64,000 bases of DNA from the sequence record MW735835.1. The stretch is one strand, 5' to 3'. Under the pieces are notes generated by a model. The model had not been told where the DNA came from. It saw nothing but the letters and a program-made list of their open reading frames with translations, and ran no database searches. This document shows, piece by piece, positions 1-64,000 of this stretch. The DNA is from Pseudomonas phage pPa_SNUABM_DT01. Position numbers and translations under genes: made by a program. Each line of letters begins with the position of its first letter. The stretch's first letter is position 1.

Positions 1-1
1 A

Positions 2-532
2 AGCCTGACCGTCATCGAAGTGATGGGCAAGCCGTACCGCGCCCTGCTCGAGAAGGGCCTCACCCCTGAAGCACTGATCGGCAACGACATGTCCGGTCGT
101 CGTTTCAAGGAAGGCGAACTGCTCGAGAAGAAAGCCCTGCTCGAGTCCGTCTACACCCGCGAGATGAACCTGCGTAGCGTCAAGGTACAGGCCGAGATGG
201 CCGGTATCGTGCGCGATGCCATCAAGGTCGTCGTGGGCGAGTCCATGATCGAGAAGCAACTCGGCGAGAAGGCCGCCGATGCCAACGCTCGTCTGCTGCA
301 ACTCGTGGCGAAGATCACCCCGCAGAACTGCGATGCTCTCAACCTGCTGGTCGAGGAAATCATCTGCGACGTGTTCTACCCGGAAACCGACGCCATCACC
401 TTCATCCGCCTGATGAACCAGGCTGGTAAGGCCGTGGCCGAAGATACCGACCCGCGCGAGATCGCCCTGCTGGCGACCATCAAGTACGTCAACTACTGGC
501 TCTGCCGGCAGATGGGCTTGGTGTCCGCTTAA
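2..532 (+). CDS. hypothetical protein, 5' end outside window (frame open from position 2)
   Basis: Open frame with balanced, protein-like composition and GC-rich third positions; no stop upstream within the window. The antisense ORF 151..363 has biased composition. Confidence 0.55.
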   Translation, partial: SLTVIEVMGKPYRALLEKGLTPEALIGNDMSGRRFKEGELLEKKALLESVYTREMNLRSVKVQAEMAGIVRDAIKVVVGESMIEKQLGEKAADANARLLQLVAKITPQNCDALNLLVEEIICDVFYPETDAITFIRLMNQAGKAVAEDTDPREIALLATIKYVNYWLCRQMGLVSA

Positions 533-586
533 CTACGTCACCAGCCGGAGGGGTAAAACCCTCCGGCTATCATCAGGATTTTCGCA

Positions 587-1318
587 ATGAGCATTAAATC
601 GAGCCAGTTCATCCGAGACGCTGCCCGTGTCCACAAGGCCTGGGAGAAAACCTCTGAAGGGTCGATGGTGGCGCTGAAGCCGTTGAAGGTGTACATCCCT
701 GCTCGGTTCCCTCAGCGCGAGTTGGCCTTGTTCGAAGACGAGATCACCTTCGTCGGTATCTGTGCAGTCGTGTTGGAAGACAAGTACTACATGGCTTCAC
801 GGATCTGTGCTCCGATCCGCAGTGAACCCACGCTGGTCAACAACGTGGTGATTGATGATGTCGAGTACATCGAGATGCAGTACGAACCGGGCGACCGAGT
901 CATTTGCTCCGAAGACCTCGTCATGATCGACAACCTGCTGTATCGGATCTACGACGAGATCATCGCGAAAGGGCGCGTACCGTGGTACGTCTCTTACCGC
1001 GAACTGGGTGGCATCTTTGCTACCTCGTTGAAGCACGCTGGTGTCCGCGTGGGTAAAACCCCCACGGTGATGGAGATCATTGCCAGTGCTATTTGCCGTG
1101 ACTCTGAGGACCTCAGACGGTATTACCGTCAAACCGTGGAAACTTATGAGGATATCACGGCGAATCCGCCTACCATCATTCCGCTCCGTAACGTCAGCTA
1201 CGGTGCCACCAACACCATCGCAAAGCTAACCGGTTCTCGCTTCGACGAAGGTATGACCGCTGCAATCGTCAACCCCGGCGAGCGTGTCGAGAGAACCGAG
1301 CGGGTACTCCGAACGTAA
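587..1318 (+). CDS. hypothetical protein
   Basis: 243-aa ORF with protein-like composition and an ATG after a short intergenic gap. The antisense ORF 797..1132 is compositionally aberrant. Confidence 0.6.
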   Translation: MSIKSSQFIRDAARVHKAWEKTSEGSMVALKPLKVYIPARFPQRELALFEDEITFVGICAVVLEDKYYMASRICAPIRSEPTLVNNVVIDDVEYIEMQYEPGDRVICSEDLVMIDNLLYRIYDEIIAKGRVPWYVSYRELGGIFATSLKHAGVRVGKTPTVMEIIASAICRDSEDLRRYYRQTVETYEDITANPPTIIPLRNVSYGATNTIAKLTGSRFDEGMTAAIVNPGERVERTERVLRT

Positions 1319-1330
1319 AAGGATTCCGAC

Positions 1331-2116
1331 ATGGAACGAATCATTTATCAATGTAACGTGTTGAAGGGCATCAATAAGGTTGGGGACCTGAAGAAGCTCG
1401 ACAACGGTTACGTAGAAGTGCGCCTGGGGGCCATCGGGGCCTTCAACAGCGCAGGTTGGCTCTACCGTGAGGAAGAGGGCCGTCGTCTGCTCGAGGGTTC
1501 GGGCGGTCTGATGCGCATGATCAACCAGAACAACACCCTGCGTGGTGAGTGCGGCCATCCGCGCTTCCAGCCGGGCATGAGCCAACTGGCTTGGTTCACC
1601 CGTGTCAACGACATCTTCGAACCGAACACCTGCTTCCACATGCGCCGCCTGATGCTGGCGCCTGGCAAGGACGAGCAGGGTCGTCCGGTCACCGACGTGC
1701 TGGCTGAAGTCCGTGCCTCGGGTAAAGAAAGTGCTTGGTTCGACAAGCAGCTGGAGAACCGTGACGAGAACGTCTGCTTCTCCATCCGTTCCTTCACCGA
1801 AGACAAGGTCATCGGCGGCGTCAAGACCAAGCTGCTGAAAAAGATCGTGACCTGGGACACCGTCAACGAGCCTGGCATCGCCAACTCGTCCAAGTACGGT
1901 ACCCCGTCGCTCGAATCGGCCTCGTCCGACATCATCCTGCCGGAAGCCGAGCTGGAACACGCCTTCTTCGTCGACGCTCTGCGTACCGAAGCCAAAGCCC
2001 TGCCGGTCGGCGTGGGTGAAGGTGTCAGCTTCGAGAGCGGCAGCAACGTCATGTCCCTCATTGCTGAGATCGAGCGTCCTATCCGGGCCTTCGTTCCCAG
2101 TTCCTGGAGGTGGTAA
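1331..2116 (+). CDS. hypothetical protein (possibly virion or prohead associated)
   Basis: 261-aa ORF packed tightly after the previous gene and 1 nt before the next. The opposite-strand ORFs 1226..3448 and 1462..2268 are rich in R/V/D/H/S, typical of antisense artefacts. Confidence 0.6.
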   Translation: MERIIYQCNVLKGINKVGDLKKLDNGYVEVRLGAIGAFNSAGWLYREEEGRRLLEGSGGLMRMINQNNTLRGECGHPRFQPGMSQLAWFTRVNDIFEPNTCFHMRRLMLAPGKDEQGRPVTDVLAEVRASGKESAWFDKQLENRDENVCFSIRSFTEDKVIGGVKTKLLKKIVTWDTVNEPGIANSSKYGTPSLESASSDIILPEAELEHAFFVDALRTEAKALPVGVGEGVSFESGSNVMSLIAEIERPIRAFVPSSWRW

Positions 2117-3406
2117 ATGCAAGACTCCATCAACTCGGCGTTGGTGGGGGCTGCTGACCAGCTGGAGTCGGAGATTTCTCTGGCTCCAGCCCTTCCCGTT
2201 ATTTCTGAGTTGGCCGATATCGAGGACAGTCGTCTTCTCCTCGAAGGTTGCGTCGAACAGATGACCATGGCCGATGGTTCGGTCGTGGATGTACTGGAAG
2301 CTGAGCAGACCTACCGTGATTGGCGAGCGAACCACACCGACCTGGTGCCTGGTCACGCCGTTACTGGTGATGCGCTGGTGGATGAAATCCGCGCCACCAT
2401 GGAGATGCTGAACAATCCGTCGATGGAATCGGATCTGGTGCAGCAGCTCAAACGTACCTTCTTCTCTATGTCGACGGCCATGAAGACCTTCGGCAAGAAC
2501 CTGGTGGATATCAAGGCTGCGCTGGGCACCAAGAAGACCGCCATTGCTGCCAACCCGGTCCTGATTGGGTCGCCTGCTGCGTACGGGTTCCTGACCCGTG
2601 ACAACAAGGCAGTGGACATCGGCAGCACTTCGCTGGACGAGGACATCAAGTTCATCGATCTGGCCACCGAGCACTACCAGCGCATGTTCGACAAGTCGGC
2701 TGAGCTGGGTAAACGGTTCCGTGAAGCTTGCACCAGTGACAGCAACGAGAACATCCGTGAGGCCATCGACTTCTTCGATGACAACATGGTGGACCGCAGT
2801 CAGCTGGAAGACCTCACCAAGTTTCATCTGCTGGGTAACCGTACTGTCTACCTGGACAAGCATGGCTACCCGCAGTTCAAGAAGTCGGGCAATATCTGGA
2901 AAGCCGCCTTCGGTGAATCCGGTGGTCTGATGCCTGCATTGGCGAAGAAAAAGGTCCATGGCTTTGCTATCGGCGGTCCGCTGAAGGCAGTCTCGGTCCC
3001 GGGCATGAACGACGTGGCAGCGAAACGCCAGGTCAACGCAGCCATCAAAGCCAGTGGTGGGGAAACCGCAGTCGGCGAGTTCATGAGCACCTTGGACAAA
3101 GCCATCCTGCTGAACAACCGTGCTGTCAGGTTTGCACAAATGGCAGCATCGATGAGTGAGCGCGTGCAGCGCCTCTCGGCTGACATGGAAGACGCGTACG
3201 ACCATGTCAACGACGAAAAGGTACTGCATGAGAACCTCATCCGTATTCGGGAACTTCGGTCGCTGTACCGCACTGGTCGTCGGACTGTAGCGCAGTACAT
3301 GTTCCTGGGTAAAGCCATCGCCACCATGATGGAAGACCATGCGTCTTACGTTTACCGCAACATCACTCTTATCGCCAACGACGTCCTGAAGAAGGCATCG
3401 AAATAA
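2117..3406 (+). CDS. hypothetical protein
   Basis: 429-aa ORF with normal composition. Its start is adjacent to the stop of the upstream gene (TAA-ATG), suggesting an operon. Confidence 0.6.
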   Translation: MQDSINSALVGAADQLESEISLAPALPVISELADIEDSRLLLEGCVEQMTMADGSVVDVLEAEQTYRDWRANHTDLVPGHAVTGDALVDEIRATMEMLNNPSMESDLVQQLKRTFFSMSTAMKTFGKNLVDIKAALGTKKTAIAANPVLIGSPAAYGFLTRDNKAVDIGSTSLDEDIKFIDLATEHYQRMFDKSAELGKRFREACTSDSNENIREAIDFFDDNMVDRSQLEDLTKFHLLGNRTVYLDKHGYPQFKKSGNIWKAAFGESGGLMPALAKKKVHGFAIGGPLKAVSVPGMNDVAAKRQVNAAIKASGGETAVGEFMSTLDKAILLNNRAVRFAQMAASMSERVQRLSADMEDAYDHVNDEKVLHENLIRIRELRSLYRTGRRTVAQYMFLGKAIATMMEDHASYVYRNITLIANDVLKKASK

Positions 3407-3417
3407 GGAATTGCGCC

Positions 3418-4677
3418 ATGCGCCAAAACTCCATCCTGCAACACGCACTGAACGTGTCTGTTGAATCCCAGCAGGCCGATGCGGCCATTGAAGAGCTGGT
3501 CAGCGAACAAGCCATCGAAGGCATCATGCCGGCTCCCCAAGCGCTCGAAGAGATCGCTCAGGTAGAAGGCGACATCGAGACCCTCGACCAGGTCGAACAA
3601 ACCCTGGGTAGCGACGGCGTATCCCTCGAGTCCCTGGCCCACGCCCGCGGCATCATCGACGCCATCGGCCTGCGCTACGGCGCCACCAGCACCTACGCTT
3701 CCATGGAATCGGCCGACGACTACCGCCTGAACAAGGACGCGATCCTGGCCGATCTCCAGCAGTACCGCACCGGCCTGGAAAGCCACATCACCGCTTCGAT
3801 GGAAGGTTTCTTCCTGGCCGGTAACAGCCTGAAGAACATCGGTAAGAATATCGATGTGATGAAGAAGACCATCACCGTCCTCAAGTCCAGCGAAAACGAA
3901 AAGATCAAAGAGATCAAGTTCGGCACGCTGAAGCTCTTCCTGCGCATCGGCGGCGGTTTCCCGCAAGACCTGCCGCGTGCCATCAAGGAAGTGGGCCGGG
4001 GCCTGGAACTGGCCAACAAGCACTCCGATGACGTCCTGGGCGCTGCGCAACGTGCTGCCGAGATCGCCATCAAGACCGACTGGTCTGACCTGAACGCTGC
4101 CGACAAGGCCCGTGAGCAGATCAAGGGTATCAACCTGGACCTGGCCAAGATCTCCTCCGATCTGAACGGTTTCCCGATGTTCGGCAACCGTGCCTTCGGT
4201 GTGAAGATCAAAGGTGACGCCGGTGAGCTGGGCGAGTGGAACAAGAAGTACTCCTTCGGCGCTGGCACCCCCAACGCTGGCTTCCTGCGCACCACCATCA
4301 TGATGGTAGGTCTGGCCCTGAGCCTGACCTTCAGCCCGCTGGGCGGCATCCTGATCATCGTGGCTGCCGGTAACGCCGGTGGCGGCAAGCGCGAGATCCC
4401 GATCAAGGACTTCGCTGCTGGTCTGAGTGACTACGCCAAGTCCGCTGAGAAGGTGTACGCTCAGCGCGGCAACGCCATCAAGAAGAGCACTGTCCACAAG
4501 AAGCTCATGGGCGACCTGAAGAACGTCAAGGGCCTGCCCAAGGACGTCCGCAAGGCCATCGCTCGCGCTTCCAGCTTCGGCTGGAGCATCTCCAACGGCG
4601 TCTACGACGTTGTGGAGCACAGCGTCTACGCACTGGCTGCTGCCAGCGTGAAAGCTGCCTACAACACCGACGACTGA
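3418..4677 (+). CDS. hypothetical protein with a C-terminal hydrophobic segment
   Basis: 419-aa ORF with a purine-rich SD (aaggaattgcgccATG). It contains a hydrophobic stretch TTIMMVGLALSLTFSPLGGILIIVAAG and is followed by hairpin 4687-4714. Confidence 0.6.
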   Translation: MRQNSILQHALNVSVESQQADAAIEELVSEQAIEGIMPAPQALEEIAQVEGDIETLDQVEQTLGSDGVSLESLAHARGIIDAIGLRYGATSTYASMESADDYRLNKDAILADLQQYRTGLESHITASMEGFFLAGNSLKNIGKNIDVMKKTITVLKSSENEKIKEIKFGTLKLFLRIGGGFPQDLPRAIKEVGRGLELANKHSDDVLGAAQRAAEIAIKTDWSDLNAADKAREQIKGINLDLAKISSDLNGFPMFGNRAFGVKIKGDAGELGEWNKKYSFGAGTPNAGFLRTTIMMVGLALSLTFSPLGGILIIVAAGNAGGGKREIPIKDFAAGLSDYAKSAEKVYAQRGNAIKKSTVHKKLMGDLKNVKGLPKDVRKAIARASSFGWSISNGVYDVVEHSVYALAAASVKAAYNTDD

Positions 4678-4686
4678 TCGTCAACA

Positions 4687-4723
4687 TACAGGGAGGAGCC
4701 TAGGCTCCTCCCTGTATGCCGTG
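4687..4723 (+). terminator. GC-rich hairpin (acagggaggagcctaggctcctccctgt) followed by a TATGCCGTGT box
   Basis: Perfect 12-bp stem with a cctagg loop directly after the stop at 4677. The 3' side carries the conserved TATGCCGTGT motif rather than a U-tract, so it may be a processing or terminator element. Confidence 0.5.
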
Positions 4724-4744
4724 TGTTCGATTCGATTCCAATAT

Positions 4745-4770
4745 TTTTCAATGATACATGATACCAGTGA
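4745..4770 (+). promoter_or_regulatory. AT-rich promoter-like box tttttcaatgATACATGATAcCAGTGA (class A)
   Basis: A near-identical box recurs at 7720-7750, 22371-22396 and 25317-25344, always 40-60 nt upstream of a + strand start. It is AT-rich in a GC-rich genome. Confidence 0.55.
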
Positions 4771-4815
4771 CTAAGGAGAATAATCTCCCTTAACCATCTC
4801 CCTGGAGGAGTTATC

Positions 4816-4956
4816 ATGAAAGAGTTCCTGCTGCTTAGTGTAGGTGTTGGTCTGGGTTTCTGGCTCCGTGGTCGTTTCGACGCTGAGAAGAAGCTGAAGG
4901 AAGAGAACATCATCCTTCGCAACAAACTGAAACCCGAAGAAAACAAAGGCGAATAA
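4816..4956 (+). CDS. small single-pass membrane protein (46 aa)
   Basis: SD ggaggag 6 nt before the ATG. N-terminal hydrophobic helix LLLSVGVGLGFWL followed by a charged tail. Too short for the ORF track. Confidence 0.45.
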   Translation: MKEFLLLSVGVGLGFWLRGRFDAEKKLKEENIILRNKLKPEENKGE

Positions 4957-4958
4957 CC

Positions 4959-5096
4959 ATGGTCGGCTTTAACCCCTGGATCGACACCGCGATCATCTGC
5001 GCTCTCATGGCCATCTGCGCCCTCGGCTGGTATGCTGAGGTCAAGTGGAACAAGCGCAAGCAATCCCAACTGCGTGGCGCTACCCGCGTCGCGTAA
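4959..5096 (+). CDS. small membrane protein (45 aa)
   Basis: ATG 2 nt after the previous stop. Hydrophobic core IICALMAICALGW followed by a basic tail KWNKRKQSQLRG. Confidence 0.4.
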   Translation: MVGFNPWIDTAIICALMAICALGWYAEVKWNKRKQSQLRGATRVA

Positions 5097-5152
5097 CAAC
5101 CCCGCAACACAAACCCAACGCAATACCCTTTCCACTACTGGAGATACGTAAC

Positions 5153-5425
5153 ATGGCATTCCTCGAAACCCTGAAGCAACTCGGTCAAGTCGTCGTCGAA
5201 GGCGTCAAGAACCATCCCATCGCTGCCGCCGGCATCGGCGTAGGCACTGTCGCCACCATCGGTGGTGTCAGCTACTACCGCCATCGCAAAGGCAAGAAGC
5301 TGGCCGAAGCTGCCATGACCACCCTCGGTTATGACAAGAACAACCCGGCCCAGCCTCTGGCTGAACCCGCCGTCGCTGCTGCTGAAGCTGCCCCCGCTCC
5401 CACCGAGCCGGCGCCTCAGCAGTAA
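5153..5425 (+). CDS. small membrane protein (90 aa) with an Ala/Pro-rich C-terminus
   Basis: Internal ATG of track ORF 5045..5425 with SD ggagatacgtaacATG. Gly/Ala-rich TM segment AAAGIGVGTVATIGGV followed by basic residues and a PAPT low-complexity tail. Confidence 0.45.
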   Translation: MAFLETLKQLGQVVVEGVKNHPIAAAGIGVGTVATIGGVSYYRHRKGKKLAEAAMTTLGYDKNNPAQPLAEPAVAAAEAAPAPTEPAPQQ

Positions 5426-5437
5426 CGACCACCGAAA

Positions 5438-5466
5438 GAAAGGGCCTCCGGGCCCCTTCTTTTTTG
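5438..5466 (+). terminator. intrinsic terminator (GC hairpin gggcctccgggccc plus T-run)
   Basis: Stem-loop followed by ttcttttttg directly after the stop at 5425. Confidence 0.6.
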
Positions 5467-5497
5467 CCCTGAGAGATTCCATTCAAGGAATTCTCAG

Positions 5498-5520
5498 AGA
5501 TACATTATCAACGTGTATAT
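5498..5520 (+). promoter_or_regulatory. promoter-like box gATACATTATCAACGTGtATAT (class B)
   Basis: Nearly identical to 40835-40857 upstream of the putative shell gene. Located about 95 nt upstream of the ATG at 5613. Confidence 0.5.
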
Positions 5521-5612
5521 TGGAAGCAGTGCGTAAATAAAAACGCAACGCGCTGAAGATGTGCGACAACACGTGTTGATCGATCATTTCTACATCCCTA
5601 GGAGTTACACCA

Positions 5613-6092
5613 ATGAGTGAAGTTCTGAACAAAGTCAGCCAGGCCATGAAAGACGTCGCCGCTCAATTCGAGAGCGCTGTTGGTTTCGACGACGATGGCG
5701 CAGCTGTACTGCCCGAGACCTGGGTCAAGGACAACCTGGCACTGGCCTCCGGTAGCGAAGAGCTGAGCCTCGAGACCGTCAACCTGGTGCAGAACACCGA
5801 AGCCACCTTCGCCGGCGGCATCGCCCTGGGTCTGGGTAACTCCGGCCTCAAGCGCATGCAGGAAAAAGCCGACCTGGAACGCGTCTCCGCCTCCGTCGAC
5901 TTCGGCAGCAACACCATCCGCGCCTCCGTCGATCGCCAGATCATGGTCCGTGCACCGGGCTCCACCGAAGAGAAGCCGAAGCACGGCAACGTCTCCGTCA
6001 AGCTCGATTCCGGCGCTGCCGCGAAGAAAGGCGACCTGAAGCGCGTCGTTACCCACGTGAACGAAGCCTTCACCGCCGCCTTCAGCAAATAA
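5613..6092 (+). CDS. hypothetical protein
   Basis: 159-aa ORF with SD aggagttacaccaATG. The antisense ORFs 5598..6113 and 5663..6088 are Gly/Ala/Arg-biased. Confidence 0.65.
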   Translation: MSEVLNKVSQAMKDVAAQFESAVGFDDDGAAVLPETWVKDNLALASGSEELSLETVNLVQNTEATFAGGIALGLGNSGLKRMQEKADLERVSASVDFGSNTIRASVDRQIMVRAPGSTEEKPKHGNVSVKLDSGAAAKKGDLKRVVTHVNEAFTAAFSK

Positions 6093-6110
6093 GCTGATCG
6101 CCCCGGCCCG

Positions 6111-6139
6111 CATCCAGCCGCTCTCGTAGCGGCTGGATG
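6111..6139 (+). terminator. hairpin catccagccgctctcgtagcggctggatg followed by tttatgcc
   Basis: Perfect 12-bp inverted repeat 19 nt after the stop at 6092, with a short T-stretch and a TATGCC-like flank. Confidence 0.5.
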
Positions 6140-6182
6140 TTTATGCCCTTAATTTTTTCTCTGATACCAAGGACGCACCACC

Positions 6183-6728
6183 ATGGACAAGAAGCAATTC
6201 GTGAAGGATGAGCTGAAGACGCTCGGCGAAACACTGCTCGGCCTGGGTTACTACTTCCGTCTGATCATGACTGACGACATCGACAGCATGACCCTGATCC
6301 GCGAACGGGCCAAAGAAAAGGTCTCCCACGCCAGCAAGAAGGAATGGGGCCAGGAGTTCTACAACGGCCTGTGCATCGGCGACGCCCTTCAGGAACGTGT
6401 GGATGCGCTGGTGCGCCAGTACAAGCCCGAGGTACTGGCCCTCATCAAAGGCAGTCGTGAAGAGCTGGATCAGCTCGGCATCGAGGTCATCGAAGACAAG
6501 CAGCAGAAAGCCAACCTGCTGATCTTCTCCTGCTGCGGCATGGGCTTCTTCATCTCCGAACGTATTCACAAGCCTCGTGACCAGCGTGCTCGCCGTACCA
6601 CTATGGCGGATGTACGTCACCAGGCCCTTTCGACGCCTCCGGCCAAGCCGGCTGCGGCGCACAAAGACCAACCGGTGACTCGCAACAAACGTCGACAGTT
6701 TGTGACCATCCGTCGCATCGTCAATTGA
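6183..6728 (+). CDS. hypothetical protein
   Basis: 181-aa ORF with protein-like composition and a basic C-terminus. Confidence 0.6.
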   Translation: MDKKQFVKDELKTLGETLLGLGYYFRLIMTDDIDSMTLIRERAKEKVSHASKKEWGQEFYNGLCIGDALQERVDALVRQYKPEVLALIKGSREELDQLGIEVIEDKQQKANLLIFSCCGMGFFISERIHKPRDQRARRTTMADVRHQALSTPPAKPAAAHKDQPVTRNKRRQFVTIRRIVN

Positions 6729-6773
6729 TCCGCGAGTGGGGAGTGCGTTGACGCTCCCCTACTGAGGTGTCTT

Positions 6774-7289
6774 ATGAAAGCGCTCACCCCTATTGAAGGC
6801 GCCTTGATTGGAGCAATGCAGGCGGCTCGTCCGTACATCCAGCGCTCATTGCTCGAACAGCAAGTGTGGACGTACCAGTTTGGTGACGGTCCTACTTACC
6901 CCGAGGACTTCACGATCCTGGACAGTCTGGACAGCGATAACGACATCATTGAATTGCGCTTCACTCCGACCAACCGGCCGGATTATGAACTGCGCATCTG
7001 GGTGAAGTTCATCGAGGCTCCGACCAAGCAAGTGACCGACCACCTCGAAATCGATGTCAACCTGACGCATGGTGCTGTCTACATGGAAGGCGCTACTTGC
7101 GAGTGTCACTCCGAAGAGTACAACATCGTCCAGGACATCGGGACGGTCATCAATGTCATCGCGAACATGGACCTGTGCTTCAAGGTGCGCGCCGAAGCTG
7201 CGGCTGCCCTAGCACAAGTCGCCCAAGCCCAGACCGAACGAGAAGAACGCAAGGCGCGCTTCTCCGTCGTTGAAGGCACCAAGCATTAA
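6774..7289 (+). CDS. hypothetical protein
   Basis: 171-aa ORF with SD gaggtgtcttATG. Confidence 0.6.
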   Translation: MKALTPIEGALIGAMQAARPYIQRSLLEQQVWTYQFGDGPTYPEDFTILDSLDSDNDIIELRFTPTNRPDYELRIWVKFIEAPTKQVTDHLEIDVNLTHGAVYMEGATCECHSEEYNIVQDIGTVINVIANMDLCFKVRAEAAAALAQVAQAQTEREERKARFSVVEGTKH

Positions 7290-7301
7290 GGCCCAGCCAG
7301 C

Positions 7302-7670
7302 ATGGAACTTTTCGATTATTACGTCGAACCTGTGGTCAATGTAGAGACAGCCTTTAACCATGTGGCCTTAGAGGCCGCTATAAGGCTCATAGAGAGCGAT
7401 TCAGACGTTCACCCGTACAATCCCTCTCAACGCATTGATCTACGTGCTATGACGCACGTGGAGAGCATTAATGCCCTGCGTGAGCTGATCCATATGTCTG
7501 GCTTCGAACTGGACATCAACAAGATCCTCTGCGAGAACAACCGTTTAGAGACCCCGTACGAGCGCACCATCAAGAAGGCGTTCATGACGAATCACTACAT
7601 GGTCGAGTCCTCAAAAGGCTGGCTGGTCTTCGATACTCATGTGGACACTCACATTGAGGTCTACAAGTGA
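7302..7670 (+). CDS. hypothetical protein
   Basis: 122-aa ORF 12 nt after the previous stop. Confidence 0.55.
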   Translation: MELFDYYVEPVVNVETAFNHVALEAAIRLIESDSDVHPYNPSQRIDLRAMTHVESINALRELIHMSGFELDINKILCENNRLETPYERTIKKAFMTNHYMVESSKGWLVFDTHVDTHIEVYK

Positions 7671-7676
7671 ATACTG

Positions 7677-7710
7677 GGGAGAGCGCTTGCTCTCCCCGCT
7701 ATGCCGTGTC
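7677..7710 (+). terminator. hairpin ggggagagcgcttgctctcccc followed by a TATGCCGTGT box
   Basis: Starts 7 nt after the stop at 7670. Same architecture as 4687-4723. Confidence 0.5.
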
Positions 7711-7719
7711 GATTGAAAA

Positions 7720-7750
7720 GTTTTACAGCAATACATGATAGCAGTGAGTA
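7720..7750 (+). promoter_or_regulatory. promoter-like box ttttacagcaATACATGATAgCAGTGAgta (class A)
   Basis: Matches the 4745 box at 20 of 24 positions. Located 32 nt upstream of the SD/ATG of gene 7782. Confidence 0.55.
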
Positions 7751-7781
7751 ACCACCATCCTATCCATCCTGGAGATGTATC

Positions 7782-9419
7782 ATGAGTAAAGTTGCAAACG
7801 TAACCATCATCGAAGGCGCTGACAAGATGTTCAAGACCGGCAAGGTCGTCAACACCTTCAAGCTCCTGGAACAGTCCGCTGTGCTGCTGCACGAAGGCAA
7901 GCCCAGCGTGAACCTGCAAGACACCGAGACCCTGATCGTCCGCCGTGGACAGTACGGCGCCATCAATATCAGCATGCTGACCGGTGAAGGCGATGGCGAA
8001 CTGGGCATCAAGATCACTGCCGATGGCCAGGGCTTGGAAGACTGCCACGCAGATCGCACTGGCAACATCATCATGCGTTGGGCCTATTCCAAGATCAAGG
8101 AAGAAGGTCCGTCGCTGTCCGGTGGTGTCGACGATCGTCACGAGCTGGAAGAACAGCGTCGTGATCCGGCGGCCGTGGCCGCACGTGCTGCTCAATCGGG
8201 CGGGCCGGACAACCTGGCCGAAGCTGCGTTCATGGAGAAGATCATCGACATCGAGGCTCACCACAACTCCGACATCAAGACCTCCTTCAACCGCCACGGT
8301 GTGAAGGCAATCCTGACCTGGGCACATCGTCAAGACCTGGACGGCGCCTCGGCAATGGCGCACGAAGGCAAGCTGGTCGATGACACCATCGAAGTCCTGG
8401 CCCGCAATATCCGGGAATTCCCGGAATCTCCGCGTGATCTGCGTGTTGCCCTGAAGGCCGATCCTGCTGGCCTGGGGATCGACGTCGTGGTATTCGGTCG
8501 CACCACTGACCTGTACCGTGTCGACATCGTCAACAACGACCTGAACCTGGTTCATCGCAACTTCGCAGTCAGCAAGGACATGCCGATGGTGATCATCAGC
8601 GACGTTACCATCAACGGTACCGCGCCGGTGACCATGGCTCGTCTGCCGGTGAACGAAGTCACCAGCTTCAACCAGACCACTGCCGATGTGAAGTTCGACG
8701 CGCTGATCCTCAACGCTGACCTGGAGCACGTGATCGCCTACTTCGGTCCCGAGCAACTGGATAAGCTGGTAGGTTACGTGGTCACCGAGGTCTTCAAGGA
8801 CCCGACCGTGACCATGAAGTGGGTGGACAGCATCAACGTCCGTCTGGTCGACAATGCTGATGGCTACTTCCTGGTTGTGGAAGTGGTGCAGCAAGGTTCG
8901 ACTCCGTCGTACGTCGGCGAGCTGTACTCGGTCAACGAGAAGGGTATCCTGATCGAGGACCACAACGTGGCGTTCGCTCTGCACCCGGGCTGGACCATTC
9001 AACTGACTGGCTTCCGGGCTACCCCGGCCAGTGTGCTGATGGGTCGCAGCCATCGTCCTCGCCTGCATGCGGATCGTGACTTCGGTCGTGGCCGTGAGCT
9101 GGGGGATTACGAACGTCTGGGCCCGCTGTCTGGTGGTCAGGAGGAAGAAGAGCAGCGTCGTGAAGATCCGGTCCGTATCCCGAACCGCGAATGGATTCCG
9201 CAGATCAACCAGTTCGTCCACATCGAGGGCGAGCCGACTCTGTACTTCATCGCGGACTACGACCAACTGGAACATCGCTTCCTGCTCAAGCAAGCCGACA
9301 GCAGCCGCCGTGAACGCGACAGCCGTCTGGACAGCCGTTACCGTGACAACCGCAAGAACGCCGACGGCCTGATCCCGGTTGAACCGGGTCGTCTGCGCCC
9401 GTTCACCTTGTTCCACTAA
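7782..9419 (+). CDS. hypothetical protein (545 aa) with a charged RD/E-rich C-terminal region
   Basis: SD ggagatgtatcATG. Long ORF with balanced composition. The antisense ORF 7611..9575 is an artefact. The promoter box and terminators on both sides indicate a separately transcribed unit. Confidence 0.7.
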   Translation: MSKVANVTIIEGADKMFKTGKVVNTFKLLEQSAVLLHEGKPSVNLQDTETLIVRRGQYGAINISMLTGEGDGELGIKITADGQGLEDCHADRTGNIIMRWAYSKIKEEGPSLSGGVDDRHELEEQRRDPAAVAARAAQSGGPDNLAEAAFMEKIIDIEAHHNSDIKTSFNRHGVKAILTWAHRQDLDGASAMAHEGKLVDDTIEVLARNIREFPESPRDLRVALKADPAGLGIDVVVFGRTTDLYRVDIVNNDLNLVHRNFAVSKDMPMVIISDVTINGTAPVTMARLPVNEVTSFNQTTADVKFDALILNADLEHVIAYFGPEQLDKLVGYVVTEVFKDPTVTMKWVDSINVRLVDNADGYFLVVEVVQQGSTPSYVGELYSVNEKGILIEDHNVAFALHPGWTIQLTGFRATPASVLMGRSHRPRLHADRDFGRGRELGDYERLGPLSGGQEEEEQRREDPVRIPNREWIPQINQFVHIEGEPTLYFIADYDQLEHRFLLKQADSSRRERDSRLDSRYRDNRKNADGLIPVEPGRLRPFTLFH

Positions 9420-9434
9420 TCCTGGACAGACGGC

Positions 9435-9479
9435 ATACAGGGCGCCCATTGGGCGCCCTGTATCCGTTTCTTTTTTTTG
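9435..9479. terminator. bidirectional intrinsic terminator (atacagggcgcccattgggcgccctgtat plus T8 on +)
   Basis: Perfect 13-bp stem followed by a T-run on the + strand. It lies between the convergent genes 7782..9419 (+) and 9493..10359 (-). Confidence 0.7.
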
Positions 9480-9492
9480 TTTCCAGCAAGCC

Positions 9493-10359
9493 TTACAGCT
9501 TGATGAAGGTGCGGTTGAACTCCGCAACTTGCTCGGTGTAGCCCACGTTGTGCTTGGCCACGTCCGCTTCCACACCGGTCATGAAGGCCGGCTTCAGGTT
9601 CGGAGAGGTACCGGTCTTCGGCATCGCGTCCAGCAGTTGCTGAGCGAAGCGATCGACCGCGAGACCTACCTGCTGCATCCCGGTGAACGGGATGGACAGG
9701 ACAAGCTCCTCGCCATCGGCGGTCTTGTCACGACGGCCGGTGAAATCACCGGCAGTGGTCGGGTACATGTTGGTGATGAGCCACGCCGAGTTGACCTTGG
9801 TGAAGGACGGGTCCGGCTCGAAGGCGATGATGCTCATCGAGTAGATGTCCGGCAGCAGGTCGGTCGGGCGGTTGACGCGGGTAGCGATACCCGGCACCTT
9901 CGAATCCGGGTCCATGATCAGTTCGGTGATCCAGGATTCGAAGAACCGCTGAACCGGACGACCGTACTTCTCACGGATGGTCATCGAGGGGTCGGAACGC
10001 TGACGCGTCACGTTGCTCGGGGTCTGTTGCATTTCGCCAGCACCCGACACCGGCGCTTCGACGCTGTTCACAGTCAGGGTACGGTTGAAGCCGTCCCAGG
10101 TCTGTGCGTGCATCTCCACAATGCCCTTGAGGGCCTTGTAGTAGCTGTCCGGGTTGTCCAGGTATTGGAAACCACGCGGCGCTTGCAGAACCTTGATGAT
10201 CAGGTTGCGGCGTACGTAGTCGGTGTTGGCATGGAAGTAACGGAGGTCCGACTGGTAGGCGTTTTGACCGCCCAGTGCCAGGTTGACCATCGGCGAGTTG
10301 TTGTACTCGCCGTAACCCAGGCCGTTACCCAGGAGAGTGTCGCGATGACGGACGCCCAT
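9493..10359 (-). CDS. putative tail tube protein (288 aa)
   Basis: Minus-strand ORF with normal composition, immediately downstream of the 686-aa gene with a TAATG stop/start overlap. The size and sheath-then-tube order resemble myovirus and phiKZ gp29/gp30 arrangements. No motif confirmation. Confidence 0.35.
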   Translation of the reverse strand: MGVRHRDTLLGNGLGYGEYNNSPMVNLALGGQNAYQSDLRYFHANTDYVRRNLIIKVLQAPRGFQYLDNPDSYYKALKGIVEMHAQTWDGFNRTLTVNSVEAPVSGAGEMQQTPSNVTRQRSDPSMTIREKYGRPVQRFFESWITELIMDPDSKVPGIATRVNRPTDLLPDIYSMSIIAFEPDPSFTKVNSAWLITNMYPTTAGDFTGRRDKTADGEELVLSIPFTGMQQVGLAVDRFAQQLLDAMPKTGTSPNLKPAFMTGVEADVAKHNVGYTEQVAEFNRTFIKL

Positions 10360-12419
10360 TATGCAGTCTCCGCACCAGAGGTACGACGGCCGGCAACGAT
10401 GGTCAGAACTTCAACCGTCTTCATGCCGTCGAACAGGCCTTCGATGTCCGTGTGCCAGCTGTAGCCGCGCTGGGTGTCAGCCGCGGTGTAGTAGGAACTC
10501 GGGGTGATGTCGGCACGACCGTCGTAACGATCCTTGATCTGCCCTTCGATGAAGCGGTCCACGTTCACCGCGTACTCGTCCGCAGTCATGCGGCTGTCGC
10601 CAGTGAACATGCGCCAGGCCAGCTCACCGATACGGTTGAGGTGGCAGCAGATCGCCATCGGGAAGAACGAGTTGAGGACCGACGTGTTGTCGTGGTAGAC
10701 GGTCTGGATACCCGGGAAGAACACTTGACCGCGATGGTCGAAGGGTTCGGCCGAGGAGATACCAGCTTGCCAGTCGGTGTTGCGCGGCTTGACCGGACGG
10801 AACTTCGCGTTGTGGTTCACGAAGCGGGTCACGACGCGGTAGGTGCTGTTGTCCGGCGCGTAGCCGGCACGCATGCGCTCGCCACCCATGTAGGTAGCGA
10901 CCTTGACCGCGAAGTCCACGGTGAACGGCAGGATGCCGTCGTACGGGGAGTCCAGGTACTCACCAGCGTGCTTCATGACGACAGCACGGCAGGCGCCGGT
11001 GTTGTAGAATTCCGACTCCGGCACGAGGCTCAGCGCGTTACGCAGCATGGCACCGATGCTGGAATCTTCTTCCGGGGTGTTCAGGGGCTCGTTGACGTCC
11101 TGAGTGGAAGCCAGGACCCACGCGTCCGGACGGACCGCCATGACGTTGGCCATCAGCTTCTTGGTTTCGAGGCTGAAGCCGGTGTCGATGAAGGCCGACA
11201 TCGGGAAGCTGGCACGGTCAGCGTACGGCACGTCGCCTTCGCCGAACACGTTCAGCTCGTCCTGGACCGCTTGGTCGTAGTCCTCACGGGTCACGTCGCC
11301 GTCATCACCGCCTTGCAGCCAGTGAGTGGCGGTCTCGCCGAACAGAACACCGTTACCGGCCGGGCCTTCCACCTTGACGGTGTAGTACGGCACGCCGTTG
11401 ATGTTCACGCCACCAAACAGGTTGATGGTTTGCTCGGGGGTGACTTCGCCTTCGATCAGGCCGTACTCTTCTTCGGTCGCGAAGACCTGGTCGAGAACGG
11501 TCTGGACGTGCTGGCTGTAGACGTAGAACGTCTTCAGCGGACCGTAGCCGGAGAACACCTCGGGGTCGTTGTTCTCGAACGCCTTGAGGATGCGCTTGTC
11601 GTAGCTGTAGTTGATGTTGGTCTTCGGATCGACCACACCGGTCTTCAGCGAGAACTCGACGGACGGATCGCCGTTCAGGTTCATCAGCACCTGGCCGGTG
11701 CTGTTCTGGTTCGCGCGTTCCAGAATCGACAGGCGGTACAGGAAAGCACCTTGGCTTTCTACCAGCTCGGCGTTGGCCGGGGTGCTGGAGTTGGTGGTCG
11801 GGGCCACCAGACGCAGACCGAAGTTCTTGCCCTTCGAACCTTCGAAGCGAGCTTCGATGTCGAAGAACGGGTACATGGTCGAAGCCTTGCCGTCGTAGTT
11901 GGTCATCAGACCAGTGGTCGGGCTGGCGTTGCGCACGCCTTCTTCGCCACCGATTTCCTCGACGGCCCAGCGGATGCGGTTGCCGTCCAGCGGTTCACCG
12001 GTTTCCACCAGTTGACCGTCGGTACGCTTGAAGCTGCCATCCGGGTTACGCTCGTACTGAGCGATCTTGTCGTCGACGATGTCGCACCAGACGCGCAGGG
12101 TAGCGGTCTTGGCGCCGTTCGCTTTCATACGACGGACCAGGGACATGGCGCCGGTTTGCAGAACTTTCTGCAACATGGCAGCCTGGTGGCTCAGGAACGG
12201 GGAGCCTGCGCCGAAGGAATCGGCACCGTAGATGGTGTTGAAGCCTGCACCCGAAACCAGCAGAGCGGTATCGGACGGACCCCAAGAGGTGAACAGCGGG
12301 GTCCAGGGCAGGAAGATCGGCAGATTGACGATCTCCAGCGGCTGACCCTGACCGCTCACATCTTTGAAACCGAGCACCTCAGTGCGCGGCAAAGACGAAG
12401 CCATCGAAACAGACGACAT
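10359..12419 (-). CDS. putative tail sheath protein (686 aa)
   Basis: Real minus-strand ORF; the + strand ORF 10452..12494 is V/D/R/G/H-biased antisense. Start assigned to the ATG with SD gggagacattacaATG (MSSVSMASS...). Function inferred only from size and position relative to the 288-aa gene. Confidence 0.35.
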   Translation of the reverse strand: MSSVSMASSLPRTEVLGFKDVSGQGQPLEIVNLPIFLPWTPLFTSWGPSDTALLVSGAGFNTIYGADSFGAGSPFLSHQAAMLQKVLQTGAMSLVRRMKANGAKTATLRVWCDIVDDKIAQYERNPDGSFKRTDGQLVETGEPLDGNRIRWAVEEIGGEEGVRNASPTTGLMTNYDGKASTMYPFFDIEARFEGSKGKNFGLRLVAPTTNSSTPANAELVESQGAFLYRLSILERANQNSTGQVLMNLNGDPSVEFSLKTGVVDPKTNINYSYDKRILKAFENNDPEVFSGYGPLKTFYVYSQHVQTVLDQVFATEEEYGLIEGEVTPEQTINLFGGVNINGVPYYTVKVEGPAGNGVLFGETATHWLQGGDDGDVTREDYDQAVQDELNVFGEGDVPYADRASFPMSAFIDTGFSLETKKLMANVMAVRPDAWVLASTQDVNEPLNTPEEDSSIGAMLRNALSLVPESEFYNTGACRAVVMKHAGEYLDSPYDGILPFTVDFAVKVATYMGGERMRAGYAPDNSTYRVVTRFVNHNAKFRPVKPRNTDWQAGISSAEPFDHRGQVFFPGIQTVYHDNTSVLNSFFPMAICCHLNRIGELAWRMFTGDSRMTADEYAVNVDRFIEGQIKDRYDGRADITPSSYYTAADTQRGYSWHTDIEGLFDGMKTVEVLTIVAGRRTSGAETA

Positions 12420-12583
12420 TGTAATGTCTCCCATGGGAAAAAATTCAACTTCGCGCGTGAAGTTACGAATGGTATGGCCCTTGCCTACATTTGAAAACGT
12501 AGGATTCGGTACTCGATGTGTTCGATACCACCACCACATACTATTTTGTTATTTTTTACTGGGTGCAACGGAAGAGGTAGAAG

Positions 12584-13519
12584 ATGATTACCAGTCCCTG
12601 GAATTCCACGGCCTTGCGCCAGCACAAGCTGGACAAGATTCTCAGTGAAATCGCCATCGCAAAAGCCATGGGCGCACTGATCAATGATGGACCCCGAGTC
12701 CTGCTGGTCACCCCGCTCGCCGAGAAGGTTGACGCCTTCGTTCTTCCGATTACCTCGGTCGAATACGCCGAGCGCAAGCTGAACGACAACGGCGCCGTGT
12801 TCATGGACGGTCGTTCGTTCATGCGCAAAGAAAACCGTAGCGACTCCGGCTTCGTGGTGAACAACCAGATGCAGGCTGACTTCTTCAACCGCATCGGTGA
12901 ACTCACTGCACTGTGGATTGCACAGCCGATCATGCGCGAAGACTTCATGCGCACCGGCGATATTGCTGCCCAGGTGTACATCTCCTGGCTCAGCAGTGCC
13001 ATCACCAACAAACTCGGTGTGGACTTGGAAGTCGCGCGCGAGATCCAGATCATTACTGCTGTTTTCTTTGCCCAGCAGTTCCACAGCGCCGAAGATTCCG
13101 TCTCCGATCGCGGTAAAGAGAAGTTCGTCAAGCTGATCCAGCGCTGGACTCGCCACCCGATTCAGCTCATTCAGAGCATCGTGGAAAGCCTGCCTTACAT
13201 GGAGCTGCTGAGCGACTTCGTCAAGGCCCTGCAAGAGCATTTCTCCCAGAACACCCGCGTGACTCAGGTCAACACTGGTTATTTGGTAATGTCTCTGGGT
13301 CGCTCCTGGTTCGGCTATGGCGCTACCGAGATCGCTTCGGTTGCTCTGGAATACCCACCGGTGTTCCTGGCTCTGGTCGAAGCAGCTGCCAACGCGAAGG
13401 TGTGGCGCAAGACCCATCTGGGCAAGCTGGTGGAAAACCTGAACCAAAGCCGTGCGGCAGAATCGTTCGCCCGGTCCATGGAGATTCTCGCTGGCGAAGC
13501 CCGGGGCTCCAATCGTTAA
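12584..13519 (+). CDS. hypothetical protein
   Basis: 311-aa ORF with SD ggaagaggtagaagATG, divergent from the sheath-like gene across an AT-rich 165-bp region. Confidence 0.65.
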   Translation: MITSPWNSTALRQHKLDKILSEIAIAKAMGALINDGPRVLLVTPLAEKVDAFVLPITSVEYAERKLNDNGAVFMDGRSFMRKENRSDSGFVVNNQMQADFFNRIGELTALWIAQPIMREDFMRTGDIAAQVYISWLSSAITNKLGVDLEVAREIQIITAVFFAQQFHSAEDSVSDRGKEKFVKLIQRWTRHPIQLIQSIVESLPYMELLSDFVKALQEHFSQNTRVTQVNTGYLVMSLGRSWFGYGATEIASVALEYPPVFLALVEAAANAKVWRKTHLGKLVENLNQSRAAESFARSMEILAGEARGSNR

Positions 13520-13525
13520 TAGAAG

Positions 13526-16105
13526 GTGGACTTCATGACCTCCGATGACTTTCTGATCGACCACGCGTACAAACACGTGTGGTGTGCGCCGGAGCAGGAC
13601 CGGCAGCACATCCTGCGTCCTGCGCGCATCAGCCCTAAAGTCGGGGCTCGTGGAAGTACTGACGTGTTGTGGAACACGTTCAACCTGCCCACCGAAAAAG
13701 AACGCTACCATGTCTTCCAGTTCGGCAACATCGCTCAGAGCAACCTTGATCTGAAGCTGACGCGGAACACCTGGACGAGCGCCAGCTCCCAGATGGTGGA
13801 CAGCATGATGCTGGTGGACATCTACACCGAAAGGGGGTTGATGATTCCGCGTCGGTTGGCGTACTTCCTGATGACCAACGATGGCAACATCGTGATTGCT
13901 GTGGAACACCTGCCGAACATCGGTGACTTCGGTCGCGAAGATATCTACGTTCGTTTCTACAGCAACCAGTTCTTCGCTCGTTTGGACGTGCCCGATGACG
14001 AAGAAGGCATCGAGTACCATTACGGCAAACCGGCCAGCACGGGTCAGCTGAACGCCCTGACGTTCAAGCTGCGCGACCTGCGCCTGAAGTCCGGTTACAC
14101 CTTCGCCTTCGTCAATGGCTGGCGAGTGAACGAGATCAACAACGCAACGGTGGCCATTGGTGACCGGGTGGAGTTGGTCCGTGACAGTTCCGTGGTGCGT
14201 GTAGAAGAGTTCGAGGTCAAAGACCTGCCGGTGTTCCTCTCCGAGTTCGACGAGTGCCAGAAGTACTTGATCCATTCCAAGGTTCCGAACGATGACCAGA
14301 TCTGGTATCGCGACGACCAGGACCTGTTCCTGTACTACAAGAAGACGCCGTTTGTCCACAAGGGCATTTATTACCACAAGAACCAGGAAGACTCCATCCG
14401 CATGGTCACGCATCGGGACTACTCGATTCCGACCGCGTACGTCGACCGGTTCCTGACGCAGAACCCCAACTGGGCGGTGAACAGCCAGCTCACGGTTCAG
14501 CTCGTGGTACGGCGCTCCGGCATGGACAAGGAGCTGATGAGTGAGGCTCACCACATCAAAGAACTGTACAAGTTCGATGACGCGGATTGGCTGGCTGCCA
14601 TCATCGGTACTGAGGCCGTAGTGGACGTGTGGCGGATCGAAGAACTCGAGAAGTCCATGTACACCGCGCTGATGCGCGCCCCTGCCGGTACCATCACCCG
14701 CGAGATGGTCGAAGCCGCTTATGGTTACAACACCATCGCCCGGATCGTGGCGGACACCCCTCAAAAGGTGCCCGGTCCCAAGCAGTGGGTCGAACTCCCG
14801 TTTGGCCTGCGTGGCGAAAGCACCATCTACGAGTACGACTCCTCTGGCAAGTTGCTCGGTTGGTACGCCAACCAGAACGTGCAGTGGTACGTGCCTCGGT
14901 CGCTGCGTTGCAGCTACATCGAAGGCATTGTGGGCAAAGGCACGGACGTGCTCAGCACGGTCTACGCTGGCAACCACAAGCCTGCCGCTGGCCTGACCTA
15001 TCGTTGCTACATCACCGCCATCGAGAACGGTTACCCCACCGGTGACTGGATCGACGTGACCGGGGATGACACCAAATACGACCTCATCGATGGGGAAGTG
15101 GTGTGGAAGGTCAACCCGCTGTTGTTTTACACCGCAATCAAGATGGACGATTCCTTCTTGACCTACAACCTCGAACTCGATTACGCGGACGGGTTGCTGC
15201 GGTTCAGTCTGAACGTGAAGGAGCTGCGCATCAACGGCATCCTTTACACCGGGCTGGTGGAGATCCCGGCAGGGTTGCTGGAGATCTGGTTGAACGGTTG
15301 CCCGCTGATCGAGAAACTCGATTGGTACATGGAAGGCAAGGAAATCGTCATCGTCAACAAGCAGTACCGCAACCGGACTGGCACGTCGAATACCATCACC
15401 ATTCGCCACACCGGCTTCTGCAACCCGGACATGACCCGGGTGAAAGAGTCGGAGTACGGTTGGGTGGAGAACGGTCTCCTGAGCCGGAACAACCGCTGGA
15501 ACCTGCGGGACGACAAAGTGGTGCGTGTCATCGCTGATGGCCGTATCTGGAGCCGAGAAGAATTGAGCTGGGCAGAAGACCGCCCAGAAGTGGTCTTGCC
15601 GGGTGTGCGCAATGGTGCAGCTTATCAGGTCACCGAACCGCTCATCCCGCTGCGCGGCGTGACGTTCGAGGATGCCTACGAGATGCGCGATGTGGCGGAA
15701 GCCACGGACAAGCAGATCGAGGATTACATGACCGAGCGTCTGGGTGAAGTCCCACCGCAAGAGTTCAACCCGATTCCGTTCCGCCACACGCTGTACAGTC
15801 CCTTCGTGGGCAAGCTGATGCATGACCTGATCAGCGGGTACTTCGATCAAACCCCTCTGACCGATTACTACAGCGACGTGGATGTGCGTAAGTGGTGCGA
15901 ACCCTACGTCTGGTTGCTCAAGTACGAGCCGACCAAGCGTAACCTCGACGAGCGGTACGTCGTTGTGGATGCGCATGAGCGCGTAGAGCCGTTCCGGCTG
16001 CCGATTCACCAGTACAACTTCTTGGCCCGCGCCATCAAGGTGATGCTGGACGACAAGATCGACATCACGCACTCGATTCTGATCGACCACCTGCCCATTG
16101 AATAA
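13526..16105 (+). CDS. large hypothetical protein (859 aa), possibly virion structural
   Basis: Protein-like composition. The overlapping minus ORF 12485..16168 (1227 aa) is H/V/D/R/Q-rich antisense. SD aaggtggacttcATG. Confidence 0.7.
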   Translation: MDFMTSDDFLIDHAYKHVWCAPEQDRQHILRPARISPKVGARGSTDVLWNTFNLPTEKERYHVFQFGNIAQSNLDLKLTRNTWTSASSQMVDSMMLVDIYTERGLMIPRRLAYFLMTNDGNIVIAVEHLPNIGDFGREDIYVRFYSNQFFARLDVPDDEEGIEYHYGKPASTGQLNALTFKLRDLRLKSGYTFAFVNGWRVNEINNATVAIGDRVELVRDSSVVRVEEFEVKDLPVFLSEFDECQKYLIHSKVPNDDQIWYRDDQDLFLYYKKTPFVHKGIYYHKNQEDSIRMVTHRDYSIPTAYVDRFLTQNPNWAVNSQLTVQLVVRRSGMDKELMSEAHHIKELYKFDDADWLAAIIGTEAVVDVWRIEELEKSMYTALMRAPAGTITREMVEAAYGYNTIARIVADTPQKVPGPKQWVELPFGLRGESTIYEYDSSGKLLGWYANQNVQWYVPRSLRCSYIEGIVGKGTDVLSTVYAGNHKPAAGLTYRCYITAIENGYPTGDWIDVTGDDTKYDLIDGEVVWKVNPLLFYTAIKMDDSFLTYNLELDYADGLLRFSLNVKELRINGILYTGLVEIPAGLLEIWLNGCPLIEKLDWYMEGKEIVIVNKQYRNRTGTSNTITIRHTGFCNPDMTRVKESEYGWVENGLLSRNNRWNLRDDKVVRVIADGRIWSREELSWAEDRPEVVLPGVRNGAAYQVTEPLIPLRGVTFEDAYEMRDVAEATDKQIEDYMTERLGEVPPQEFNPIPFRHTLYSPFVGKLMHDLISGYFDQTPLTDYYSDVDVRKWCEPYVWLLKYEPTKRNLDERYVVVDAHERVEPFRLPIHQYNFLARAIKVMLDDKIDITHSILIDHLPIE

Positions 16106-16143
16106 CCTCAGGAGCACGGGGACAGTGTCCCCGTGATGAATAG

Positions 16144-17820
16144 ATGAGTACTGTCGACGATATCCCATTGGTGGGTGAGGTAAACCTCGAGCGAGGTTGG
16201 AAGATCTGGAACATGAAACAGATCTTCACCGGTCTGCCGGGTACTGGCAAGATCTGTCCCAACGTGGACGACCTGGTCATCGACCTCAAGACTGGCTGGT
16301 ACCTGGTGACCACCATCGACATTACCACCGGTAAGTGCACCATGATCCCGTGGACGCTGCCGATGGTCAGTCAGAACAACGTGGTCGTGGACCAACTGCT
16401 CGGCGTAGGCACCGGTGCTCAGTCCGAGACCTGGCGCGTCTACATCGACACCCGTCAGATGCCCTACTCGATGCAGATCGATGGCCGTCTGCACCTGTAC
16501 CGCAGCGATGCGGATCACTACAAGGTGTTCCTCGGCACTGACATCAGCGAGAACGGCACCCTGATCTCGGCGAGTTACTCGCCGTCGGGCGAATACCAGA
16601 ACGAGAACATCGGTCTGGAGCATGTTGGTGATGACAACATCAACAACTGGGCCATCTGGGCTCCGAAAGCAGGCAACACCAACCGCCGCCTGAACAACGG
16701 CGAAGTGGTCACGGTGGTGCTGTACAACGCTGTCGGCAATGCGCTGAGCCATTCGTCCATGCTGGTGGAAAACACCACGCTGGTACGCCGTACTGCGGCT
16801 GGCCTCAAGCACATCAAGTCCATCGGCATCAGTTCGCCGTACCTGTCGGAATCCGACCCGTCTCAACTGGTGGTCCCGATCAACGTGGACCTGCGTACCG
16901 TCACCCTGACCGGTGTCGTGCGCTACAACACCGGTGAAGAACTGGAAGTGCCGATCGTTCAAGACGGTACCGGCAAGATGTCCCTGCACGGCCTACGGTG
17001 GTATTCGCCGACCATTCAGTCGTACCCGCACAAGCTCACCCTGAGCTACCGTTTGAGCGAGGATGAGTTCTCTCTCGAGCACGGTGTGACCGAAGAAGGC
17101 TACATCACCGAACCGTTCACCATCAAGGCTGTAGCGGCAGAAGGCGCTTATAGTGTGCGGCTCTACGCCTTCCCGACCTGGAATTCTCCAGCGTCGCGTT
17201 ACGACCTGGATTTCTGGCTCTTCAATATCGACCGCGACCAGTACTACCGTGTACCGCGTTCGATCGTGGAAATCCCGGACAACGAAGTGGCCTTCGACGG
17301 CTCCGACTTCATCTCGCGTCAGCGTCTGAAGTTCGGCCTGCTCCTGAGCAACGTCGATCCGATTTTCCCGCAACACAAGTTCGTGCAGTCTGCTGAGATC
17401 GCTCTCAACAAGGCTGGCTCGGAAACCGGAGACAAGTGGCAGGTCAAGTGTGACCCGTCGCAAGAGAAGTTCTTCGGTGCGGGTGTGATTGCGAAGAACC
17501 GTTTCGTCAACGTCAACCTGTCGTACCTCGATCTGAAAGCGGGTGCAGCCGACCTCGATGCTTGGCTGAACAAGATCTACTACCCGCTCAACCATCTGTT
17601 CGACGACACCAGTGAAGTCCGTGCGCCGGAACCGACGCACTTCATCATTCACACCAAGACCCGCGAATATCCGTTTGCGGTGTCTCAGTGGAATCAGGAA
17701 TTCCCGATTCTCAACGATGTGACCATCGGCGAGACCATCTACCTGCGGTGGGTGCGGGAAACCTCCAGCGGCCAGCTTCAGCTGGGCGTGACTGGTCTGG
17801 CTATCGAACAGAGCAACTGA
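16144..17820 (+). CDS. hypothetical protein (558 aa)
   Basis: Balanced composition. The antisense ORFs 16108..16989 and 16993..17829 are artefacts. Lies directly upstream of the terminase gene. Confidence 0.65.
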   Translation: MSTVDDIPLVGEVNLERGWKIWNMKQIFTGLPGTGKICPNVDDLVIDLKTGWYLVTTIDITTGKCTMIPWTLPMVSQNNVVVDQLLGVGTGAQSETWRVYIDTRQMPYSMQIDGRLHLYRSDADHYKVFLGTDISENGTLISASYSPSGEYQNENIGLEHVGDDNINNWAIWAPKAGNTNRRLNNGEVVTVVLYNAVGNALSHSSMLVENTTLVRRTAAGLKHIKSIGISSPYLSESDPSQLVVPINVDLRTVTLTGVVRYNTGEELEVPIVQDGTGKMSLHGLRWYSPTIQSYPHKLTLSYRLSEDEFSLEHGVTEEGYITEPFTIKAVAAEGAYSVRLYAFPTWNSPASRYDLDFWLFNIDRDQYYRVPRSIVEIPDNEVAFDGSDFISRQRLKFGLLLSNVDPIFPQHKFVQSAEIALNKAGSETGDKWQVKCDPSQEKFFGAGVIAKNRFVNVNLSYLDLKAGAADLDAWLNKIYYPLNHLFDDTSEVRAPEPTHFIIHTKTREYPFAVSQWNQEFPILNDVTIGETIYLRWVRETSSGQLQLGVTGLAIEQSN

Positions 17821-17901
17821 TAGGGGCATGGGGCTGTCGGGGAAACCCGACAGTCCTGTGTGCCGTTCGACGCGATTTGACCAATCGCCTAGGGAAAGAC
17901 C

Positions 17902-20121
17902 ATGGAAACAATTCTCTTCAAGCGGGACTGGGACCGATACCCGACCGCGATTTGGGACCTCGAGACCAAGAACGAATCGTTCCTCGAATTCTCAGCCTTG
18001 CTGAAACACATGGGCGTCGAGAACCATCTCTTCATGCTTGCGCTCATGCAGCCAGACCTGCAAGGTGTCGACCCGTTCGACCCGTTCTTGACCGAAGAGC
18101 AAAAGCTCAAGATCAAGATCGAATGTACGTTCAACCCCTGGTACTTCATCCGTGAAGTGATGCGCGTACCACCAGCTGCGGGTGACACCCCGATGAAGCT
18201 GGAAGCCAACCGGGGCAACATCTCCTTGTGGTGGAGCTTCCTCAACCACATCGACTACTTCCTCGTGCAGATCCGTCAGACCGGTAAGTCGCTGAACTCT
18301 GACGGTATCTCCGTGTGGTACCAGGTCTTCGGTGCCCGTAACTCCCGTTCCAACTTGTTCACCAAGGGTGACTTGTTCAAGGAACACATTGCCCGTCTGA
18401 AGAAACTGCGGGGCTTGCTGCCCAAGTATCTGGTTAACATTGTCAAGAAGGACACGGACAACCAGAAAGAGTTCACCAACATGTCCCAGGGCAACCGCAT
18501 GGTGGTGTACATCCCGCAGAAAGACGAAGAAGCCGCCCGTAACCTGGGCCGGGGTCTGACTACCCCGCACAGCCACACTGACGAAATTGCATTCTTGAAG
18601 AACGTGCACATCTCGCTCGGTGTTATGCTGGCAGGTGGTGGTGCTGCTCGTGAAGAAGCGGCACGCAACGGCCTCCCGTACGGCAACATCTTCACCACTA
18701 CTGCTGGCGAACTGGACACCAAGGAAGGGGCTTACGCCTACGACCTGATGACCGGTGGGGCAGAGTGGAACGACAGCTTCTACGACTGTGCCAACAGCAC
18801 GGAACTGTACGAAGTCGTCCGTAAGCAATGCCGCAACAAAGACGCGATCCTCATCAACGGTACCTTCAACCACAAACAGCTCGGCAAGACCGATGCGTGG
18901 CTGCGGACCAAGATCGCTGAATCCCGTCAGACTGGTGACGAAGTCCGCCGTGACTACCTCAACGAATGGACCTCGGGTAACGCCCGAAACCCGCTGTCGA
19001 AAGATACCCTGCGGAAGATCCATGCGTCGGTAACCAAACCCACCTACCTCGAAATCGACAAGATGGATCACTACTCCATCCGTTGGTACATCCCGCAGTG
19101 GGAAGTCGAGGCTGGGATACCGAACCGTGAACTCACCATGGGCATGGATACATCCAACGCCGTGGGTCGAGACAACATCACTGGTGTGATCATTGACAAC
19201 AGTACCCTCGAGGTCGTGGGTGCGTGGACGGTCAACGACTCCAACCTCACTGTGTTTGCGATGTGGCTCGCCAAGATCCTCGTCCGCTTCCAGAAACTCA
19301 CGATGGTGCCCGAATCCAAGTCTACCTGGATCGGTATCCTCGACACCCTGTTGCTTACGCTGCCGACCCACAAGATCGATCCGTGCAAACGGATCTACTC
19401 GACCTTGGTGGATGCCAAGGACCAGTCGCCAGATGACCGTAGGCGTTACCACGAATACATCGGAGACCGGGACAACTACCGGTCGTACCGCAAGCACTTC
19501 GGTTTCCCCACCAACTCCCAGCTGCGTGAGATCATCTATGGTCCCGTGTTGCAGGAAGCGGCGAAGAAGACCGGTGCAGTGGTCCGCGATGCCAAACTTC
19601 AGGCAGAACTGTCGCGCCTCGTAGAGCGGAACGGTCGAATCGACCACGATGCCTCGGGTCACGACGACCACGTCATCAGTTGGTTGCTGTGCCACTGGTT
19701 CCTCACCTATGGCCGCAACCTCGAGCACTACGGCATTACCCTCAGTGAAGTGAAGCGTCGTGTATACGAAGCCGAACACAAGCTGTCCTGGGAAGAACAA
19801 CGCCGTTACGACCAGCAGCAAGACATCCGTGACGAGATCACTCAAATCGGTGAGCGCATCAGCCAAGAACGCAACACGTTCGAGCGGATCAAGCTTCAGC
19901 ACCGCTTGGAACTCTTGCTTCTGCAAGTCAGTGACGAGTTCGAAATGGAAGGGGCACAATCCCTAGACCAGATCAAGGAGAACAGTCGTGAGAAGTTGAA
20001 TATCGTCAACCGGAACTTCGGTCCGGGACGAGAACTCGAATTCGAACGACCGCTCAACTTGAACATGACGCAGCGTCGAGCCTATTCGATGCCGAGTCGC
20101 CAGAACGTGGTTGTTTGTTGA
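17902..20121 (+). CDS. terL: terminase large subunit (T4 gp17-like ATPase-nuclease)
   Basis: Walker A LVQIRQTGKSL (compare T4 SRQLGKT), Walker B HTDEIAFL (compare T4 DECAFI) and ATPase coupling motif FTTTAG (TTT). Acidic cluster DHDASGHDDHVISW in the C-terminal region. SD gggaaagaccATG. Confidence 0.75.
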   Translation: METILFKRDWDRYPTAIWDLETKNESFLEFSALLKHMGVENHLFMLALMQPDLQGVDPFDPFLTEEQKLKIKIECTFNPWYFIREVMRVPPAAGDTPMKLEANRGNISLWWSFLNHIDYFLVQIRQTGKSLNSDGISVWYQVFGARNSRSNLFTKGDLFKEHIARLKKLRGLLPKYLVNIVKKDTDNQKEFTNMSQGNRMVVYIPQKDEEAARNLGRGLTTPHSHTDEIAFLKNVHISLGVMLAGGGAAREEAARNGLPYGNIFTTTAGELDTKEGAYAYDLMTGGAEWNDSFYDCANSTELYEVVRKQCRNKDAILINGTFNHKQLGKTDAWLRTKIAESRQTGDEVRRDYLNEWTSGNARNPLSKDTLRKIHASVTKPTYLEIDKMDHYSIRWYIPQWEVEAGIPNRELTMGMDTSNAVGRDNITGVIIDNSTLEVVGAWTVNDSNLTVFAMWLAKILVRFQKLTMVPESKSTWIGILDTLLLTLPTHKIDPCKRIYSTLVDAKDQSPDDRRRYHEYIGDRDNYRSYRKHFGFPTNSQLREIIYGPVLQEAAKKTGAVVRDAKLQAELSRLVERNGRIDHDASGHDDHVISWLLCHWFLTYGRNLEHYGITLSEVKRRVYEAEHKLSWEEQRRYDQQQDIRDEITQIGERISQERNTFERIKLQHRLELLLLQVSDEFEMEGAQSLDQIKENSREKLNIVNRNFGPGRELEFERPLNLNMTQRRAYSMPSRQNVVVC

Positions 20122-20126
20122 TGCGG

Positions 20127-20160
20127 CATACAGGGCAGGCCACTTGGCCTGCCCTGTATG
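20127..20160. terminator. GC hairpin catacagggcaggccacttggcctgccctgtatg between convergent genes
   Basis: Perfect 14-bp stem. It lies between the terL stop (20121) and the stop of the minus gene 20164. No U-tract. Confidence 0.5.
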
Positions 20161-20163
20161 TTG

Positions 20164-21039
20164 TCAGTGCGTTTCCAGCCACACCAGCATGCGCAGGTGG
20201 TTGGCGATGGAGCGTGCTCGGGCGAACAGTGCACAGAGGATCTCGCTGTTGAGCGGGTTCTGCATTTCACGGTCAATGAACTGGATGATCCGATGGGGTT
20301 CTTCATCGGTTCTGGCCAACTCACGGAACGATTGCAGTTTGGAGATCTCGACATCCATGGGTGGAAACACTGCGTCGATCTGATCAGCTACTGCATCGAA
20401 GCGTGCGGCCCAATGGACCATCGACTTGGCTTTCTCCGCATCCAAGCGGATCGGGTAGGCCGATTGACCGTAGTCAGGGCGCTGAGGGACCTGGAAGGTC
20501 ACCAGAACGTCACCGCGGAACGGAGAGACCTTGACCAAGGGTGCCTTCTCGCGCATGCCCAGTAGGCACGGCCGGACTTCCGAGAGGATCTCAGCAGCCG
20601 TCTTAGGACGACGAGCGAGTTCGACATCCTTGTTGATGACGTCGAGGCGGTAGGTGGTCATCTGCGCCCAGCCCAGGAAGGCAAAGATCCGAGTCTGCAC
20701 CATGCCAATGATGACCTGGTACATCTTGACCTCGGCCTCCAGTGCTCGGAACACCGCATCACCCAAAGGCTCACCGCCCAGCATCAACCAGGCGGCTACT
20801 GGGGTCTCGAATGACTTGGCCTCCTTACGGTACTCAGCCCGATCCAACCACTCATCCGTGTAGTGGTACTCCGACCCAGGGCGATTCCATGGACCGCTGG
20901 TGATCTTCTGAGTGCCGTAGATCGACGGCAATTCAAAACTACCAAAGATACGACCGAACTTCGACTCGGATTCCATGGAAACTCCAGCAGTCTCCTCACC
21001 TGCATAATTGGCACGCAGATACGCTTCGACGGTGGTCAT
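20164..21039 (-). CDS. hypothetical protein (291 aa)
   Basis: Minus-strand ORF with normal composition. The overlapping + ORFs 20158..20565 and 20654..20863 are weaker. Confidence 0.6.
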   Translation of the reverse strand: MTTVEAYLRANYAGEETAGVSMESESKFGRIFGSFELPSIYGTQKITSGPWNRPGSEYHYTDEWLDRAEYRKEAKSFETPVAAWLMLGGEPLGDAVFRALEAEVKMYQVIIGMVQTRIFAFLGWAQMTTYRLDVINKDVELARRPKTAAEILSEVRPCLLGMREKAPLVKVSPFRGDVLVTFQVPQRPDYGQSAYPIRLDAEKAKSMVHWAARFDAVADQIDAVFPPMDVEISKLQSFRELARTDEEPHRIIQFIDREMQNPLNSEILCALFARARSIANHLRMLVWLETH

Positions 21040-21041
21040 TG

Positions 21042-22306
21042 TTAGCTTTTCCTGTAATAGCTCATGGTGATGGTCCGTGCCACGATGTACAGGATGACGC
21101 CTGTCCGGATCGAGTTCACGAGGTTGTCGTTCTTGGTCTTCACGGCCTTGCGGATGATCTTCTCGCCCACGGTGCGCATTTGCATGAGCAGGTCGTTGTT
21201 CGAACGCGAGGCCTTGTACAGGTTGCTCAGTTTCGACAACAGGGCGGGGATGTCATTGGTGCGGATGGTGTTGCGGTTAGCCGCAATGAAGTCGAACAGG
21301 TGCTCGAGCGTCAAGTCTACCAACTTGGCCACATCAGGATCGCCCTTGAGTTTGGACGACTTGCTGGTGATGTACTCCAGTGCCTGGACCATGTTGTGGA
21401 GCGGCAGTTTTGGCATGGTGGATGCCACGATCTCGACCAGCTCCTGCACAATGAAGCTGTTGCGGTCAACGATGATCTCGTCGAGGTAACGACGATAAGT
21501 GGCGTACATGGACTTCTTGTTCTTGACGACCACTTCACCGTCCATGTTCACCGTGGTGTTGCTGTTGGTGCGGATCAGTGCAGTGGGATCGCGACGAACG
21601 ATCTCGAACTCATCCCGGATGTTCTTCAGGTAGCCTTTGATTCGGCCCTGGATGTCGTTCACCATGTAGATGATGTCGTAGTCATCGTCGAACTTCTGGT
21701 ACGTCTTGTTCTTGGTGTGCGGGGACGCCGCTTCCACGGTGGCCTCGGCACGGTACTGAAGCAGCGCGCCCCAGCTACCCAGTTCCTTGAGCTTGTACTT
21801 CTTCGGCAGGCGGGCATAAGTCGCCACAGCGACCGCTTCGTCAGCCCGGTTGGGGAACCAGTAAGCCAAGATCGAGGTGATGAACTTGTATTCCAGGATC
21901 AGCAGGGTGTCGATGATCGCACTGTGCTTTTCCTTGTCGTTCAGGTGGGTGGAATTGAAGATCTTGTGGACGACCCAGAGGCACGACAGGTTCATCACGT
22001 CCGTGGAGACGTAACGGACCTTCTTGGGATCGGGCACCAAGGTCGACAGAGTGAGCAAGTCTTCCTGAAGCGACACATCATCGATGTCAAGCACGGTGGC
22101 GAACCACTCGTTCCGGTCAGCACGGGTGAAACGGACATCTTGAACGCCCATCAAGTGACCGCCGAAGAAGGCTACGTGATCGTCGTTCTTGTTGGCAAAG
22201 TTTTGCCGGTACGTCTGAAGACGTCTGATGAAGGTGCGGTCTGCGACGATGTGCGAACCTGCCTCGTCAAACAGCGACTTCACATTGGGGGCGGGGGTTG
22301 ACATAG
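21042..22306 (-). CDS. hypothetical protein (about 421 aa)
   Basis: Minus-strand ORF rich in K/N/I/Y (real protein). The + strand ORF 21039..22301 is V/D/G/H-biased. Start set at ATG 22304-22306 (MSTPAPNVK) rather than the upstream in-frame extension, which has junk-like composition. Confidence 0.6.
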
Positions 22307-22370
22307 CTGGTATCCTGTTGGAGACAGTAGCCTGAGTATCATAGCGATACGCGGCTCCATTCGAAATTTC

Positions 22371-22396
22371 TTCAACCATACATGATAACGGTGACT
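22371..22396 (+). promoter_or_regulatory. promoter-like box ttcaaccATACATGATAaCgGTGAct (class A)
   Basis: In the divergent intergenic region, 39 nt upstream of the ATG at 22435. Confidence 0.5.
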
Positions 22397-22434
22397 TAGC
22401 AACACTAACCAGTAATTGCCTTAGGAGTTTTACC

Positions 22435-23055
22435 ATGACCCTCGCTGCCCACCCGGTAATCAAGTTCCTCGCTAACAACGAAACCGAAGTGAACCTGCAC
22501 ATTGACCACGAAGCTCTGGAGACCATCATGAATCAGGAAGATAACCGCCCCATGGCCGATGACCTCTTCGCTCACATCCTGAGCCCTACCCGCATCGTGG
22601 CCAAAGGCGATACCATGGGCATCGGTGCCATCCAGGAAGTGGAAGGTACGCTGACCAGTCGGATCTTCTCGTTGCTGGAAGAGACCCGGGGCTGCAAGTT
22701 GCAAACGGAATTCCGTGAGCGTGCCTGGGATCATCCGGCCTACGAGCTGATTCATGACGAACTCAAGCAGGCTCTGCTGGCGGGTTCGCTGAACAGCAAG
22801 TTCGACCAGATCGAAACCACCGGCGCCGTCGTGGTCTACGACAAGCAGCGTAAGCTGGCGACCATCGGCCTGAACATGGTCGCCATGCGCAGCAACATCC
22901 GTGAGCAGGCATTCCTGATGGCTGACCACAAGAACGCGCGTATCATCGATCGCATCAACGGCGTCCCGGAAGCCAACTTCACCTTCGAGCCGAAGAAGAA
23001 GCCGGAACCGCATGTCGAGATGAGCACCACGTTCTACGTCACCTTCGAACTCTGA
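22435..23055 (+). CDS. hypothetical protein (206 aa)
   Basis: SD ggagttttaccATG. The minus ORF 22405..23079 is compositionally antisense-like. Confidence 0.65.
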   Translation: MTLAAHPVIKFLANNETEVNLHIDHEALETIMNQEDNRPMADDLFAHILSPTRIVAKGDTMGIGAIQEVEGTLTSRIFSLLEETRGCKLQTEFRERAWDHPAYELIHDELKQALLAGSLNSKFDQIETTGAVVVYDKQRKLATIGLNMVAMRSNIREQAFLMADHKNARIIDRINGVPEANFTFEPKKKPEPHVEMSTTFYVTFEL

Positions 23056-23159
23056 ACATATCCCCTTGATCCTTACCACAGCCCCAAACCGGCTGTGGCG
23101 CTCCCCCTTAGCCGTTTAACGGCCGGTGTGGTAAGGATCTTTTTTTGCGGACATCCATC

Positions 23160-23573
23160 ATGACACCCCTTGACGTTGCAATCCTTGATTTCAAGGAACT
23201 GGTGAAAGTACACCAAGAGCGGACGAACAATCCGAACCCTCCACCTTTGACCCATGAACTGAAGCGGAAGATCGGTGATACCTTGGACCGTATCGCTGAG
23301 TTTGCTGTGGGGTATCAGAAAGACAGCTTGGTCGGATTACCGATCCTGGAGACTGTGGAATCCATGCGCTGTGTCAGACGGGATATCTACGAGCGACTCC
23401 AGGAAGAAGGTATCGAGTACTCCCATGCTGTCTCCAATGGAACCATCGCATGTGTTCTGACGGACAAGGAGACCGGAGCATCCATGCACGTCTCACTGAG
23501 TGATCGATTCGATCATGAGTTGCTCCATCGACTGTCCTGGGAACGGAAGATGGAGTGGGTAAGTCTCCACTGA
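23160..23573 (+). CDS. hypothetical protein (137 aa)
   Basis: ATG (MTPLDVAIL...) inside track ORF 23145..23573. Confidence 0.5.
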   Translation: MTPLDVAILDFKELVKVHQERTNNPNPPPLTHELKRKIGDTLDRIAEFAVGYQKDSLVGLPILETVESMRCVRRDIYERLQEEGIEYSHAVSNGTIACVLTDKETGASMHVSLSDRFDHELLHRLSWERKMEWVSLH

Positions 23574-23588
23574 CAGACATAGAGCCTA

Positions 23589-23625
23589 GGGATCTCCCTA
23601 GGCTCTTTTCTTTTGAATGAAGGGG
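23589..23625 (+). terminator. intrinsic terminator (agagcctagggatctccctaggctct plus ttttctttt)
   Basis: Perfect stem with a T-run, 16 nt after the stop. Confidence 0.7.
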
Positions 23626-23973
23626 GTCTGTATAGTATGCAAGTCTTGCTCACTTACTCGGGAAGGAAAGAGAAGGGGGTAAGACTAATGACGAACGAAG
23701 TGAGGAATTAGTCTGGGGGATGAGATAGGAAGGGTATAGTCTGCCGTGTTGGTGGCTATCTGGAGGGAGAGGTTACTCGACCGGAGGAGAGACAACACAC
23801 GAGCCCTTCTAGTGAGGCGAAGCCTCACCTTATATAGATTTTGGGATGACGACCCAAGTGATATGGCAATTTTCGTAGAGAAAAACTTTTAGACCTCCGC
23901 CCCAGTCAGCGCAAGCTGACGTTTTTATTTTTGATGTCTGGATACTGTATAGCTTCGGCAATGGAGAAAACAC

Positions 23974-24459
23974 ATGAACCTGTTTGTATCGTTGGAGGAA
24001 GTGCTTTCTCCGATTGGTGAACCCAAAGCTCCGACTGTGGGCCTGCTGGTCCAAGACTGGGACGAGAACGTCACAGGTGTGGCGGAGCAAGTGGTCAACC
24101 TGGGCTATGGGGTCCAGCTGATCCCGGCGGGGGCGAAGTACTCCCCTGAAGGCATCGGTCACACCACCATGACCAAGAGCGCCAAAGAGAAGACACCCCA
24201 GTCGATCTCTGAACGCCGTGAGGACCATGGGGATGAAGGGGACAACGATGTCCCTGATCCTCGCAACTTCCCGCATCAGCCTCAAGTCCTGTTCTACTAC
24301 AAGGGCAAACCGGAAGATGCCGCAGAAGGAATCCCTGTCCTGGTCGCTGAGGATGGGAAAGTCAAAGTCAGCGTCGAAGGGCGCGTCAAGGAGTTGGCCG
24401 AGTACCTCGGCATGCTCGAGGAGAATGACAATGATCCAGGCGATCATGAATATCGTTGA
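23974..24459 (+). CDS. hypothetical acidic protein (161 aa)
   Basis: SD ggagaaaacacATG. The minus ORF 23830..24630 is an antisense artefact. Confidence 0.6.
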   Translation: MNLFVSLEEVLSPIGEPKAPTVGLLVQDWDENVTGVAEQVVNLGYGVQLIPAGAKYSPEGIGHTTMTKSAKEKTPQSISERREDHGDEGDNDVPDPRNFPHQPQVLFYYKGKPEDAAEGIPVLVAEDGKVKVSVEGRVKELAEYLGMLEENDNDPGDHEYR

Positions 24460-24760
24460 ATGGCTGTTGGTGTTGTTCGTTCTGTGGATGGCGGTGTACC
24501 CGTACATTGCGTATTTCCACAGTGAAAGGACCTTCAAGGGCATCCTAGTGGAGAATGGGGCGGGATACCTCATTGTCCTGGCCAGTAAGCTGCACAAGCA
24601 GTTCGTGGAGATCGTAGCGACGTTGGCCATTGTGGCCTTCTTGGCTGCGTGCTTCCCGAAGTTTGCTTACGCCGTGGCGATCTGGTTCTTCCAGGTGGCG
24701 GTCGTGTGCCACACTGCCCTCAAGGCAGGGCATGAACCGTACGTCACTGAGATCGGCTAG
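24431..24760 (+). CDS. putative membrane protein (109 aa, two or more TM helices)
   Basis: Internal start (MTMIQAIMN) of track ORF 24218..24760. Hydrophobic segments LLVLFVLWMAVYPYIAYF and LAIVAFLAACF. Overlaps the end of the previous gene. Confidence 0.5.
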   Translation: MIQAIMNIVEWLLVLFVLWMAVYPYIAYFHSERTFKGILVENGAGYLIVLASKLHKQFVEIVATLAIVAFLAACFPKFAYAVAIWFFQVAVVCHTALKAGHEPYVTEIG

Positions 24761-24768
24761 GAGCTGCC

Positions 24769-25260
24769 ATGGATAAGATCGTTCCCTTGAATCGTGCCAT
24801 CACCGCGATGTGCCGAGCCACTGCTGCGGTCCACCCGACCAATGTCACGTTGGCCTGGACCATCTACAAAGTGCCGGCGTTCTTCCTGGCTCAGCGTCAA
24901 GCAGATCAGGTGGCGTATGCATACCCGCTCACCTTGGCCCGTTTGATGTACTGGTTCGGCGATGCTCCGGTCAATGCGGCGCTGCATGCCCAGTGGCCTG
25001 AGACCATCAACCGTGACAAGCGCATGATCCTCGAGGCTTTGTTCAAACGTGTGATGATGCACGTGGATGAGATCCTCGACAGCGTCTCCCACCCAGCCGA
25101 TTGGCCCTCGTTGCCACCGGCCAGCACGGAATCGTTGGAGATCGCCCGTATCCTCCTTGCCTTCGAAGACTTCTTCACCAAGGCGATGGAGAGTGGGGAG
25201 ATCCCCGATACCGAGGAATGGTGGAAAGCCTTGACCGTCAAGGTCGAACCACAAGTCTAA
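24769..25260 (+). CDS. hypothetical protein (163 aa)
   Basis: SD ggagctgccATG. The antisense ORFs 24757..25263 and 24906..25241 were rejected on composition. Confidence 0.6.
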   Translation: MDKIVPLNRAITAMCRATAAVHPTNVTLAWTIYKVPAFFLAQRQADQVAYAYPLTLARLMYWFGDAPVNAALHAQWPETINRDKRMILEALFKRVMMHVDEILDSVSHPADWPSLPPASTESLEIARILLAFEDFFTKAMESGEIPDTEEWWKALTVKVEPQV

Positions 25261-25263
25261 CAT

Positions 25264-25297
25264 AGCGGAGGGCCTAGGCCCTCCGCTTATGCCGCCT
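25264..25297 (+). terminator. hairpin agcggagggcctaggccctccgct followed by a TATGCCGCC box
   Basis: Same hairpin-plus-TATGCC architecture as 4687 and 7677, followed at 25317 by the promoter box. Confidence 0.5.
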
Positions 25298-25316
25298 CAC
25301 CGAATTCTATTCGAAT

Positions 25317-25344
25317 ATTTTTCAGCAATACATAGTCACAGTGA
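25317..25344 (+). promoter_or_regulatory. promoter-like box tttttcagcaATACATaGTcACAGTGAgc (class A variant)
   Basis: Matches the 7720 box at 24 of 28 positions. Located 49 nt upstream of the ATG at 25393. Confidence 0.5.
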
Positions 25345-25392
25345 GCATGGATAAACCTGCTCGACAATTACCTGTTCTTAGGAGAACAAACA

Positions 25393-25761
25393 ATGCAACA
25401 CGCCAAAATGATGGACATCGCTCGTGCCGTTGTAGCCAATGGCTTCAAAGTCGTGGACGATCACAGCCCGAATGGGAGCCTGGAATCCCTAGCGGCAGTG
25501 GGCTATCACTACCGTGGCGAGCGTATGCACGTTGTTGCCCTGTACGAGAACACCCCGTACTTCAGCATCAACGAAGTGTACATCGACGAAGAAACCGGCA
25601 AGCCTCATCTGAGCCGGACCTCTGTCGGTGGCGTCATCAAACCCCAAGGCGATCTGGAAGCTGGCATCGAGCAATACAACGAAAGCCAGAAAGCCTATCG
25701 CTCCAACAATCCTGCGTACATCGGCGAAGTGTTCCGCGCCGAAGAAGGAGAAGCAGCATGA
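25393..25761 (+). CDS. hypothetical protein (122 aa)
   Basis: SD ggagaacaaacaATG, with normal composition. Confidence 0.6.
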   Translation: MQHAKMMDIARAVVANGFKVVDDHSPNGSLESLAAVGYHYRGERMHVVALYENTPYFSINEVYIDEETGKPHLSRTSVGGVIKPQGDLEAGIEQYNESQKAYRSNNPAYIGEVFRAEEGEAA

Positions 25762-25877
25762 AAGAATCCACCAAGAACGAACTGAAGTTCTTCGGTCGTG
25801 TCGCCGCCATGGCAGCCGTCTCTGCGGTTGTCGGTGCTGTAGTCGGCCACTGCGTGCGTAAAGCACTCAACGGCTAA
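25758..25877 (+). CDS. small membrane protein (39 aa)
   Basis: ATG overlaps the previous stop (ATGA). Hydrophobic core AAMAAVSAVVGAVVG. Confidence 0.4.
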   Translation: MKESTKNELKFFGRVAAMAAVSAVVGAVVGHCVRKALNG

Positions 25878-25933
25878 CCCAACCGGGGGAGGGCAACCTC
25901 CCCTATCCATCCATCCCATTCGGAGAAAACATC

Positions 25934-26065
25934 ATGGGACGTTTCCTGTTCGGCGTACTCTGCGGTCTCGGCCTCGCTGCTTACATCCAGAGCGAGAAAG
26001 AGAAAGCTGCAAAGAAAGCCACCGAAGAACCGGCCAAGCCGGCTGCTGAACCCGCTGCGTCGTAA
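25934..26065 (+). CDS. small membrane protein (43 aa)
   Basis: SD ggagaaaacatcATG. TM segment FLFGVLCGLGLAAYI followed by a Lys/Glu/Pro/Ala tail. Confidence 0.4.
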   Translation: MGRFLFGVLCGLGLAAYIQSEKEKAAKKATEEPAKPAAEPAAS

Positions 26066-26105
26066 GACGCAGCACCCATCCTCACTAGCACTGCAAGGAA
26101 AGATC

Positions 26106-26261
26106 ATGAGCACATTGGATAAAGTCGTTCTGGGTGTAGGCGGCACTATCATTGCCGGTTCCACCATCGCCCTTGCGGTGCTGTGGAAGAAACACGGCAC
26201 ATACACCAAAACCGTAGAAGGCGACAAGGTCACTCGTCGCTGGACCTTCAACGCTAAGTAA
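26106..26261 (+). CDS. small membrane protein (51 aa)
   Basis: SD aaggaaagatcATG. TM segment VVLGVGGTIIAGSTIALAVLW. Confidence 0.4.
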   Translation: MSTLDKVVLGVGGTIIAGSTIALAVLWKKHGTYTKTVEGDKVTRRWTFNAK

Positions 26262-26285
26262 TAACCCGATCTCTGGAGATCCACT

Positions 26286-26630
26286 ATGAACACCGCACTC
26301 GCTATCATCGACATCCTGCTGGCTGTTACCTCGGTCTTCGGCCTGCTGACCACCGCCGCGATGTACATCTTCTTCTGGAAGAAAGGCCAACTCACCGTGT
26401 CGGAAATCTACGACATGCTGATGATGTCCATCGTCCTCAGCTGCTTCAGCAAGAACTGGCTGACTGCTGTGAATTGGGCCTTAGCTGGTGTAGGCTTCGG
26501 CATCCTGTCGTACTACAACCACTTCTGGTTCATCAATGTCTCTGTCGTTGCCTGCGTCGGCTACCTGCTGATCGTCGGCTTCCTGTGGAAAGTCGTCCAC
26601 AACAAAAAGAAAGCTGCTCCGGCAGTCTGA
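26286..26630 (+). CDS. polytopic small membrane protein (114 aa)
   Basis: SD ggagatccactATG. Three hydrophobic helices, with a positive-inside KKKAAPAV end. Confidence 0.6.
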   Translation: MNTALAIIDILLAVTSVFGLLTTAAMYIFFWKKGQLTVSEIYDMLMMSIVLSCFSKNWLTAVNWALAGVGFGILSYYNHFWFINVSVVACVGYLLIVGFLWKVVHNKKKAAPAV

Positions 26631-26640
26631 CGGAATAAGA

Positions 26641-26686
26641 GCCGGGGCATGCGCCCCGGCTCTAGTCCTTCTTTTTTTCTTTTTTG
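26641..26686. terminator. bidirectional intrinsic terminator (gccggggcatgcgccccggc plus T-run)
   Basis: Stem followed by cttctttttttcttttttg. It lies between the + gene ending at 26630 and the minus gene ending at 26748. Confidence 0.7.
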
Positions 26687-26747
26687 CTCCAGTAAAGAAA
26701 TACGCAAGTGAGCCATACTCTGAGAGACTGGTTCCTGCTTCTTTCTG

Positions 26748-27575
26748 TTACCGGCGCGAGCCTACCACGTAACGGAGGAGTCGTCGGTGCTGGTCTTTGT
26801 TCGCCATCACGCCGGACTTTCTCCACTTCTCAGTGAAGAACTCCTTGTACATCTGGTTGGCATCGGCGTAGGTGTCGATGATCTCCCGGATGCGGCCCAG
26901 GGACGCACCACCACGGATCGCACCTTCATCCAATGGGATGACGGTCTTGTTGAAGATCCAGGCTTTGCAGGCCAGCGTCACCATCTCGCTGAACTTGTCC
27001 GCCCACAAGCCCGAGATGTTCGCGAGGTTCGGGTCGTGAGTGACCAAGCAGCGCAGGAAACTGATGCCCGGGACACGGTTCATGTTGGTGACCATCACGG
27101 TGTTGTCCGCCACCAGCGTGCAGTACGCGCTCTGCACTTGCGTCCAGGCAGCGTTGGATTGCATCACTCCAGCGGCTGCTTCCAGTACCATCGACCGGTC
27201 CTCGGAGATCACCCCCACGTTCCCCAACGTGTGTCCTTGGCCATAGCTGAGGCCATAGACCTCGGTGATGCTCCGGCCCTGGGTGAGTTCTTTTGGGATG
27301 CGGTAGATGTAGGTCCAGTTATCGACCCGTTCGCCGGGCACGTTGGTCAGCGGCAGGAAGACTTCGACACCCGAACAGAGGTTCATGTCTACCAGCACGC
27401 GGCCTTCGATGATCTGGCGGCGGATCACGGTATCGTTGCTGATACCGGTGGAGTAATCGCGAATCAGACCTTGTTTGGTCGGATCGTAACGAGTCGGCGA
27501 GAAGGCGTAACGAAGCACTTCTTGCGGAATCTCGAAGTTTCTGAGCCTGTCAAGGGCTACGGTGATAAGGTCCAT
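26748..27575 (-). CDS. hypothetical protein (about 275 aa)
   Basis: Minus ORF with protein-like composition; the + ORF 26787..27668 is antisense-like. Start chosen at MDLITVALDRL. Confidence 0.55.
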   Translation of the reverse strand: MDLITVALDRLRNFEIPQEVLRYAFSPTRYDPTKQGLIRDYSTGISNDTVIRRQIIEGRVLVDMNLCSGVEVFLPLTNVPGERVDNWTYIYRIPKELTQGRSITEVYGLSYGQGHTLGNVGVISEDRSMVLEAAAGVMQSNAAWTQVQSAYCTLVADNTVMVTNMNRVPGISFLRCLVTHDPNLANISGLWADKFSEMVTLACKAWIFNKTVIPLDEGAIRGGASLGRIREIIDTYADANQMYKEFFTEKWRKSGVMANKDQHRRLLRYVVGSRR

Positions 27576-27606
27576 TGTGAGTGCCTCAATGAAGACGAAG
27601 GTACAC

Positions 27607-28359
27607 ATGATGGGTGTCAACATAAGGAGCGCACTCGTGCAACAAGAAACGGCCCACCTCTGGGATAGCTTGCAGTACCGTCAGGAAATGCATGATCGAC
27701 TGTTCCACAGCGACATCTACAACCTGGCCAAGCCCCACCGCCTGACCCACTTGGTTCTGCATCAGGCCAAGTACGTGTCGCGCTACCACATGGCCCTCAA
27801 GGATGCCGATGCGTTCCGTAAGACCTACTCGGACAAGTCGGAAACCACCACGTTGCCCGAGGGCCACATCACTGAAGCCGTGAGGCGACTGACCATCGAC
27901 GGGGTGATCATCTGCCTGTCCACGTTGAACGTCTGCAACCGCAAGATGTCCGACCTGCTCGACAAGTACATGATCTGGGATCTGAACGAATGTGCTGATC
28001 AACTGATCGTCTCCATGGGCAAGATGGCCAAGACTGTGGAAGACATCGACCACATGGCGCAGATCCGTCCGCTGGGCACCATGGTCGAACTGACAAAGGT
28101 CATGACCCAGGCGTACATCAACCTGTGGACCTTCTCCAGTGACCGAGATGGCGTTAATCATTTGCTAGAAGCATGCTACCATCGGCTGAACGAGGTAGAG
28201 CGGAAGCACATCTTCGCCGATCAGCTCCAGACCGAGATGCTCGTCAGTATCAACGAACATCGCAAGCGCACCGGCCATCCGACCGTGACCCCATCTGCCG
28301 CCTACATGGACATCGCTGTATGGCGCAGTGGTAATGGCGGCGGTGCCGTCTCCGGCTAA
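27607..28359 (+). CDS. hypothetical protein (about 250 aa)
   Basis: SD gaaggtacacATGATG. Real composition; the minus ORF 27586..28161 was rejected. Confidence 0.55.
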   Translation: MMGVNIRSALVQQETAHLWDSLQYRQEMHDRLFHSDIYNLAKPHRLTHLVLHQAKYVSRYHMALKDADAFRKTYSDKSETTTLPEGHITEAVRRLTIDGVIICLSTLNVCNRKMSDLLDKYMIWDLNECADQLIVSMGKMAKTVEDIDHMAQIRPLGTMVELTKVMTQAYINLWTFSSDRDGVNHLLEACYHRLNEVERKHIFADQLQTEMLVSINEHRKRTGHPTVTPSAAYMDIAVWRSGNGGGAVSG

Positions 28360-28374
28360 TCGAACTTTCCACAA

Positions 28375-28398
28375 TGATACATTATCTTTGTGCACATA
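28375..28398 (+). promoter_or_regulatory. promoter-like box tgATACATTATCtttGTGcacatac (class B)
   Basis: Located 30 nt upstream of the SD/ATG of the tubulin gene and shares ATACATTATC with 5500, 40837, 50001 and 54912. Confidence 0.5.
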
Positions 28399-28427
28399 CT
28401 TCAACCACCTCCGTGAGGAAGCAACAC

Positions 28428-29420
28428 ATGAATCAGAACAACGGCCTCTCTACCCGCCCCGTCGGCAAGATCCGCATCTACGGTTGCGGTGGTGGTGGCG
28501 TGAACATCGGTAAGGAATACCTGGATCAGGGTCACAGTGGCGACATCGCCAACATCGAGGCCTGCTTCATCGATACCTCCGACGCCAACCTGGAAGACCG
28601 CCTGATCGACAAGACCTGGCTGTTCGACGACCTCGATGGCTCCGGCGCCGTTCGCCAGACCAACGTGGCCGCCATCCAGAAAGCAATTCCCGACATCATC
28701 CGCAAGTTCCCGGCGGCCGACGTCAACATCGTGATCTTCACCCTGGCCGGCGGCACCGGCTCGGTCGCAGGTCCGCTGCTACTGCAACAACTGCTGGCCG
28801 ACGGCCACATGGCGGTCGCCATCGTCATCGGTGCCAAGCACTCCGGCCGTAACGCCGAGAACACTCTGGCCACCGTCAAGACCCTGGACGCCATCCGTCA
28901 CGTCACCGGCAAGCCGGTCGTCATGCACCTGGGCATCAACTCCACCAACGCGCCGACCGATGACGGCGTGGACCGTGAAGCTCATCTGATGATCACCTCG
29001 CTGGCCATGCTGTGCTCCCGCCGTAACCATCGCCTGGACACCGCCGACCTGCGTTCGCTGTTCGACTTCACCAAGTCCACCAGCGCCCCGGCTCAGATGT
29101 GCCGTCTGCACGTGACCGACAACACCGAAGCCTTCAACAAGGTGATGAAGACCGGCCCGCTGGCCGCTGCGTACCTGCTGCGCCAGTCCACCGACCCGGT
29201 ACCGGATCTGTTCGTGCCTTACAGCACCTACGGCACCATGCCGGCCATCGCCCAGGCCAGTGGCAGCCTGTTCTTCGGCATCGAGAGCGGTTCGATGGTT
29301 GAACTGCACAAGCTGGTCGCTGACCTGCAAAAAGAAGTCGAAACCCAGAAGCGGGCGGCTACCCAAGCCACCAACTTCGTCGATGCTCCGCCGGCCGGCG
29401 GCAGCGTCCTGGTCTTCTGA
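28428..29420 (+). CDS. phuZ: tubulin/FtsZ-like GTPase, PhuZ-type phage spindle protein
   Basis: T1 loop IYGCGGGGVNIG (GGGGxxxG) and the tubulin signature TLAGGTGSVAGP (GGTGSG). SD gaggaagcaacacATG. At 330 aa its size fits PhuZ. Confidence 0.8.
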   Translation: MNQNNGLSTRPVGKIRIYGCGGGGVNIGKEYLDQGHSGDIANIEACFIDTSDANLEDRLIDKTWLFDDLDGSGAVRQTNVAAIQKAIPDIIRKFPAADVNIVIFTLAGGTGSVAGPLLLQQLLADGHMAVAIVIGAKHSGRNAENTLATVKTLDAIRHVTGKPVVMHLGINSTNAPTDDGVDREAHLMITSLAMLCSRRNHRLDTADLRSLFDFTKSTSAPAQMCRLHVTDNTEAFNKVMKTGPLAAAYLLRQSTDPVPDLFVPYSTYGTMPAIAQASGSLFFGIESGSMVELHKLVADLQKEVETQKRAATQATNFVDAPPAGGSVLVF

Positions 29421-29427
29421 CCCACAC

Positions 29428-29470
29428 GGACTGTGGAGCTAACCCCTCCACAGTCCTTATGCCGTGTTAC
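29428..29470 (+). terminator. hairpin ggactgtggagctaacccctccacagtcc followed by a TATGCCGTGTT box
   Basis: Begins 8 nt after the phuZ stop. Same TATGCC flank as other hairpins. Confidence 0.5.
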
Positions 29471-29487
29471 CGAGACAAGGAGATTCC

Positions 29488-29964
29488 ATGTCATCCACCC
29501 ATCCTGGCTACATCAGCGCTGCTCGCCTCGAAGACCTGCGCGACCTGTGCCAACCATCGCAGTTCAATACCACCGAAGAAGCCCACAGCGCCCTGCATAA
29601 CGGCATTATCGGTCTGCTCAAGAATACCGACAAACTCTGGGTCGATGCCCGGCGTTTGATCCCCGGTGACATGTTCATGAACGACGACGCCAGCGGTCGC
29701 GTGTTCATCGTCAAGGATCGTTTCTTCCATTACACCCACCATACCCGGCTGTCTCAGCGTATGGTGTTCGGTGAACCCCAAACCCCGCACGGGACCAACG
29801 TCCTGCAAGGCGAGTACCTCGAACTCTCCCTCAAGGACACTGTGCCCGGCGCATCGTTCTACGCATGCGTTCACACTGGTCTGATTTACAGCGCTGTCGC
29901 AGACAAAGACCCCTTCCCGGATTACAAGATCGGGAAGTCCGTTTACCTCATCACTAAGCCCTAA
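29488..29964 (+). CDS. hypothetical protein (158 aa)
   Basis: Strong SD aaggagattccATG. Track ORF 29464 trimmed to this start. Confidence 0.6.
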   Translation: MSSTHPGYISAARLEDLRDLCQPSQFNTTEEAHSALHNGIIGLLKNTDKLWVDARRLIPGDMFMNDDASGRVFIVKDRFFHYTHHTRLSQRMVFGEPQTPHGTNVLQGEYLELSLKDTVPGASFYACVHTGLIYSAVADKDPFPDYKIGKSVYLITKP

Positions 29965-29976
29965 CAGGAGACCATC

Positions 29977-30687
29977 ATGTCCCAGAAGAAAGAACTGATC
30001 TACGGTGCCGATGGCAAACCCATGTATGAACTGGTCGACACCACCCGTGCCAGTCAGTGCATGAAATGGGTCCCGGTCTACGGCGGCAAGCCGCTGCTCC
30101 GTGTGGGCTTCCTCTCCCCGGTACCGAAGCGTCACCTGACCGACGGCGAGTACATCCACGACAGTCGCCCGATCGCTTGGCCGGTCTACCATCCGTACTG
30201 GATCGTCCGCATGTCTGACGACGCCAACATGCTGATGGCCTACGTCGAGAAGCTGGAAGACGTCAAGGTCTACTGGCCGGAAGCGACCGAGATCACCGTC
30301 TTCGAAGAAGGCGCTGAGCGTTACGGCTTCAACGCCAACTTCCCCGAGCCTACCTGGCTGAAGGAAGTCTGGGCGCCGGAGTTCACCGTGGCTCCGCGTA
30401 AGATCGGCGTGTACCGTATCTTCGACGCCGACAACGATGTCCTGAACATCATCGGCTACAGCGACGACGTGGACTACGCCGTGCAGCTGAACAACCACAA
30501 GCTGGAGTACGGCAACCACGAGGACCAGGAGTTCCAGGCTGAATACCCGGGCTGGCAATACCTGACCATCGAGTTCTACCCGACGCCGACGCTGGAAGCG
30601 GCCAAGGCCAAGTACGACGAGCTGTACAAGTTCCACCACCAGGCCGGCAACGAAGAAGGCAACCTGCCGACCAATCTGTTGATCTGA
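29977..30687 (+). CDS. hypothetical protein (236 aa)
   Basis: SD aggagaccatcATG. The antisense ORF 29491..30639 was rejected. Confidence 0.65.
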   Translation: MSQKKELIYGADGKPMYELVDTTRASQCMKWVPVYGGKPLLRVGFLSPVPKRHLTDGEYIHDSRPIAWPVYHPYWIVRMSDDANMLMAYVEKLEDVKVYWPEATEITVFEEGAERYGFNANFPEPTWLKEVWAPEFTVAPRKIGVYRIFDADNDVLNIIGYSDDVDYAVQLNNHKLEYGNHEDQEFQAEYPGWQYLTIEFYPTPTLEAAKAKYDELYKFHHQAGNEEGNLPTNLLI

Positions 30688-30692
30688 CCGGC

Positions 30693-30986
30693 ATGAAACC
30701 GTTCACGTCAGATTTGTTGAGCGGTTTCGATGAGACCACCGAGCAGGCCCAGCTTGCTCGGTTCTCCAGGAAGCGACTGGTTCAGACGAGCCCGCCGTAT
30801 CCTTGTGTACTCGAAGCGCTTGACGCAGCCGAGGCAAATAACCACATGGACTTCTGCGATTACAGTTACGTTGATTCCCGTAATCGCGTGGTAGCCATCT
30901 TTGAATACAACGATGTGACGCCTGACAAGCCCGTTGGTAAAGGGCAAGAACGCGTCCTCATCCCGCACTACGAGAGAAAGCCATGA
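30693..30986 (+). CDS. hypothetical protein (97 aa)
   Basis: Tightly packed ORF in the same orientation. Confidence 0.5.
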   Translation: MKPFTSDLLSGFDETTEQAQLARFSRKRLVQTSPPYPCVLEALDAAEANNHMDFCDYSYVDSRNRVVAIFEYNDVTPDKPVGKGQERVLIPHYERKP

Positions 30987-31168
30987 TCAACCCGTATGGG
31001 AAACTGAACGATGAAGTCCTGGACCTTGCAGTCAAGATGAAGATCGAGCCCGACTTCTCCAACGTACGCCAACGGGTACGCAACGCATCGCTGGCCATGA
31101 AGGTCAAATACAAGCGTGCGATTATCGCCAACTCCATCGACAACCTGCTTGACGGCAACGATTTCTGA
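30983..31168 (+). CDS. hypothetical small protein (61 aa)
   Basis: ATGA overlap with the upstream gene. Confidence 0.45.
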   Translation: MINPYGKLNDEVLDLAVKMKIEPDFSNVRQRVRNASLAMKVKYKRAIIANSIDNLLDGNDF

Positions 31169-31178
31169 GGACAACCCC

Positions 31179-31382
31179 ATGTGCACCATCTTTGAATGTG
31201 AAAAGTGCGGCAACGTCGACTCCATCCATGCTACCCAGCAAACCAGCGTGGGTTACGAGTGCGGCCGTTGCAAGACCGGCGAATGGCATGGCCAGTTCCC
31301 CGAAGAGCGCTACGAGTTCGAGAAGCACGGCCCTGCGCTGAACAAGTCCAACCCCTCGGGTGACTACGCCAGTTTCAGTTGA
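31179..31382 (+). CDS. small Cys4 zinc-ribbon protein (67 aa)
   Basis: CEKCGN...CGRCKTG pairs of CxxC. ATG inside track ORF 31116..31382. Confidence 0.5.
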   Translation: MCTIFECEKCGNVDSIHATQQTSVGYECGRCKTGEWHGQFPEERYEFEKHGPALNKSNPSGDYASFS

Positions 31383-31390
31383 TCCATCAA

Positions 31391-31431
31391 AGAGAGCAGA
31401 GGAATTCCTCTGCTCTCTGGCTTTATTTTTT
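31391..31431 (+). terminator. intrinsic terminator (agagagcagaggaattcctctgctctct plus tttatttttt)
   Basis: Perfect 11-bp stem followed by a T-run. Confidence 0.7.
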
Positions 31432-31486
31432 CAGACGACCAACCGGTTATTATATACTGGGGTGACCTATTCTGTAGGGGGAGGAT

Positions 31487-31828
31487 ATGAATATCGAATT
31501 TAAGGGCCCTACGGCGCTCATCTTCGACGTTTCAGCCCTTACCGGTACCCTAGATATAGGTGGAATGATTCCGCCTCTTGCATGGCAGTTTGTGATCGAG
31601 CAAGACCTGATCGAAAAAGTCGGATTGACGATGGTGTCCACAACACCTCACTGTCCTTCGTTGGAGAATCAGTACAGCTTGATTCGCAAGTTGCAAGACC
31701 GGTACGAGCAGACGTTCGTTGATCAGCTTGATCAGCACTTGACAGCGCACCTGCGCTTGTTCGGGTTATCAATCGAGATGACATTGGATTACTTGGTCGT
31801 CTTTAAAGAGAACACACTTAGGAGTTAG
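31487..31828 (+). CDS. hypothetical protein (113 aa), first gene of the lower-GC island
   Basis: SD gggggaggatATG. Local GC is noticeably lower than the flanks. Confidence 0.5.
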   Translation: MNIEFKGPTALIFDVSALTGTLDIGGMIPPLAWQFVIEQDLIEKVGLTMVSTTPHCPSLENQYSLIRKLQDRYEQTFVDQLDQHLTAHLRLFGLSIEMTLDYLVVFKENTLRS

Positions 31829-31830
31829 CC

Positions 31831-32439
31831 GTGCAAAACATCGCAGTCCCCATTTCCGAGCTAGTCTCGTACCTTGATGAGACGCTCAGCCTGTGGCCTC
31901 GTGGCTACAACGTAGAGCCCACTGGCCCGGCGCGGAGTGATGTACTGGTACGAGCTGCTGCTGCGTTCGCCCAAGATTACATCCTGATGTCCATGCGTCA
32001 TTTGCGTCGGAAACCTGACCCGTTCCTGACCTTGCTGGATCATCTGGGTTACCCACTGCGCGCCATGTCGGAAGCTGAAACGGATGAGCTGTGCAATGAG
32101 GCGGATGACTTCTTCCTCAACATGACTCTGATGTTCGACCAATTCGTCGACGGTGTGGTTAAGGCTGTCGGGACCCGCAACGTGGAGTTCCGGCACATCG
32201 CGTTCACCGAAGACCTGATCATCGAGGTGAAAGAAGATGCCGCTGCCGAGCGGTACAAGCGCATGCTGATGAAAGTCAAGCGGTTGACCCCTCCGACCCG
32301 CGTGCAAGAGGTCGATGACCTCGGGCCGTATCAGGAATACATCGATTACGCGTTGGGTGAGGTGTTCAACAACATCCACAACCCGACGATTCATGATGAA
32401 GTCAAGCGCATGTTCACCGAGAGCCTCAACCGTCAGTAA
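31831..32439 (+). CDS. hypothetical protein (202 aa)
   Basis: SD aggagttagccGTG/ATG region. The antisense ORF 31861..32472 was rejected. Confidence 0.55.
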   Translation: MQNIAVPISELVSYLDETLSLWPRGYNVEPTGPARSDVLVRAAAAFAQDYILMSMRHLRRKPDPFLTLLDHLGYPLRAMSEAETDELCNEADDFFLNMTLMFDQFVDGVVKAVGTRNVEFRHIAFTEDLIIEVKEDAAAERYKRMLMKVKRLTPPTRVQEVDDLGPYQEYIDYALGEVFNNIHNPTIHDEVKRMFTESLNRQ

Positions 32440-32450
32440 GGTGTCGTCCC

Positions 32451-32894
32451 ATGGTGAGTTTCCTAGTGTCAACTGGCGAGATGGAGAGCATGATCATGGA
32501 CATGCTTTCCGATCAGTTTGGTGGTTGCTTCACAATGGAGGCGACCAACGTCATCGGCCGCCTGGTCGATACCTATAATCGGACGGAGTCAGCCGAACTG
32601 GTTGATGCCGTGATCGAGTCGATCAGGATGCCCTTGGTTGACTACTCCCCCGTGGATGTCATCGTGGACCACTTCCTGGCTCTCGTACAGAAGCCAGTGG
32701 ATCTTACGGTGTACGTGCCGAACCTGGAATACAGTGCCGCGAACGATACGATCGTGGTACGCCAGTTCAAGCGCCCGGTGCCTAACCCTACAACCCGAAT
32801 AAAGGAAGACTTCAACCATGCCCAACAGCAGGGTGACTTCTTTCCTGAAAGGCTACGGCGCGCTTACGAAGAGCTTGTATCCTCAGGCATATAA
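32451..32894 (+). CDS. hypothetical protein (147 aa)
   Basis: ORF with normal composition. Confidence 0.5.
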   Translation: MVSFLVSTGEMESMIMDMLSDQFGGCFTMEATNVIGRLVDTYNRTESAELVDAVIESIRMPLVDYSPVDVIVDHFLALVQKPVDLTVYVPNLEYSAANDTIVVRQFKRPVPNPTTRIKEDFNHAQQQGDFFPERLRRAYEELVSSGI

Positions 32895-33306
32895 GCCTTA
32901 TCACGTCGACCGTGTCACGGTGGGTCCAGCCCCTGACACGGTACGTTTCGTGTTGGTGGAAAGCCCGATGGAACACGAGACCTTTAAGGAGTATTACCGT
33001 CAACTGGGACGGATAGGGATCATGATCCCCATGGTCGAGATGATTAACTGCGCTCTCAGGCGCAGGAGTGTCCTCGACACGCGTGCTGGCCGTTCATGGA
33101 TCAACAGAACATCAGAGGAGCGCGTCGCGCTCTTCAAAGCAGAGATAGCTAACATCAACCTAGCCATGCAGTTAGGGTTCAACGGACTCTTGCGCAATGC
33201 CTGTGGGGATTGCCTTGTCATGGAGTACTGTGACGGCTTGATGGTTATAGAGGTGAGAAGAGTTGTCGACTGGAATAAGCTCAATCGCTTTGAAGTTACC
33301 GTATGA
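32818..33306 (+). CDS. hypothetical protein (162 aa)
   Basis: Overlaps the previous ORF by 77 nt in another frame; the start may be internal. Confidence 0.4.
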   Translation: MPNSRVTSFLKGYGALTKSLYPQAYKPYHVDRVTVGPAPDTVRFVLVESPMEHETFKEYYRQLGRIGIMIPMVEMINCALRRRSVLDTRAGRSWINRTSEERVALFKAEIANINLAMQLGFNGLLRNACGDCLVMEYCDGLMVIEVRRVVDWNKLNRFEVTV

Positions 33307-33518
33307 CGGGGCGTTCAATATGCTCGGCAGGAAGCTGGCCGATCAAATTGGCGCCTCGGCATTACTTTATGCCGCAATAGCGTATTTTGTCTTCGATGAG
33401 GCGTTCTACCTTGAGGACCTCTCGGAGAATTTTCCCGAGTTGCATGATGATTTGCTGTGGTGGTGTGATGACATCTATTCATCGTTTTACGCCACCTTCA
33501 AGAACCTTAGGACCTTTT

Positions 33519-34064
33519 ATGAAACTACCGATGATCCTGCCCAGGAACGCGCTCATTCGCCAATGTGCGGAAAGCGGTGGCGTCGGGCACAAAGACCGTT
33601 CCAGCTTCTCAGGGTCGTCTATTACGAACCCGATGAAGATGTCTACATTACGGCCTCGCGAGACCCGAGTGATCATCACCTTGGAAGCATCTGGCGAATT
33701 TCTGGGCAACGTCCTGAAAGTGTGCTCGGCAACAGGCATGAGCATCGAGGAATTGTTTTCCTACCTTTCCAACGCTCTCGACGCCTACCGCGCCGATCAA
33801 TTCCCACCGGCCCTGTTGATGAATGACCGCTTGCCACGAGCTGAGCAGGTCGACGTCCAGGCCACGCTTGGCAACCTGATCGAACAGTACACCGCAGAGA
33901 CGGAACAACTGGTGAAATTGATCGGTGTGCCACGCCTCGTGGAGGTACATGGAGATGATGATATTGCCGTTGTCGAAGTCAGCAAACCAGAACCTGAGCC
34001 CCTGCCAAGTCCCGATCGCATTGTGCATCCCCGTCGAAGGAGACTGGTTAAGCACGATCGATAG
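33519..34064 (+). CDS. hypothetical protein (C-terminal part of a possibly frameshifted gene)
   Basis: Frame B of the overlapping ORFs 33263..33826 and 33387..34064. Frame B has the GC-rich third positions downstream of about 33520, whereas frame A looks coding only upstream of that point. Confidence 0.4.
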   Translation: MKLPMILPRNALIRQCAESGGVGHKDRSSFSGSSITNPMKMSTLRPRETRVIITLEASGEFLGNVLKVCSATGMSIEELFSYLSNALDAYRADQFPPALLMNDRLPRAEQVDVQATLGNLIEQYTAETEQLVKLIGVPRLVEVHGDDDIAVVEVSKPEPEPLPSPDRIVHPRRRRLVKHDR

Positions 34065-34155
34065 AGAACTGCTCGTTGTCTGCGTTTCCTCGGCCCTAGC
34101 GGGTGTAATTAAGAACACCATTGCCGCTGAATATGGGCAAGCACTCAGTTATTGG

Positions 34156-34356
34156 ATGAGGAAGTCTACGAATCGTCGGCATTCCATGGCACGCTTGATG
34201 GTGCAGTTGGACGAAGCTTTCGAGCTGGTGCTGGCAGTGTTTGTAGGCATTGCAGATCAACTAAGTAGATACCGGTTCATCGAATCGCTAGTCACCGAGT
34301 TGGTGGCGTACGATGCGGCTGACGGATCATTGGTAGTGAGAATTTCCGATGGCTGA
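34156..34356 (+). CDS. hypothetical small protein (start uncertain)
   Basis: Tail of track ORF 33925..34356. First ATG after the upstream stop (34064); a non-ATG start further upstream is possible. Confidence 0.25.
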   Translation: MRKSTNRRHSMARLMVQLDEAFELVLAVFVGIADQLSRYRFIESLVTELVAYDAADGSLVVRISDG

Positions 34357-34705
34357 ATGTAACATCATCCTGGACGGCGTCGACATCCATCGACGCTTCC
34401 TGGACGACCTGTCAAGGGTCTTTGACCACCAGTACGATATCGATGAGGTCTACGCCTTATATCCCGACTGGTGCCGTCGTGGGCAGATTCACGTGGATGC
34501 CTACGCCCGGCCGCTGTACCCGGTTTTCCCCGGCTCCGCAAAAGAAGAGCAAGAAGAAGCCGAAGATAACTTCATAGCCTTGCGAAATGCTATGATCAAC
34601 CTGTACTGCGCGATTGATCGTGCAACTCCCGGATTGGACCGTCGCAGCGTCGTGCATGCTGGATTCTACCCGGGCGAAGAAGCACTGATCATCACCACCC
34701 GCTAA
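34349..34705 (+). CDS. hypothetical protein (118 aa)
   Basis: ATGA-type overlap with the previous ORF. Normal composition. Confidence 0.5.
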   Translation: MAECNIILDGVDIHRRFLDDLSRVFDHQYDIDEVYALYPDWCRRGQIHVDAYARPLYPVFPGSAKEEQEEAEDNFIALRNAMINLYCAIDRATPGLDRRSVVHAGFYPGEEALIITTR

Positions 34706-34713
34706 GGACATCC

Positions 34714-35010
34714 ATGATCATCATCAATACTTCAGAGGTCATCGCTGACCTAATACCTGAGGTATGTCACCACCTAGACCCGGATGCGCCGTTTTACGAC
34801 GAACTCCCTCTGGATGTTCGGAAGTACTTCAAGGCACTCATTCTAAAAGCCTTCAACGCTGCCAAGCAGGAAGACCTGTACTGCAACGTGAACTGGCTTT
34901 TGCGCATCCAGTGCGACCGATCGTTTATCGCCGTCGCCGACAGGCGGTGGGTAGACGTAGAAGTGGTTGACTCCGACGGGACCTTCGTTTTACTTATCGA
35001 GGAACGCTAA
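34714..35010 (+). CDS. hypothetical protein (98 aa)
   Basis: SD aaggacatccATG. Confidence 0.5.
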   Translation: MIIINTSEVIADLIPEVCHHLDPDAPFYDELPLDVRKYFKALILKAFNAAKQEDLYCNVNWLLRIQCDRSFIAVADRRWVDVEVVDSDGTFVLLIEER

Positions 35011-35012
35011 TC

Positions 35013-35420
35013 ATGATTTCTGAATACGTCGGTAAGACGGTGCGTTTCAACACGCTGGCGCCCAATGTCCTGGGCGCTAACCGTGACAACGTCATCGTCA
35101 AGGCCGTCCTCGACCTCGACACTGCGCGACTGCTCAGCGATGTGCGGTCCAAGCACGCTCAGGTCAAGCCTTACATCGCCAATCTGCCGGAAGCGGCTGG
35201 TTCGTACAGTTACGTCAAGCTGGTTCACGGCAACGGTCAGTCAGAAGTTCTGGGTGTGCCGTGGGTAGACAGCAGCACCATTGAAATCATCTCCGATCGG
35301 AAACTGGTCGTCACCATCGACAAGGTGAGCGACTCCACCGAACAACTCGTGCGTGAGGCGCTGTTGCAAAATGGTGTTTCGAACTTCAAGATCGACTACG
35401 CGGGCACCGTGGCCTCCTAA
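35013..35420 (+). CDS. hypothetical protein (135 aa)
   Basis: Starts 2 nt after the previous stop. Confidence 0.55.
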   Translation: MISEYVGKTVRFNTLAPNVLGANRDNVIVKAVLDLDTARLLSDVRSKHAQVKPYIANLPEAAGSYSYVKLVHGNGQSEVLGVPWVDSSTIEIISDRKLVVTIDKVSDSTEQLVREALLQNGVSNFKIDYAGTVAS

Positions 35421-35496
35421 GCCTCGCCGCCCTGATTACCGCCTCGACAGACGGGAGGGCTATGAAAACCAAGTCCTCCTTCCTTTTGATGACCGC

Positions 35497-35880
35497 TTCA
35501 TGTCCGGTTACGGCGATTTCCTTGACAAGGTCGATTCGATCGCCTGTCAGTACGAGGTCTCCGATGACGCTCGACACGGGATGTTCCAGCTCACCCAGTT
35601 GGCCGTCCATGTCGAGATCATGATAGAAGAGAAGAACGGGGAAACAGCCCTTGCTGATAACTTCATGGAAGACGTCTACAGCACCCTTGGTGATGTCGTG
35701 GGCGGAGCTTTCATGGATGCTGTGCTGGAGTTTCACAACGACAAGCCACCCCCGCGTGATCTGGATACCTTGAGGATGGTGCATGCTCAGTCTGAAGGCT
35801 TTGTCCTGATGGGCGTGACCCCTGTACGTGAAGAAGACACGATCATCTACACGTTCGTCAACTTGGGATTCAGTCAATAA
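35497..35880 (+). CDS. hypothetical acidic protein (start uncertain)
   Basis: First in-frame ATG of track ORF 35353..35880 after the upstream stop. A strong SD gggaggg lies at 35452 but precedes an out-of-frame ATG. Confidence 0.35.
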   Translation, partial: FMSGYGDFLDKVDSIACQYEVSDDARHGMFQLTQLAVHVEIMIEEKNGETALADNFMEDVYSTLGDVVGGAFMDAVLEFHNDKPPPRDLDTLRMVHAQSEGFVLMGVTPVREEDTIIYTFVNLGFSQ

Positions 35881-35884
35881 AAAC

Positions 35885-35931
35885 GGAGAGTAGCTCTATT
35901 ATGAGCTACTCTCCGATACTTTATTTTTTCT
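35885..35931 (+). terminator. intrinsic terminator (ggagagtagctctattatgagctactctcc plus ttattttttctttt)
   Basis: Perfect 12-bp stem followed by a T-run. The ATG at 35901 annotated in the ORF track sits inside the hairpin loop. Confidence 0.7.
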
Positions 35932-35954
35932 TTTGTTGGGACAAGGCACGAGCG

Positions 35955-38240
35955 ATGGAAAACCCATTTGTACTTCCAAAGGACGCCTACGTTCGCGATC
36001 TCGATCTGCTGAAAGGCTACTTCAACCAGAACACCCTCTTCCTGCACCGGATGACCGGTCAGCCAAAGGAAAAATGCCTGACCTTCCTCAAGAAGACCCT
36101 GTCTCGTGGCGGCGCATTCCCTCTGCGCGACCCGAACATGCTGGTCCTCAAGCAAGAGAGCCCGGGCAACCGCGTCAAAGACGAGATGACCCTGCTGTCG
36201 TACGTCAATACGGTCACCTCGACCAACCGTATCATGTCGCCGTCGATGGTTTGCTACGAAAACCCGAAGGTATTGAAGTCCCCTTCGGCCAAATTCGTGG
36301 AATCCGGCATCGCTGGGCGTAAGAAAGCCAAGAACGAGATGTTCGTGGCCAAAGTAAACGGTGATGAAGTCCTCGAAAAGATCAAGGACGCCGAGCAGAA
36401 CGCCAAAAAGATCGCGATCAACTCGCTGTCGGGCATGCACGGCTTCACCGGCAACATTCTCTACGTGAAATCGGGCCATTCCAGCCTGACTTCCATGTGC
36501 CGTTCGGCTACGGGCTACGGTAACGCCAACAACGAGAAGCTTTTGGCGGGCAGTCGACACTATCACTCGCCCAAGATAGCCATATCAAACATGCTGGCGC
36601 TGATTGATAGCCAACCGCACGACAAATTCCAGGCGGCGATGGATCATTGCGGCTTTGTGTACCCGACTGTTGAGCAAACCGCCGAGTGCATCAAGCGCAG
36701 CACCGACCTCTACTGGCGTAACGCTGGCAATTTCCAGAAGATCGTGGACTTCATTGTCCGTCTGACCCCGCTGGAACGCGCCATTGTCGTCTACACTGGC
36801 GATCTGTACCATATCGCCAAGTACAACGGTGACTATGTCCGTGGGTTCATGGACAAAATCATCAAGTACGACCCGAAAGCCGACCCGACAGTCGTGGACG
36901 ATGGCTACGCTGTACTTACCGGCAAGAAAATCGACGACGATACCAAGATGCTGGCAACCTACCTCAACGCGGAATACACCCGTGGCGAGAACTTCGACTC
37001 CTTGAAGGAGAAGGGCATGCACGATGTGCTTGCCATGGTAGCCAAAACCGCGTTCAACGTCCAGTCTGTAGTCCAGGAGTACTTCGTGTTCATCCGCACG
37101 ATGCTGACTCCGGTGCTGTTGGCGCCGACCGTGGCAAACATCAAGGGCATCCTGCGTCGTGTGGTGCTGGCTTCTGACACCGACTCGACCATCTTCACCA
37201 CGCAAGAGTGGGTGAGCTGGTACACTGGTAGCGACCATCGCACCAAAGAAGGTGACGGTATCTGGTACACCACGACCTACGTGGCTTGCCAGTGCATCGT
37301 GCACGTCCTGGCCCAATTGTCCGCCAACATGGGGGTGATCCAGGAAGACCTGCACCGCCTGACCATGAAGAACGAGTACGCCTTCCCGGTGTTCACCCTG
37401 ACCAACCGGGCCAAGCACTACTACGCCTTCATGAGCTGCCGTGAGGGCAACGTGTACAAGGACTACGACATGGAGATCAAGGGCGTGGCTCTGCGGTCTT
37501 CTACCGTACCTGTCGCAATCATCAAGCAGGCGAAAGCCATGATGAAGGAGGTCATGACCCGTGCCGACCAGAACCGTCAGTTCACGCTCGAAGAGCTGTA
37601 CCTGACTGTCTGGAAGCTGGAGCAGGACATCTACACCTCCATCAAGAAGGGTGAGCACCGTTACCTGAAGTCGGCACAGATTCAGGCCTTCTACAACAAC
37701 ATGAACAAAGACAACCCGTATCTGGAGAAGACGAACCTTCGTCACTATCACATCTGGGAAATGGTCTTTGCTCCGAAGTACGGTCACGTTGAAAACCCGC
37801 CCTACTCGGTCATTAAGGTTCCGCTGGCGATCAACAACAAGACCGACATGCAGAACTGGTTTGCCCACATGGAATCGGTCGATCCTGACTTCGCAGCGCG
37901 GATGAAGGACTACTGTGACAAGGCAGGCCGGACCGAGATTGGTACGCTGATGCTGCCTCTGTCGATCCTGGCAGGCGTGGGGATGCCCGATGAAGTGATG
38001 GCAGTGATCGACATCCGTCGACTCACCTACGAGATCCTGGAGTCGTTCTACATGATCCTGGAATCGTTGGGTGTGTTCCAGGTGGACAGCAAATACGTCC
38101 GCTTGATCAGTGACATCTATACACCGGAAGGCGAAGTCAACCTGCAACCGGAAGCAACCGATGCGAACAGCCTCATTGAAGAAGATGAGGACCTTCTGTA
38201 CGAGGAAGACGACGATGGAGAAGATTGGCTCGCCGACTGA
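35955..38240 (+). CDS. family-B DNA polymerase, palm/thumb fragment (motifs B and C only)
   Basis: Motif B KKIAINSLSGMHGF (KxxxNSxxG) and motif C VLASDTDSTIF (DTDS). No DxxSLYPS motif A and no exonuclease motifs, implying a split polymerase. Start moved to ATG 35955 (MENPFVLPK), downstream of the terminator hairpin. Confidence 0.65.
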   Translation: MENPFVLPKDAYVRDLDLLKGYFNQNTLFLHRMTGQPKEKCLTFLKKTLSRGGAFPLRDPNMLVLKQESPGNRVKDEMTLLSYVNTVTSTNRIMSPSMVCYENPKVLKSPSAKFVESGIAGRKKAKNEMFVAKVNGDEVLEKIKDAEQNAKKIAINSLSGMHGFTGNILYVKSGHSSLTSMCRSATGYGNANNEKLLAGSRHYHSPKIAISNMLALIDSQPHDKFQAAMDHCGFVYPTVEQTAECIKRSTDLYWRNAGNFQKIVDFIVRLTPLERAIVVYTGDLYHIAKYNGDYVRGFMDKIIKYDPKADPTVVDDGYAVLTGKKIDDDTKMLATYLNAEYTRGENFDSLKEKGMHDVLAMVAKTAFNVQSVVQEYFVFIRTMLTPVLLAPTVANIKGILRRVVLASDTDSTIFTTQEWVSWYTGSDHRTKEGDGIWYTTTYVACQCIVHVLAQLSANMGVIQEDLHRLTMKNEYAFPVFTLTNRAKHYYAFMSCREGNVYKDYDMEIKGVALRSSTVPVAIIKQAKAMMKEVMTRADQNRQFTLEELYLTVWKLEQDIYTSIKKGEHRYLKSAQIQAFYNNMNKDNPYLEKTNLRHYHIWEMVFAPKYGHVENPPYSVIKVPLAINNKTDMQNWFAHMESVDPDFAARMKDYCDKAGRTEIGTLMLPLSILAGVGMPDEVMAVIDIRRLTYEILESFYMILESLGVFQVDSKYVRLISDIYTPEGEVNLQPEATDANSLIEEDEDLLYEEDDDGEDWLAD

Positions 38241-38601
38241 GTGCAAGATCCTGCAATTCCCGGAAAGGAAGCCTGAACCCAAGCTGGTATCTGGTTATGG
38301 TGACCTGGTCGGTACGAGCATCACGGCTGCCATTGTGCAGCCGTCGCTTCACCAAACGGTGGCTGATTTCCTTGCTGCCATGATGAAGGAAGCGACAGCA
38401 CTCTCGGAGACCAGTGGGGTTCCTGTACTTCGTTTGATCGAAGATAGGATTCGTCGGGAAACGGGCATAAACAGCTACGTGAAGAAAGTTCTAGCGGACG
38501 CGATGAGGGAGTTAAGGAAAGCTGATGAAAATCAACGAACTCGACTTGCCGAGGCCTCTCGGTTGCACCAAGGTCCATGCGTTCCAGATCAAGACGCTTG
38601 A
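38215..38601 (+). CDS. hypothetical protein (start and extent uncertain)
   Basis: Internal ATG (MEKIGSPTE...) of track ORF 38110..38601. Overlaps the polymerase end and the next gene. Confidence 0.3.
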   Translation: MEKIGSPTECKILQFPERKPEPKLVSGYGDLVGTSITAAIVQPSLHQTVADFLAAMMKEATALSETSGVPVLRLIEDRIRRETGINSYVKKVLADAMRELRKADENQRTRLAEASRLHQGPCVPDQDA

Positions 38602-39109
38602 ACGCCTCGACTGGATGAACTGGGAAATGGGCGGGACTTCCTCGTCCTATACAGCGTACGGTCATCATCCGCTGCACACGGTTTCCATCCCCCACAGTCT
38701 CATGGAACTCTACAAGCCTGAGGAAGGCTGGTGGATAGTCCGGTGGCCCACGGGAATCGTGACCTTCCGCAGTGATGAATCCTTCAAGCGGGACTTCGAA
38801 CCAGGCAATGGAACGCTGTACTACACCTGGCTGGAGGGCATTTTCCAACGGGGATGGGAACATCCTGAAGGGCAGCGCCGTCACGCTGAGGAGCGGGCAG
38901 CTGAGAAAGAGCGCCAGCGCAAGCTGCACGAAGAATGGATGGCCAGACGTGCCACTGAGCCCAAGGTCCGTGATCTGGGGAACGGCTGCATTGTCAGGCG
39001 AGTTGACGTGGGATTGGTCGAGATGCCTAAAGGTATTCAAGTCCAACCCCTGTCTGAGCATGTTTCCATCCTTCCGCTGCTCAAGGCACTGACCAGGCCT
39101 AACTTCTAG
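38525..39109 (+). CDS. hypothetical protein (194 aa)
   Basis: SD aggaaagctgATG. Trp-rich protein-like sequence. Confidence 0.55.
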   Translation: MKINELDLPRPLGCTKVHAFQIKTLERLDWMNWEMGGTSSSYTAYGHHPLHTVSIPHSLMELYKPEEGWWIVRWPTGIVTFRSDESFKRDFEPGNGTLYYTWLEGIFQRGWEHPEGQRRHAEERAAEKERQRKLHEEWMARRATEPKVRDLGNGCIVRRVDVGLVEMPKGIQVQPLSEHVSILPLLKALTRPNF

Positions 39110-39118
39110 TGAGGCAGC

Positions 39119-39149
39119 ATAGAGAGCGGCCAGTGGCCGCTCTCTATGC
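39119..39149. terminator. hairpin catagagagcggccagtggccgctctctatg between convergent genes
   Basis: Perfect 13-bp stem between the + stop at 39109 and the minus stop at 39151. Has CATAGAG and TATGCC flanks. Confidence 0.5.
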
Positions 39150-39150
39150 C

Positions 39151-40278
39151 TTATGCTGGCTCGACGTTGCGATACAAGAACGGACGGATGTTCTTGTCGA
39201 TGTACTGCTTCACCCAAGCGGCCACGTCCGACGGGATCTGATTGACCAGGTACTTGCCGCTGTCTGCTTCGAGCAGGGCACGGCGAATCCGGTTCTTGTC
39301 CGCGTCGTTCTTCTGGTTATTGTTCAGCTGGTCGAACTTGAGCAGCATCGCAATAGCCGGCATCCGAGCAATGGTGAGCGCCCAGATAGCTTGGTTGGTG
39401 AAGGCAATGTCCGGCAGACGTACCGTCTGAAGCAGGTTATCCTGCCCAAACACCGGTACGTTCGCCAGCATCGTCGTGTAGGTGTAGGTTTCCCGGGAGA
39501 ACCGCGCAGCGATCTCTTTAAGGCCTGCCTCCAGCTTGGGGTAGAGGTCAGCCGTATAGAAAGGCATGTCACTGGGTTCCCGTACGTAACCTTCCCCGCC
39601 GATCAAGCTGTGCAGGGTGTTGAGCACCGCCACGTCCAGATGACTGGTCAGCATGTTTGGGATGATCACTTGGCTGATGAAGTGCGCCGTTGGGAGTTGG
39701 AATCCGTCCGGTGCCATCGAAGCCGTGGCCATCCGCCACAGATGGTACTGACACGCCAACAACGGGATGTTAATCTCCAGCACAGCAGTAGCGCCTGCGC
39801 CCAAACCCTTGAAGGTGTGCTCACCATCCAGTTCCAGAATACCGCACCCGGATATAGGATGAGACAATACCCTCACGGGGCTCATATTCCGCCAGTTGAA
39901 CCAGATGTCGATCGGAGAAATGGAGTCATCGGCAATGGCAATGACGATCTCGTTCACGCCTTTGCCGTAGAAATGGCTGTGGTTACGGACTCGTCCGTGG
40001 TGCGCGCCGGTGCACAACCCCATCTGGCCAGAGATGCGATCGACGATGCTGGAGACACGCAGGTAGTAGTCTGGAAGGTTGCCATCGAAACTGATGTCGA
40101 CCATGGCGAGGATCTTGAGCAGCAAGTGGTCGCTCTTGATGTACCCTGGGTTCACCCGGCGGTACTCTTTATAGCGGTCCACCTGATTGGCCATCAACTC
40201 GCGCTTTACATAGTCCAGGCCCATGGTGGCGATGTTAGTCTGCCGTAGCCTGGCCTCAGTGTTGAAGAGTGTGTACAT
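39151..40278 (-). CDS. hypothetical protein (375 aa)
   Basis: Minus ORF with balanced composition. The + ORF 39109..40248 is V/R/H/D-rich antisense. Confidence 0.65.
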   Translation of the reverse strand: MYTLFNTEARLRQTNIATMGLDYVKRELMANQVDRYKEYRRVNPGYIKSDHLLLKILAMVDISFDGNLPDYYLRVSSIVDRISGQMGLCTGAHHGRVRNHSHFYGKGVNEIVIAIADDSISPIDIWFNWRNMSPVRVLSHPISGCGILELDGEHTFKGLGAGATAVLEINIPLLACQYHLWRMATASMAPDGFQLPTAHFISQVIIPNMLTSHLDVAVLNTLHSLIGGEGYVREPSDMPFYTADLYPKLEAGLKEIAARFSRETYTYTTMLANVPVFGQDNLLQTVRLPDIAFTNQAIWALTIARMPAIAMLLKFDQLNNNQKNDADKNRIRRALLEADSGKYLVNQIPSDVAAWVKQYIDKNIRPFLYRNVEPA

Positions 40279-40341
40279 GGCGGGGTGTCCAGTGACGGTT
40301 AAAGTCTCAAAGGATAGCCGACGTTATAGAAGGAAATCACA

Positions 40342-40629
40342 ATGAATGCTGAAGAGCAGCGTAAAGTCATCACGCCCCTGATCCAGTCGGCGTACAACCT
40401 TACCTTCAATCCTGCGCTGCGTGGTGGGACTGAGCGTCAGGATGGTAAACAGTTGGAAGAAGGCATTACGCTCTTCCCCAACGGGATTGACGTTACCCTC
40501 AACGGGGCAACCCAGGCTATTCGCTGGGAGCTGGATGACCACAAGGTCATCAACGTCACCTACGTTCCCTTGGCCTACTTCAACCTGGCCTGGGAAGCCT
40601 TGTCCAAATACCTGAAGCACACCGAGTGA
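40342..40629 (+). CDS. hypothetical protein (95 aa)
   Basis: SD gaaggaaatcacaATG. Confidence 0.55.
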   Translation: MNAEEQRKVITPLIQSAYNLTFNPALRGGTERQDGKQLEEGITLFPNGIDVTLNGATQAIRWELDDHKVINVTYVPLAYFNLAWEALSKYLKHTE

Positions 40630-40830
40630 GAACTGAATCGTAAAAAATAACTCGATAGTGCATATGGTATAGGAGATCTGCTCCGGCCAGGGTTTAGCCT
40701 TGGCGAATGGGAGGGTATTTCCTTTTCTCGGACAGGCAGGGCGGTAAAACCACCAAACCCCGCCCGTAAATTTAAACGCACCGCCTGCATCATGTTGAGG
40801 CTAGGAATGTAAATTCCATTCGAAAAACTC

Positions 40831-40857
40831 ACGGGGATACATTATCAACGTGAATAT
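40831..40857 (+). promoter_or_regulatory. promoter-like box acggggATACATTATCAACGTGaATATcgg (class B)
   Basis: 21 of 22 identity with 5500-5521. Located 68 nt upstream of the putative shell gene within a 295-bp leader region. Confidence 0.55.
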
Positions 40858-40924
40858 CGGAGCCAAGCTTCAAGATGTTCACTAGGCCCTAGTAACATTC
40901 TTTTCCATCCCAAGGAGTAACACC

Positions 40925-42832
40925 ATGGCTGTAAACAACGACGAAACCCTCGACACCGGCGCCGGCAGCGAGCAACCCCGTCGCAACGAACCGCGCGGCG
41001 AACCGCGTGGTGAGCGTCGTGAGACCAACATGAACGCCGGTCTGCTGGACATCAACCGCCTCCTGGGCGCCCCGATGAGCCGCCGTATCTCCGGCGAAGT
41101 TCTGGTCAATGCCGTCAAGGCCATCAAGCACTGGTTCGCTCCCGAGCGTCAAGTAGCCGGCGGCGGTCTGATCGATCTGACCAAGATCCAGGTTCTGGGT
41201 CTGGAAGCCTCCGAGCACAACGTCTCGATCTCCAGCGCCATCCTGGCCTACCCGGTCGAAGAAAACGGCACCGTCAAGGTGCTGGTGCACTCCATCGCTC
41301 TGGCTCAGAGCCTGACCGACGACGTCGGTGTGCGTACCGCCGAGATCAACCACCGCAGCTACACCCTGCCGGTGATCCCCTCGGACTACATCACCGAGAG
41401 CTACCTGGCTCTGATCGACGAAATCGTCAAGAAGAACTTCGAGCAGTCCCGCAAGAACGTCGAAATCGTTCGTGCCGGCTGGCGTGTGGTTTCGCCGAAG
41501 GTCGACTTCAGCGAGCCGGAAAACACCGAAGTGCGTCAGGTCGTGTTCTTCGCGCAGGCTGCGCTGGCCGCCATCTACGGCGACCTGTACAACGAGAACC
41601 TGTACTTCTCGCTCGACTGGCTGACCAAGGCCTCCACCCTGGAGATCAACGTCGACCTGTCCGGCCGCGAAGTGTTCACCGCTGACGGCCTGCCGCGTCG
41701 TTCCGACCTGGCCGTGCAAGTCGCCGGTATCGTCCGCAAGGGCGACCAGAACATCCCGGTTCCGCTGGCCAACCTGGGCGGCTACGTCAACATCATGTAC
41801 ACCCCGCCGGCGCAAGAAGAGCGTTGGGCCCGCAACCAGCGCCGTGATCAGCCGTACTTCACTCCGGTGTACGTGATCAACCGCATGGACACCGGCACCA
41901 ACGGCATCACCCCGGAACTGCTCCTGCTGGCCATGGCCGGCGCCTCGGTCATCTCCAAGGACCAGGCCTGGGCGCAGGGCTTCCTGCCGGGCGACGTGCA
42001 GCGCGGTGAAGTGGACTACCGTGACGCCGGTCTGCTGAACATCCTCGGCCCGGATCAGGACAAGCAGCCTGTCGTGTTCGACAGCCGCTCGAGCCTGGAC
42101 ACCAACAAGTGGGCCCAGTACTTCTTCAGCCTGGTGGACGACAACCTGGCCTGGGCAATCGAGCTGGAAGAAGGCGGCGACAACAGCTGGATCACCAGCC
42201 TGCTGTCCGACGCTGCAACCGACGACAGCCCGAACAAGGACGCCATCCGCCGTCTGTACGACTACGCGGACCGTCTGACCAACGGCAACTTCACCCGTCG
42301 TGCCAAGGAGCTGGGCGTCGAAGTCCCGCTGCAAATGTCCGGTGCCCGTTACCTGACCGGTACCTGGATCGACGAGAACGGCAAGGAGCGCGACCTGCGC
42401 GACTGGGACCTGCTGCGCTGGATGGCTTCCAACCCGAGCGACGAGGGCGAATCCGCTCTGCGCTACCAGGACGTCATCGACCGCACTGACCTGGACGTGG
42501 AAATCCGCGTTTCCGAGCAGTTCGACCAACTGACCCAAGCCCTCGGCGCGAGCAACGTCAAGTTCGCCCGCTACGTGGACCTGGCCTTCATCAACCCGGC
42601 CTTCATCGAGGCCCTCGCCATGGCCGTTGCTGATTGCAAGATCAACATCGACCAGCGCTCTGCGCACTACACCTTCGGCAACCGTCGCCTGCGTGGTAAC
42701 ACCCGCATCCGCGACTTCGTCGGTGGTGACCTGACCCACGGCATGCTCTCGAGCCGCCGCATGGGCAACGACGGTCAGCGTGGTCTGCGTTCCGTAGTCG
42801 GCAACGGCTTCGGTTTCGGCAACACCTACTGA
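40925..42832 (+). CDS. chmA: putative chimallin (ChmA), major phage-nucleus shell protein
   Basis: 635 aa (about 70 kDa) with low-complexity N- and C-terminal extensions. Lies immediately upstream of the RNAP beta-prime N-terminal gene, as in phiKZ gp54/gp55. Strong SD aaggagtaacaccATG and its own promoter box. No motif-level confirmation is possible from sequence alone. Confidence 0.5.
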   Translation: MAVNNDETLDTGAGSEQPRRNEPRGEPRGERRETNMNAGLLDINRLLGAPMSRRISGEVLVNAVKAIKHWFAPERQVAGGGLIDLTKIQVLGLEASEHNVSISSAILAYPVEENGTVKVLVHSIALAQSLTDDVGVRTAEINHRSYTLPVIPSDYITESYLALIDEIVKKNFEQSRKNVEIVRAGWRVVSPKVDFSEPENTEVRQVVFFAQAALAAIYGDLYNENLYFSLDWLTKASTLEINVDLSGREVFTADGLPRRSDLAVQVAGIVRKGDQNIPVPLANLGGYVNIMYTPPAQEERWARNQRRDQPYFTPVYVINRMDTGTNGITPELLLLAMAGASVISKDQAWAQGFLPGDVQRGEVDYRDAGLLNILGPDQDKQPVVFDSRSSLDTNKWAQYFFSLVDDNLAWAIELEEGGDNSWITSLLSDAATDDSPNKDAIRRLYDYADRLTNGNFTRRAKELGVEVPLQMSGARYLTGTWIDENGKERDLRDWDLLRWMASNPSDEGESALRYQDVIDRTDLDVEIRVSEQFDQLTQALGASNVKFARYVDLAFINPAFIEALAMAVADCKINIDQRSAHYTFGNRRLRGNTRIRDFVGGDLTHGMLSSRRMGNDGQRGLRSVVGNGFGFGNTY

Positions 42833-42863
42833 TCGGCGCTGAGCGTCAGCAGTAAAGTAGCAA

Positions 42864-42901
42864 GGGGGAGCTAACGCTCCCCCGAGCTATTCCTTTTTAT
42901 T
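42864..42901 (+). terminator. intrinsic terminator (gggggagctaacgctccccc ... cctttttatttt)
   Basis: GC stem followed by a T-run after the stop at 42832. Confidence 0.6.
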
Positions 42902-42924
42902 TTCACCGGAGCACGGAAAGGCCA

Positions 42925-44388
42925 ATGAAAGAACGCAATGGCGTTTACTTGCGTGTGGTGAGTTACGACACCATGTTCATGCATCAGAGTCACCCTGCGA
43001 CCCTGATGAACGACTTCAACATCGATCTTGAGGCTGATCGTCTCAAGCTGAACAACCTCATTTATGCCTCTCTGGATGGCGACTCGCTGAACAACACGGC
43101 GAGCTGTGACTGTGGGCACATCACCGGCATGGACAACTATGGCATCCGCTGCCACGAGTGTCTGAGCCTGGTCATGCCCATCACCGAGAAACCACTGGAG
43201 ACTCTCCTGTGGATCAAGGTGCCGGCTGGCATCAACAAATTCATCAACCTGACGGTGTGGCGGATTCTGTCGAAGAACCTGACGCACTCGAACTTCAACA
43301 TCCTGGAGTACTTGTGTAACCCGCGTTACAACGCACCGAGTCCGTTAGCCGCGGACAAGATGCGCAAGTTGGAGCGCCTGGAAATCCCGCGTGGCTACAA
43401 CCACTTCGTTGACAACTACGAGGCCATCCTGGTCGCGTTGTTCAAAGCGGGGCTCATCGGTCCATCCGCTTCTGCCCGTAAGCGCCGCAAGATCATGCGC
43501 TTCTTGCAGGAGAACTTTGACCGGACGTTCTCGGAGTACCTGCCGTTCCCAACTCGGCTGGGCTTCATCAAGGAGAGCAGCAACAACCGTATCACGGCCG
43601 ACCCGAAGATGGTGGCTGCGGTCAACGCCGCGCACATCCTCATCGGTATCGACAACCGCGAGACGGTCGAGAACCAACCCAAGCTGTCCCAGGCCCAGAA
43701 AGAAGGACGCGTGGTCAACGCGCTCCAGAACTTCAACGATTACTACAAGACCTTCGAGTCCGAGGTGATCTTCAAGAAGCCTGGTATCGCTCGTAAGCTG
43801 ATTTACGGCACCCGGCCGTACTTCGGGTTCCGTGCGGTGATCACCTCCCGTCAGAAGCCTCACCGGCAAGATGGCATGGAGATGCCGTGGTCGGCAAGTA
43901 CACTGCTCTTTAAGGTGCACTTGCAGAACAAGCTGATCACCCAGGGCTACATCCCTAACGAGATGCAGGCCCTGATCTACGAGAACACGCTGCGCTGGCA
44001 CCCAGAGCTGGATCGGCTGTTCAAGGAGTTGCTGGCAGAAGCTCCCAACGGGACTATTCCCACCACCTTCGGTCGTAACCCGACCCTGACGCGTGGTTCG
44101 ATCGGCTACAACCAGATCGACACCATTAAGAGTGACCCAACGGACAACACCATCTCGATCAGCCCGCTGAACTTGATCGACAAGAACGCGGACTTCGACG
44201 GTGACGCGCTCTGGGGCGAGCTGCCGCTTGACCACAAGAACGCGAAGATCATGTCCCGCCTGGACCCGGTCACTGGCGTCATGGACCTCGACAAACCGTT
44301 TACCATCTCGCGAAATACGACGCTGCCGGCGCCGTTGATTGCGACGATGACGAATTGGCTCATCGAGGGCGATAAGGTATCCACATGA
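42925..44388 (+). CDS. multisubunit RNA polymerase beta-prime subunit, N-terminal fragment
   Basis: Catalytic motif NADFDGDALWG (NADFDGD). N-terminal Zn-finger-like CDCGH...CHEC. SD ggaaaggccaATG. The antisense ORF 43345..44235 was rejected. Confidence 0.8.
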   Translation: MKERNGVYLRVVSYDTMFMHQSHPATLMNDFNIDLEADRLKLNNLIYASLDGDSLNNTASCDCGHITGMDNYGIRCHECLSLVMPITEKPLETLLWIKVPAGINKFINLTVWRILSKNLTHSNFNILEYLCNPRYNAPSPLAADKMRKLERLEIPRGYNHFVDNYEAILVALFKAGLIGPSASARKRRKIMRFLQENFDRTFSEYLPFPTRLGFIKESSNNRITADPKMVAAVNAAHILIGIDNRETVENQPKLSQAQKEGRVVNALQNFNDYYKTFESEVIFKKPGIARKLIYGTRPYFGFRAVITSRQKPHRQDGMEMPWSASTLLFKVHLQNKLITQGYIPNEMQALIYENTLRWHPELDRLFKELLAEAPNGTIPTTFGRNPTLTRGSIGYNQIDTIKSDPTDNTISISPLNLIDKNADFDGDALWGELPLDHKNAKIMSRLDPVTGVMDLDKPFTISRNTTLPAPLIATMTNWLIEGDKVST

Positions 44389-44398
44389 GGAGTGAGTT

Positions 44399-45022
44399 AT
44401 GGCGATAGCTATCTACGCTGACGATCAGGAGTTCGGGGTCATGCACTACGGCCTCCCGCGATCCGAGGACCGGGCGGCTATCCGACAGCGTATGGAGAAC
44501 ACGGCTCGGTCATTTGGTTTGACCGGCAGTGACCTCTTCAGCAAGGCGATCAGCCGGTTCGAGTCGTTCGACTTCGATAAGGTGGAGCGCAAGCTCGATG
44601 CCTTGAAGCGGAAAGTCACCCACCTCTTCGACCGGGATGAAATCCGGCCGATGTGGAAGATCGGTCAGTTCCAACAGGCCGGTCCTGTCCAGCAGCGGTG
44701 GCTGATGGCAAACCCACGGGCTCAGAAGCTCTTCGAAGCGGACATGATGTATGGCTGGCGTGATACCTTCGTCAACCATCACAAAGGCCGCTACGGCGAG
44801 GAGAACCCGGACTACCGCGCCGTCATGGACGGTCTGGTGGTGTTCAACGAGGAAGGCGGGGCGGTATGCACGCAGTTCTTGACCGACCGTGATGCCGACA
44901 ACCGAGGCGTCCTCAACTTCTCGGACCAGACTCTGGTTCACGGAAGCATGTGGGCCAACTTCGGGGCATTCCTGGACGAAGGGCTGGACGATCCGGGCGA
45001 TCCGAACAACGGTTCGCTCTGA
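44399..45022 (+). CDS. hypothetical protein (207 aa)
   Basis: SD gaggagtgagttATG. Confidence 0.6.
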   Translation: MAIAIYADDQEFGVMHYGLPRSEDRAAIRQRMENTARSFGLTGSDLFSKAISRFESFDFDKVERKLDALKRKVTHLFDRDEIRPMWKIGQFQQAGPVQQRWLMANPRAQKLFEADMMYGWRDTFVNHHKGRYGEENPDYRAVMDGLVVFNEEGGAVCTQFLTDRDADNRGVLNFSDQTLVHGSMWANFGAFLDEGLDDPGDPNNGSL

Positions 45023-45032
45023 CCGACCTGCA

Positions 45033-45089
45033 CCGCACATATCTCAATGGTATGTGCGGTGTACCCCCTCACGGGTACCTTTCTTTTTT
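45033..45089 (+). terminator. tandem hairpins (ccgcacatatctcaatggtatgtgcgg and gtaccccctcacgggtac) plus T-run
   Basis: Two consecutive stem-loops followed by ctttcttttttcg. Confidence 0.6.
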
Positions 45090-45106
45090 CGTCCCGAGAT
45101 AATCCC

Positions 45107-45532
45107 ATGGCCCGTGTAGTCCCTGTTCTTGGCAGTGCCGGATTCGCCACTGACCTGACCATCAAGGCCGACGAAGCCTTGTCCAATTTCTACCTCTCCC
45201 AGCGGTCTCAGTCTGACCTGTACCGTGGCAGCATTGCCAGTCTGGGGGAGATCATCAGTGCCCACGGTAACAACCCTCCTGTCCTCGAATCCGAGACCCG
45301 GAAGGTGCTGCAAGGGTATTTTGAGCGCCAGTTTGAGGAAGTCACCCTCGATGTCAAGTCCGTAGTGAAAGGACCCAGTATTGATTTACAGATCTCTGTT
45401 ATCCTACGAGACGGAGACAAATCAATCGACATTGCCCACGTGGTTTCGTCCTCTGATTCCAAAATTCGCAGCATCATTGATCTGCAAAACGAAGGAAGGC
45501 CGTTCATCTCGGCCGACCTACTTTCGACCTAA
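45107..45532 (+). CDS. hypothetical protein (141 aa)
   Basis: ATG (MARVVPVLG) inside track ORF 45047..45532, downstream of the terminator. Confidence 0.55.
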   Translation: MARVVPVLGSAGFATDLTIKADEALSNFYLSQRSQSDLYRGSIASLGEIISAHGNNPPVLESETRKVLQGYFERQFEEVTLDVKSVVKGPSIDLQISVILRDGDKSIDIAHVVSSSDSKIRSIIDLQNEGRPFISADLLST

Positions 45533-45545
45533 GGAGTAACACCCG

Positions 45546-46391
45546 ATGTCCGAACATGAAGCCCGCCAAGACCAGCGCATTGCTGAACTGGAAGCCCGCC
45601 TGGAAACCGCCGAGAAAAGCCTGACCACCGCGAACAGCGTCATCCTCGGCCTGCAACGCAGCATCGTCGATATCACCGCTGACCACGTTCACCGCGTGTT
45701 CAACGACCCGGTGCTGGTCGACAGCCTGGCTCAGCGCTTCTTCATCGCCGCTGCCAACGCGATCGCCTTCAAGGCCAAGTCCTCCAAGCAGCGCACCCCG
45801 CAGCTGGTCGTGATCGAGCAGTACATCCCGGGCGCCATCCGCGCTACCCTGCAAGAAAACGGCGACGTCTTCATCGAAGAGCAGACCGAAGGCGGCGAGT
45901 GGAAGTCCGGCGAAGCACTGTCCGAGCAGATGCGCACCCCGGAAGTGCAGACTGCCTTCGGCAACCTGCTGATCTCCTACACCGCCGAAGTCGGCAAGCC
46001 CTACTTCATCACCGAGGACGTGTACCTCGAAGAGTTCCGCGCTCAGGCTTCCCAGCAAGCTCTGGCCGTGGTCAAGGGCGTGGAAGACACCGCCGCCAAG
46101 GCGCAAGTGCGCATCACCACCCGTCCGGCCCCGCTGGGCGACGCCCCGGTGAGCGAAGACGCCAGCAACGACCTGACCATGGACGTACCGTTCGACGCGG
46201 TCTTCCACATCAAGCAAGCTGACGGCTCCGTCGTGGAAACCCTGGCCAGCGCCGTGAAAGAAGGCGACGTCGCCATCGTTTCCCGCAACGAGCAGGTCAT
46301 CCAGGAAGTGATCATCGCTGCCGTGCCGGTCGTGGCCGAAGAAGCTCCGGTTGAAGCCGAAGCGCCTGCCGCCGAAGCTGCCGCGCAGTAA
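45546..46391 (+). CDS. hypothetical protein with an N-terminal coiled coil and an Ala/Glu/Pro-rich C-terminus
   Basis: SD aaggagtaacacccgATG. QRIAELEARLETAEKSL heptad-like. The antisense ORFs 45504..46217 and 46043..46399 were rejected. Confidence 0.65.
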   Translation: MSEHEARQDQRIAELEARLETAEKSLTTANSVILGLQRSIVDITADHVHRVFNDPVLVDSLAQRFFIAAANAIAFKAKSSKQRTPQLVVIEQYIPGAIRATLQENGDVFIEEQTEGGEWKSGEALSEQMRTPEVQTAFGNLLISYTAEVGKPYFITEDVYLEEFRAQASQQALAVVKGVEDTAAKAQVRITTRPAPLGDAPVSEDASNDLTMDVPFDAVFHIKQADGSVVETLASAVKEGDVAIVSRNEQVIQEVIIAAVPVVAEEAPVEAEAPAAEAAAQ

Positions 46392-46398
46392 GTCAGCA

Positions 46399-46428
46399 TA
46401 GAGGGAGGCTTCGGCCTCCCTCTTTTAT
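46399..46428 (+). terminator. hairpin agagggaggcttcggcctccctct plus ttttatgg
   Basis: Perfect 10-bp stem with a uucg-type loop and a short T-run. CATAGAG flank. Confidence 0.55.
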
Positions 46429-46440
46429 GGAGATAAGGTC

Positions 46441-47040
46441 ATGCAACTGACTCCCGATGATTTTGCCCGTCTGGAAGAGATGGATCGTGAAGCCAATGCC
46501 CGCCTGAGCGAGCGTGACTTTGTCGGTCGTCTGCTTCCGCACCTGATCCCGAACGAAGATGGCTCGGTGAGCAATCGCCGTGTAGACATCTATGTGGAAG
46601 CCGCTGGCCACGCTCAGCGCATGATCGACGTCTACGCTGACAACGATCCCACCAAGATCCTCTACACCGTTCCGCCGCTGATCAGCCCGACCCCGATGGT
46701 CATCCGTTCGGTCCAGGCCAACCCGGAAACCGACATCGGCGAACTGTCCGCCACGTTCGAGGCCCAGATCACCACCGCTCACCCGGGTGCTGTGATCGAA
46801 GCGTTCGTTCACCGCCTGATGGCGCTCAACTACAGCCCGGCTGACGCGATCTCCACCGTCTACAGCATGATGTGGGCGAAGATCTACCGTCGCTACAACA
46901 TCCCGCTGGAACGCCTGTTCGGCGAGAACGCCGCTGCCGTCGAGAAGCAGCTCGGCCTGGCTCCACAGGAAGAAGACGCCCAAGCGTCGAAAAGGACCGT
47001 ACTCAATGAGATTGCAGACGACGACATCGAACCGCTCTGA
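46441..47040 (+). CDS. hypothetical protein (199 aa)
   Basis: SD ggagataaggtcATG. Confidence 0.6.
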   Translation: MQLTPDDFARLEEMDREANARLSERDFVGRLLPHLIPNEDGSVSNRRVDIYVEAAGHAQRMIDVYADNDPTKILYTVPPLISPTPMVIRSVQANPETDIGELSATFEAQITTAHPGAVIEAFVHRLMALNYSPADAISTVYSMMWAKIYRRYNIPLERLFGENAAAVEKQLGLAPQEEDAQASKRTVLNEIADDDIEPL

Positions 47041-47047
47041 TTTGGTC

Positions 47048-48172
47048 ATGGCGTTCATCTCGGATATCCACCTGGCCCATCCGCGTACTTCCACGTACCA
47101 CATCATCCAGAACCTCCGCAAGGCGTTCCCGGACGATGAAGCCACGGGTAAGCTGGACATCCTGTTCTTCGCAGGCGACGTCTTTGACCGCCTAATGAAC
47201 CTGCCTCAGGATGAGGTGGACGCCATCCAAGAGTGGATTGGTGACGTTCTTCGCATCTGCGCCAAGCGTAACATCTTGGTGCGTGTTCTCGAAGGTACGC
47301 CCAGTCACGACTGGCGTCAGTCCAAACAGTTCGTCAACGTCAACAACACCCTGGATAAGCCAGCCAACCTGAAGTACGTCGATACCTTGAGTGTCGAAGT
47401 CATCAGTGAGCTGAACAACCTGAGTGTGTTGTACGTGCCGGACGAATGGAACGCTGACGCCAGCGTGACGCTCCAGCAAGCCAAGGAACTCCTGTCTATC
47501 CACGGGATGGAACAGGTGGACGTCGCTTGCATGCATGGCTCGTTCGATTACCAGCTTCCGATCGAATCGGTCAAGAACCACAACAGCGAAGCTTACTTGG
47601 CCATGGTGCGCCACTTCATCGGTATCGGTCACGTGCACATTCGCTCGGATCGGTCCATGCCAGCGTACAAGTCCATCATCCTGGCTCAGGGGTCGTTCGA
47701 TCGCCTGTCCCACGGTGAGGAAGCCGCCAAAGGACACTACAGGGCTTGCATCTCGTCTGTCGGTAACTACCACTGGTTTGTGGAGAACACCGGCGCACGG
47801 ATCTACAAGACCCTGGACTGCCGCGAGATGTCGGTGGATGAAACCATCGAGATGCTCGAGCATTACGAAGAGTACCCGGACGAGTCTTGCTTCCGTCTGG
47901 TGATCAAGCGCAACAGCACGGTGCAGCACGGCATGCGTGACTTGCGCAAGCGGTTCCCGCAGTTCAAGTTGACCACCCAGATGGATGACCTGAAAGCCCA
48001 GGAAGAAGTCAACCTGGTGCAGCCGCAGGTCAAGGCCGTCAAACCCATCAGCATCACGCCCACCAACATCGTGCATTTGGTCAGTGAGCGTTTGAAGCGG
48101 CGTTACGCCGAAGACGACCCTCGTGCCCAGAAGGTACTCAAGGTGTTGGTCAAGCATAAGGAGGCGTTATGA
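47048..48172 (+). CDS. SbcD/Mre11-type calcineurin-like metallophosphoesterase (recombination/repair nuclease)
   Basis: Motif I AFISDIHLAHP (D-x-H), motif II FFAGDVFDR (GDxxDR), motif III VLEGTPSHD (GNH[DE]-like) and downstream H-rich motifs (ACMHGSFDY, GIGHVH). Start chosen so that motif I sits at residues 4-9, as in SbcD; an upstream ATG at 47006 is also possible. Confidence 0.6.
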   Translation: MAFISDIHLAHPRTSTYHIIQNLRKAFPDDEATGKLDILFFAGDVFDRLMNLPQDEVDAIQEWIGDVLRICAKRNILVRVLEGTPSHDWRQSKQFVNVNNTLDKPANLKYVDTLSVEVISELNNLSVLYVPDEWNADASVTLQQAKELLSIHGMEQVDVACMHGSFDYQLPIESVKNHNSEAYLAMVRHFIGIGHVHIRSDRSMPAYKSIILAQGSFDRLSHGEEAAKGHYRACISSVGNYHWFVENTGARIYKTLDCREMSVDETIEMLEHYEEYPDESCFRLVIKRNSTVQHGMRDLRKRFPQFKLTTQMDDLKAQEEVNLVQPQVKAVKPISITPTNIVHLVSERLKRRYAEDDPRAQKVLKVLVKHKEAL

Positions 48173-49035
48173 GTGATCCACGGGCCATTGAGGCCGTCTC
48201 CAGCCGTGAGGTGGGGCAAATCCCCATCTCCATCGGTAGTAGTCTGGCCCTTGAGGGTGCGTTTGGCATCCTTGAGGATCACCCCAACCCGAACCCCATC
48301 ATCAACAATGTGGACGTCCTGTACGTCAACATCCGGACCCTGATCCGGAACATGGTGGGGGCCATCAACAGTGAGCAATTGACCTACGTCTTCCCCGAGG
48401 ACTTGGCCAATGCTTTGCTGAATGAGATCACGGTCCTGGAAGGGGCAGTGACTCGGGTGAGCAACGGCCGCGTCAAGGTCGTTCCTTATCTGTGCAACTA
48501 TCGGGGAATTCCCAAGAAGTTCCCGTACGCCATCCTGAAGAACGCTAACACCGAACGACAGAAAATGGCAGCGTTGAGGGAAGAGAACACGGTCATCGAG
48601 TTCCTCCACCTCTTGCAGCACCGTCCGGACATCCGGATCATCGAGACGGACATTGATCTTCAGCAGGATAACCGCAAGGTCCTGATGATGACCAGTTACG
48701 CCGTTGACTTGCTGCAACGCTACAAGTTCTCGTCCCTCACCCTGCTGGAGTCTCACACTGGCGCGGCGAAGCCGCCCGCTTTGTGGTACACCAAACTCAC
48801 CAATGGTAAGGAGTTGGAGCACATTCCGTTCGATCGGATGACGCTTCAGTTCTTTGGCGACAACGGCAACCTCTTTACCGGTTTTCCGATAAAGTTCCGC
48901 CGGGTGATGCTTGACATCGCCAAGAAAAACCGCTGGACAGCGCTGACGACCAAGGACTACATCATCCAATCCGTGAAGAAGGCTTACGAGCCGGAACTGG
49001 AGAAATTGGTGATGAATCTGTACGCGAAAGCCTGA
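48169..49035 (+). CDS. hypothetical protein (288 aa)
   Basis: ATGA overlap with the nuclease gene. Not coiled-coil or Rad50-like. Confidence 0.6.
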   Translation: MSDPRAIEAVSSREVGQIPISIGSSLALEGAFGILEDHPNPNPIINNVDVLYVNIRTLIRNMVGAINSEQLTYVFPEDLANALLNEITVLEGAVTRVSNGRVKVVPYLCNYRGIPKKFPYAILKNANTERQKMAALREENTVIEFLHLLQHRPDIRIIETDIDLQQDNRKVLMMTSYAVDLLQRYKFSSLTLLESHTGAAKPPALWYTKLTNGKELEHIPFDRMTLQFFGDNGNLFTGFPIKFRRVMLDIAKKNRWTALTTKDYIIQSVKKAYEPELEKLVMNLYAKA

Positions 49036-49116
49036 GGGGAATCCCGCGGGTAAAAAAGAAACTCTAGGTCCTATTGTTTGGACAAAAGCGATCACATCTG
49101 TTTCGGAGATCAGTAA

Positions 49117-49890
49117 ATGAGTGAACAGAACCAGCGTCCGGAAACCATTCTGGACGATCCCAGTCTGGCCCTCAAAGCAAAGCGCCAGGACGGCATGGAG
49201 GGTGATCCCACTCTGCGCCCGGCCTATTACGAGAACAACCCGCGTCTGGTCGTGAAGACCAAGGTGCCCAACGACAAGAACAACGGCAAGATCGAGGCAG
49301 CGCTGTCCAACCGCGCTTTCTACTCCGTGCTGCGTGCTCTGGAAATGGTCGCCGAGTCCTCCAGTCCGATCGTGGTCTTCCTGGACAACAAAGGTCACCG
49401 CTTCGTCGACAAGAAGCGCGACCCGAACCCGTCCATCATGAGCTGCATCAAGCTCGAGAAGAACAACGAAGGCGTGATTTCGATCTGTATCAGTGCCGGT
49501 AAGAACCGTCCGCTGATCGAGTTCCCGTTCCTCGACTGCACCTATCACCAGTTCCGCGATGGCAACGGCAGCATGCCGGTGAGCACCGCGTCCAAGCTGT
49601 ACTGCCTGGGCTGGATCGACGTGATGCGCGAATACCTGCCTGCGGTCATCGAGAAGCACTACGCCAAGCCGGCGTGGATGGCTCGTCGTGAACAAGGCGG
49701 TGGCGGTAACAACAACTGGGGCAACCGCGGTGGTAACAGCGGTGGCGGCGGCAACTGGAACAACGGCGGCAATCGTGGCGGACAGCAGTCCGGCGGTGGC
49801 GGTGGTTGGGGCGGTGGTGGCGGTCAGCAACAGTCTGCAAGTGTGTCCGGCGGAAGTGATTTCAACTTCGACGACGACGTGCCTCTCTAA
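49117..49890 (+). CDS. SSB-like protein with a Gly/Asn-rich linker and an acidic SSB C-tail mimic
   Basis: C-terminus GGGGNNNWGNRGGNSGGGG...GGGGQQQSASVSGGSDFNFDDDVPL closely parallels the bacterial SSB tail (...GG...MDFDDDIPF). SD ggagatcagtaaATG. Confidence 0.5.
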   Translation: MSEQNQRPETILDDPSLALKAKRQDGMEGDPTLRPAYYENNPRLVVKTKVPNDKNNGKIEAALSNRAFYSVLRALEMVAESSSPIVVFLDNKGHRFVDKKRDPNPSIMSCIKLEKNNEGVISICISAGKNRPLIEFPFLDCTYHQFRDGNGSMPVSTASKLYCLGWIDVMREYLPAVIEKHYAKPAWMARREQGGGGNNNWGNRGGNSGGGGNWNNGGNRGGQQSGGGGGWGGGGGQQQSASVSGGSDFNFDDDVPL

Positions 49891-49996
49891 GGACTAATCC
49901 CATCATCGAGTAGATGAATCGTCACAGGGTCGGACTCGACCCTGTGACGACCTTATACCCTGTTGACGGGAGGATTTCTGCTGAAGCGTTTTATAG

Positions 49997-50020
49997 CGAT
50001 ACATTATATCCTTGAATACC
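49997..50020 (+). promoter_or_regulatory. promoter-like box cgATACATTATatccttgaatacc (class B)
   Basis: Located 25 nt upstream of the ATG at 50045. Confidence 0.45.
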
Positions 50021-50044
50021 AGTAACCATTGAGGTTGTTAGACG

Positions 50045-51607
50045 ATGCAGATTCATATCCATGAACTGTCGGGCAAGGGCATCACGATGCTCCGACTCGA
50101 GCACAAGGGTGAGCAGTTGCTGCTATCTGCGGGCAGCTATCACTCGGCGGCTATCATCAATCGCGAAGTGCTGTTCAAGGAGACCAACGAATTTCTGAAG
50201 TCCCTTCCGGACGAAGACCAGGATCGACTGTGGAGCATCTACCAGCGTGTGGATGACTACCTGTCGTCTGAAGAGATTCGTTCGTCCTTCTTTATCCGCG
50301 CCGAAGTGGAGCGGGTGGTCAAGGAGCTGTACCAGATCATCGGGTACCCGCAGCTTCGTGCGTTCATCGACAAGATTCGTCCGGACATCCCGGGCGACGT
50401 GAGTGAGAAGTTCGAGGAATTCAACGAACGTGGCCGGAACTACCGGAGCCGTACCTACATCAAGCCGGATTACCTGGACTTGGTGGCAATGGCCTTGGGC
50501 CTGCGTTTCATGGTGCCGGTCTGGGGCATGTACATCCAGAACGTCTCGTCCATCAACGGCAACGGCTACAAGGAATCCGAAGCGGTCAAGCTCATCGAGC
50601 TGGCTGGCGTGGATAAATGGCCGCCGTACATCCGGATGAACGAGTACATCGAAGCGAGCGTGGAGAAAGAAGTCAGCATGACCATGGTCATGGCCGGCCT
50701 CTCCTCCGAGGAAGTCCCGCGGCACCTGATGGCGATGGCCTTGGTCCGCAAGATTTCCATCGGCCCGCTGAGCACCACTCAGGAACGCGACAGCTTGGCG
50801 CGCATCCTGTTCAACTACGTTACGGGCACCCACCTGCGTATGGATGGGCGGTTTGCGAGTGTGACTGGCATCGTCCAGGCCAAACGCCACCGCAATCTGG
50901 ACAAAGGTGACGAGGACAACTCCTCGGTGCTGGACGACTACAACCAGACGACTGAGATCACCGAGGGTGATCGTCAGATGATCGAGGTCTTCAGTGAGAA
51001 TGTCGCGGTGATTGTGAACCGTGCAGCTCCTGACTTGGACCTGGCCCGGGTGCAGCAGTGCATCTCGGTCTGCTCACGGCACGAGGCCCGTCCGGTCGAA
51101 GCGTTCCAGAAAGCCATCGTGTTCTGGGTTCTGCGTTCCATCTCGCCGGAAGCGCGTGAGCTGCTGCTCAAGCGTACCCATTTCCGCCTGATGGGCATTG
51201 CGCAAGCAATCCTGGATCACTGGGGTTTCCACGAACTGGCCATCCTGGTCTCGGCGGAGGAGTACATCCACGAGGACGGTGAAGCTTTCATTCCGATGGA
51301 GACCCGTAACAAAATCACCCGTCAGCAAGCCGAGATTCTCGACAAGCAGTATCCGTACTACCGTCAGGAATCGAAGCGTCAAGACCCCGGCAAACGCGGC
51401 AACGTCGCGGTAATCGCCATCGACCAAGTCGTCGATTGGATGAGCGGCCGGGCTTGGAAGCCACATGCACCGCGCGACATCATCGAGAAGATCCCGTTGC
51501 TTTCTCAGACCGGGTACCTGTACATCTCTGGTGATATTCGCCGTCAACTAGCCGACATGATCATTCGTGTCAACAACAACCTGGGGAGCCAACATGCAAC
51601 TGCTTGA
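50045..51607 (+). CDS. hypothetical protein (520 aa)
   Basis: Balanced composition. The antisense ORFs 50123..50890 and 51074..51547 were rejected. Confidence 0.65.
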   Translation: MQIHIHELSGKGITMLRLEHKGEQLLLSAGSYHSAAIINREVLFKETNEFLKSLPDEDQDRLWSIYQRVDDYLSSEEIRSSFFIRAEVERVVKELYQIIGYPQLRAFIDKIRPDIPGDVSEKFEEFNERGRNYRSRTYIKPDYLDLVAMALGLRFMVPVWGMYIQNVSSINGNGYKESEAVKLIELAGVDKWPPYIRMNEYIEASVEKEVSMTMVMAGLSSEEVPRHLMAMALVRKISIGPLSTTQERDSLARILFNYVTGTHLRMDGRFASVTGIVQAKRHRNLDKGDEDNSSVLDDYNQTTEITEGDRQMIEVFSENVAVIVNRAAPDLDLARVQQCISVCSRHEARPVEAFQKAIVFWVLRSISPEARELLLKRTHFRLMGIAQAILDHWGFHELAILVSAEEYIHEDGEAFIPMETRNKITRQQAEILDKQYPYYRQESKRQDPGKRGNVAVIAIDQVVDWMSGRAWKPHAPRDIIEKIPLLSQTGYLYISGDIRRQLADMIIRVNNNLGSQHATA

Positions 51608-53096
51608 GATCGTATTCCGTGAGCGTCAGGGATACCGCGACATGCCGATTCGTCCGTTTGGTAGCGATGCTACTCCGGACTTGATCCGTATGCTCGACCA
51701 TGACACTCGTGGTGGCTCTGACATCGCGCCTGCTGCCCTTAGCCGCGTAGCTGGCCGTATCATCCGTCCATTGGCCAACACCCAAGGCCAGGCAATCATT
51801 GCCAACGGCTGGGGTGAGAAGCGCTTCATGTTCATCATGACCGTCCTGGTTCGTAAGACCACGACCGCGGTGTCGACGCTGGAAATCTCCGGCTACACCG
51901 ACCACGTAGGTGCTCACCAAGGCCTGCGTGGCATCTCGCTGGACGAAGACATGGCGATGTACTTCAACTCGATCACCGAGCTGAACCAGAGCTACATGGA
52001 CACCCCCACCGGTGGCGGCTGGCGCACCCAGATCGCTTCCTCCAACCACCTCATCACCCCGCAGACTCTGCCGGACTTCAGTCGTGACCGCCTCTCCCCG
52101 GGCACCATGACCATGCGCCCCGAGGACGTGTTCCACAACAACCCGAAGAACGTGGTGCAGAATGCGTTCCAGCGCCGTGCCTCGCAAGAGAACTGGCTGG
52201 ACATGCGCCATGGCTTCACGGGCAATGCCCTGCGGATGTCGAACCGCCTGAACGACAGCTCGACTCGCTTCCTGCACCGCTCCCTGCGAGCGCTGGCAAC
52301 GGCGAACGAAGGCGAAGTGTTCGGCCAAGATGGTCAATTCGACCGCGACACCAGCAAGATCCTCAAGGATGCCCGCAGTCAGGTCCGTGAAAAGACCCTC
52401 AGCGGTATTCCGGCTCTGGCCGAATTGGCCCGCGACACCAACATCCTCGACCAAGGTTTCATCACCTATGGCGAGCTGGTCGCAATGAACCCGGACTACC
52501 AGTGGAACGACGTCAAGATCTACTTCGCTACGCCGGAGATGACTCGTGACCACCGTAACCTGACCGGCTGGGGCGGCAAGGATAACACCACCATCGCCGC
52601 CAACCAGATCGCCCGGGCCCTGCCGACCTTCATGGCGTTCCACCACATCGGCTACGTCGAGTTCCATGCTGACAACATGTCGGCAATGGGTGAGCCGGTC
52701 GTGGTCATGCCGCAAGTCCTGCCGATGCTGGGCAAGCGTGTGACCGAACGGTCGCTGATGGCGTTCGAAGAGCGCCTGATCACCGAGATGTTCGTGGACA
52801 TGCTGCCGTGGGAGAACTGCATGTTCGACCTGGAGGTGAAGGCTGGCCTGAACAACGACATCGACATCTGGATTCAGCTCGAAGGCGAAGACCCGGGCGA
52901 GTTCAAGTTCCCGGTGTTCTGTGACTCCCTGGTAGCCCCGATCATCGTGGACGACCAGCGCACCATCGAAAGCATGAGCGAAACCATCAGCGGCATCGTT
53001 GACAGCCTGGGTAGCACTTATCGTGGCGACGACGACACCGGCTTCGAAGAAGGTCCGAGCATTCTCGATTCCACTGGCAACAAATTCAAGTTCTAA
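51594..53096 (+). CDS. hypothetical protein (500 aa)
   Basis: SD ggggagccaacATG. Overlaps the previous stop by 14 nt. The antisense ORF 51570..53900 (776 aa) was rejected. Confidence 0.65.
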   Translation: MQLLEIVFRERQGYRDMPIRPFGSDATPDLIRMLDHDTRGGSDIAPAALSRVAGRIIRPLANTQGQAIIANGWGEKRFMFIMTVLVRKTTTAVSTLEISGYTDHVGAHQGLRGISLDEDMAMYFNSITELNQSYMDTPTGGGWRTQIASSNHLITPQTLPDFSRDRLSPGTMTMRPEDVFHNNPKNVVQNAFQRRASQENWLDMRHGFTGNALRMSNRLNDSSTRFLHRSLRALATANEGEVFGQDGQFDRDTSKILKDARSQVREKTLSGIPALAELARDTNILDQGFITYGELVAMNPDYQWNDVKIYFATPEMTRDHRNLTGWGGKDNTTIAANQIARALPTFMAFHHIGYVEFHADNMSAMGEPVVVMPQVLPMLGKRVTERSLMAFEERLITEMFVDMLPWENCMFDLEVKAGLNNDIDIWIQLEGEDPGEFKFPVFCDSLVAPIIVDDQRTIESMSETISGIVDSLGSTYRGDDDTGFEEGPSILDSTGNKFKF

Positions 53097-53105
53097 GGAG
53101 TAAGC

Positions 53106-54491
53106 ATGGATCTCCCCGAGTTCAACCAACGGGTGCTGAATAGCATCGGCATCGTCGATGAGACCGGCAAGGGTCACCTGAGCCGTGTCATCGGCCCTGG
53201 CCAGCTGAGCCCGCTCACCATCGGCGGTAAACGTGTGGTGCTGCCCACCAGCGAGCACATGCGCGAAGGTGGCGACAACATCATCATCTTCCACCCGCTG
53301 TCGGAGAACATCACCCGCAGCGAATCCGACATGATCAAGTCCATGCGTGACCAGATCATGTACCGCCTGACCCTGGTTGCCGTCGATCTGATCGACAACC
53401 TGGGCCGGGTGGCCGCCACTGACAGCCTGCACGCCAAGCTGGACAAGGAATCGCAGAAGTACCTCAAGCTGGTCTCCGGCATGGACGTACGCACCTACGA
53501 GTTCCTCAAGAAGCTGATCCTGCGTATCGGCCCGCAGCCCGAGAAGCGTCTGATCTCCATCAGCCTGCGTAAGGGCAAGAACGCCGACGGCGTGCTGCGC
53601 TCTGCCCAGTTCAAGTTCCCGGTCCTCCAGGAAATGCTGGCGAACGAGCAGGAAGTCCTGGGCCTGAAATACCCGTCGAAGAAAGCCCGCAACACCCTCA
53701 TCGCCCTGTTCGAGATCGTGTTGGGCAACGAGGAGCAGCGCGCTCAGTACGACTACGGCAGCAAGAACATGACGGCACCGTACTTCGATGCGCTGATGAT
53801 GGGCTTCCACCGCATCGCCACGCACCTGAACGACGTGACCCGACGCCACCGGAAGTTGCTGGGCAAAGCCGTCAATGCCGAAGGTGAAACCCAATCGCAC
53901 GATCTGGCTGACGACCTGCTGTTCGACCTGACCTGGGAAGAAGGTATGGACCAGCTCGCTGAGCTGCGCCGTATCGTTCCGCCGCAGGAAGGTAACGAAG
54001 GTGCCATCATCGTTGCTGAACCCGGTCAGCTGGACAAGGAGAAGGTGACCCAGCGTGCCGCTGCTCGCCTGGCTCCTGCTGCACGTGCATCCAGTGAAAC
54101 GAAGAAGGAAGAAGTGGTCGACGTACCGTGGGACACCGACGACAACCAGGGTGCCCGTAGCCCGCGCCGCGAGGAAACTCGCCGTGATGCTCCGGCCCCG
54201 GCCCGTAGCGGTAAGTCGCTCGATGACTTCCTGTATGGCGACCAGCGTCGTGATGACCGCCGTGACAGCCGTGACGATCGTCGCTGGGGTCGTGATGACC
54301 GCAGTCAGGCACGTTGGGGCCGTGACAGCCGCGATGACCGCGGTGGTCGTCGTTTCGACCTGGGTCTGAGCGATGACCGCGGTGGCGATAGCCGTTGGTC
54401 CAGCATGGACTTCCGCCGTGAAGAGCGTGGCAGTGGTTCGGGTCGCCGTCCCTTCGGGTCTGGTAACCAGGACAACCGCCGTCGCTACTAA
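53106..54491 (+). CDS. hypothetical protein with an RD/RGG-rich low-complexity C-terminal tail (possible nucleic-acid binding)
   Basis: SD aaggagtaagcATG. The C-terminal 110 aa consist of imperfect RDDR/RWGRD/RGG repeats (DQRRDDRRDSRDDRRWGRDDRSQARWGRDSRDDRGGRRFD...). Confidence 0.65.
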   Translation: MDLPEFNQRVLNSIGIVDETGKGHLSRVIGPGQLSPLTIGGKRVVLPTSEHMREGGDNIIIFHPLSENITRSESDMIKSMRDQIMYRLTLVAVDLIDNLGRVAATDSLHAKLDKESQKYLKLVSGMDVRTYEFLKKLILRIGPQPEKRLISISLRKGKNADGVLRSAQFKFPVLQEMLANEQEVLGLKYPSKKARNTLIALFEIVLGNEEQRAQYDYGSKNMTAPYFDALMMGFHRIATHLNDVTRRHRKLLGKAVNAEGETQSHDLADDLLFDLTWEEGMDQLAELRRIVPPQEGNEGAIIVAEPGQLDKEKVTQRAAARLAPAARASSETKKEEVVDVPWDTDDNQGARSPRREETRRDAPAPARSGKSLDDFLYGDQRRDDRRDSRDDRRWGRDDRSQARWGRDSRDDRGGRRFDLGLSDDRGGDSRWSSMDFRREERGSGSGRRPFGSGNQDNRRRY

Positions 54492-54504
54492 CGGTCGGAC
54501 GGCA

Positions 54505-54540
54505 TAGAGGAGAGGGGCGACCCCTCTCCTCTTTCTTTGC
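54505..54540. terminator. bidirectional intrinsic terminator (agaggagaggggcgacccctctcctct plus tttctttg)
   Basis: Perfect 12-bp stem between the convergent genes 53106..54491 (+) and 54541..54879 (-). Confidence 0.7.
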
Positions 54541-54879
54541 CTAGATTCGCCCCGGCGTAAGACGGTACAGGTTCTTCAGGTTATCGACCACTCCTGGGTC
54601 GGGAACCATGATCTGTTTGAAATCCATTGTCATCTGGGTAGGACAATCGAAATTGTTGACGACCATGAAGATCAGCAAGTTTTCTATCGGGTACCCCAAT
54701 TCGATCATCAAGGAAGCGAAGTTGTACTCGAACTTGTGAACCACGCCCGGATCAAGGGCTGCCGGTACGCAGTTCGCTTTTAAGTAGGCTTCGTGAGCAT
54801 GCACAAAGCTAAGGAAGTCCGGCGAATGAAACATCGTATCGCCGCTGGCTACCATGAGTGAGTTCAATGCAGCAGTCAT
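54541..54879 (-). CDS. hypothetical small protein (112 aa)
   Basis: Minus ORF with normal composition. Confidence 0.55.
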   Translation of the reverse strand: MTAALNSLMVASGDTMFHSPDFLSFVHAHEAYLKANCVPAALDPGVVHKFEYNFASLMIELGYPIENLLIFMVVNNFDCPTQMTMDFKQIMVPDPGVVDNLKNLYRLTPGRI

Positions 54880-54900
54880 GCTCAGTCCTCGTTTGAATTT

Positions 54901-54926
54901 TCTTCAGAAATACATTATCTAGTTGG
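54901..54926 (+). promoter_or_regulatory. promoter-like box ttcttcagaaATACATTATCtagttgg (class B)
   Basis: Shares ttcttcagaa plus the AT box with 62491-62512. Located 38 nt upstream of the ATG at 54964. Confidence 0.5.
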
Positions 54927-54963
54927 CAAGCCAATGCTCACCTGTAGTGTAAGGGAGTCACCG

Positions 54964-57189
54964 ATGACAAGTAACCAGTCTGTCCAGGAGCAACTGGCTC
55001 AGTACTATGCTCAGTCCGCCCGTAATCCGGTGGAACTGCATCCTGAGTTGATGTCGCTCTATGGGCTCAACCCGTTTATCCGGCACATCTCCGCATCCCG
55101 TGCGGCTATGTTCACCGGCAACCTGGCACAAATGGTGGTAATCAAGGAGCCCACCAGGAAGCACATCATGACCCTGATGGAGCGTCCGTTTGCCGATACG
55201 ACGTTCTCGATTGAATTCGAGGACAACGTGCAGATCCTTAAAATCATCCCGCGCTTCGGCCACACCGCCGGTGCCAACCGTATCCGGCATTCGCCGCAGA
55301 CGGCCATCATTTACGAGAACCAGCGCACCAACGAGATCGGGGTGACGATGCTGACGGACTACCACGTCACGCACCAGCACTTCGGCACCGAGTTCAAGCG
55401 CAATCGTGACGTGATGGACCTGATGCGCGAGAAGGCGTACTTCAAGGCTGGTACCAAGCTGGCCCACAGTCCGCTGATTGACCAGTATGGCAACTACATG
55501 TACGGCCGCGAGACGAACGTGCTCATGGCGTCTGACGTGGCAGGGACTGAGGACGGTGTGAAGGCCCGTCGGGGATACCTGGAGAAGTTGGCCCCCACAG
55601 GATTTGAGACTCGTGTCTTCGAATTCGGGCGTGAGTTCTTCCCGACCAACCAATCCACAGTCCCCGGCATCTATAAGGTCATGCCTGACCTGGGCGAGAA
55701 GGTAAGCAGCACTGGCTTGCTGGTAGCGCTGCGCCGGTATGACCCGATCAGTGGCGTGGCCAACATGACCACCGAGGCGCTGCAACAGCCGGACTACATC
55801 TTCGACCGGAAGCGGTTCGTCCAACACATCGATGCTGAAGTGGTGGACATCAAGGTCGAACGCAACACCTCGATCAACATCCCGCCGTTGCCGGTGGGCA
55901 TGGAAGATCAGCTGCTCAAGTACTACAACGCCGACACCGAGTTCTACAAGAAGATCGTGGACTTCTGGTGGGAAAAGCGTAAAGAAGCGCGCAAGCGTGG
56001 GTACGAAGAGCTGCCGATGGAGCCGGAGTTCAACCATCTGGTGTTCGAAGCCATCGGCCGGGTTGGTCCTGACCATCTGCGGTCGGACCATGGGTTCAAC
56101 CGGAAGGTCGATGAAGCCGTCTCGGGCGGTAAAGTCGACAAGGTCTACCGCGGCGTGAAGCTGGACGCATGGCGCGTGGAGATCACCTTCAAGTACCTGT
56201 CCATCCCGAACAAGGGCTATAAGATCACCGACATCAACGGCAACAAGTCCGTCGTGGTCGAGGTGGTCGATGACGAAGACATGCCGGTCGACGAGAACGG
56301 AATCGTCGCTGACATCGTCGTAGACCCGAACTCCCGTTGGAACCGGGTAACACCAGCATCCCCGATCGAAATGGTGATCTCGGGTGCCGGGCGTGACCTG
56401 GGCAAGCGCCTCCAGCATGCCTTCGGGTTCCCCATGAACGATCAGTTGAAGGAGGATGAAGTAAACGACGTCGTCTATTCTCCCGAGAACCGTGATCTCG
56501 TGGAGTATTGGTTCGACGAGCTGATGGAGTTCTACAAGGTAGTCGCTCCGTACCAGTACGACGACCTCTCGGACCCCGAGTACCACCGCTTCAACCCGGA
56601 GTACAAGCACACGCAAGTGGCCGCAGTCATGCTGGATCACCTGCTGGGCATCGACCTCACCATGCCGACCGATAACCCGGTCCACATGCCGGATGTCATC
56701 CGCGCCATTCAGGAGCGCTGGCCTCCGTTCATCACCCCTGTCCGCTTCCGCGGCCGGGACGGCAAGATGAAGGTGTCCCGTGAGCCGATGCTGATTGCTC
56801 CGTCCTACTACATCAACCTGGAGAAGACCGCAGAAGACTCGTGGATGGCTGCATCGTCCGCGAAGTGCAACGTGTTCGGTACCACTGCGCGTCTGTCCAA
56901 CAACGACAAGTACGACTCTCCCGGTCGTCAGTCGTCCATTCGTGTCGGTGAGTCCGAGATTCGCTCGGAGTCCGCTGTCTGTGGTGGTGAAGCCACTGCC
57001 GATCAGAAGGACGCCTCCAACAACCCGATTGCGCACAAGTTCGTGCTCCGTCGGCTGTTGACCCACCCGACCCCGACCAACATCGAGGAGGTTCTCGATC
57101 GGAAGGTGGTTCCGGTAGGCGGGCATAGACCGTTGGCCTACATGCGCAACATGTTCGAATGCTCGGGCAAACAACTCACCAACGAATAA
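54964..57189 (+). CDS. multisubunit RNA polymerase beta subunit, C-terminal half
   Basis: DINGNKSVVVEVVDDEDMPVDENGIVADIVVDPNSRWNRV aligns with bacterial beta [38 protein letters not shown]. Downstream RVGESEIRSE parallels the conserved RFGEMEVWALE region. SD aagggagtcaccgATG. The 1482-aa antisense ORF 54958..59406 was rejected. Confidence 0.7.
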   Translation: MTSNQSVQEQLAQYYAQSARNPVELHPELMSLYGLNPFIRHISASRAAMFTGNLAQMVVIKEPTRKHIMTLMERPFADTTFSIEFEDNVQILKIIPRFGHTAGANRIRHSPQTAIIYENQRTNEIGVTMLTDYHVTHQHFGTEFKRNRDVMDLMREKAYFKAGTKLAHSPLIDQYGNYMYGRETNVLMASDVAGTEDGVKARRGYLEKLAPTGFETRVFEFGREFFPTNQSTVPGIYKVMPDLGEKVSSTGLLVALRRYDPISGVANMTTEALQQPDYIFDRKRFVQHIDAEVVDIKVERNTSINIPPLPVGMEDQLLKYYNADTEFYKKIVDFWWEKRKEARKRGYEELPMEPEFNHLVFEAIGRVGPDHLRSDHGFNRKVDEAVSGGKVDKVYRGVKLDAWRVEITFKYLSIPNKGYKITDINGNKSVVVEVVDDEDMPVDENGIVADIVVDPNSRWNRVTPASPIEMVISGAGRDLGKRLQHAFGFPMNDQLKEDEVNDVVYSPENRDLVEYWFDELMEFYKVVAPYQYDDLSDPEYHRFNPEYKHTQVAAVMLDHLLGIDLTMPTDNPVHMPDVIRAIQERWPPFITPVRFRGRDGKMKVSREPMLIAPSYYINLEKTAEDSWMAASSAKCNVFGTTARLSNNDKYDSPGRQSSIRVGESEIRSESAVCGGEATADQKDASNNPIAHKFVLRRLLTHPTPTNIEEVLDRKVVPVGGHRPLAYMRNMFECSGKQLTNE

Positions 57190-57201
57190 GCGGAGTAAGC
57201 A

Positions 57202-59304
57202 ATGCGTCGAATCAAAGCACGTGAGTTCATGAACCGCGACGTAATCGCGGAGTGGCCGCTGCCCGATGAGAAGTTGATTATCGAGTTCGACGACGGGGTT
57301 CTTGAGACCACCACTCGCCGTACCACGACGAGCTGGTTTTGCTGGGAGCTGCACCGGCAGTTCCCCCGCACCCCGCTGAACATCAACCACCACATCGGCA
57401 ATGGGTTCCCCAGCGCTGACATGATCCCCAAGACGCTGTCCAACATCGTCCGGGATCTGCACTACACGTACTTCACGCCAGGCAGCGAACTGGCAAACCA
57501 CGATCTGTGCTACGACCGGGAGGATGTGTGGCGCGTGGTGAAGGACGTCGGTAACGAGATCTACAACGTCCTGTCGGTCAATCTGGAAGAGTGGCATGTC
57601 CACATCAACGCCTTCCACCTGCTCGAGCTGTACGACTACCCGCCGTTGGTGGCGATTCGTGCGACGCTCAAGGATAACCAGCTCTCCATCTCCAACGCGA
57701 TGGACCGGACCTCTGAAGTCCTGATGAAGGACCCAGCGATCCTGCACAACCCCATCGTACGGGGGCTGCGTTCCAAGCAGATCAAGATGGGTCAGTTCTT
57801 GCAGATCATCCTCTGCTTGGGCTACCGGACCGACCTGGACCAGGTAATCTTCCGCAAGGCCATCACGGTCGGCTTCTTCGAGGGCCTGACCAAGATGCAC
57901 GACATCATGATCGAGTCGTGCTCGGCCAAGAAAGCGCTCATGTTCACCAAGAAGCCGCTGCGGATCGTCGAGTACTTCAACCGGAAGATGCAGCTGTCCA
58001 CCACCGTGGTCGACAAGCTCATCTGGAACGACTGTGGTTCGGACGTGTACGCCGAGATCCCGGTCGACACCCACCTCTGGTCCCACCTCGACGGCAAGTT
58101 CTACCTCGATGAGTCCACCCGCAAGTTGACTGCTATCCATGCGGACAACAAAGAGCAGCAGAAAGCGCTCAAGGGTAAGACCATCAAGATGCGCTCGGCC
58201 ATGTTCTGCCGTTACCGTGGTCGTGGTGAAGTTTGCCACGTCTGCTTCGGCGAGCTGGCTTGGTCCATCCCGCGGGAAACCAGCCTGGGTCACGTCTGTG
58301 CTACCGAACTCTGCCGGGAAGGTTCCCAGCGGACGCTGTCTGTGAAACACTTGGACGGCTCGTCGGTAGTGGAGGAAATCGTCATTGCGGAGGAACACCT
58401 GCCGTACATTGACGTCTGTGCCTCGGACCCAGCAGTGAACGACAACGGGGATGTGGAGGTGATGTCTGCCGCCACCGAAGAACTCCTGGGTGAAGCTGTC
58501 CCGGAAACCGCCCGTGAATCCTCGCTGCTGAAGTTCAACCCACGGCTGAAGAAGATGAAGCCGGTCATGATCCTGCCTGCCGCCCCGGACAAGAACACCG
58601 AGAACGCAGCGGGCCTGGCCGCCATCAACAGCGACACCGTCATCGAGCGCTTGAACATCCACCGGTTCACTTCGTTCCGCGAAGTTCAGATCCGTGTGAC
58701 CAACCTGCGCGAAGAAACCACCGATGCGTTCATCCCGGTCAGCCAGGGTGCACGGTTGGGTTCGCTGTCCCGCGTCATGCTGCACTACATCAAGGACCAC
58801 GGCTACACCGTTGACGAAGATGGCAACTATTGCATCGACCTCAGCGAGTGGGACTTCGGTGCTCCGGCGTTCTCCCTGCCGCGCCGCCATGCCAGTACGC
58901 TGGACTTCATGGCTGCGGTAGAGGCATTCATCCGCTCCCCGGCGAAGAAGTCGGAACGCAACGGCTTCAACGGCCGCATGCTGACCAGCTACGACGACCC
59001 GGTAGCAGCATTGCTGGACTTCAGTGATCTGGTGAACTCGCAACTGCGGGTATCCATCAGCCACCTCGAAGTGATCCTGCTGTCGCTGTCCCGTCCGGCG
59101 GATGACCCTGACGACTACCGTCTGCCGGACTTTGACCGGCCGATGAAGTTCGAAGAGCACCGGACCCTGATGCAGTATCGTTCGGCTGGCCAGCAACTGG
59201 CCTACGAGCGGCAGCCTGACATGATCGAAGATCCGGACAGCTACCTGATCACCAAGCGTCCGGCGGGTCTCCTGGACCCGTTCGTGTTCCCGGAAGTTAT
59301 CTGA
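57202..59304 (+). CDS. putative RNA polymerase beta-prime subunit, C-terminal fragment
   Basis: Immediately follows the beta fragment. Cys cluster CRYRGRGEVCHVCFGE...HVCATELC resembles the beta-prime second Zn site. Segment GQFLQIILCLGYRTDLDQV weakly resembles the bridge-helix region (..GYLTRRLVDV). No NADFDGD, as expected for a C-terminal piece. Confidence 0.4.
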   Translation: MRRIKAREFMNRDVIAEWPLPDEKLIIEFDDGVLETTTRRTTTSWFCWELHRQFPRTPLNINHHIGNGFPSADMIPKTLSNIVRDLHYTYFTPGSELANHDLCYDREDVWRVVKDVGNEIYNVLSVNLEEWHVHINAFHLLELYDYPPLVAIRATLKDNQLSISNAMDRTSEVLMKDPAILHNPIVRGLRSKQIKMGQFLQIILCLGYRTDLDQVIFRKAITVGFFEGLTKMHDIMIESCSAKKALMFTKKPLRIVEYFNRKMQLSTTVVDKLIWNDCGSDVYAEIPVDTHLWSHLDGKFYLDESTRKLTAIHADNKEQQKALKGKTIKMRSAMFCRYRGRGEVCHVCFGELAWSIPRETSLGHVCATELCREGSQRTLSVKHLDGSSVVEEIVIAEEHLPYIDVCASDPAVNDNGDVEVMSAATEELLGEAVPETARESSLLKFNPRLKKMKPVMILPAAPDKNTENAAGLAAINSDTVIERLNIHRFTSFREVQIRVTNLREETTDAFIPVSQGARLGSLSRVMLHYIKDHGYTVDEDGNYCIDLSEWDFGAPAFSLPRRHASTLDFMAAVEAFIRSPAKKSERNGFNGRMLTSYDDPVAALLDFSDLVNSQLRVSISHLEVILLSLSRPADDPDDYRLPDFDRPMKFEEHRTLMQYRSAGQQLAYERQPDMIEDPDSYLITKRPAGLLDPFVFPEVI

Positions 59305-59310
59305 CCATTC

Positions 59311-59340
59311 GAGGGGCCTTCGGGCCCCTCTTTTATTTTG
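59311..59340 (+). terminator. intrinsic terminator (gaggggccttcgggcccctc plus ttttattttg)
   Basis: Perfect GC stem with a uucg loop and a T-run, 6 nt after the stop. Confidence 0.75.
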
Positions 59341-59353
59341 CATGGAGGGCCTC

Positions 59354-59638
59354 ATGGGCCAACTGCGTATCAAAGAAGCTACCCTGTCCATGGAAGTCGG
59401 CGCCAAAGGCCACTTCTGCGTGGACAGTCTGTTCAGCGACCGTGAGATCGACGTGATCGATCAACTGTCCGTCCGGCTGGATGAGAAAGAAATCCAGGCC
59501 GACAACCCCAAGTTCGACATCACGATCAAGGACAACCACATCCACTACGTCCTGAAGGAAGGCCAGAATTCCTGGAACGACACCATCTCCTTCACTGCGT
59601 ATTTCGATCAGCCGGTGAATTGGCACCCGCATCGCTGA
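59354..59638 (+). CDS. hypothetical small protein (94 aa)
   Basis: SD ggagggcctcATG. Confidence 0.5.
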   Translation: MGQLRIKEATLSMEVGAKGHFCVDSLFSDREIDVIDQLSVRLDEKEIQADNPKFDITIKDNHIHYVLKEGQNSWNDTISFTAYFDQPVNWHPHR

Positions 59639-59750
59639 GTGGGTATCATGGACGTCTTCGGACGTCCATGGACTTCTATGGACTTAGTTTTTTATCATCT
59701 TTTCGAGGTTTGTTATGTAACAGTCGTATGCCGCCAGTTAGGGATACCAG

Positions 59751-61304
59751 ATGAAAATTGATGTCTATAGCCACGCACTCAAGGTTACTGGCGTAACCAC
59801 AGAGCGTGACCTTCAGGCGATGTTGCAGTTCTGCCGACCCCTAATCGAGATGGGCTACGAGAAGAGGGGGAAGCGGTTTATCCCCAAGGGACTGCGAACA
59901 TTCGCCGCTGCTACGAAGAACCGACAGGAGTTCAGTTTCCACCGAAACCAGCTCCAGCAACTGAAAAGACACCTGTTCCAGAACTGCGGTTACGCAGAAC
60001 ACCTGGTCCCCATCACGCACCACCTTGTCGAAGACATCAAAGTCGAGAAAGTCAAGTTCGACGTCCGTCACATGCACCCGCCTCGTGAACGACAAGTGGG
60101 CATTATTCAGTACGTGCTTGATGATCAAGACCCCAAGTGGGACCCGATCATCAAGATGGTCACCTTGCAGACCGGCGGGGGTAAAACCTTCGTTGCGCAA
60201 TTCTGCATGAATGAGTTGGGTGTCCGCACCGTCATTCATTTCAAAGGTGGCTACGTGGAGCGCTGGAAGAACGACTTGGAGGAAACCTTCAAGTTCAAGC
60301 GCGGGGAGTTCCTGATCGTTCGGGGCTCCAAGGACCTGATCGCTCTCCAGCAGATGGCACTGGATGGCGACATCAAGGCCCAGGTGATCATCATCACCTC
60401 CGCCACCATGCGTGACTACATCAAGAACTACGAGGAATCCAACGGCAACAGCAAGATCTACCCGATCAAGCCGATTGACTTCTACCCGAAACTGGGTGTG
60501 GGTTTCCGTACCACTGACGAACTGCACCAAGAGTTCCACAACAACTACCGCATCGACCTGTACACGCACATCCCAAAAGCGCTCGGTCTGTCTGCCACGA
60601 TGACCAGCTCGGATGCGTTCAAGAACCGGATGTACGACATCGGCTACCCTGTCATGCAGCGTCACGACGGCGGTGGGTACAACGTCTACATCGGTGTGAC
60701 AGCTATCCTCTACCACATGGACCCCGAGGTCCGTATCCGCTACATGGGTGGTCAGGGTTACTCGCACACCACGTTCGAAGAATCCATCATGCGGCACAAG
60801 GGCCTGCTGAAGAACTATCTGCGCATGATTGACCACGCGATTTACAATCGCTACGTCTCGGTGCGTGAGGAAGGTCAGAAGGCACTGGTGTTCTTCGCCC
60901 GGGTGGACCTGTGCACGCTCATGGTGGAACGTCTCAAGAAGATGTACCCTGAGCTGAACGTCGTGCGGTACGTGGGTTCTGAAGGCGACTCGTACGAAGA
61001 ACTGCTGGAAGCGGATATCGGTGTCACCACCATCGGCTCTGGCGGTACGGCGATTGACATCAAGAACCTGCGGTGCTCGTTCATGACTACCGCGATTGAC
61101 TCCCGTCAATCCAACGAACAAGTGCTTGGTCGGACCCGTCCCCTCAAGGACTGGCCTGATATCACGCCTGAGTTCATTTACTTCGGCTGCCTCGAGATCG
61201 AGCAGCACTGTAAGTACCATCGCAACAAGATCGAGTTCTTCAAGGGCAAGGTCCTGTCGCACATGGAGGTCATGTCCAAGTACGTGCTCCAGCTGCAAGG
61301 TTGA
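59751..61304 (+). CDS. SF2 DExH-box helicase
   Basis: Motif I LQTGGGKTFVA (GxGKT), motif II TTDELHQ (DExH), motif III ITSAT (SAT) and motif VI QVLGRTRP (QxxGRxxR). The antisense ORF 59841..61343 was rejected. Confidence 0.7.
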   Translation: MKIDVYSHALKVTGVTTERDLQAMLQFCRPLIEMGYEKRGKRFIPKGLRTFAAATKNRQEFSFHRNQLQQLKRHLFQNCGYAEHLVPITHHLVEDIKVEKVKFDVRHMHPPRERQVGIIQYVLDDQDPKWDPIIKMVTLQTGGGKTFVAQFCMNELGVRTVIHFKGGYVERWKNDLEETFKFKRGEFLIVRGSKDLIALQQMALDGDIKAQVIIITSATMRDYIKNYEESNGNSKIYPIKPIDFYPKLGVGFRTTDELHQEFHNNYRIDLYTHIPKALGLSATMTSSDAFKNRMYDIGYPVMQRHDGGGYNVYIGVTAILYHMDPEVRIRYMGGQGYSHTTFEESIMRHKGLLKNYLRMIDHAIYNRYVSVREEGQKALVFFARVDLCTLMVERLKKMYPELNVVRYVGSEGDSYEELLEADIGVTTIGSGGTAIDIKNLRCSFMTTAIDSRQSNEQVLGRTRPLKDWPDITPEFIYFGCLEIEQHCKYHRNKIEFFKGKVLSHMEVMSKYVLQLQG

Positions 61305-61307
61305 GTG

Positions 61308-61342
61308 GGAGGGCTTCGGCCCTCCTCTTATGCCGCGTGTCA
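61308..61342 (+). promoter_or_regulatory. hairpin gggagggcttcggccctcc followed by a TATGCCGCGTGT box
   Basis: Same hairpin plus TATGCC architecture. The box overlaps an ATG (61331) that opens the downstream frame. Confidence 0.4.
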
Positions 61343-61395
61343 ATGAAAACCAACTCTACCCATTATCTGAATACCTCATCGCTAAGGAGTTAGCC

Positions 61396-62430
61396 GTGCT
61401 CGAGAAACATGAAAACGAAGTCTACCATCAGATGATGATCCTTGCTCAGGGTAGCGGTCAACATCACGCCCTGAGCGCTTACCCTCATCTGCAAGCTCTG
61501 TTCTTCGAGCAGGCTTCCAACATGCAGAACCTGACCAACATGTTCTTCCAGCGACATCGCGAAGAACTGTTCTACGGGTTGACTCCCTGGGCTATGCTCT
61601 ACAAGTTGCAGACGGGTCGTGATATCAAGTTGCCTACCCCAGCCATCGTGAAATATTTGGCCGATTCCAATCGGGTTGAGGTGTCACCGATCCCCATCAA
61701 GGAAATTGCCAGGTATGCCAAGAGCTATCGCCTGGACAAACTCCCTGCATCCATGCGTGAAAGTGAGCGCTGGGGACATTCGTTCAAGAAAGATACTGTC
61801 ACGGTGGACATCTCGCTGGCTGACCAGAGCGCCACCATTAGCTGGGATAACAACGACATGTACCTTAACATGCCCGACTTCGGCGCTAGTCGTGCAGAGG
61901 TGCATTGTCCGCTGTTCCATGCACCATACACCATCCATCTCGAACACAGCTTCTTGAACTCGGTCCTGTATGACCCTCTGGTCGACATGTTGATCGGCGA
62001 CGAGGCTATCACCCTGGACTTCGAATCGAAGTACCTACTCATGGACCATTACTTCGGCACCCGCCAAGAGCCGAAGGAACTGCCTACCGAACACCCGTTC
62101 GTCCAACTGCGCCATCTGCTCAACACCAGCTCCTATGGTAAAGCAGGTAAGAGCACCATCCGCCTGAAGGTGAACAACGACTACTCTATCGCGATCAGCG
62201 CTACCCGCGATTGGAACTTCCACGAGAGCCTGGTCGTCAAGATCGATTCCGCCTATCGCCATTACGAGAAAGACGGCGAGATGAAGGAAGACAGCATCTG
62301 GAACTCCACGTGGGAGAAGAACCCGTTGTTCGTCCGCGACATCATCGCCAACCTGCCTCGCATGATCGATGAAGCGTTGGCTGAACACGAACGGCAACTG
62401 GCCGGCACTGACGGTTACGTGGCGAAATAA
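61396..62430 (+). CDS. hypothetical protein (about 344 aa)
   Basis: GTG start 7 nt after a strong SD (gctaaggagttagccGTG). The in-frame ATG at 61331 with no SD is the alternative. Antisense ORFs 61684..61947, 61725..62042 and 62035..62397 were rejected. Confidence 0.55.
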   Translation: MLEKHENEVYHQMMILAQGSGQHHALSAYPHLQALFFEQASNMQNLTNMFFQRHREELFYGLTPWAMLYKLQTGRDIKLPTPAIVKYLADSNRVEVSPIPIKEIARYAKSYRLDKLPASMRESERWGHSFKKDTVTVDISLADQSATISWDNNDMYLNMPDFGASRAEVHCPLFHAPYTIHLEHSFLNSVLYDPLVDMLIGDEAITLDFESKYLLMDHYFGTRQEPKELPTEHPFVQLRHLLNTSSYGKAGKSTIRLKVNNDYSIAISATRDWNFHESLVVKIDSAYRHYEKDGEMKEDSIWNSTWEKNPLFVRDIIANLPRMIDEALAEHERQLAGTDGYVAK

Positions 62431-62432
62431 AT

Positions 62433-62460
62433 AGAGGGGCCTAGGCCCCTCTTTTCTTTT
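62433..62460 (+). terminator. intrinsic terminator (agaggggcctaggcccctct plus tttctttt)
   Basis: Perfect stem with a cctagg loop and a T-run, directly after the stop. Confidence 0.75.
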
Positions 62461-62490
62461 GTTTCGGATGGTTTAATTCCGGAGTAAACT

Positions 62491-62512
62491 TTCTTCAGAA
62501 TTTCATGATACC
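62491..62512 (+). promoter_or_regulatory. promoter-like box ttcttcagaatTtCATGATAcc (class A/B hybrid)
   Basis: Shares ttcttcagaa with 54901. A second, weaker box ctACATTAaactactgag lies at 62611-62628. Upstream of the ATG at 62653. Confidence 0.4.
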
Positions 62513-62652
62513 ATCGAAAGCGTTCTTTGGTTTTTTCACGGTGCAGCCATTGATTTTCTTCCCGTTGATTTACGGTGCGGGTATTATGCTTTATTGAACC
62601 GTTTTATAGCCCTACATTAAACTACTGAGAATCCAATCACCTAGGAGCTATC

Positions 62653-63246
62653 ATGGATATTGCGGAACTGCGTAATCAGATCGTCACAGCCTTCGAAGAG
62701 AAGTGGTCGATCAACGATAAAGCGCACCAACAGAATCACTTCGAGGCTGTGTTCCAATGCGGCCTGAAAATCAATGAACGGCTGAACTGTGGGTTCGATC
62801 CCAAGTTGATCCTGTTCGCTGCCTACTTCCACGATCTGTTTGCGTGGAGTCGGGTGAACCACCATGAACTGTCATTCCACTGGATGATGACCACCGATCA
62901 CAAGGTGATTACGGATAACCTCGATCCGATGGAAAACCAGTTGGTAGCCTGGGCGTGCCATCAACACCGGGCATCGTTCAAGGGTAACTTCAAGTACATC
63001 TTCTGCGAGCTGATTAACTCAGCAGATCGGGAGTTCCCGGGCAATGTGGCGATGATGCTGGAGCGGGCGGTGCTCTATCGTCAGAAGAACTTCCCCATGA
63101 TGTCGGTGGAGCAAGGTTTCGAAGATGCTGTCAAGCATCTGAAGGAGAAGTTCGGCCATGGCGGATATGCCCGTTACCCGGACATGTATCTGAAATGTTT
63201 CGCTGAGGAGTTGGAAGCTCAGCGCGACCACATCATGGCGTTGTAA
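62653..63246 (+). CDS. HD-domain phosphohydrolase-like protein
   Basis: H...HD signature (NHFEAV ... AAYFHDLFAW) plus downstream His/Asp residues. SD aggagctatcATG. Confidence 0.45.
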   Translation: MDIAELRNQIVTAFEEKWSINDKAHQQNHFEAVFQCGLKINERLNCGFDPKLILFAAYFHDLFAWSRVNHHELSFHWMMTTDHKVITDNLDPMENQLVAWACHQHRASFKGNFKYIFCELINSADREFPGNVAMMLERAVLYRQKNFPMMSVEQGFEDAVKHLKEKFGHGGYARYPDMYLKCFAEELEAQRDHIMAL

Positions 63247-63313
63247 GTAGGGACGGGAGAGCGATGCTCTCCCGTATGTCCGTCTCACCGTTCTATTCAA
63301 TGTGGAGGTTCGT

Positions 63314-63547
63314 ATGAACATGCTGTACAAAAACATCAATGCGAACTTCCGCATTGTACTGGACTTCGGCATGGAGTTTGACCATGCCAAGATCATCGTT
63401 GCGAGGTTGGCCGGTCGGGTCATCCTCAACATGATCCATGATGGCCCTGATCACGTGAAGATCGAGTTCACGGAGAATGGGTTGAAGAACCGTAAGCGTT
63501 TCACCAAGGTCATGGCCAAAGGTAACGCTCTCGATCTGGCGGTTTGA
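63314..63547 (+). CDS. hypothetical small protein (77 aa)
   Basis: SD ggaggttcgtATG inside track ORF 63302..63547. Confidence 0.5.
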   Translation: MNMLYKNINANFRIVLDFGMEFDHAKIIVARLAGRVILNMIHDGPDHVKIEFTENGLKNRKRFTKVMAKGNALDLAV

Positions 63548-63562
63548 CGAACATGCAGAATA

Positions 63563-63600
63563 GAGGAGAGCCCGAAGGCTCTCCTCTTTCTTTTTTCTTT
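63563..63600. terminator. bidirectional intrinsic terminator (agaggagagcccgaaggctctcctct plus tttcttttttcttttg)
   Basis: Perfect 11-bp stem followed by a long T-run, between convergent genes. Confidence 0.75.
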
Positions 63601-63603
63601 TGC

Positions 63604-64000
63604 TTACTTGCCGTAGTAAGCGAGCAGGTTCTGACGAGCCTTCTCGTTGGCCAGATCTTTCAGGCTGGCGTTCCAGTCGATGGTGCGCAGGGCGCGCTCA
63701 CGCTTGGCCGGATCAGCAGTGGAGATCAGGATGGAGGTCAGGCTGTTGAAGTTGCGCAGGCCCTTCGGAGTGATGGTCATCTGACCCACGCCGGTGTAGA
63801 CCTTCTTGGGCGACATGATGCCGTTGCTGTTCTTGAAGAAGAACGTCAACAGCTCGGTCCAACCCTGGACGAAGTCTTCGCCATCCAGACGCAGCACACG
63901 GTTGATGCAGCGATCCAGCAGGGTCTGGTAAGGCGCAGCTTTCACCACGTCATCACCAGCTTCCTTACGGCCGTCTTCGTAGGCTTTCAGGTCTTCGGTC
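63604..64000 (-). CDS. hypothetical protein, 5' end beyond the window
   Basis: Minus frame stays open to the window edge (no stop upstream of the GTG/ATG at 63948). Protein-like composition. Confidence 0.5.
   Translation of the reverse strand, partial: TEDLKAYEDGRKEAGDDVVKAAPYQTLLDRCINRVLRLDGEDFVQGWTELLTFFFKNSNGIMSPKKVYTGVGQMTITPKGLRNFNSLTSILISTADPAKRERALRTIDWNASLKDLANEKARQNLLAYYGK

Follow-up and report, generated by a model that had tools for sequence, protein, structure and literature searches.

Genomic context of the promoter-like box

The window, by which we mean the whole 64,000-nucleotide stretch of DNA analyzed here, is a 57% GC piece of the genome of a nucleus-forming jumbo phage, a divergent chimallivirus. 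It codes for chimallin, the nuclear shell protein (40925 to 42832; phrog_4795, 2e-63), the tubulin PhuZ (28428 to 29420), and a DNA polymerase (35901 to 38240), as well as SbcD, a helicase, a tail sheath protein, a terminase, a prohead protease, and a gp28-like vertex protein. RNA polymerase (RNAP) fragments are present at 42925, 54964, and 57202; the second of these is a beta gene of the non-virion RNAP (nvRNAP), of the phiKZ gp71-73/PhiPA3 gp065 type. The product of gene 50045-51607 is homologous over its full length to the fifth nvRNAP subunit of phiKZ, gp68 (BLASTP 2e-48, 24% identity). All of the RNAP homologs within the window are nvRNAP subunits, and genes for a virion RNAP (vRNAP) would be outside it. 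The gp68-type fifth subunit is possibly the specificity subunit.

The stretch from 28.4 to 61.3 kb is collinear with phiKZ gp39 to gp75 and EL gp16 to gp40, and the chimallin is ~24% identical (23 to 25%) to its homologs in Xoo-sp14, FLC9, 201phi2-1, and phiKZ-type phages. A megablast search of GenBank phages with 4 kb around the focal site upstream of the chimallin gene found no match. The clade to which the window belongs is made up of uncultured phages of ~250 to 277 kb in IMG/VR and JGI metagenomes (loci L008 to L036 and L040 to L044), the closest contig having 85% nucleotide identity, and 17 IMG/VR contigs, mostly 250 to 277 kb long, encode chimallins with 69 to 83% amino acid identity to that of the window.

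A repeated element upstream of ten genes

The first-pass annotation had flagged a promoter-like box upstream of the chimallin gene, with a second copy near position 5500 identical at 21 of 22 positions. The identity is borne out for 40836-40857 (GATACATTATCAACGTGAATAT) and 5499-5520 (GATACATTATCAACGTGTATAT), which have the common form GATACATTATCAACGTG[A/T]ATAT; the ranges first given start at the A, a base too late. Sequence similarity continues well beyond the box, with 82% identity over 49 nt (40813-40861 against 5476-5524), including the sequence ATTCCATTC 23 nt 5' of the box, and the Shine-Dalgarno regions that follow the two boxes are also similar. The related boxes reported before the tubulin gene, gene 50045, and the RNAP beta gene are all present: ATACATTATC occurs exactly at 5500, 28377, 40837, and 54910, and the copy at 49999 (ATACATTATA) has a single mismatch. 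Allowing up to one mismatch, ATACATTATC has seven matches in the window where 1.1 are expected, a number reached by no shuffle.

Inspection of the flanks shows a TG dinucleotide five bases past the 9-mer box at every window site. The composite motif ATACATKAT-N5-TG has eight exact copies in the window (0.00 expected), all eight on the plus strand and all eight intergenic, with a co-oriented gene start 26 to 98 nt downstream in every case. A position weight matrix (PWM) built from the window sites finds one extra copy, at 62612 (CTACATTAA, score 20.7), and has no match on the minus strand of the window; a further candidate box at ~62490 (ATTTCATGATACCATCG) falls below the PWM threshold and was rejected. 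The eight exact and two degenerate copies (25328 and 62612) together give ten predicted promoter elements in the 64-kb window (Table 1). Four of these sites (4754, 7731, 22378, and 25328) had been placed elsewhere or left out of the list in the first-pass annotation.

Placement of the element is strongly nonrandom in a window whose coding fraction is 94%. The core 8-mer TACATNAT occurs eight times on the plus strand of the 3.9 kb of intergenic sequence, compared with six times on both strands of the ~60 kb of coding sequence, an enrichment of ~40-fold. When the core is anchored by the TG, there are nine intergenic copies and one coding copy, so boxes are far from being equally frequent inside genes. 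The flagged box is a real feature and is statistically clear. The 5' untranslated regions (5'UTRs) predicted from these elements span 26 to 98 nt with a median of ~40 nt, and several of the elements lie directly 3' of terminator hairpins. Among the genes preceded by the box are those for chimallin, PhuZ, and the homologs of gp68 and gp71-73; there is no box in the window upstream of the virion protein, protease, tail sheath, vertex protein, or terminase genes.

Table 1. Predicted promoter elements of the window, with positions numbered from its first base
Downstream gene	Box type	Element	Strand	Box	TG	Predicted 5'UTR	Other features
Small-ORF cluster starting at 4816	G	4735..4773	+	ATACATGAT 4754-4762	4768-4769		Terminator hairpin immediately 5'
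5613-6092 (159 aa, phrog_9746)	T	5481..5519	+	5500-5508	5514-5515	98 nt	Just 3' of terminator 5442-5466
7782-9419	G	7712..7750	+	7731-7739	7745-7746		Terminator hairpin 5'
22435-23055	G	22359..22397	+	ATACATGATAnCAGTGAnTAA 22378-22386	22392-22393		Divergent intergenic region
25393-25761	AG	25309..25347	+	ATACATAGT 25328-25336	25342-25343		Terminator hairpin 5'
PhuZ tubulin (28428-29420)	T	28358..28396	+	28377-28385	28391-28392	36 nt	
Chimallin (focal site)	T	40818..40856	+	ATACATTAT 40837-40845	40851-40852	73 nt	ATTCGAA 40818-40824; predicted +1 at G40852
gp68 homolog (50045-51607)	T	49980..50018	+	49999-50007	50013-50014	31 nt	
nvRNAP beta (54964-57189)	T	54891..54929	+	54910-54918	54924-54925	39 nt	
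62653-63246 (phrog_3921)	T, degenerate	62593..62631	+	CTACATTAA 62612-62620	62626-62627		

Anatomy of the element

When the ten sites of the window are aligned with 29 orthologous ones in relatives (39 sites from up to 10 lineages), they show a consistent layout, which reads from 5' to 3' as ATTCGAA, 7 nt of T-rich sequence, C/T-A/G-nnn, the box [A/C]TACAT[T/G/A][A/G]T, a spacer N5, TG, and A-n-T-A. Relative to the box, ATTCGAA occupies positions -19 to -13, the T-rich stretch with its CA positions -12 to -4, and the TG positions +15 and +16 in the numbering of the alignment. Relative to the predicted start, these correspond to ~-34 to -28 for ATTCGAA, ~-27 to -19 for the T-rich stretch with CA, -15 to -7 for the box, and T(-1)G(+1) for the dinucleotide.

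Identity is 90% or more, and mostly at least 94 to 95%, at ten positions (T-17, A-14, T2, A3, C4, A5, T6, T9, T15, and G16), both within and between promoter groups. The TG, with its G exactly 6 nt past the 9-mer box, is present at 38 of the 39 sites, and the five spacer positions drift, with identities of 0.23 to 0.43 between promoter groups and 0.46 to 0.71 within groups of orthologs. If the conserved G is +1, an A falls at -11 and a T at -7. The box is most likely the -10-region core of a ~40-bp phage-specific promoter with ten copies in the window.

Conservation in relatives

Across ~290 kb of IMG/VR relatives, all PWM matches are co-oriented with the gene that anchors their locus. Strong matches lie directly 5' of the orthologs of chimallin, PhuZ, nvRNAP beta, 5613, 7782, and 22435, and further strong matches are found at positions corresponding to the promoters of genes 50045 and 25393, where BLAST of the downstream open reading frames (ORFs) against the window gave nothing. 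The two weak matches (in L012 and L023) precede an ORF without a match in the window.

At the chimallin gene, the element is kept in 17/17 relatives as [C/A]TACATTAT-N5-TGAATA, with CTATATAAT in two of them (L016 and L017). The region 5' of chimallin is highly conserved as a whole (68% mean column identity), so conservation of this site is not box specific, and the conservation argument therefore rests on the other nine sites. The PhuZ promoter is T-type in 4/4 further lineages (L032, L033, L034, and L036), reading ACACATTAT in L034, and the promoters of the gp68 homolog and of nvRNAP beta are T-type in L028 to L031. In L025 and L026, the 5613 ortholog retains ATACATTAT and the 7782 ortholog retains ATACATGAT. 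The 25393 promoter has ATACATAGT or CTACATAGT in 5/5 lineages, and the orthologs of 22435 differ in their variant, which is GAT, TAA, or AAT.

GTDB genomes scanned with a 48-mer gave nothing, and a metagenome scan returned relatives only, at no more than 85% nucleotide identity. The exact 17-mer is present in seven IMG/VR contigs, of which three (L002, L004, and L007) were rejected as unrelated chance matches, and a blastn search of phages with the 51-nt promoter yielded only chance matches in unrelated Gram-positive phages, short AT-rich queries of this kind being uninformative.

Resemblance to early promoters of other jumbo phages

All RNAP-encoding jumbo phages have their own AT-rich motif of ~10 nt, centered near -10 and located 5' of early operons, that is recognized by the vRNAP (PMC7598289), and early transcription of phiKZ and AR9 is independent of both host RNAP and protein synthesis (PMC7598289; PMC5312081). 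AR9 early promoters have the form AAATATATATTAT-(6N)-G+1, and in phiKZ and phiR1-37, there is a conserved start 6 nt past the element (PMC5312081). The phiKZ early promoters consist of an extended -10 box with a T-rich region upstream of -19, and early UTRs are mostly 31 to 40 nt (PMC8244752); in 201phi2-1 and phiKZ, conservation is seen at -10, -20, and -30 (PMC11512511). The T-rich stretch with CA and the ATTCGAA of the window agree with the upstream T-rich region (PMC8244752) and with conservation at these three positions (PMC11512511). Published early-promoter consensi are WTTTYAAACCTACATTATY for EL, ...TTTYARRYAKATATTATYWWADTG for OBP, ...TTTCARRYAKATATTATYWAAGTGWA for N1M2, ...TATATTACDWHDGTG for 201phi2-1, and TATATTAC for phiKZ (PMC7058600, Table 2). 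The comparison with the phiKZ early consensus that had been proposed as a check gives a match in both sequence and spacing, and this holds for the EL, OBP/N1M2, and AR9 consensi also.

The closest likeness is to EL, OBP, and N1M2, whose motifs are themselves bioinformatic predictions. The window form TTTTCA-nnn-ATACATKAT-N5-TG-A has the OBP/N1M2 spacing and the EL box, and the OBP/N1M2 motif, TTTCA-RRY-AKATATTAT-YWAAG-TG-WA, is almost the same in sequence and spacing, although OBP has KAT at box positions 2 to 4 where the window has TAC. As in the window, EL has promoters before PhuZ and before the gp68 homolog: the RefSeq record annotates a "putative phage promoter" at these two orthologous positions, the latter upstream of gp33 (ATTTTAAACCTACATTATC). 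Promoter sequences of EL, FLC9, Xoo-sp14, and phiKZ were read directly from the genome sequences, and the chimallin gene of EL is preceded by CCATATTAC-CAGTG-TG-AATC. The window differs from EL, OBP, and N1M2 in tolerating G or AG at box positions 7 and 8 and in having a distinct ATTCGAA 13 to 19 nt 5' of the box. The latter block is also found in FLC9, where chimallin is preceded by ATTCAAA-N7-CAGGC-ACATATCAC-TAACT-TG, and in Xoo-sp14, which has ATTTAAA-N7-TAAGC-ATATATCAT-CCAAT-TG. In EL, CG and GG are also seen after the spacer, whereas the TG of the window is invariant, so the invariant TG is a feature of this lineage.

Experimentally mapped sites are available in phiKZ, whereas those of the window are predicted. 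Both have an AT-rich element near -10 and T-rich sequence upstream, the conserved start of phiKZ 6 nt on corresponds to the predicted start at the conserved G of the window, and both have such elements before gp54, gp68, and gp71 or their homologs. The phiKZ gp54 gene, which has a primary transcription start site (TSS) with the early motif (PMC8244752), is preceded by GAGATTTATATTAC-TAAATT-G-AATC, and analogous boxes precede gp68 (GATCTATATTAC-N6-G), gp70.1/gp71 (GATCTATATCAT), gp43, and gp53; the P54 sequence TTATATTAC-TAAAT-TG-AATC aligns with ATACATTAT-CAACG-TG-AATA of the window. The phiKZ box, however, is TATATTAC or TATATCAT, in contrast to TACATKAT in the window, and lies downstream of an A/T-rich tract lacking ATTCGAA in an AT-rich genome, whereas the window is 57% GC. 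Box variants include TACATTAT, TATATTAC, KATATTAT, and CATATCAC. The logic of the AR9 promoters is similar to that predicted for the window, in that an AT-rich element, long and almost invariant, is separated from G+1 by 6 nt and transcription is dependent on vRNAP and independent of protein synthesis (PMC5312081), although its box sequence is different, its DNA contains uracil, and it does not form a phage nucleus.

The middle and late promoters of phiKZ, which are read by nvRNAP, are likewise phage specific and belong to the same kind of genome. They have the motif AAanTTACc at -24 (middle) and TATG with G+1 (late) (PMC4666361), and both are absent from the box and conserved flanks in the window, where TATG is instead found at the 3' foot of terminator hairpins. 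Promoters of this type have been described before in phiKZ, EL, and OBP-like phages, and the predicted elements of the window are their local form.

Box variants within one promoter family

The ten boxes vary at positions 7 and 8, and the first-pass annotation had treated the T-type boxes as a class B, distinct from a class A to which the G- and AG-type boxes presumably correspond. Separate classes would mean that another polymerase form or factor, or another time of expression including middle, applies to the T-type sites. The variants are indeed kept promoter by promoter among relatives: T-type at chimallin (9/10), PhuZ (5/5), the gp68 homolog (3/3), nvRNAP beta (4/4), and 5613 (2/2), G-type at 7782 and 4816 (2/2 each), and AG-type at 25393 (5/5). 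Identity at box position 7 is 0.82 within ortholog groups and 0.40 between them, to be read beside the 0.46 to 0.71 of spacer positions within groups, and it is the core nucleus and transcription genes that have T-type promoters.

Against separate classes, both types share ATTCGAA, the T-rich stretch with CA, TACAT, T9, and TG, and an unbiased repeat finder mixes the types in each of its two families (D1 with 4732, 7709, 22356, 25306, 49977, and 62590; D2 with 4730, 5476, 25304, and 40813). The 22435 promoter is alone in varying among relatives, and the early promoters of phiKZ include TATATTAC and TATATCAT inside a single class. Middle expression in particular is disfavored since the box resembles neither the middle nor the late phiKZ motif (PMC4666361), and an nvRNAP-dependent middle promoter cannot be the sole promoter of the nvRNAP genes. 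We therefore regard two classes as improbable: because all other blocks are common to both types, a split into two promoter classes is unsupported, and the T-type and G/AG-type boxes are variants of one predicted promoter family rather than two specificities.

What survives of the proposed split is the variation at box positions 7 and 8, which is conserved at individual promoters. These positions are TA at the promoters of chimallin, PhuZ, the nvRNAP genes, and 5613, GA at those of 7782 and 4816, and AG at that of 25393. Position +2 behaves similarly, with an identity of 0.93 within ortholog groups and 0.43 between them. Retention of variants at each promoter suggests promoter-specific tuning, and a tentative extension, which we consider possible but rather unlikely, is that the variants at box positions 7 and 8 and at +2 are nonneutral and set graded promoter strengths, or finer differences in timing, among the genes of the vRNAP regulon. 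If so, there might be, for example, an immediate tier in which the nucleus and polymerase are made first and a second, delayed tier, and the A/B split would have a functional basis despite both types being read by a single enzyme.

Probable early transcription by the vRNAP

The ten elements of the window are probably early promoters of this chimallivirus that are read by the vRNAP. The multisubunit vRNAP would enter with the phage DNA from the virion and, once injected, would read the ten promoters before any phage protein exists, with transcription starting at the conserved G(+1). Under their control would be the genes for chimallin, PhuZ, and the nvRNAP subunits, together with several small genes that have no assigned function. 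The promoter reading itself, which agrees with that of the first-pass annotation, is well supported by the strict orientation of the predicted elements, their intergenic placement, their conservation at orthologous positions in relatives, their match to published consensi, and their location at the heads of nonstructural genes. We infer the start at the G, the vRNAP as the enzyme, and the early timing by analogy, and we assume that the phage encodes a vRNAP, as both vRNAP and nvRNAP are encoded by all studied nucleus-forming phages (PMC10299810).

Timing had been left as early or middle. The early alternative is favored by the match to early consensi and by the presence of the box at the chimallin, PhuZ, and nvRNAP genes and not at structural genes. 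Middle timing is unlikely because the nvRNAP genes themselves have the box, which must consequently be read by a polymerase that predates nvRNAP; in phiKZ, every subunit of the nvRNAP is an early product (PMC4666361). An early promoter at every nvRNAP gene is not a universal rule, given that some nvRNAP genes of 201phi2-1 have no early promoter nearby (PMC11512511).

Recognition by host RNAP, with sigma-70 or an alternative sigma factor, is the next explanation to consider, with CATKAT as a -10-like hexamer and TTCGAA as a -35-like one. If the start is placed at the conserved G, the box has an A at -11 and a T at -7, a geometry similar to that of a bacterial sigma-70 extended -10 promoter, TATAAT is matched at 4/6 positions in register, and there is an upstream element near -30. 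However, none of the ten boxes passes a scan for the sigma-70 consensus (TTGACA-N16-18-TATAAT, at least 9/12 matches), which may not be the consensus of the host's sigma factors, and TTCGAA matches TTGACA at only 3/6 positions with a 15-nt spacer. Conservation is also stricter than in sigma-70 promoters and includes non-sigma-70 bases, with near-invariance at 10 or more positions, among them the C at box position 4. Near-invariance over at least 10 positions is typical of phage-polymerase promoters. Moreover, sigma-70-like sites are depleted in the window, with 7 found and ~22 expected (1, 4, and 2 found compared with 6.2, 9.3, and 6.3 expected in successive 20-kb scans of positions 1 to 60000), in keeping with a phage that can do without the RNAP of its host. 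The same motif family is attributed in phiKZ and AR9 to the vRNAP, acting independently of host RNAP (PMC7598289; PMC5312081), and we judge host promoters to be very unlikely here.

That the box is not a promoter core at all and serves instead as the operator of a dimeric regulator, from the phage or the host, that binds the inverted repeat GATA-N3-TATC is hardly credible: GATACATTATC has GATA and TATC half-sites at 5499-5509 and 40836-40846, but this palindrome is not conserved in relatives, where the chimallin site reads GCTACATTATA/C and GCTATATAATC, it is broken at 54910 (AATACATTATC) and 49999 (..TATA) and absent from the G-type boxes, and the one-strand orientation of 10/10 window sites and of all matches in relatives argues against a symmetric site.

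With the ten elements taken as early vRNAP promoters, the window provides a predicted early-regulon map, comprising ten promoters and their start sites, for 64 kb of a high-GC chimallivirus lineage. The arrangement of box, N5, and TG together with a -30 element is common to phages as far apart as EL, OBP, FLC9, Xoo-sp14, and phiKZ, even with chimallin identities of only ~24% to Xoo-sp14, FLC9, phiKZ-type, and 201phi2-1 phages. The map is of use in annotation, in singling out uncharacterized genes that are predicted to be early (5613, 7782, 22435, 25393, 62653, and the small ORFs at 4816), and in comparative work on the drift of vRNAP promoter specificity; the current view of jumbo-phage transcription is unchanged by it.

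Other features near the promoters

GC-rich terminator-like hairpins are present at 4686-4724, 7671-7709, 20125-20160, 25263-25296, 29430-29464, 39118-39148, and 46396-46430. They are framed by (C)ATA...TAT followed by G-CCGT ("TATGCCGT") and are of the same type as the motif ...TTATKYYGT conserved in the terminators of phiKZ and 201phi2-1. Their 3'-foot TATG is identical to the core of the phiKZ late promoter (T-3 A T G+1). A different structure lies at 35884-35915, where a hairpin has a perfectly paired stem of 13 bp (CGGAGAGTAGCTC TATTAT GAGCTACTCTCCG) and the ATG of the DNA polymerase gene (35901) straddles the boundary between the loop and the 3' arm; this hairpin may terminate transcription of the gene upstream and at the same time occlude or regulate the start of the polymerase gene.

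The leader of the chimallin gene contains a palindrome, TTCACTAGG(C)CCTAGTAAC, at 40878-40896 that is invariant in 12/12 relatives and shows no covariation, which is more suggestive of a site recognized by its sequence than of a simple RNA stem. A 5'-terminal hairpin predicted in the same leader (z = -1.98) was considered as a conserved structure and rejected, as folding of the alignment gave only the palindrome, with no covariation. The leader of gene 5613 contains CAACACGTGTTG (5567-5578), and that of phiKZ gp54 contains CTAAGTACTTAG (L037, ~15597-15608), about equally far from the predicted start.

Three more blocks that are conserved among relatives, GGAGGGTATTTCCTTTTC, CGTAAATTTAAAC, and (C)ATAATGAGGCT, lie 5' of the chimallin promoter at 40712-40803. 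These may form a second promoter, a possibility that arises because phiKZ gp54 has a middle secondary TSS in addition to its early primary one. Lastly, gene 31487 is preceded at ~31430-31460 by an AT-rich element, TTATTATATACTGGGGTGA, that lacks the ATTCGAA and T-rich blocks and is also a weak sigma-70-like site (TTCAGA-17-TATACT, 9/12); it may represent a different type of promoter.

Follow-up and report, generated by a model that had tools for sequence, protein, structure and literature searches.

The two adjacent genes at positions 54964-57189 and 57202-59304 of the 64-kb window (the whole stretch of DNA that was analysed) are predicted to code for two subunits of a five-subunit non-virion RNA polymerase (nvRNAP) of the phiKZ kind, in a nucleus-forming jumbo phage (chimallivirus), a reading to which we assign a probability of about 95%. 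Both open reading frames, referred to here as ORF1 and ORF2, were confirmed at these coordinates. The initial annotation had interpreted them as pieces of a split multisubunit RNA polymerase of the phiKZ type, and this interpretation is supported by sequence, profile, fold and synteny tests, with matches to solved phiKZ chains that lie far beyond chance (E 4e-105 for ORF1 and 4e-71 for ORF2). The window phage itself is a divergent phiKZ-like nucleus-forming jumbo phage with a GC content of about 57% and a protein identity to deposited phages of at most about 34%. It most probably encodes its own RNA polymerase, and since this is the same well-studied five-piece enzyme as that of phiKZ, we regard the finding as correct but ordinary.

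Two halves of split polymerase subunits

ORF1 had been described as the C-terminal half of beta lacking its N-terminal half, a description that is borne out by the alignments. It matches PDB 7OGP_C over its full length at E 4.4e-105, with residues 37-747 aligned to 11-693, and the family profile phrog_3295 at E 1.5e-176 over profile positions 7-690 of 698; phiKZ gp71 and gp73 map to two halves of this one profile. Archaeal and bacterial beta subunits are matched as well, with E. coli beta aligned over residues 1032-1128 only, and the Pfam family RNA_pol_Rpb2_6 is matched above its gathering score (E 7e-9). In phiKZ, gp71-73 has been placed at beta motifs a10-a16 (Yakunina 2015, PMC4666361). 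All of the beta motifs listed in the initial annotation (GNK, EDMPxDENG, DIVxxP, SRxN and RxGExE) are present in ORF1 at mapped positions. In the 741-aa numbering, KITDINGNK (nt 56221-56247) contains both DPBB lysines, K420 and K428, which align to phiKZ K386 and K394 and whose role has been described for that phage (PMC8287921); GNKSVVVEVVDDEDMPVDENGIVADIVVDP spans nt 56239-56328 and SRWN nt 56332-56343. The gene carries no endonuclease insertion. Although the longest ORF1 frame starts at ATG 54934, the start at 54964 is the better one, since it lies 7 nt after AAGGGAG and the GGGAG-ATG arrangement is kept in 13 relatives, most of which have no more distant in-frame start.

ORF2, previously noted as a beta-prime C-terminal-like gene with a Cys cluster and a weak bridge-helix-like segment, matches PDB 7OGP_D at E 3.9e-71 and phrog_3015, the gp74 family, at E 2.4e-156, while its own family profile matches gp74 at E 3e-189. 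An AF2 model of the protein (pLDDT 77.9, pTM 0.65) had phiKZ gp74 (8QUE_D) as its best Foldseek match (E 4.5e-45, TM 0.75/0.80); the next matches were AR9 and, after it, bacterial beta-prime, at E about 1e-11. At the gp74 positions reported in PMC8287921, ORF2 has a bridge helix, a zinc site of four cysteines and a trigger helix. The segment described as weakly bridge-helix-like aligns to gp74 without gaps and is modelled as two helices, H232-248 and H251-269; the Cys cluster resolves into four cysteines that are invariant across 30 ORF2 homologues; and the trigger-helix segment, which begins at aa 360 (helix at aa 360-378), contains GHVCATELCREGSQRTLSVKHLDGS. Residues ~398-503 align poorly to gp74, and aa 408-439 within this region are modelled with low confidence.

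The profile searches that had been proposed as a check were run, and they placed both genes within the RpoB/RpoC families. A Pfam search alone gave no match for ORF2, yet its family profile reaches bacterial beta-prime at E 1e-13 to 4e-16, aligning to E. coli beta-prime residues 690-942. Coordinates of the features are collected in Table 1.

Table 1. Polymerase genes, motifs and expression signals in the window (nucleotide positions).
Feature	Position	Strand	Basis
nvRNAP beta-primeN (phiKZ gp55 + gp56.1 equivalent, uninterrupted)	42925..44388	+	7OGP_A, phrog_2987, tblastn
nvRNAP fifth, sigma-like subunit (phiKZ gp68 homologue)	50045..51607	+	7OGP_B, phrog_3209
gp69/Imp1 homologue, nuclear import factor	51567-53096		tblastn 2.5e-31
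Terminator-like hairpin, 12-bp stem and T-rich tail, closing the upstream gp68-gp70-like block	54506..54532	+	sequence
ATACATTAT motif, candidate phage promoter element	54910..54918	+	46 nt upstream of betaC start
Shine-Dalgarno AAGGGAG for betaC	54950..54956	+	7 nt before ATG 54964
nvRNAP betaC (ORF1; full-length phiKZ gp71-73 orthologue), 741 aa	54964..57189	+	PDB 7OGP_C, phrog_3295, Pfam
DPBB active-site block: K420, K428, GNK...EDMPVDENG...DIVVDP...SRWN	56221..56343	+	phiKZ alignment; conserved in 15 relatives
RVGESE motif near beta C-terminus	56941..56958	+	motif located; conserved among relatives
Shine-Dalgarno GGAG for beta-primeC, in the 12-nt spacer past the betaC stop	57192..57195	+	sequence
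nvRNAP beta-primeC (ORF2; phiKZ gp74 orthologue), 700 aa	57202..59304	+	7OGP_D, phrog_3015, AF2 model
Bridge helix, aa 232-269 (= phiKZ gp74 L242-Y279)	57895..58008	+	ungapped alignment, 10-residue offset; model
Zinc-binding cysteines C278, C336, C345, C348 (= phiKZ C288, C341, C350, C353)	58033..58245	+	alignment
First trigger-loop helix and conserved ...SVKHLDGS, aa 360-387 (= phiKZ T365-V383)	58279..58362	+	alignment, profile, model
Terminator-like GC hairpin then TTTTATTTT, just past beta-primeC stop	59311..59330	+	sequence

Identity of the polymerase and its missing subunit

The question of which polymerase each piece belongs to had been left open in the initial annotation. The phrog profile families tell nvRNAP from the virion enzyme (vRNAP), and every polymerase piece in the window is assigned to nvRNAP, with four subunits represented: beta-primeN, the gp68-like subunit, betaC and beta-primeC. 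The ORF around the previously noted NADFDGD fragment, a catalytic motif located at nt 44185-44205, is the gp55 equivalent; it matches 7OGP_A (PHIKZ055) at E 1.3e-72 and phrog_2987 at E 2e-133, and tblastn places gp55 (5e-64) and gp56.1 (2e-6) on it contiguously. The genes at 50045-53096, which the initial annotation listed as unassigned candidates, do not encode the beta N-terminal half. The first matches 7OGP_B (PHIKZ068; E 7e-45, 1-509 aligned to 1-516) and phrog_3209, the family of phiKZ gp68 (E 5e-92), and the second is the gp69/Imp1 homologue. A search of the 64-kb window for a gp123-like beta N-terminal half (betaN) found none. In clade relatives betaN neighbours the major capsid gene, on the same strand and at a distance of about 120-140 kb, as in Ga0122014_10008 (beta-primeC at 27.5-29.6 kb, betaN at 160.3-162.0 kb), and the relatives with betaN carry a 78-87% identical beta-primeC. 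By analogy with these genomes, the betaN gene of the window phage would lie outside the window.

Across the locus the genes follow the order of phiKZ gp54 to gp75, and an 87%-identical relative has the identical order. Neighbours common to phiKZ and the window are chimallin, SbcD, gp66, gp67/Imp6, gp69/Imp1, gp70 and the helicase gp75, although the window differs from phiKZ in having an extra 112-aa gene on the opposite strand between the gp70-like gene and betaC. The chimallin-nucleus context is present in the window: chimallin (Pfam PF25677, E 1.9e-33, and phrog_4795), PhuZ (phrog_4733) and Imp1.

Chimalliviruses encode two paralogous split RNAP sets, and a rival reading assigns both genes to the virion-packaged one (phiKZ gp178/gp149/gp180/gp80), an enzyme injected together with the phage DNA to transcribe the early genes. 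ORF2 does cross-match the gp80 family phrog_2962 weakly (5e-7), and gp80 gives a tblastn match at nt 58015-58254 (E 0.033). However, the cross-match of phiKZ gp74 itself to the gp80 family is of the same size (1.5e-7), matches to nvRNAP subunits span the full length and are stronger by roughly 100-150 orders of magnitude, and the locus is colinear with phiKZ gp54-gp75, the site of the nvRNAP genes. Moreover, the vRNAP betaC-type families phrog_3233 and phrog_3148 were not matched, phrog_3148, 3233, 2986 and 2962 were never the best match in the window, and tblastn of phiKZ gp80, gp149, gp178 and gp180 against the window returned nothing significant (nothing better than E 0.03). Assignment to the virion enzyme is refuted by these profile and synteny tests, and we give it very little weight.

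The probability that the ORFs are decayed or truncated, non-functional remnants of a captured cellular rpoB/rpoC operon is smaller still. Neither contains the N-terminal half found in the corresponding cellular subunit, and bacterial rpoBC operons likewise have beta before beta-prime, but neutral evolution was not observed: dN/dS against four relatives per gene was 0.09-0.13 for betaC and 0.10-0.19 for beta-primeC. Comparison of 15-30 homologues shows conservation of the catalytic lysines, zinc cysteines, bridge helix and trigger helix. Both ORFs are intact and have ribosome-binding sites of their own, and no disrupted frames were observed in relatives. The same split architecture is an active enzyme in phiKZ (PMC4666361, PMC8287921), and the ORFs share very little sequence identity with cellular beta and beta-prime, to which only about 100-250 of their residues can be aligned. 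Hardly any credence, and no more than for decay, goes to a sequencing or assembly frameshift having split longer, fused beta or beta-prime genes: although a 1,482-aa antisense ORF and many overlapping ORFs show that long open frames are tolerated in this GC-rich DNA, the same boundaries (stop, short spacer, Shine-Dalgarno, ATG) recur in independent assemblies from several metagenomes and in phiKZ, ORF1 and ORF2 agree in length with gp71-73 and gp74 from one end to the other, and the gene preceding betaC, on the opposite strand, is unrelated.

Expression signals and predicted role

The betaC and beta-primeC genes appear to form a bicistronic unit: only 12 nt lie between them, both have a Shine-Dalgarno sequence of their own, and putative hairpin terminators stand on both flanks. 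The candidate promoter motif ATACATTAT had 12 matches (at most 1 mismatch) against 2.8 expected, a number reached in 0 of 100 shuffles. Eight genes on the + strand have an extended TTCGAA-like ... ATACAT(T/G)AT context upstream, and two relatives (L142 and L145) keep 'atacattat' upstream of their betaC gene. Co-transcription, promoter activity of the motif and terminator function of the hairpins are predicted from these sequence patterns.

Within the nvRNAP, ORF1 would supply the beta-like C-terminal half, comprising the flap, part of the clamp and the DPBB, whose two lysines contact DNA/NTP, and ORF2 the beta-prime-like C-terminal half with the bridge helix, Cys4 zinc site and trigger loop. 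Both would assemble with beta-primeN, which carries the Mg-binding DFDGD, with the gp68 homologue and with the distant betaN. If the phage follows phiKZ, the injected virion RNAP would transcribe the nvRNAP genes early, the assembled polymerase would be imported into the chimallin nucleus via Imp1, whose homologue sits between nvRNAP genes, and there it would transcribe the phage's middle and late genes with no need of alpha, omega or host sigma.

Comparison with known polymerases

The window contains four of the five subunits of the phiKZ nvRNAP (gp55, gp68, gp71-73, gp74, gp123; PDB 7OGP/7OGR/8QUE/9RJS), and their order and neighbours are those of phiKZ. Alignments are full-length and the DFDGD motif, DPBB lysines, bridge helix, Cys4 zinc site and trigger helix are kept, whereas identity is only about 24-33%. 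The window betaC and beta-primeN genes are uninterrupted, in contrast to those of phiKZ, into which gp72 (unnamed in RefSeq) and the HNH endonuclease gp56 are inserted. The distance from betaN to beta-primeC is about 120-140 kb in clade relatives versus about 54 kb in phiKZ, and five residues past the GNK lysine the window clade has Glu where phiKZ has Lys (K399). The phiKZ virion RNAP is also a split beta/beta-prime multisubunit enzyme, packaged in virions and transcribing early genes (PMC8287921). It is a distant paralogue with different profile families (phrog_3148, 3233, 2986 and 2962), of which the gp80 family cross-matches the zinc and trigger region of ORF2.

The nvRNAP of the Bacillus phages AR9 / PBS2 (PDB 7S00, 7S01, 7UM0) is likewise split in beta and beta-prime and includes a fifth subunit for promoter specificity, but it is related far more distantly than that of phiKZ. 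It matches ORF1 (E 8e-13), ORF2 (1.5e-9) and the ORF2 family profile (3e-35), and its fold matches the ORF2 model at TM about 0.5. AR9 is not known to be a chimallin-nucleus phage. Its enzyme is described in PMC9209446 as recognising deoxyuridine-containing template-strand promoters, a property that cannot be inferred for the window enzyme.

Cellular RNAP beta and beta-prime have the same active-site architecture, with only the catalytic core alignable to the phage halves. Naturally split cellular forms are the cyanobacterial and chloroplast RpoC1/RpoC2 and the archaeal B'/B'' and A'/A''. On cyanobacterial RpoC2 the alignment of the ORF2 family profile starts at about residue 118-126, and the phage beta-prime is therefore split within tens of residues of the cyanobacterial split. 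The phiKZ enzyme needs no alpha or omega homologues (PMC8287921). Compared with cellular RNAP, both large subunits are split here and their halves are scattered around the genome.

Coding and conservation of betaC and beta-primeC, and the predicted fold of beta-primeC

Both plus-strand ORFs that the initial annotation had described as adjacent pieces of a split RNA polymerase were found in the window (see table), and all of the motifs it had named in them are present. The frame of the first ORF, which encodes the beta C-terminal half (betaC), opens at an ATG at 54934, with a second ATG at 54964. The latter is likely the true start, since the Shine-Dalgarno sequence AAGGGAG lies 7 nt before it and the GGGAG-ATG layout is kept in 13 relatives, most of which have no more distant in-frame start. 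The 741-aa product, with its stop at 57189, was matched along its whole length by gp71-73 of the phiKZ non-virion RNA polymerase (nvRNAP; 7OGP_C, E 4.4e-105), and it also matches the AR9 nvRNAP. Archaeal, eukaryotic and bacterial second-largest subunits matched across the active-site block (E. coli beta 1032-1128), and Pfam RNA_pol_Rpb2_6 scored above gathering. These data confirmed betaC as a beta C-terminal half, in which K420 and K428 are the equivalents of the gp71-73 DPBB lysines K386 and K394.

The second ORF (beta-primeC, 700 aa) follows after a 12-nt spacer containing GGAG. It was matched by phiKZ gp74 (7OGP_D, E 3.9e-71); Pfam assigned it no family, even at E 1, and PF04998 was reached by just 2 of 30 homologues. 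The link to beta-prime had to come from a family profile and from a fold search, with the profile and the searched model both built on an alignment of the 30 metagenomic homologues. The profile matched gp74 at E 3e-189. Its matches to bacterial beta-prime (E about 1e-13 to 4e-16) fall on E. coli beta-prime 690-942, where the bridge helix and the second zinc site are located and the trigger loop begins. The AlphaFold2 model (mean pLDDT 77.9, pTM 0.65) had phiKZ gp74 as its top structural match (8QUE_D, E 4.5e-45, TM 0.75/0.80), with AR9 ranking next and bacterial beta-prime after it. The reading of this ORF as a beta-prime C-terminal half was thereby upheld. Residue ranges of the gp74 structural elements (PMC8287921) were carried onto beta-primeC by ungapped alignment offset, which turned the reported weak bridge-helix-like segment into a bridge helix and the cysteine cluster into four zinc ligands. 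Past the first trigger helix, aa 398-503 (58393-58707) align poorly to gp74, and within them aa 408-439 are acidic and have pLDDT below 50; the 398-503 segment probably represents a variable insertion, specific to the lineage, within the trigger-loop region.

Could the two genes be decayed fragments or frameshift artefacts? Nei-Gojobori dN/dS was 0.09-0.19 across the two genes, each compared with four relatives, the active-site motifs are kept in 15 of 15 betaC relatives, and the trigger and zinc residues are invariant across the 30 beta-primeC homologues, which together exclude both explanations. A 1,482-aa ORF lies antisense to both genes (54958-59406, minus strand). Its GC by codon position (0.79/0.38/0.59) mirrors that of the real genes (about 0.58/0.38/0.80), and it was therefore dismissed as an effect of codon bias. 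Most genes of the window, which is GC-rich (52-61% per 2-kb bin), are likewise overlapped by long antisense ORFs.

Features of the window (positions in nt unless marked aa)
Feature	Position	Strand	Basis
Tail sheath	10359-12539	-	PHROG match
Large terminase	17902-20121	+	PHROG match
PhuZ tubulin	28374-29420	+	PHROG match
DNA polymerase	35901-38240	+	PHROG match
Chimallin (gp54)	40925-42832		
gp55-like beta-primeN	42925-44388	+	NADFDGD at 44185-44205
SbcD-like nuclease	47006-48172		
gp66-like	48169-49035		
gp67-like (Imp6)	49117-49890		
gp68-like, sigma-like fifth nvRNAP subunit	50045-51607		7OGP_B, E 7e-45
gp69-like (Imp1), homologue of nuclear import factor	51567-53096		
gp70-like	53106-54491		gp70 homologue
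Strong hairpin, terminator-like	54506-54532	+	
ATACAT(T/G)AT with extended context	4754, 5500, 7731, 22378, 28377, 40837, 49999, 54910	+	
betaC (gp71-73)	54964-57189	+	
GNKSVVVEVVDDEDMPVDENGIVADIVVDP then SRWN, in betaC	56239-56343	+	motif search
RVGESE, in betaC	56941-56958	+	motif search
beta-primeC (gp74)	57202-59304	+	
Bridge helix, in beta-primeC	aa 232-269	+	mapped from gp74 (PMC8287921 ranges)
Zinc ligands, in beta-primeC	C278, C336, C345, C348	+	mapped from gp74; all invariant in the 30 homologues
First trigger helix, in beta-primeC	aa 360-378	+	mapped from gp74
Strong hairpin, terminator-like	59311-59330	+	
Helicase (gp75)	59751-61304		

Polymerase type and the place of the beta N-terminal half

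phiKZ encodes a pair of split polymerases that are paralogues, a virion enzyme (vRNAP) made of gp178, gp149, gp180 and gp80 and an nvRNAP made of gp55, gp68, gp71-73, gp74 and gp123 (PMC8287921). The initial annotation had left the choice between them as a question. Translated from the phiKZ record, the RNAP proteins were used as tblastn queries against the window, and matches were obtained with gp55 (E 5e-64), gp56.1 (E 2e-6, adjoining the gp55 match), gp68 (E 5e-47), gp71 (E 2e-55), gp73 (E 9e-47) and gp74 (E 8e-72). None of the vRNAP queries (gp80, gp149, gp178, gp180) did better than E 0.03 in the window, so that the suggested comparison with gp71-74, gp80 and gp149 favoured the nvRNAP subunits. 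Profile families agreed: betaC falls in phrog_3295 and beta-primeC in phrog_3015, which are the gp71/73 and gp74 families when phiKZ proteins are scanned alike, and the phiKZ vRNAP proteins fall in phrog_3148, 3233, 2986 and 2962. A vRNAP assignment might draw on the cross-match of beta-primeC to the gp80 family (5e-7), which is of the same size as gp74's own; with the tblastn and family results it was ruled out, and from sequence comparison all RNAP pieces in the window are nvRNAP.

The beta N-terminal half (betaN, gp123-like) had been sought among the genes at 50045-53096, which proved instead to be gp68 and gp69 homologues, so neither is a beta N-terminal half. We searched the six-frame translation of the window with phiKZ gp123 and with a betaN from the clade, taken from a relative that shares 79% identity with the window in beta-primeC. 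Neither query gave a match in the window better than E 0.3, while comparable searches gave 1e-47 or better for the other subunits, and by this measure the window does not contain betaN. Where an IMG/VR relative carries both genes, contig ranges put betaN about 121-138 kb downstream of beta-primeC and on its strand; in contig 3300011767_000001, beta-primeC occupies 36.5-38.6 kb and betaN 159.6-161.3 kb, with no wrap-around. IMG/VR scans found betaN in relatives at 70-79% identity but missed the 276-kb relatives at 87-88%, and the clade's betaN was not among the matches listed for phiKZ gp123 in a protein search. It was placed in a 276-kb relative by protein search with the clade betaN and contig look-up: contig Ga0122014_10008 (276,554 bp) carries beta-primeC (87% identical) at 27,527-29,629 and betaN (P0205) on the same strand at 160,348-162,003, hence a separation of 131-142 kb on a circularly permuted map. 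In this contig betaN comes after a major capsid gene of the phiKZ type and a gene for 375 aa, surroundings that match the phiKZ gp120-gp123 neighbourhood. The initial annotation was thus correct and its questions are answered, with no surprise to a specialist.

Gene order and transcription signals

The window is colinear with phiKZ gp54-gp75, and its other chimallivirus core genes (tail sheath, terminase, PhuZ, DNA polymerase) confirm the phage family. The NADFDGD fragment of the initial annotation lies, as described, within beta-primeN. In phiKZ the gp55 gene is broken by gp56, an HNH endonuclease, and the gp71-73 gene by gp72 (unnamed in RefSeq), whereas both counterparts in the window are continuous. 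Roles for Imp6 and Imp1 have been described (bioRxiv 10.1101/2024.03.27.586873); the gp70-like protein had no match among solved structures. Between its gene and betaC is a 112-aa gene (54541-54879, minus strand; phrog_3455, of unknown function, E 7e-15), kept at the equivalent spot in a 276-kb relative (L004, 7331-7669), where phiKZ has only a small plus-strand ORF (gp70.1). A 98-aa plus-strand ORF (59342-59638) separates the terminator-like hairpin after beta-primeC from the helicase gene, whereas phiKZ gp74 and gp75 overlap directly; L004 has a 117-aa gene at that spot (12151-12504). In two relatives (IMGVR_UViG_3300042923_000281 and IMGVR_UViG_3300037294_000266) a gap of about 250-285 bp, starting with a different small ORF, follows the betaC stop, so the tight 12-nt junction is not universal in the clade.

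From the terminator-like hairpins on either side, betaC and beta-primeC may be transcribed as one unit. Scanning for sigma-70 promoters gave none upstream of betaC and no overall enrichment. The element ATACAT(T/G)AT, which does not fit sigma-70 spacing, is enriched in the window, with 12 sites at up to 1 mismatch against 2.8 expected, a count reached in 0 of 100 shuffles. In eight plus-strand copies the element is preceded at about 15 nt by a TTCGAA-like box and often followed at about 5 nt by GTG. These copies lie about 45-90 nt upstream of gene starts, among them those of chimallin, the gp68-like protein, betaC (ATACATTAT) and PhuZ. We regard the element as a candidate phage-specific promoter, possibly of the early (vRNAP) class.

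Lineage and comparison with phiKZ

By analogy with the phiKZ enzyme, which has been characterised biochemically and structurally (PMC4666361, PMC8287921), betaC and beta-primeC would each supply half of one side of the active-site cleft in a five-subunit RNAP without alpha or omega, whose assembly and promoter binding would depend on the gp68-like subunit. The phiKZ nvRNAP is a product of early genes and transcribes middle and late genes (PMC10914365), and its entry into the phage nucleus is Imp1-dependent (bioRxiv 10.64898/2026.09.21.753271); the same early synthesis, middle and late transcription and Imp1-dependent import may hold here.

The protein family comprises about 80 clusters in metagenomes and 28 IMG/VR loci. 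The best deposited phage is Burkholderia phage FLC9 (betaC 33.5% identical), and identity of the core polymerase to cultured phages is at most about 34%. The 4.4-kb region had no Megablast match among deposited phages, so no near relative is cultured; IMG/VR, scanned for exact 31-mers, gave no match either and did not yield the source contig. At betaC E433 (56260-56262), five positions past the GNK lysine, the window and 15 of 15 clade relatives have Glu, whereas phiKZ gp71-73 has Lys (K399). E. coli beta likewise has Lys at the equivalent position (K1073). The window comes from a GC-rich chimallivirus lineage that is uncultured, has numerous members in metagenomes and has genomes about 250-277 kb in size. 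Taken together, this substitution, the poorly aligning beta-primeC aa 398-503 and the distinct ATACAT(T/G)AT/TTCGAA-like element would point to lineage-specific differences from phiKZ in promoter specificity or catalytic regulation, a reading we consider unlikely, at roughly one chance in seven.

The annotation of a 17-kb block is now fixed in an uncultured nucleus-forming jumbo phage. Imp1/Imp6-like import genes and four nvRNAP subunits out of five are identified there, and the fifth subunit is absent from the window and probably encoded elsewhere. With its dozens of members from metagenomes, the divergent clade offers more diversity for finding truly invariant nvRNAP residues; knowledge of phage transcription is unchanged. 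It is a divergent addition to a fully described type of system, the architecture, subunit roles and gene order of which were already established for phiKZ.
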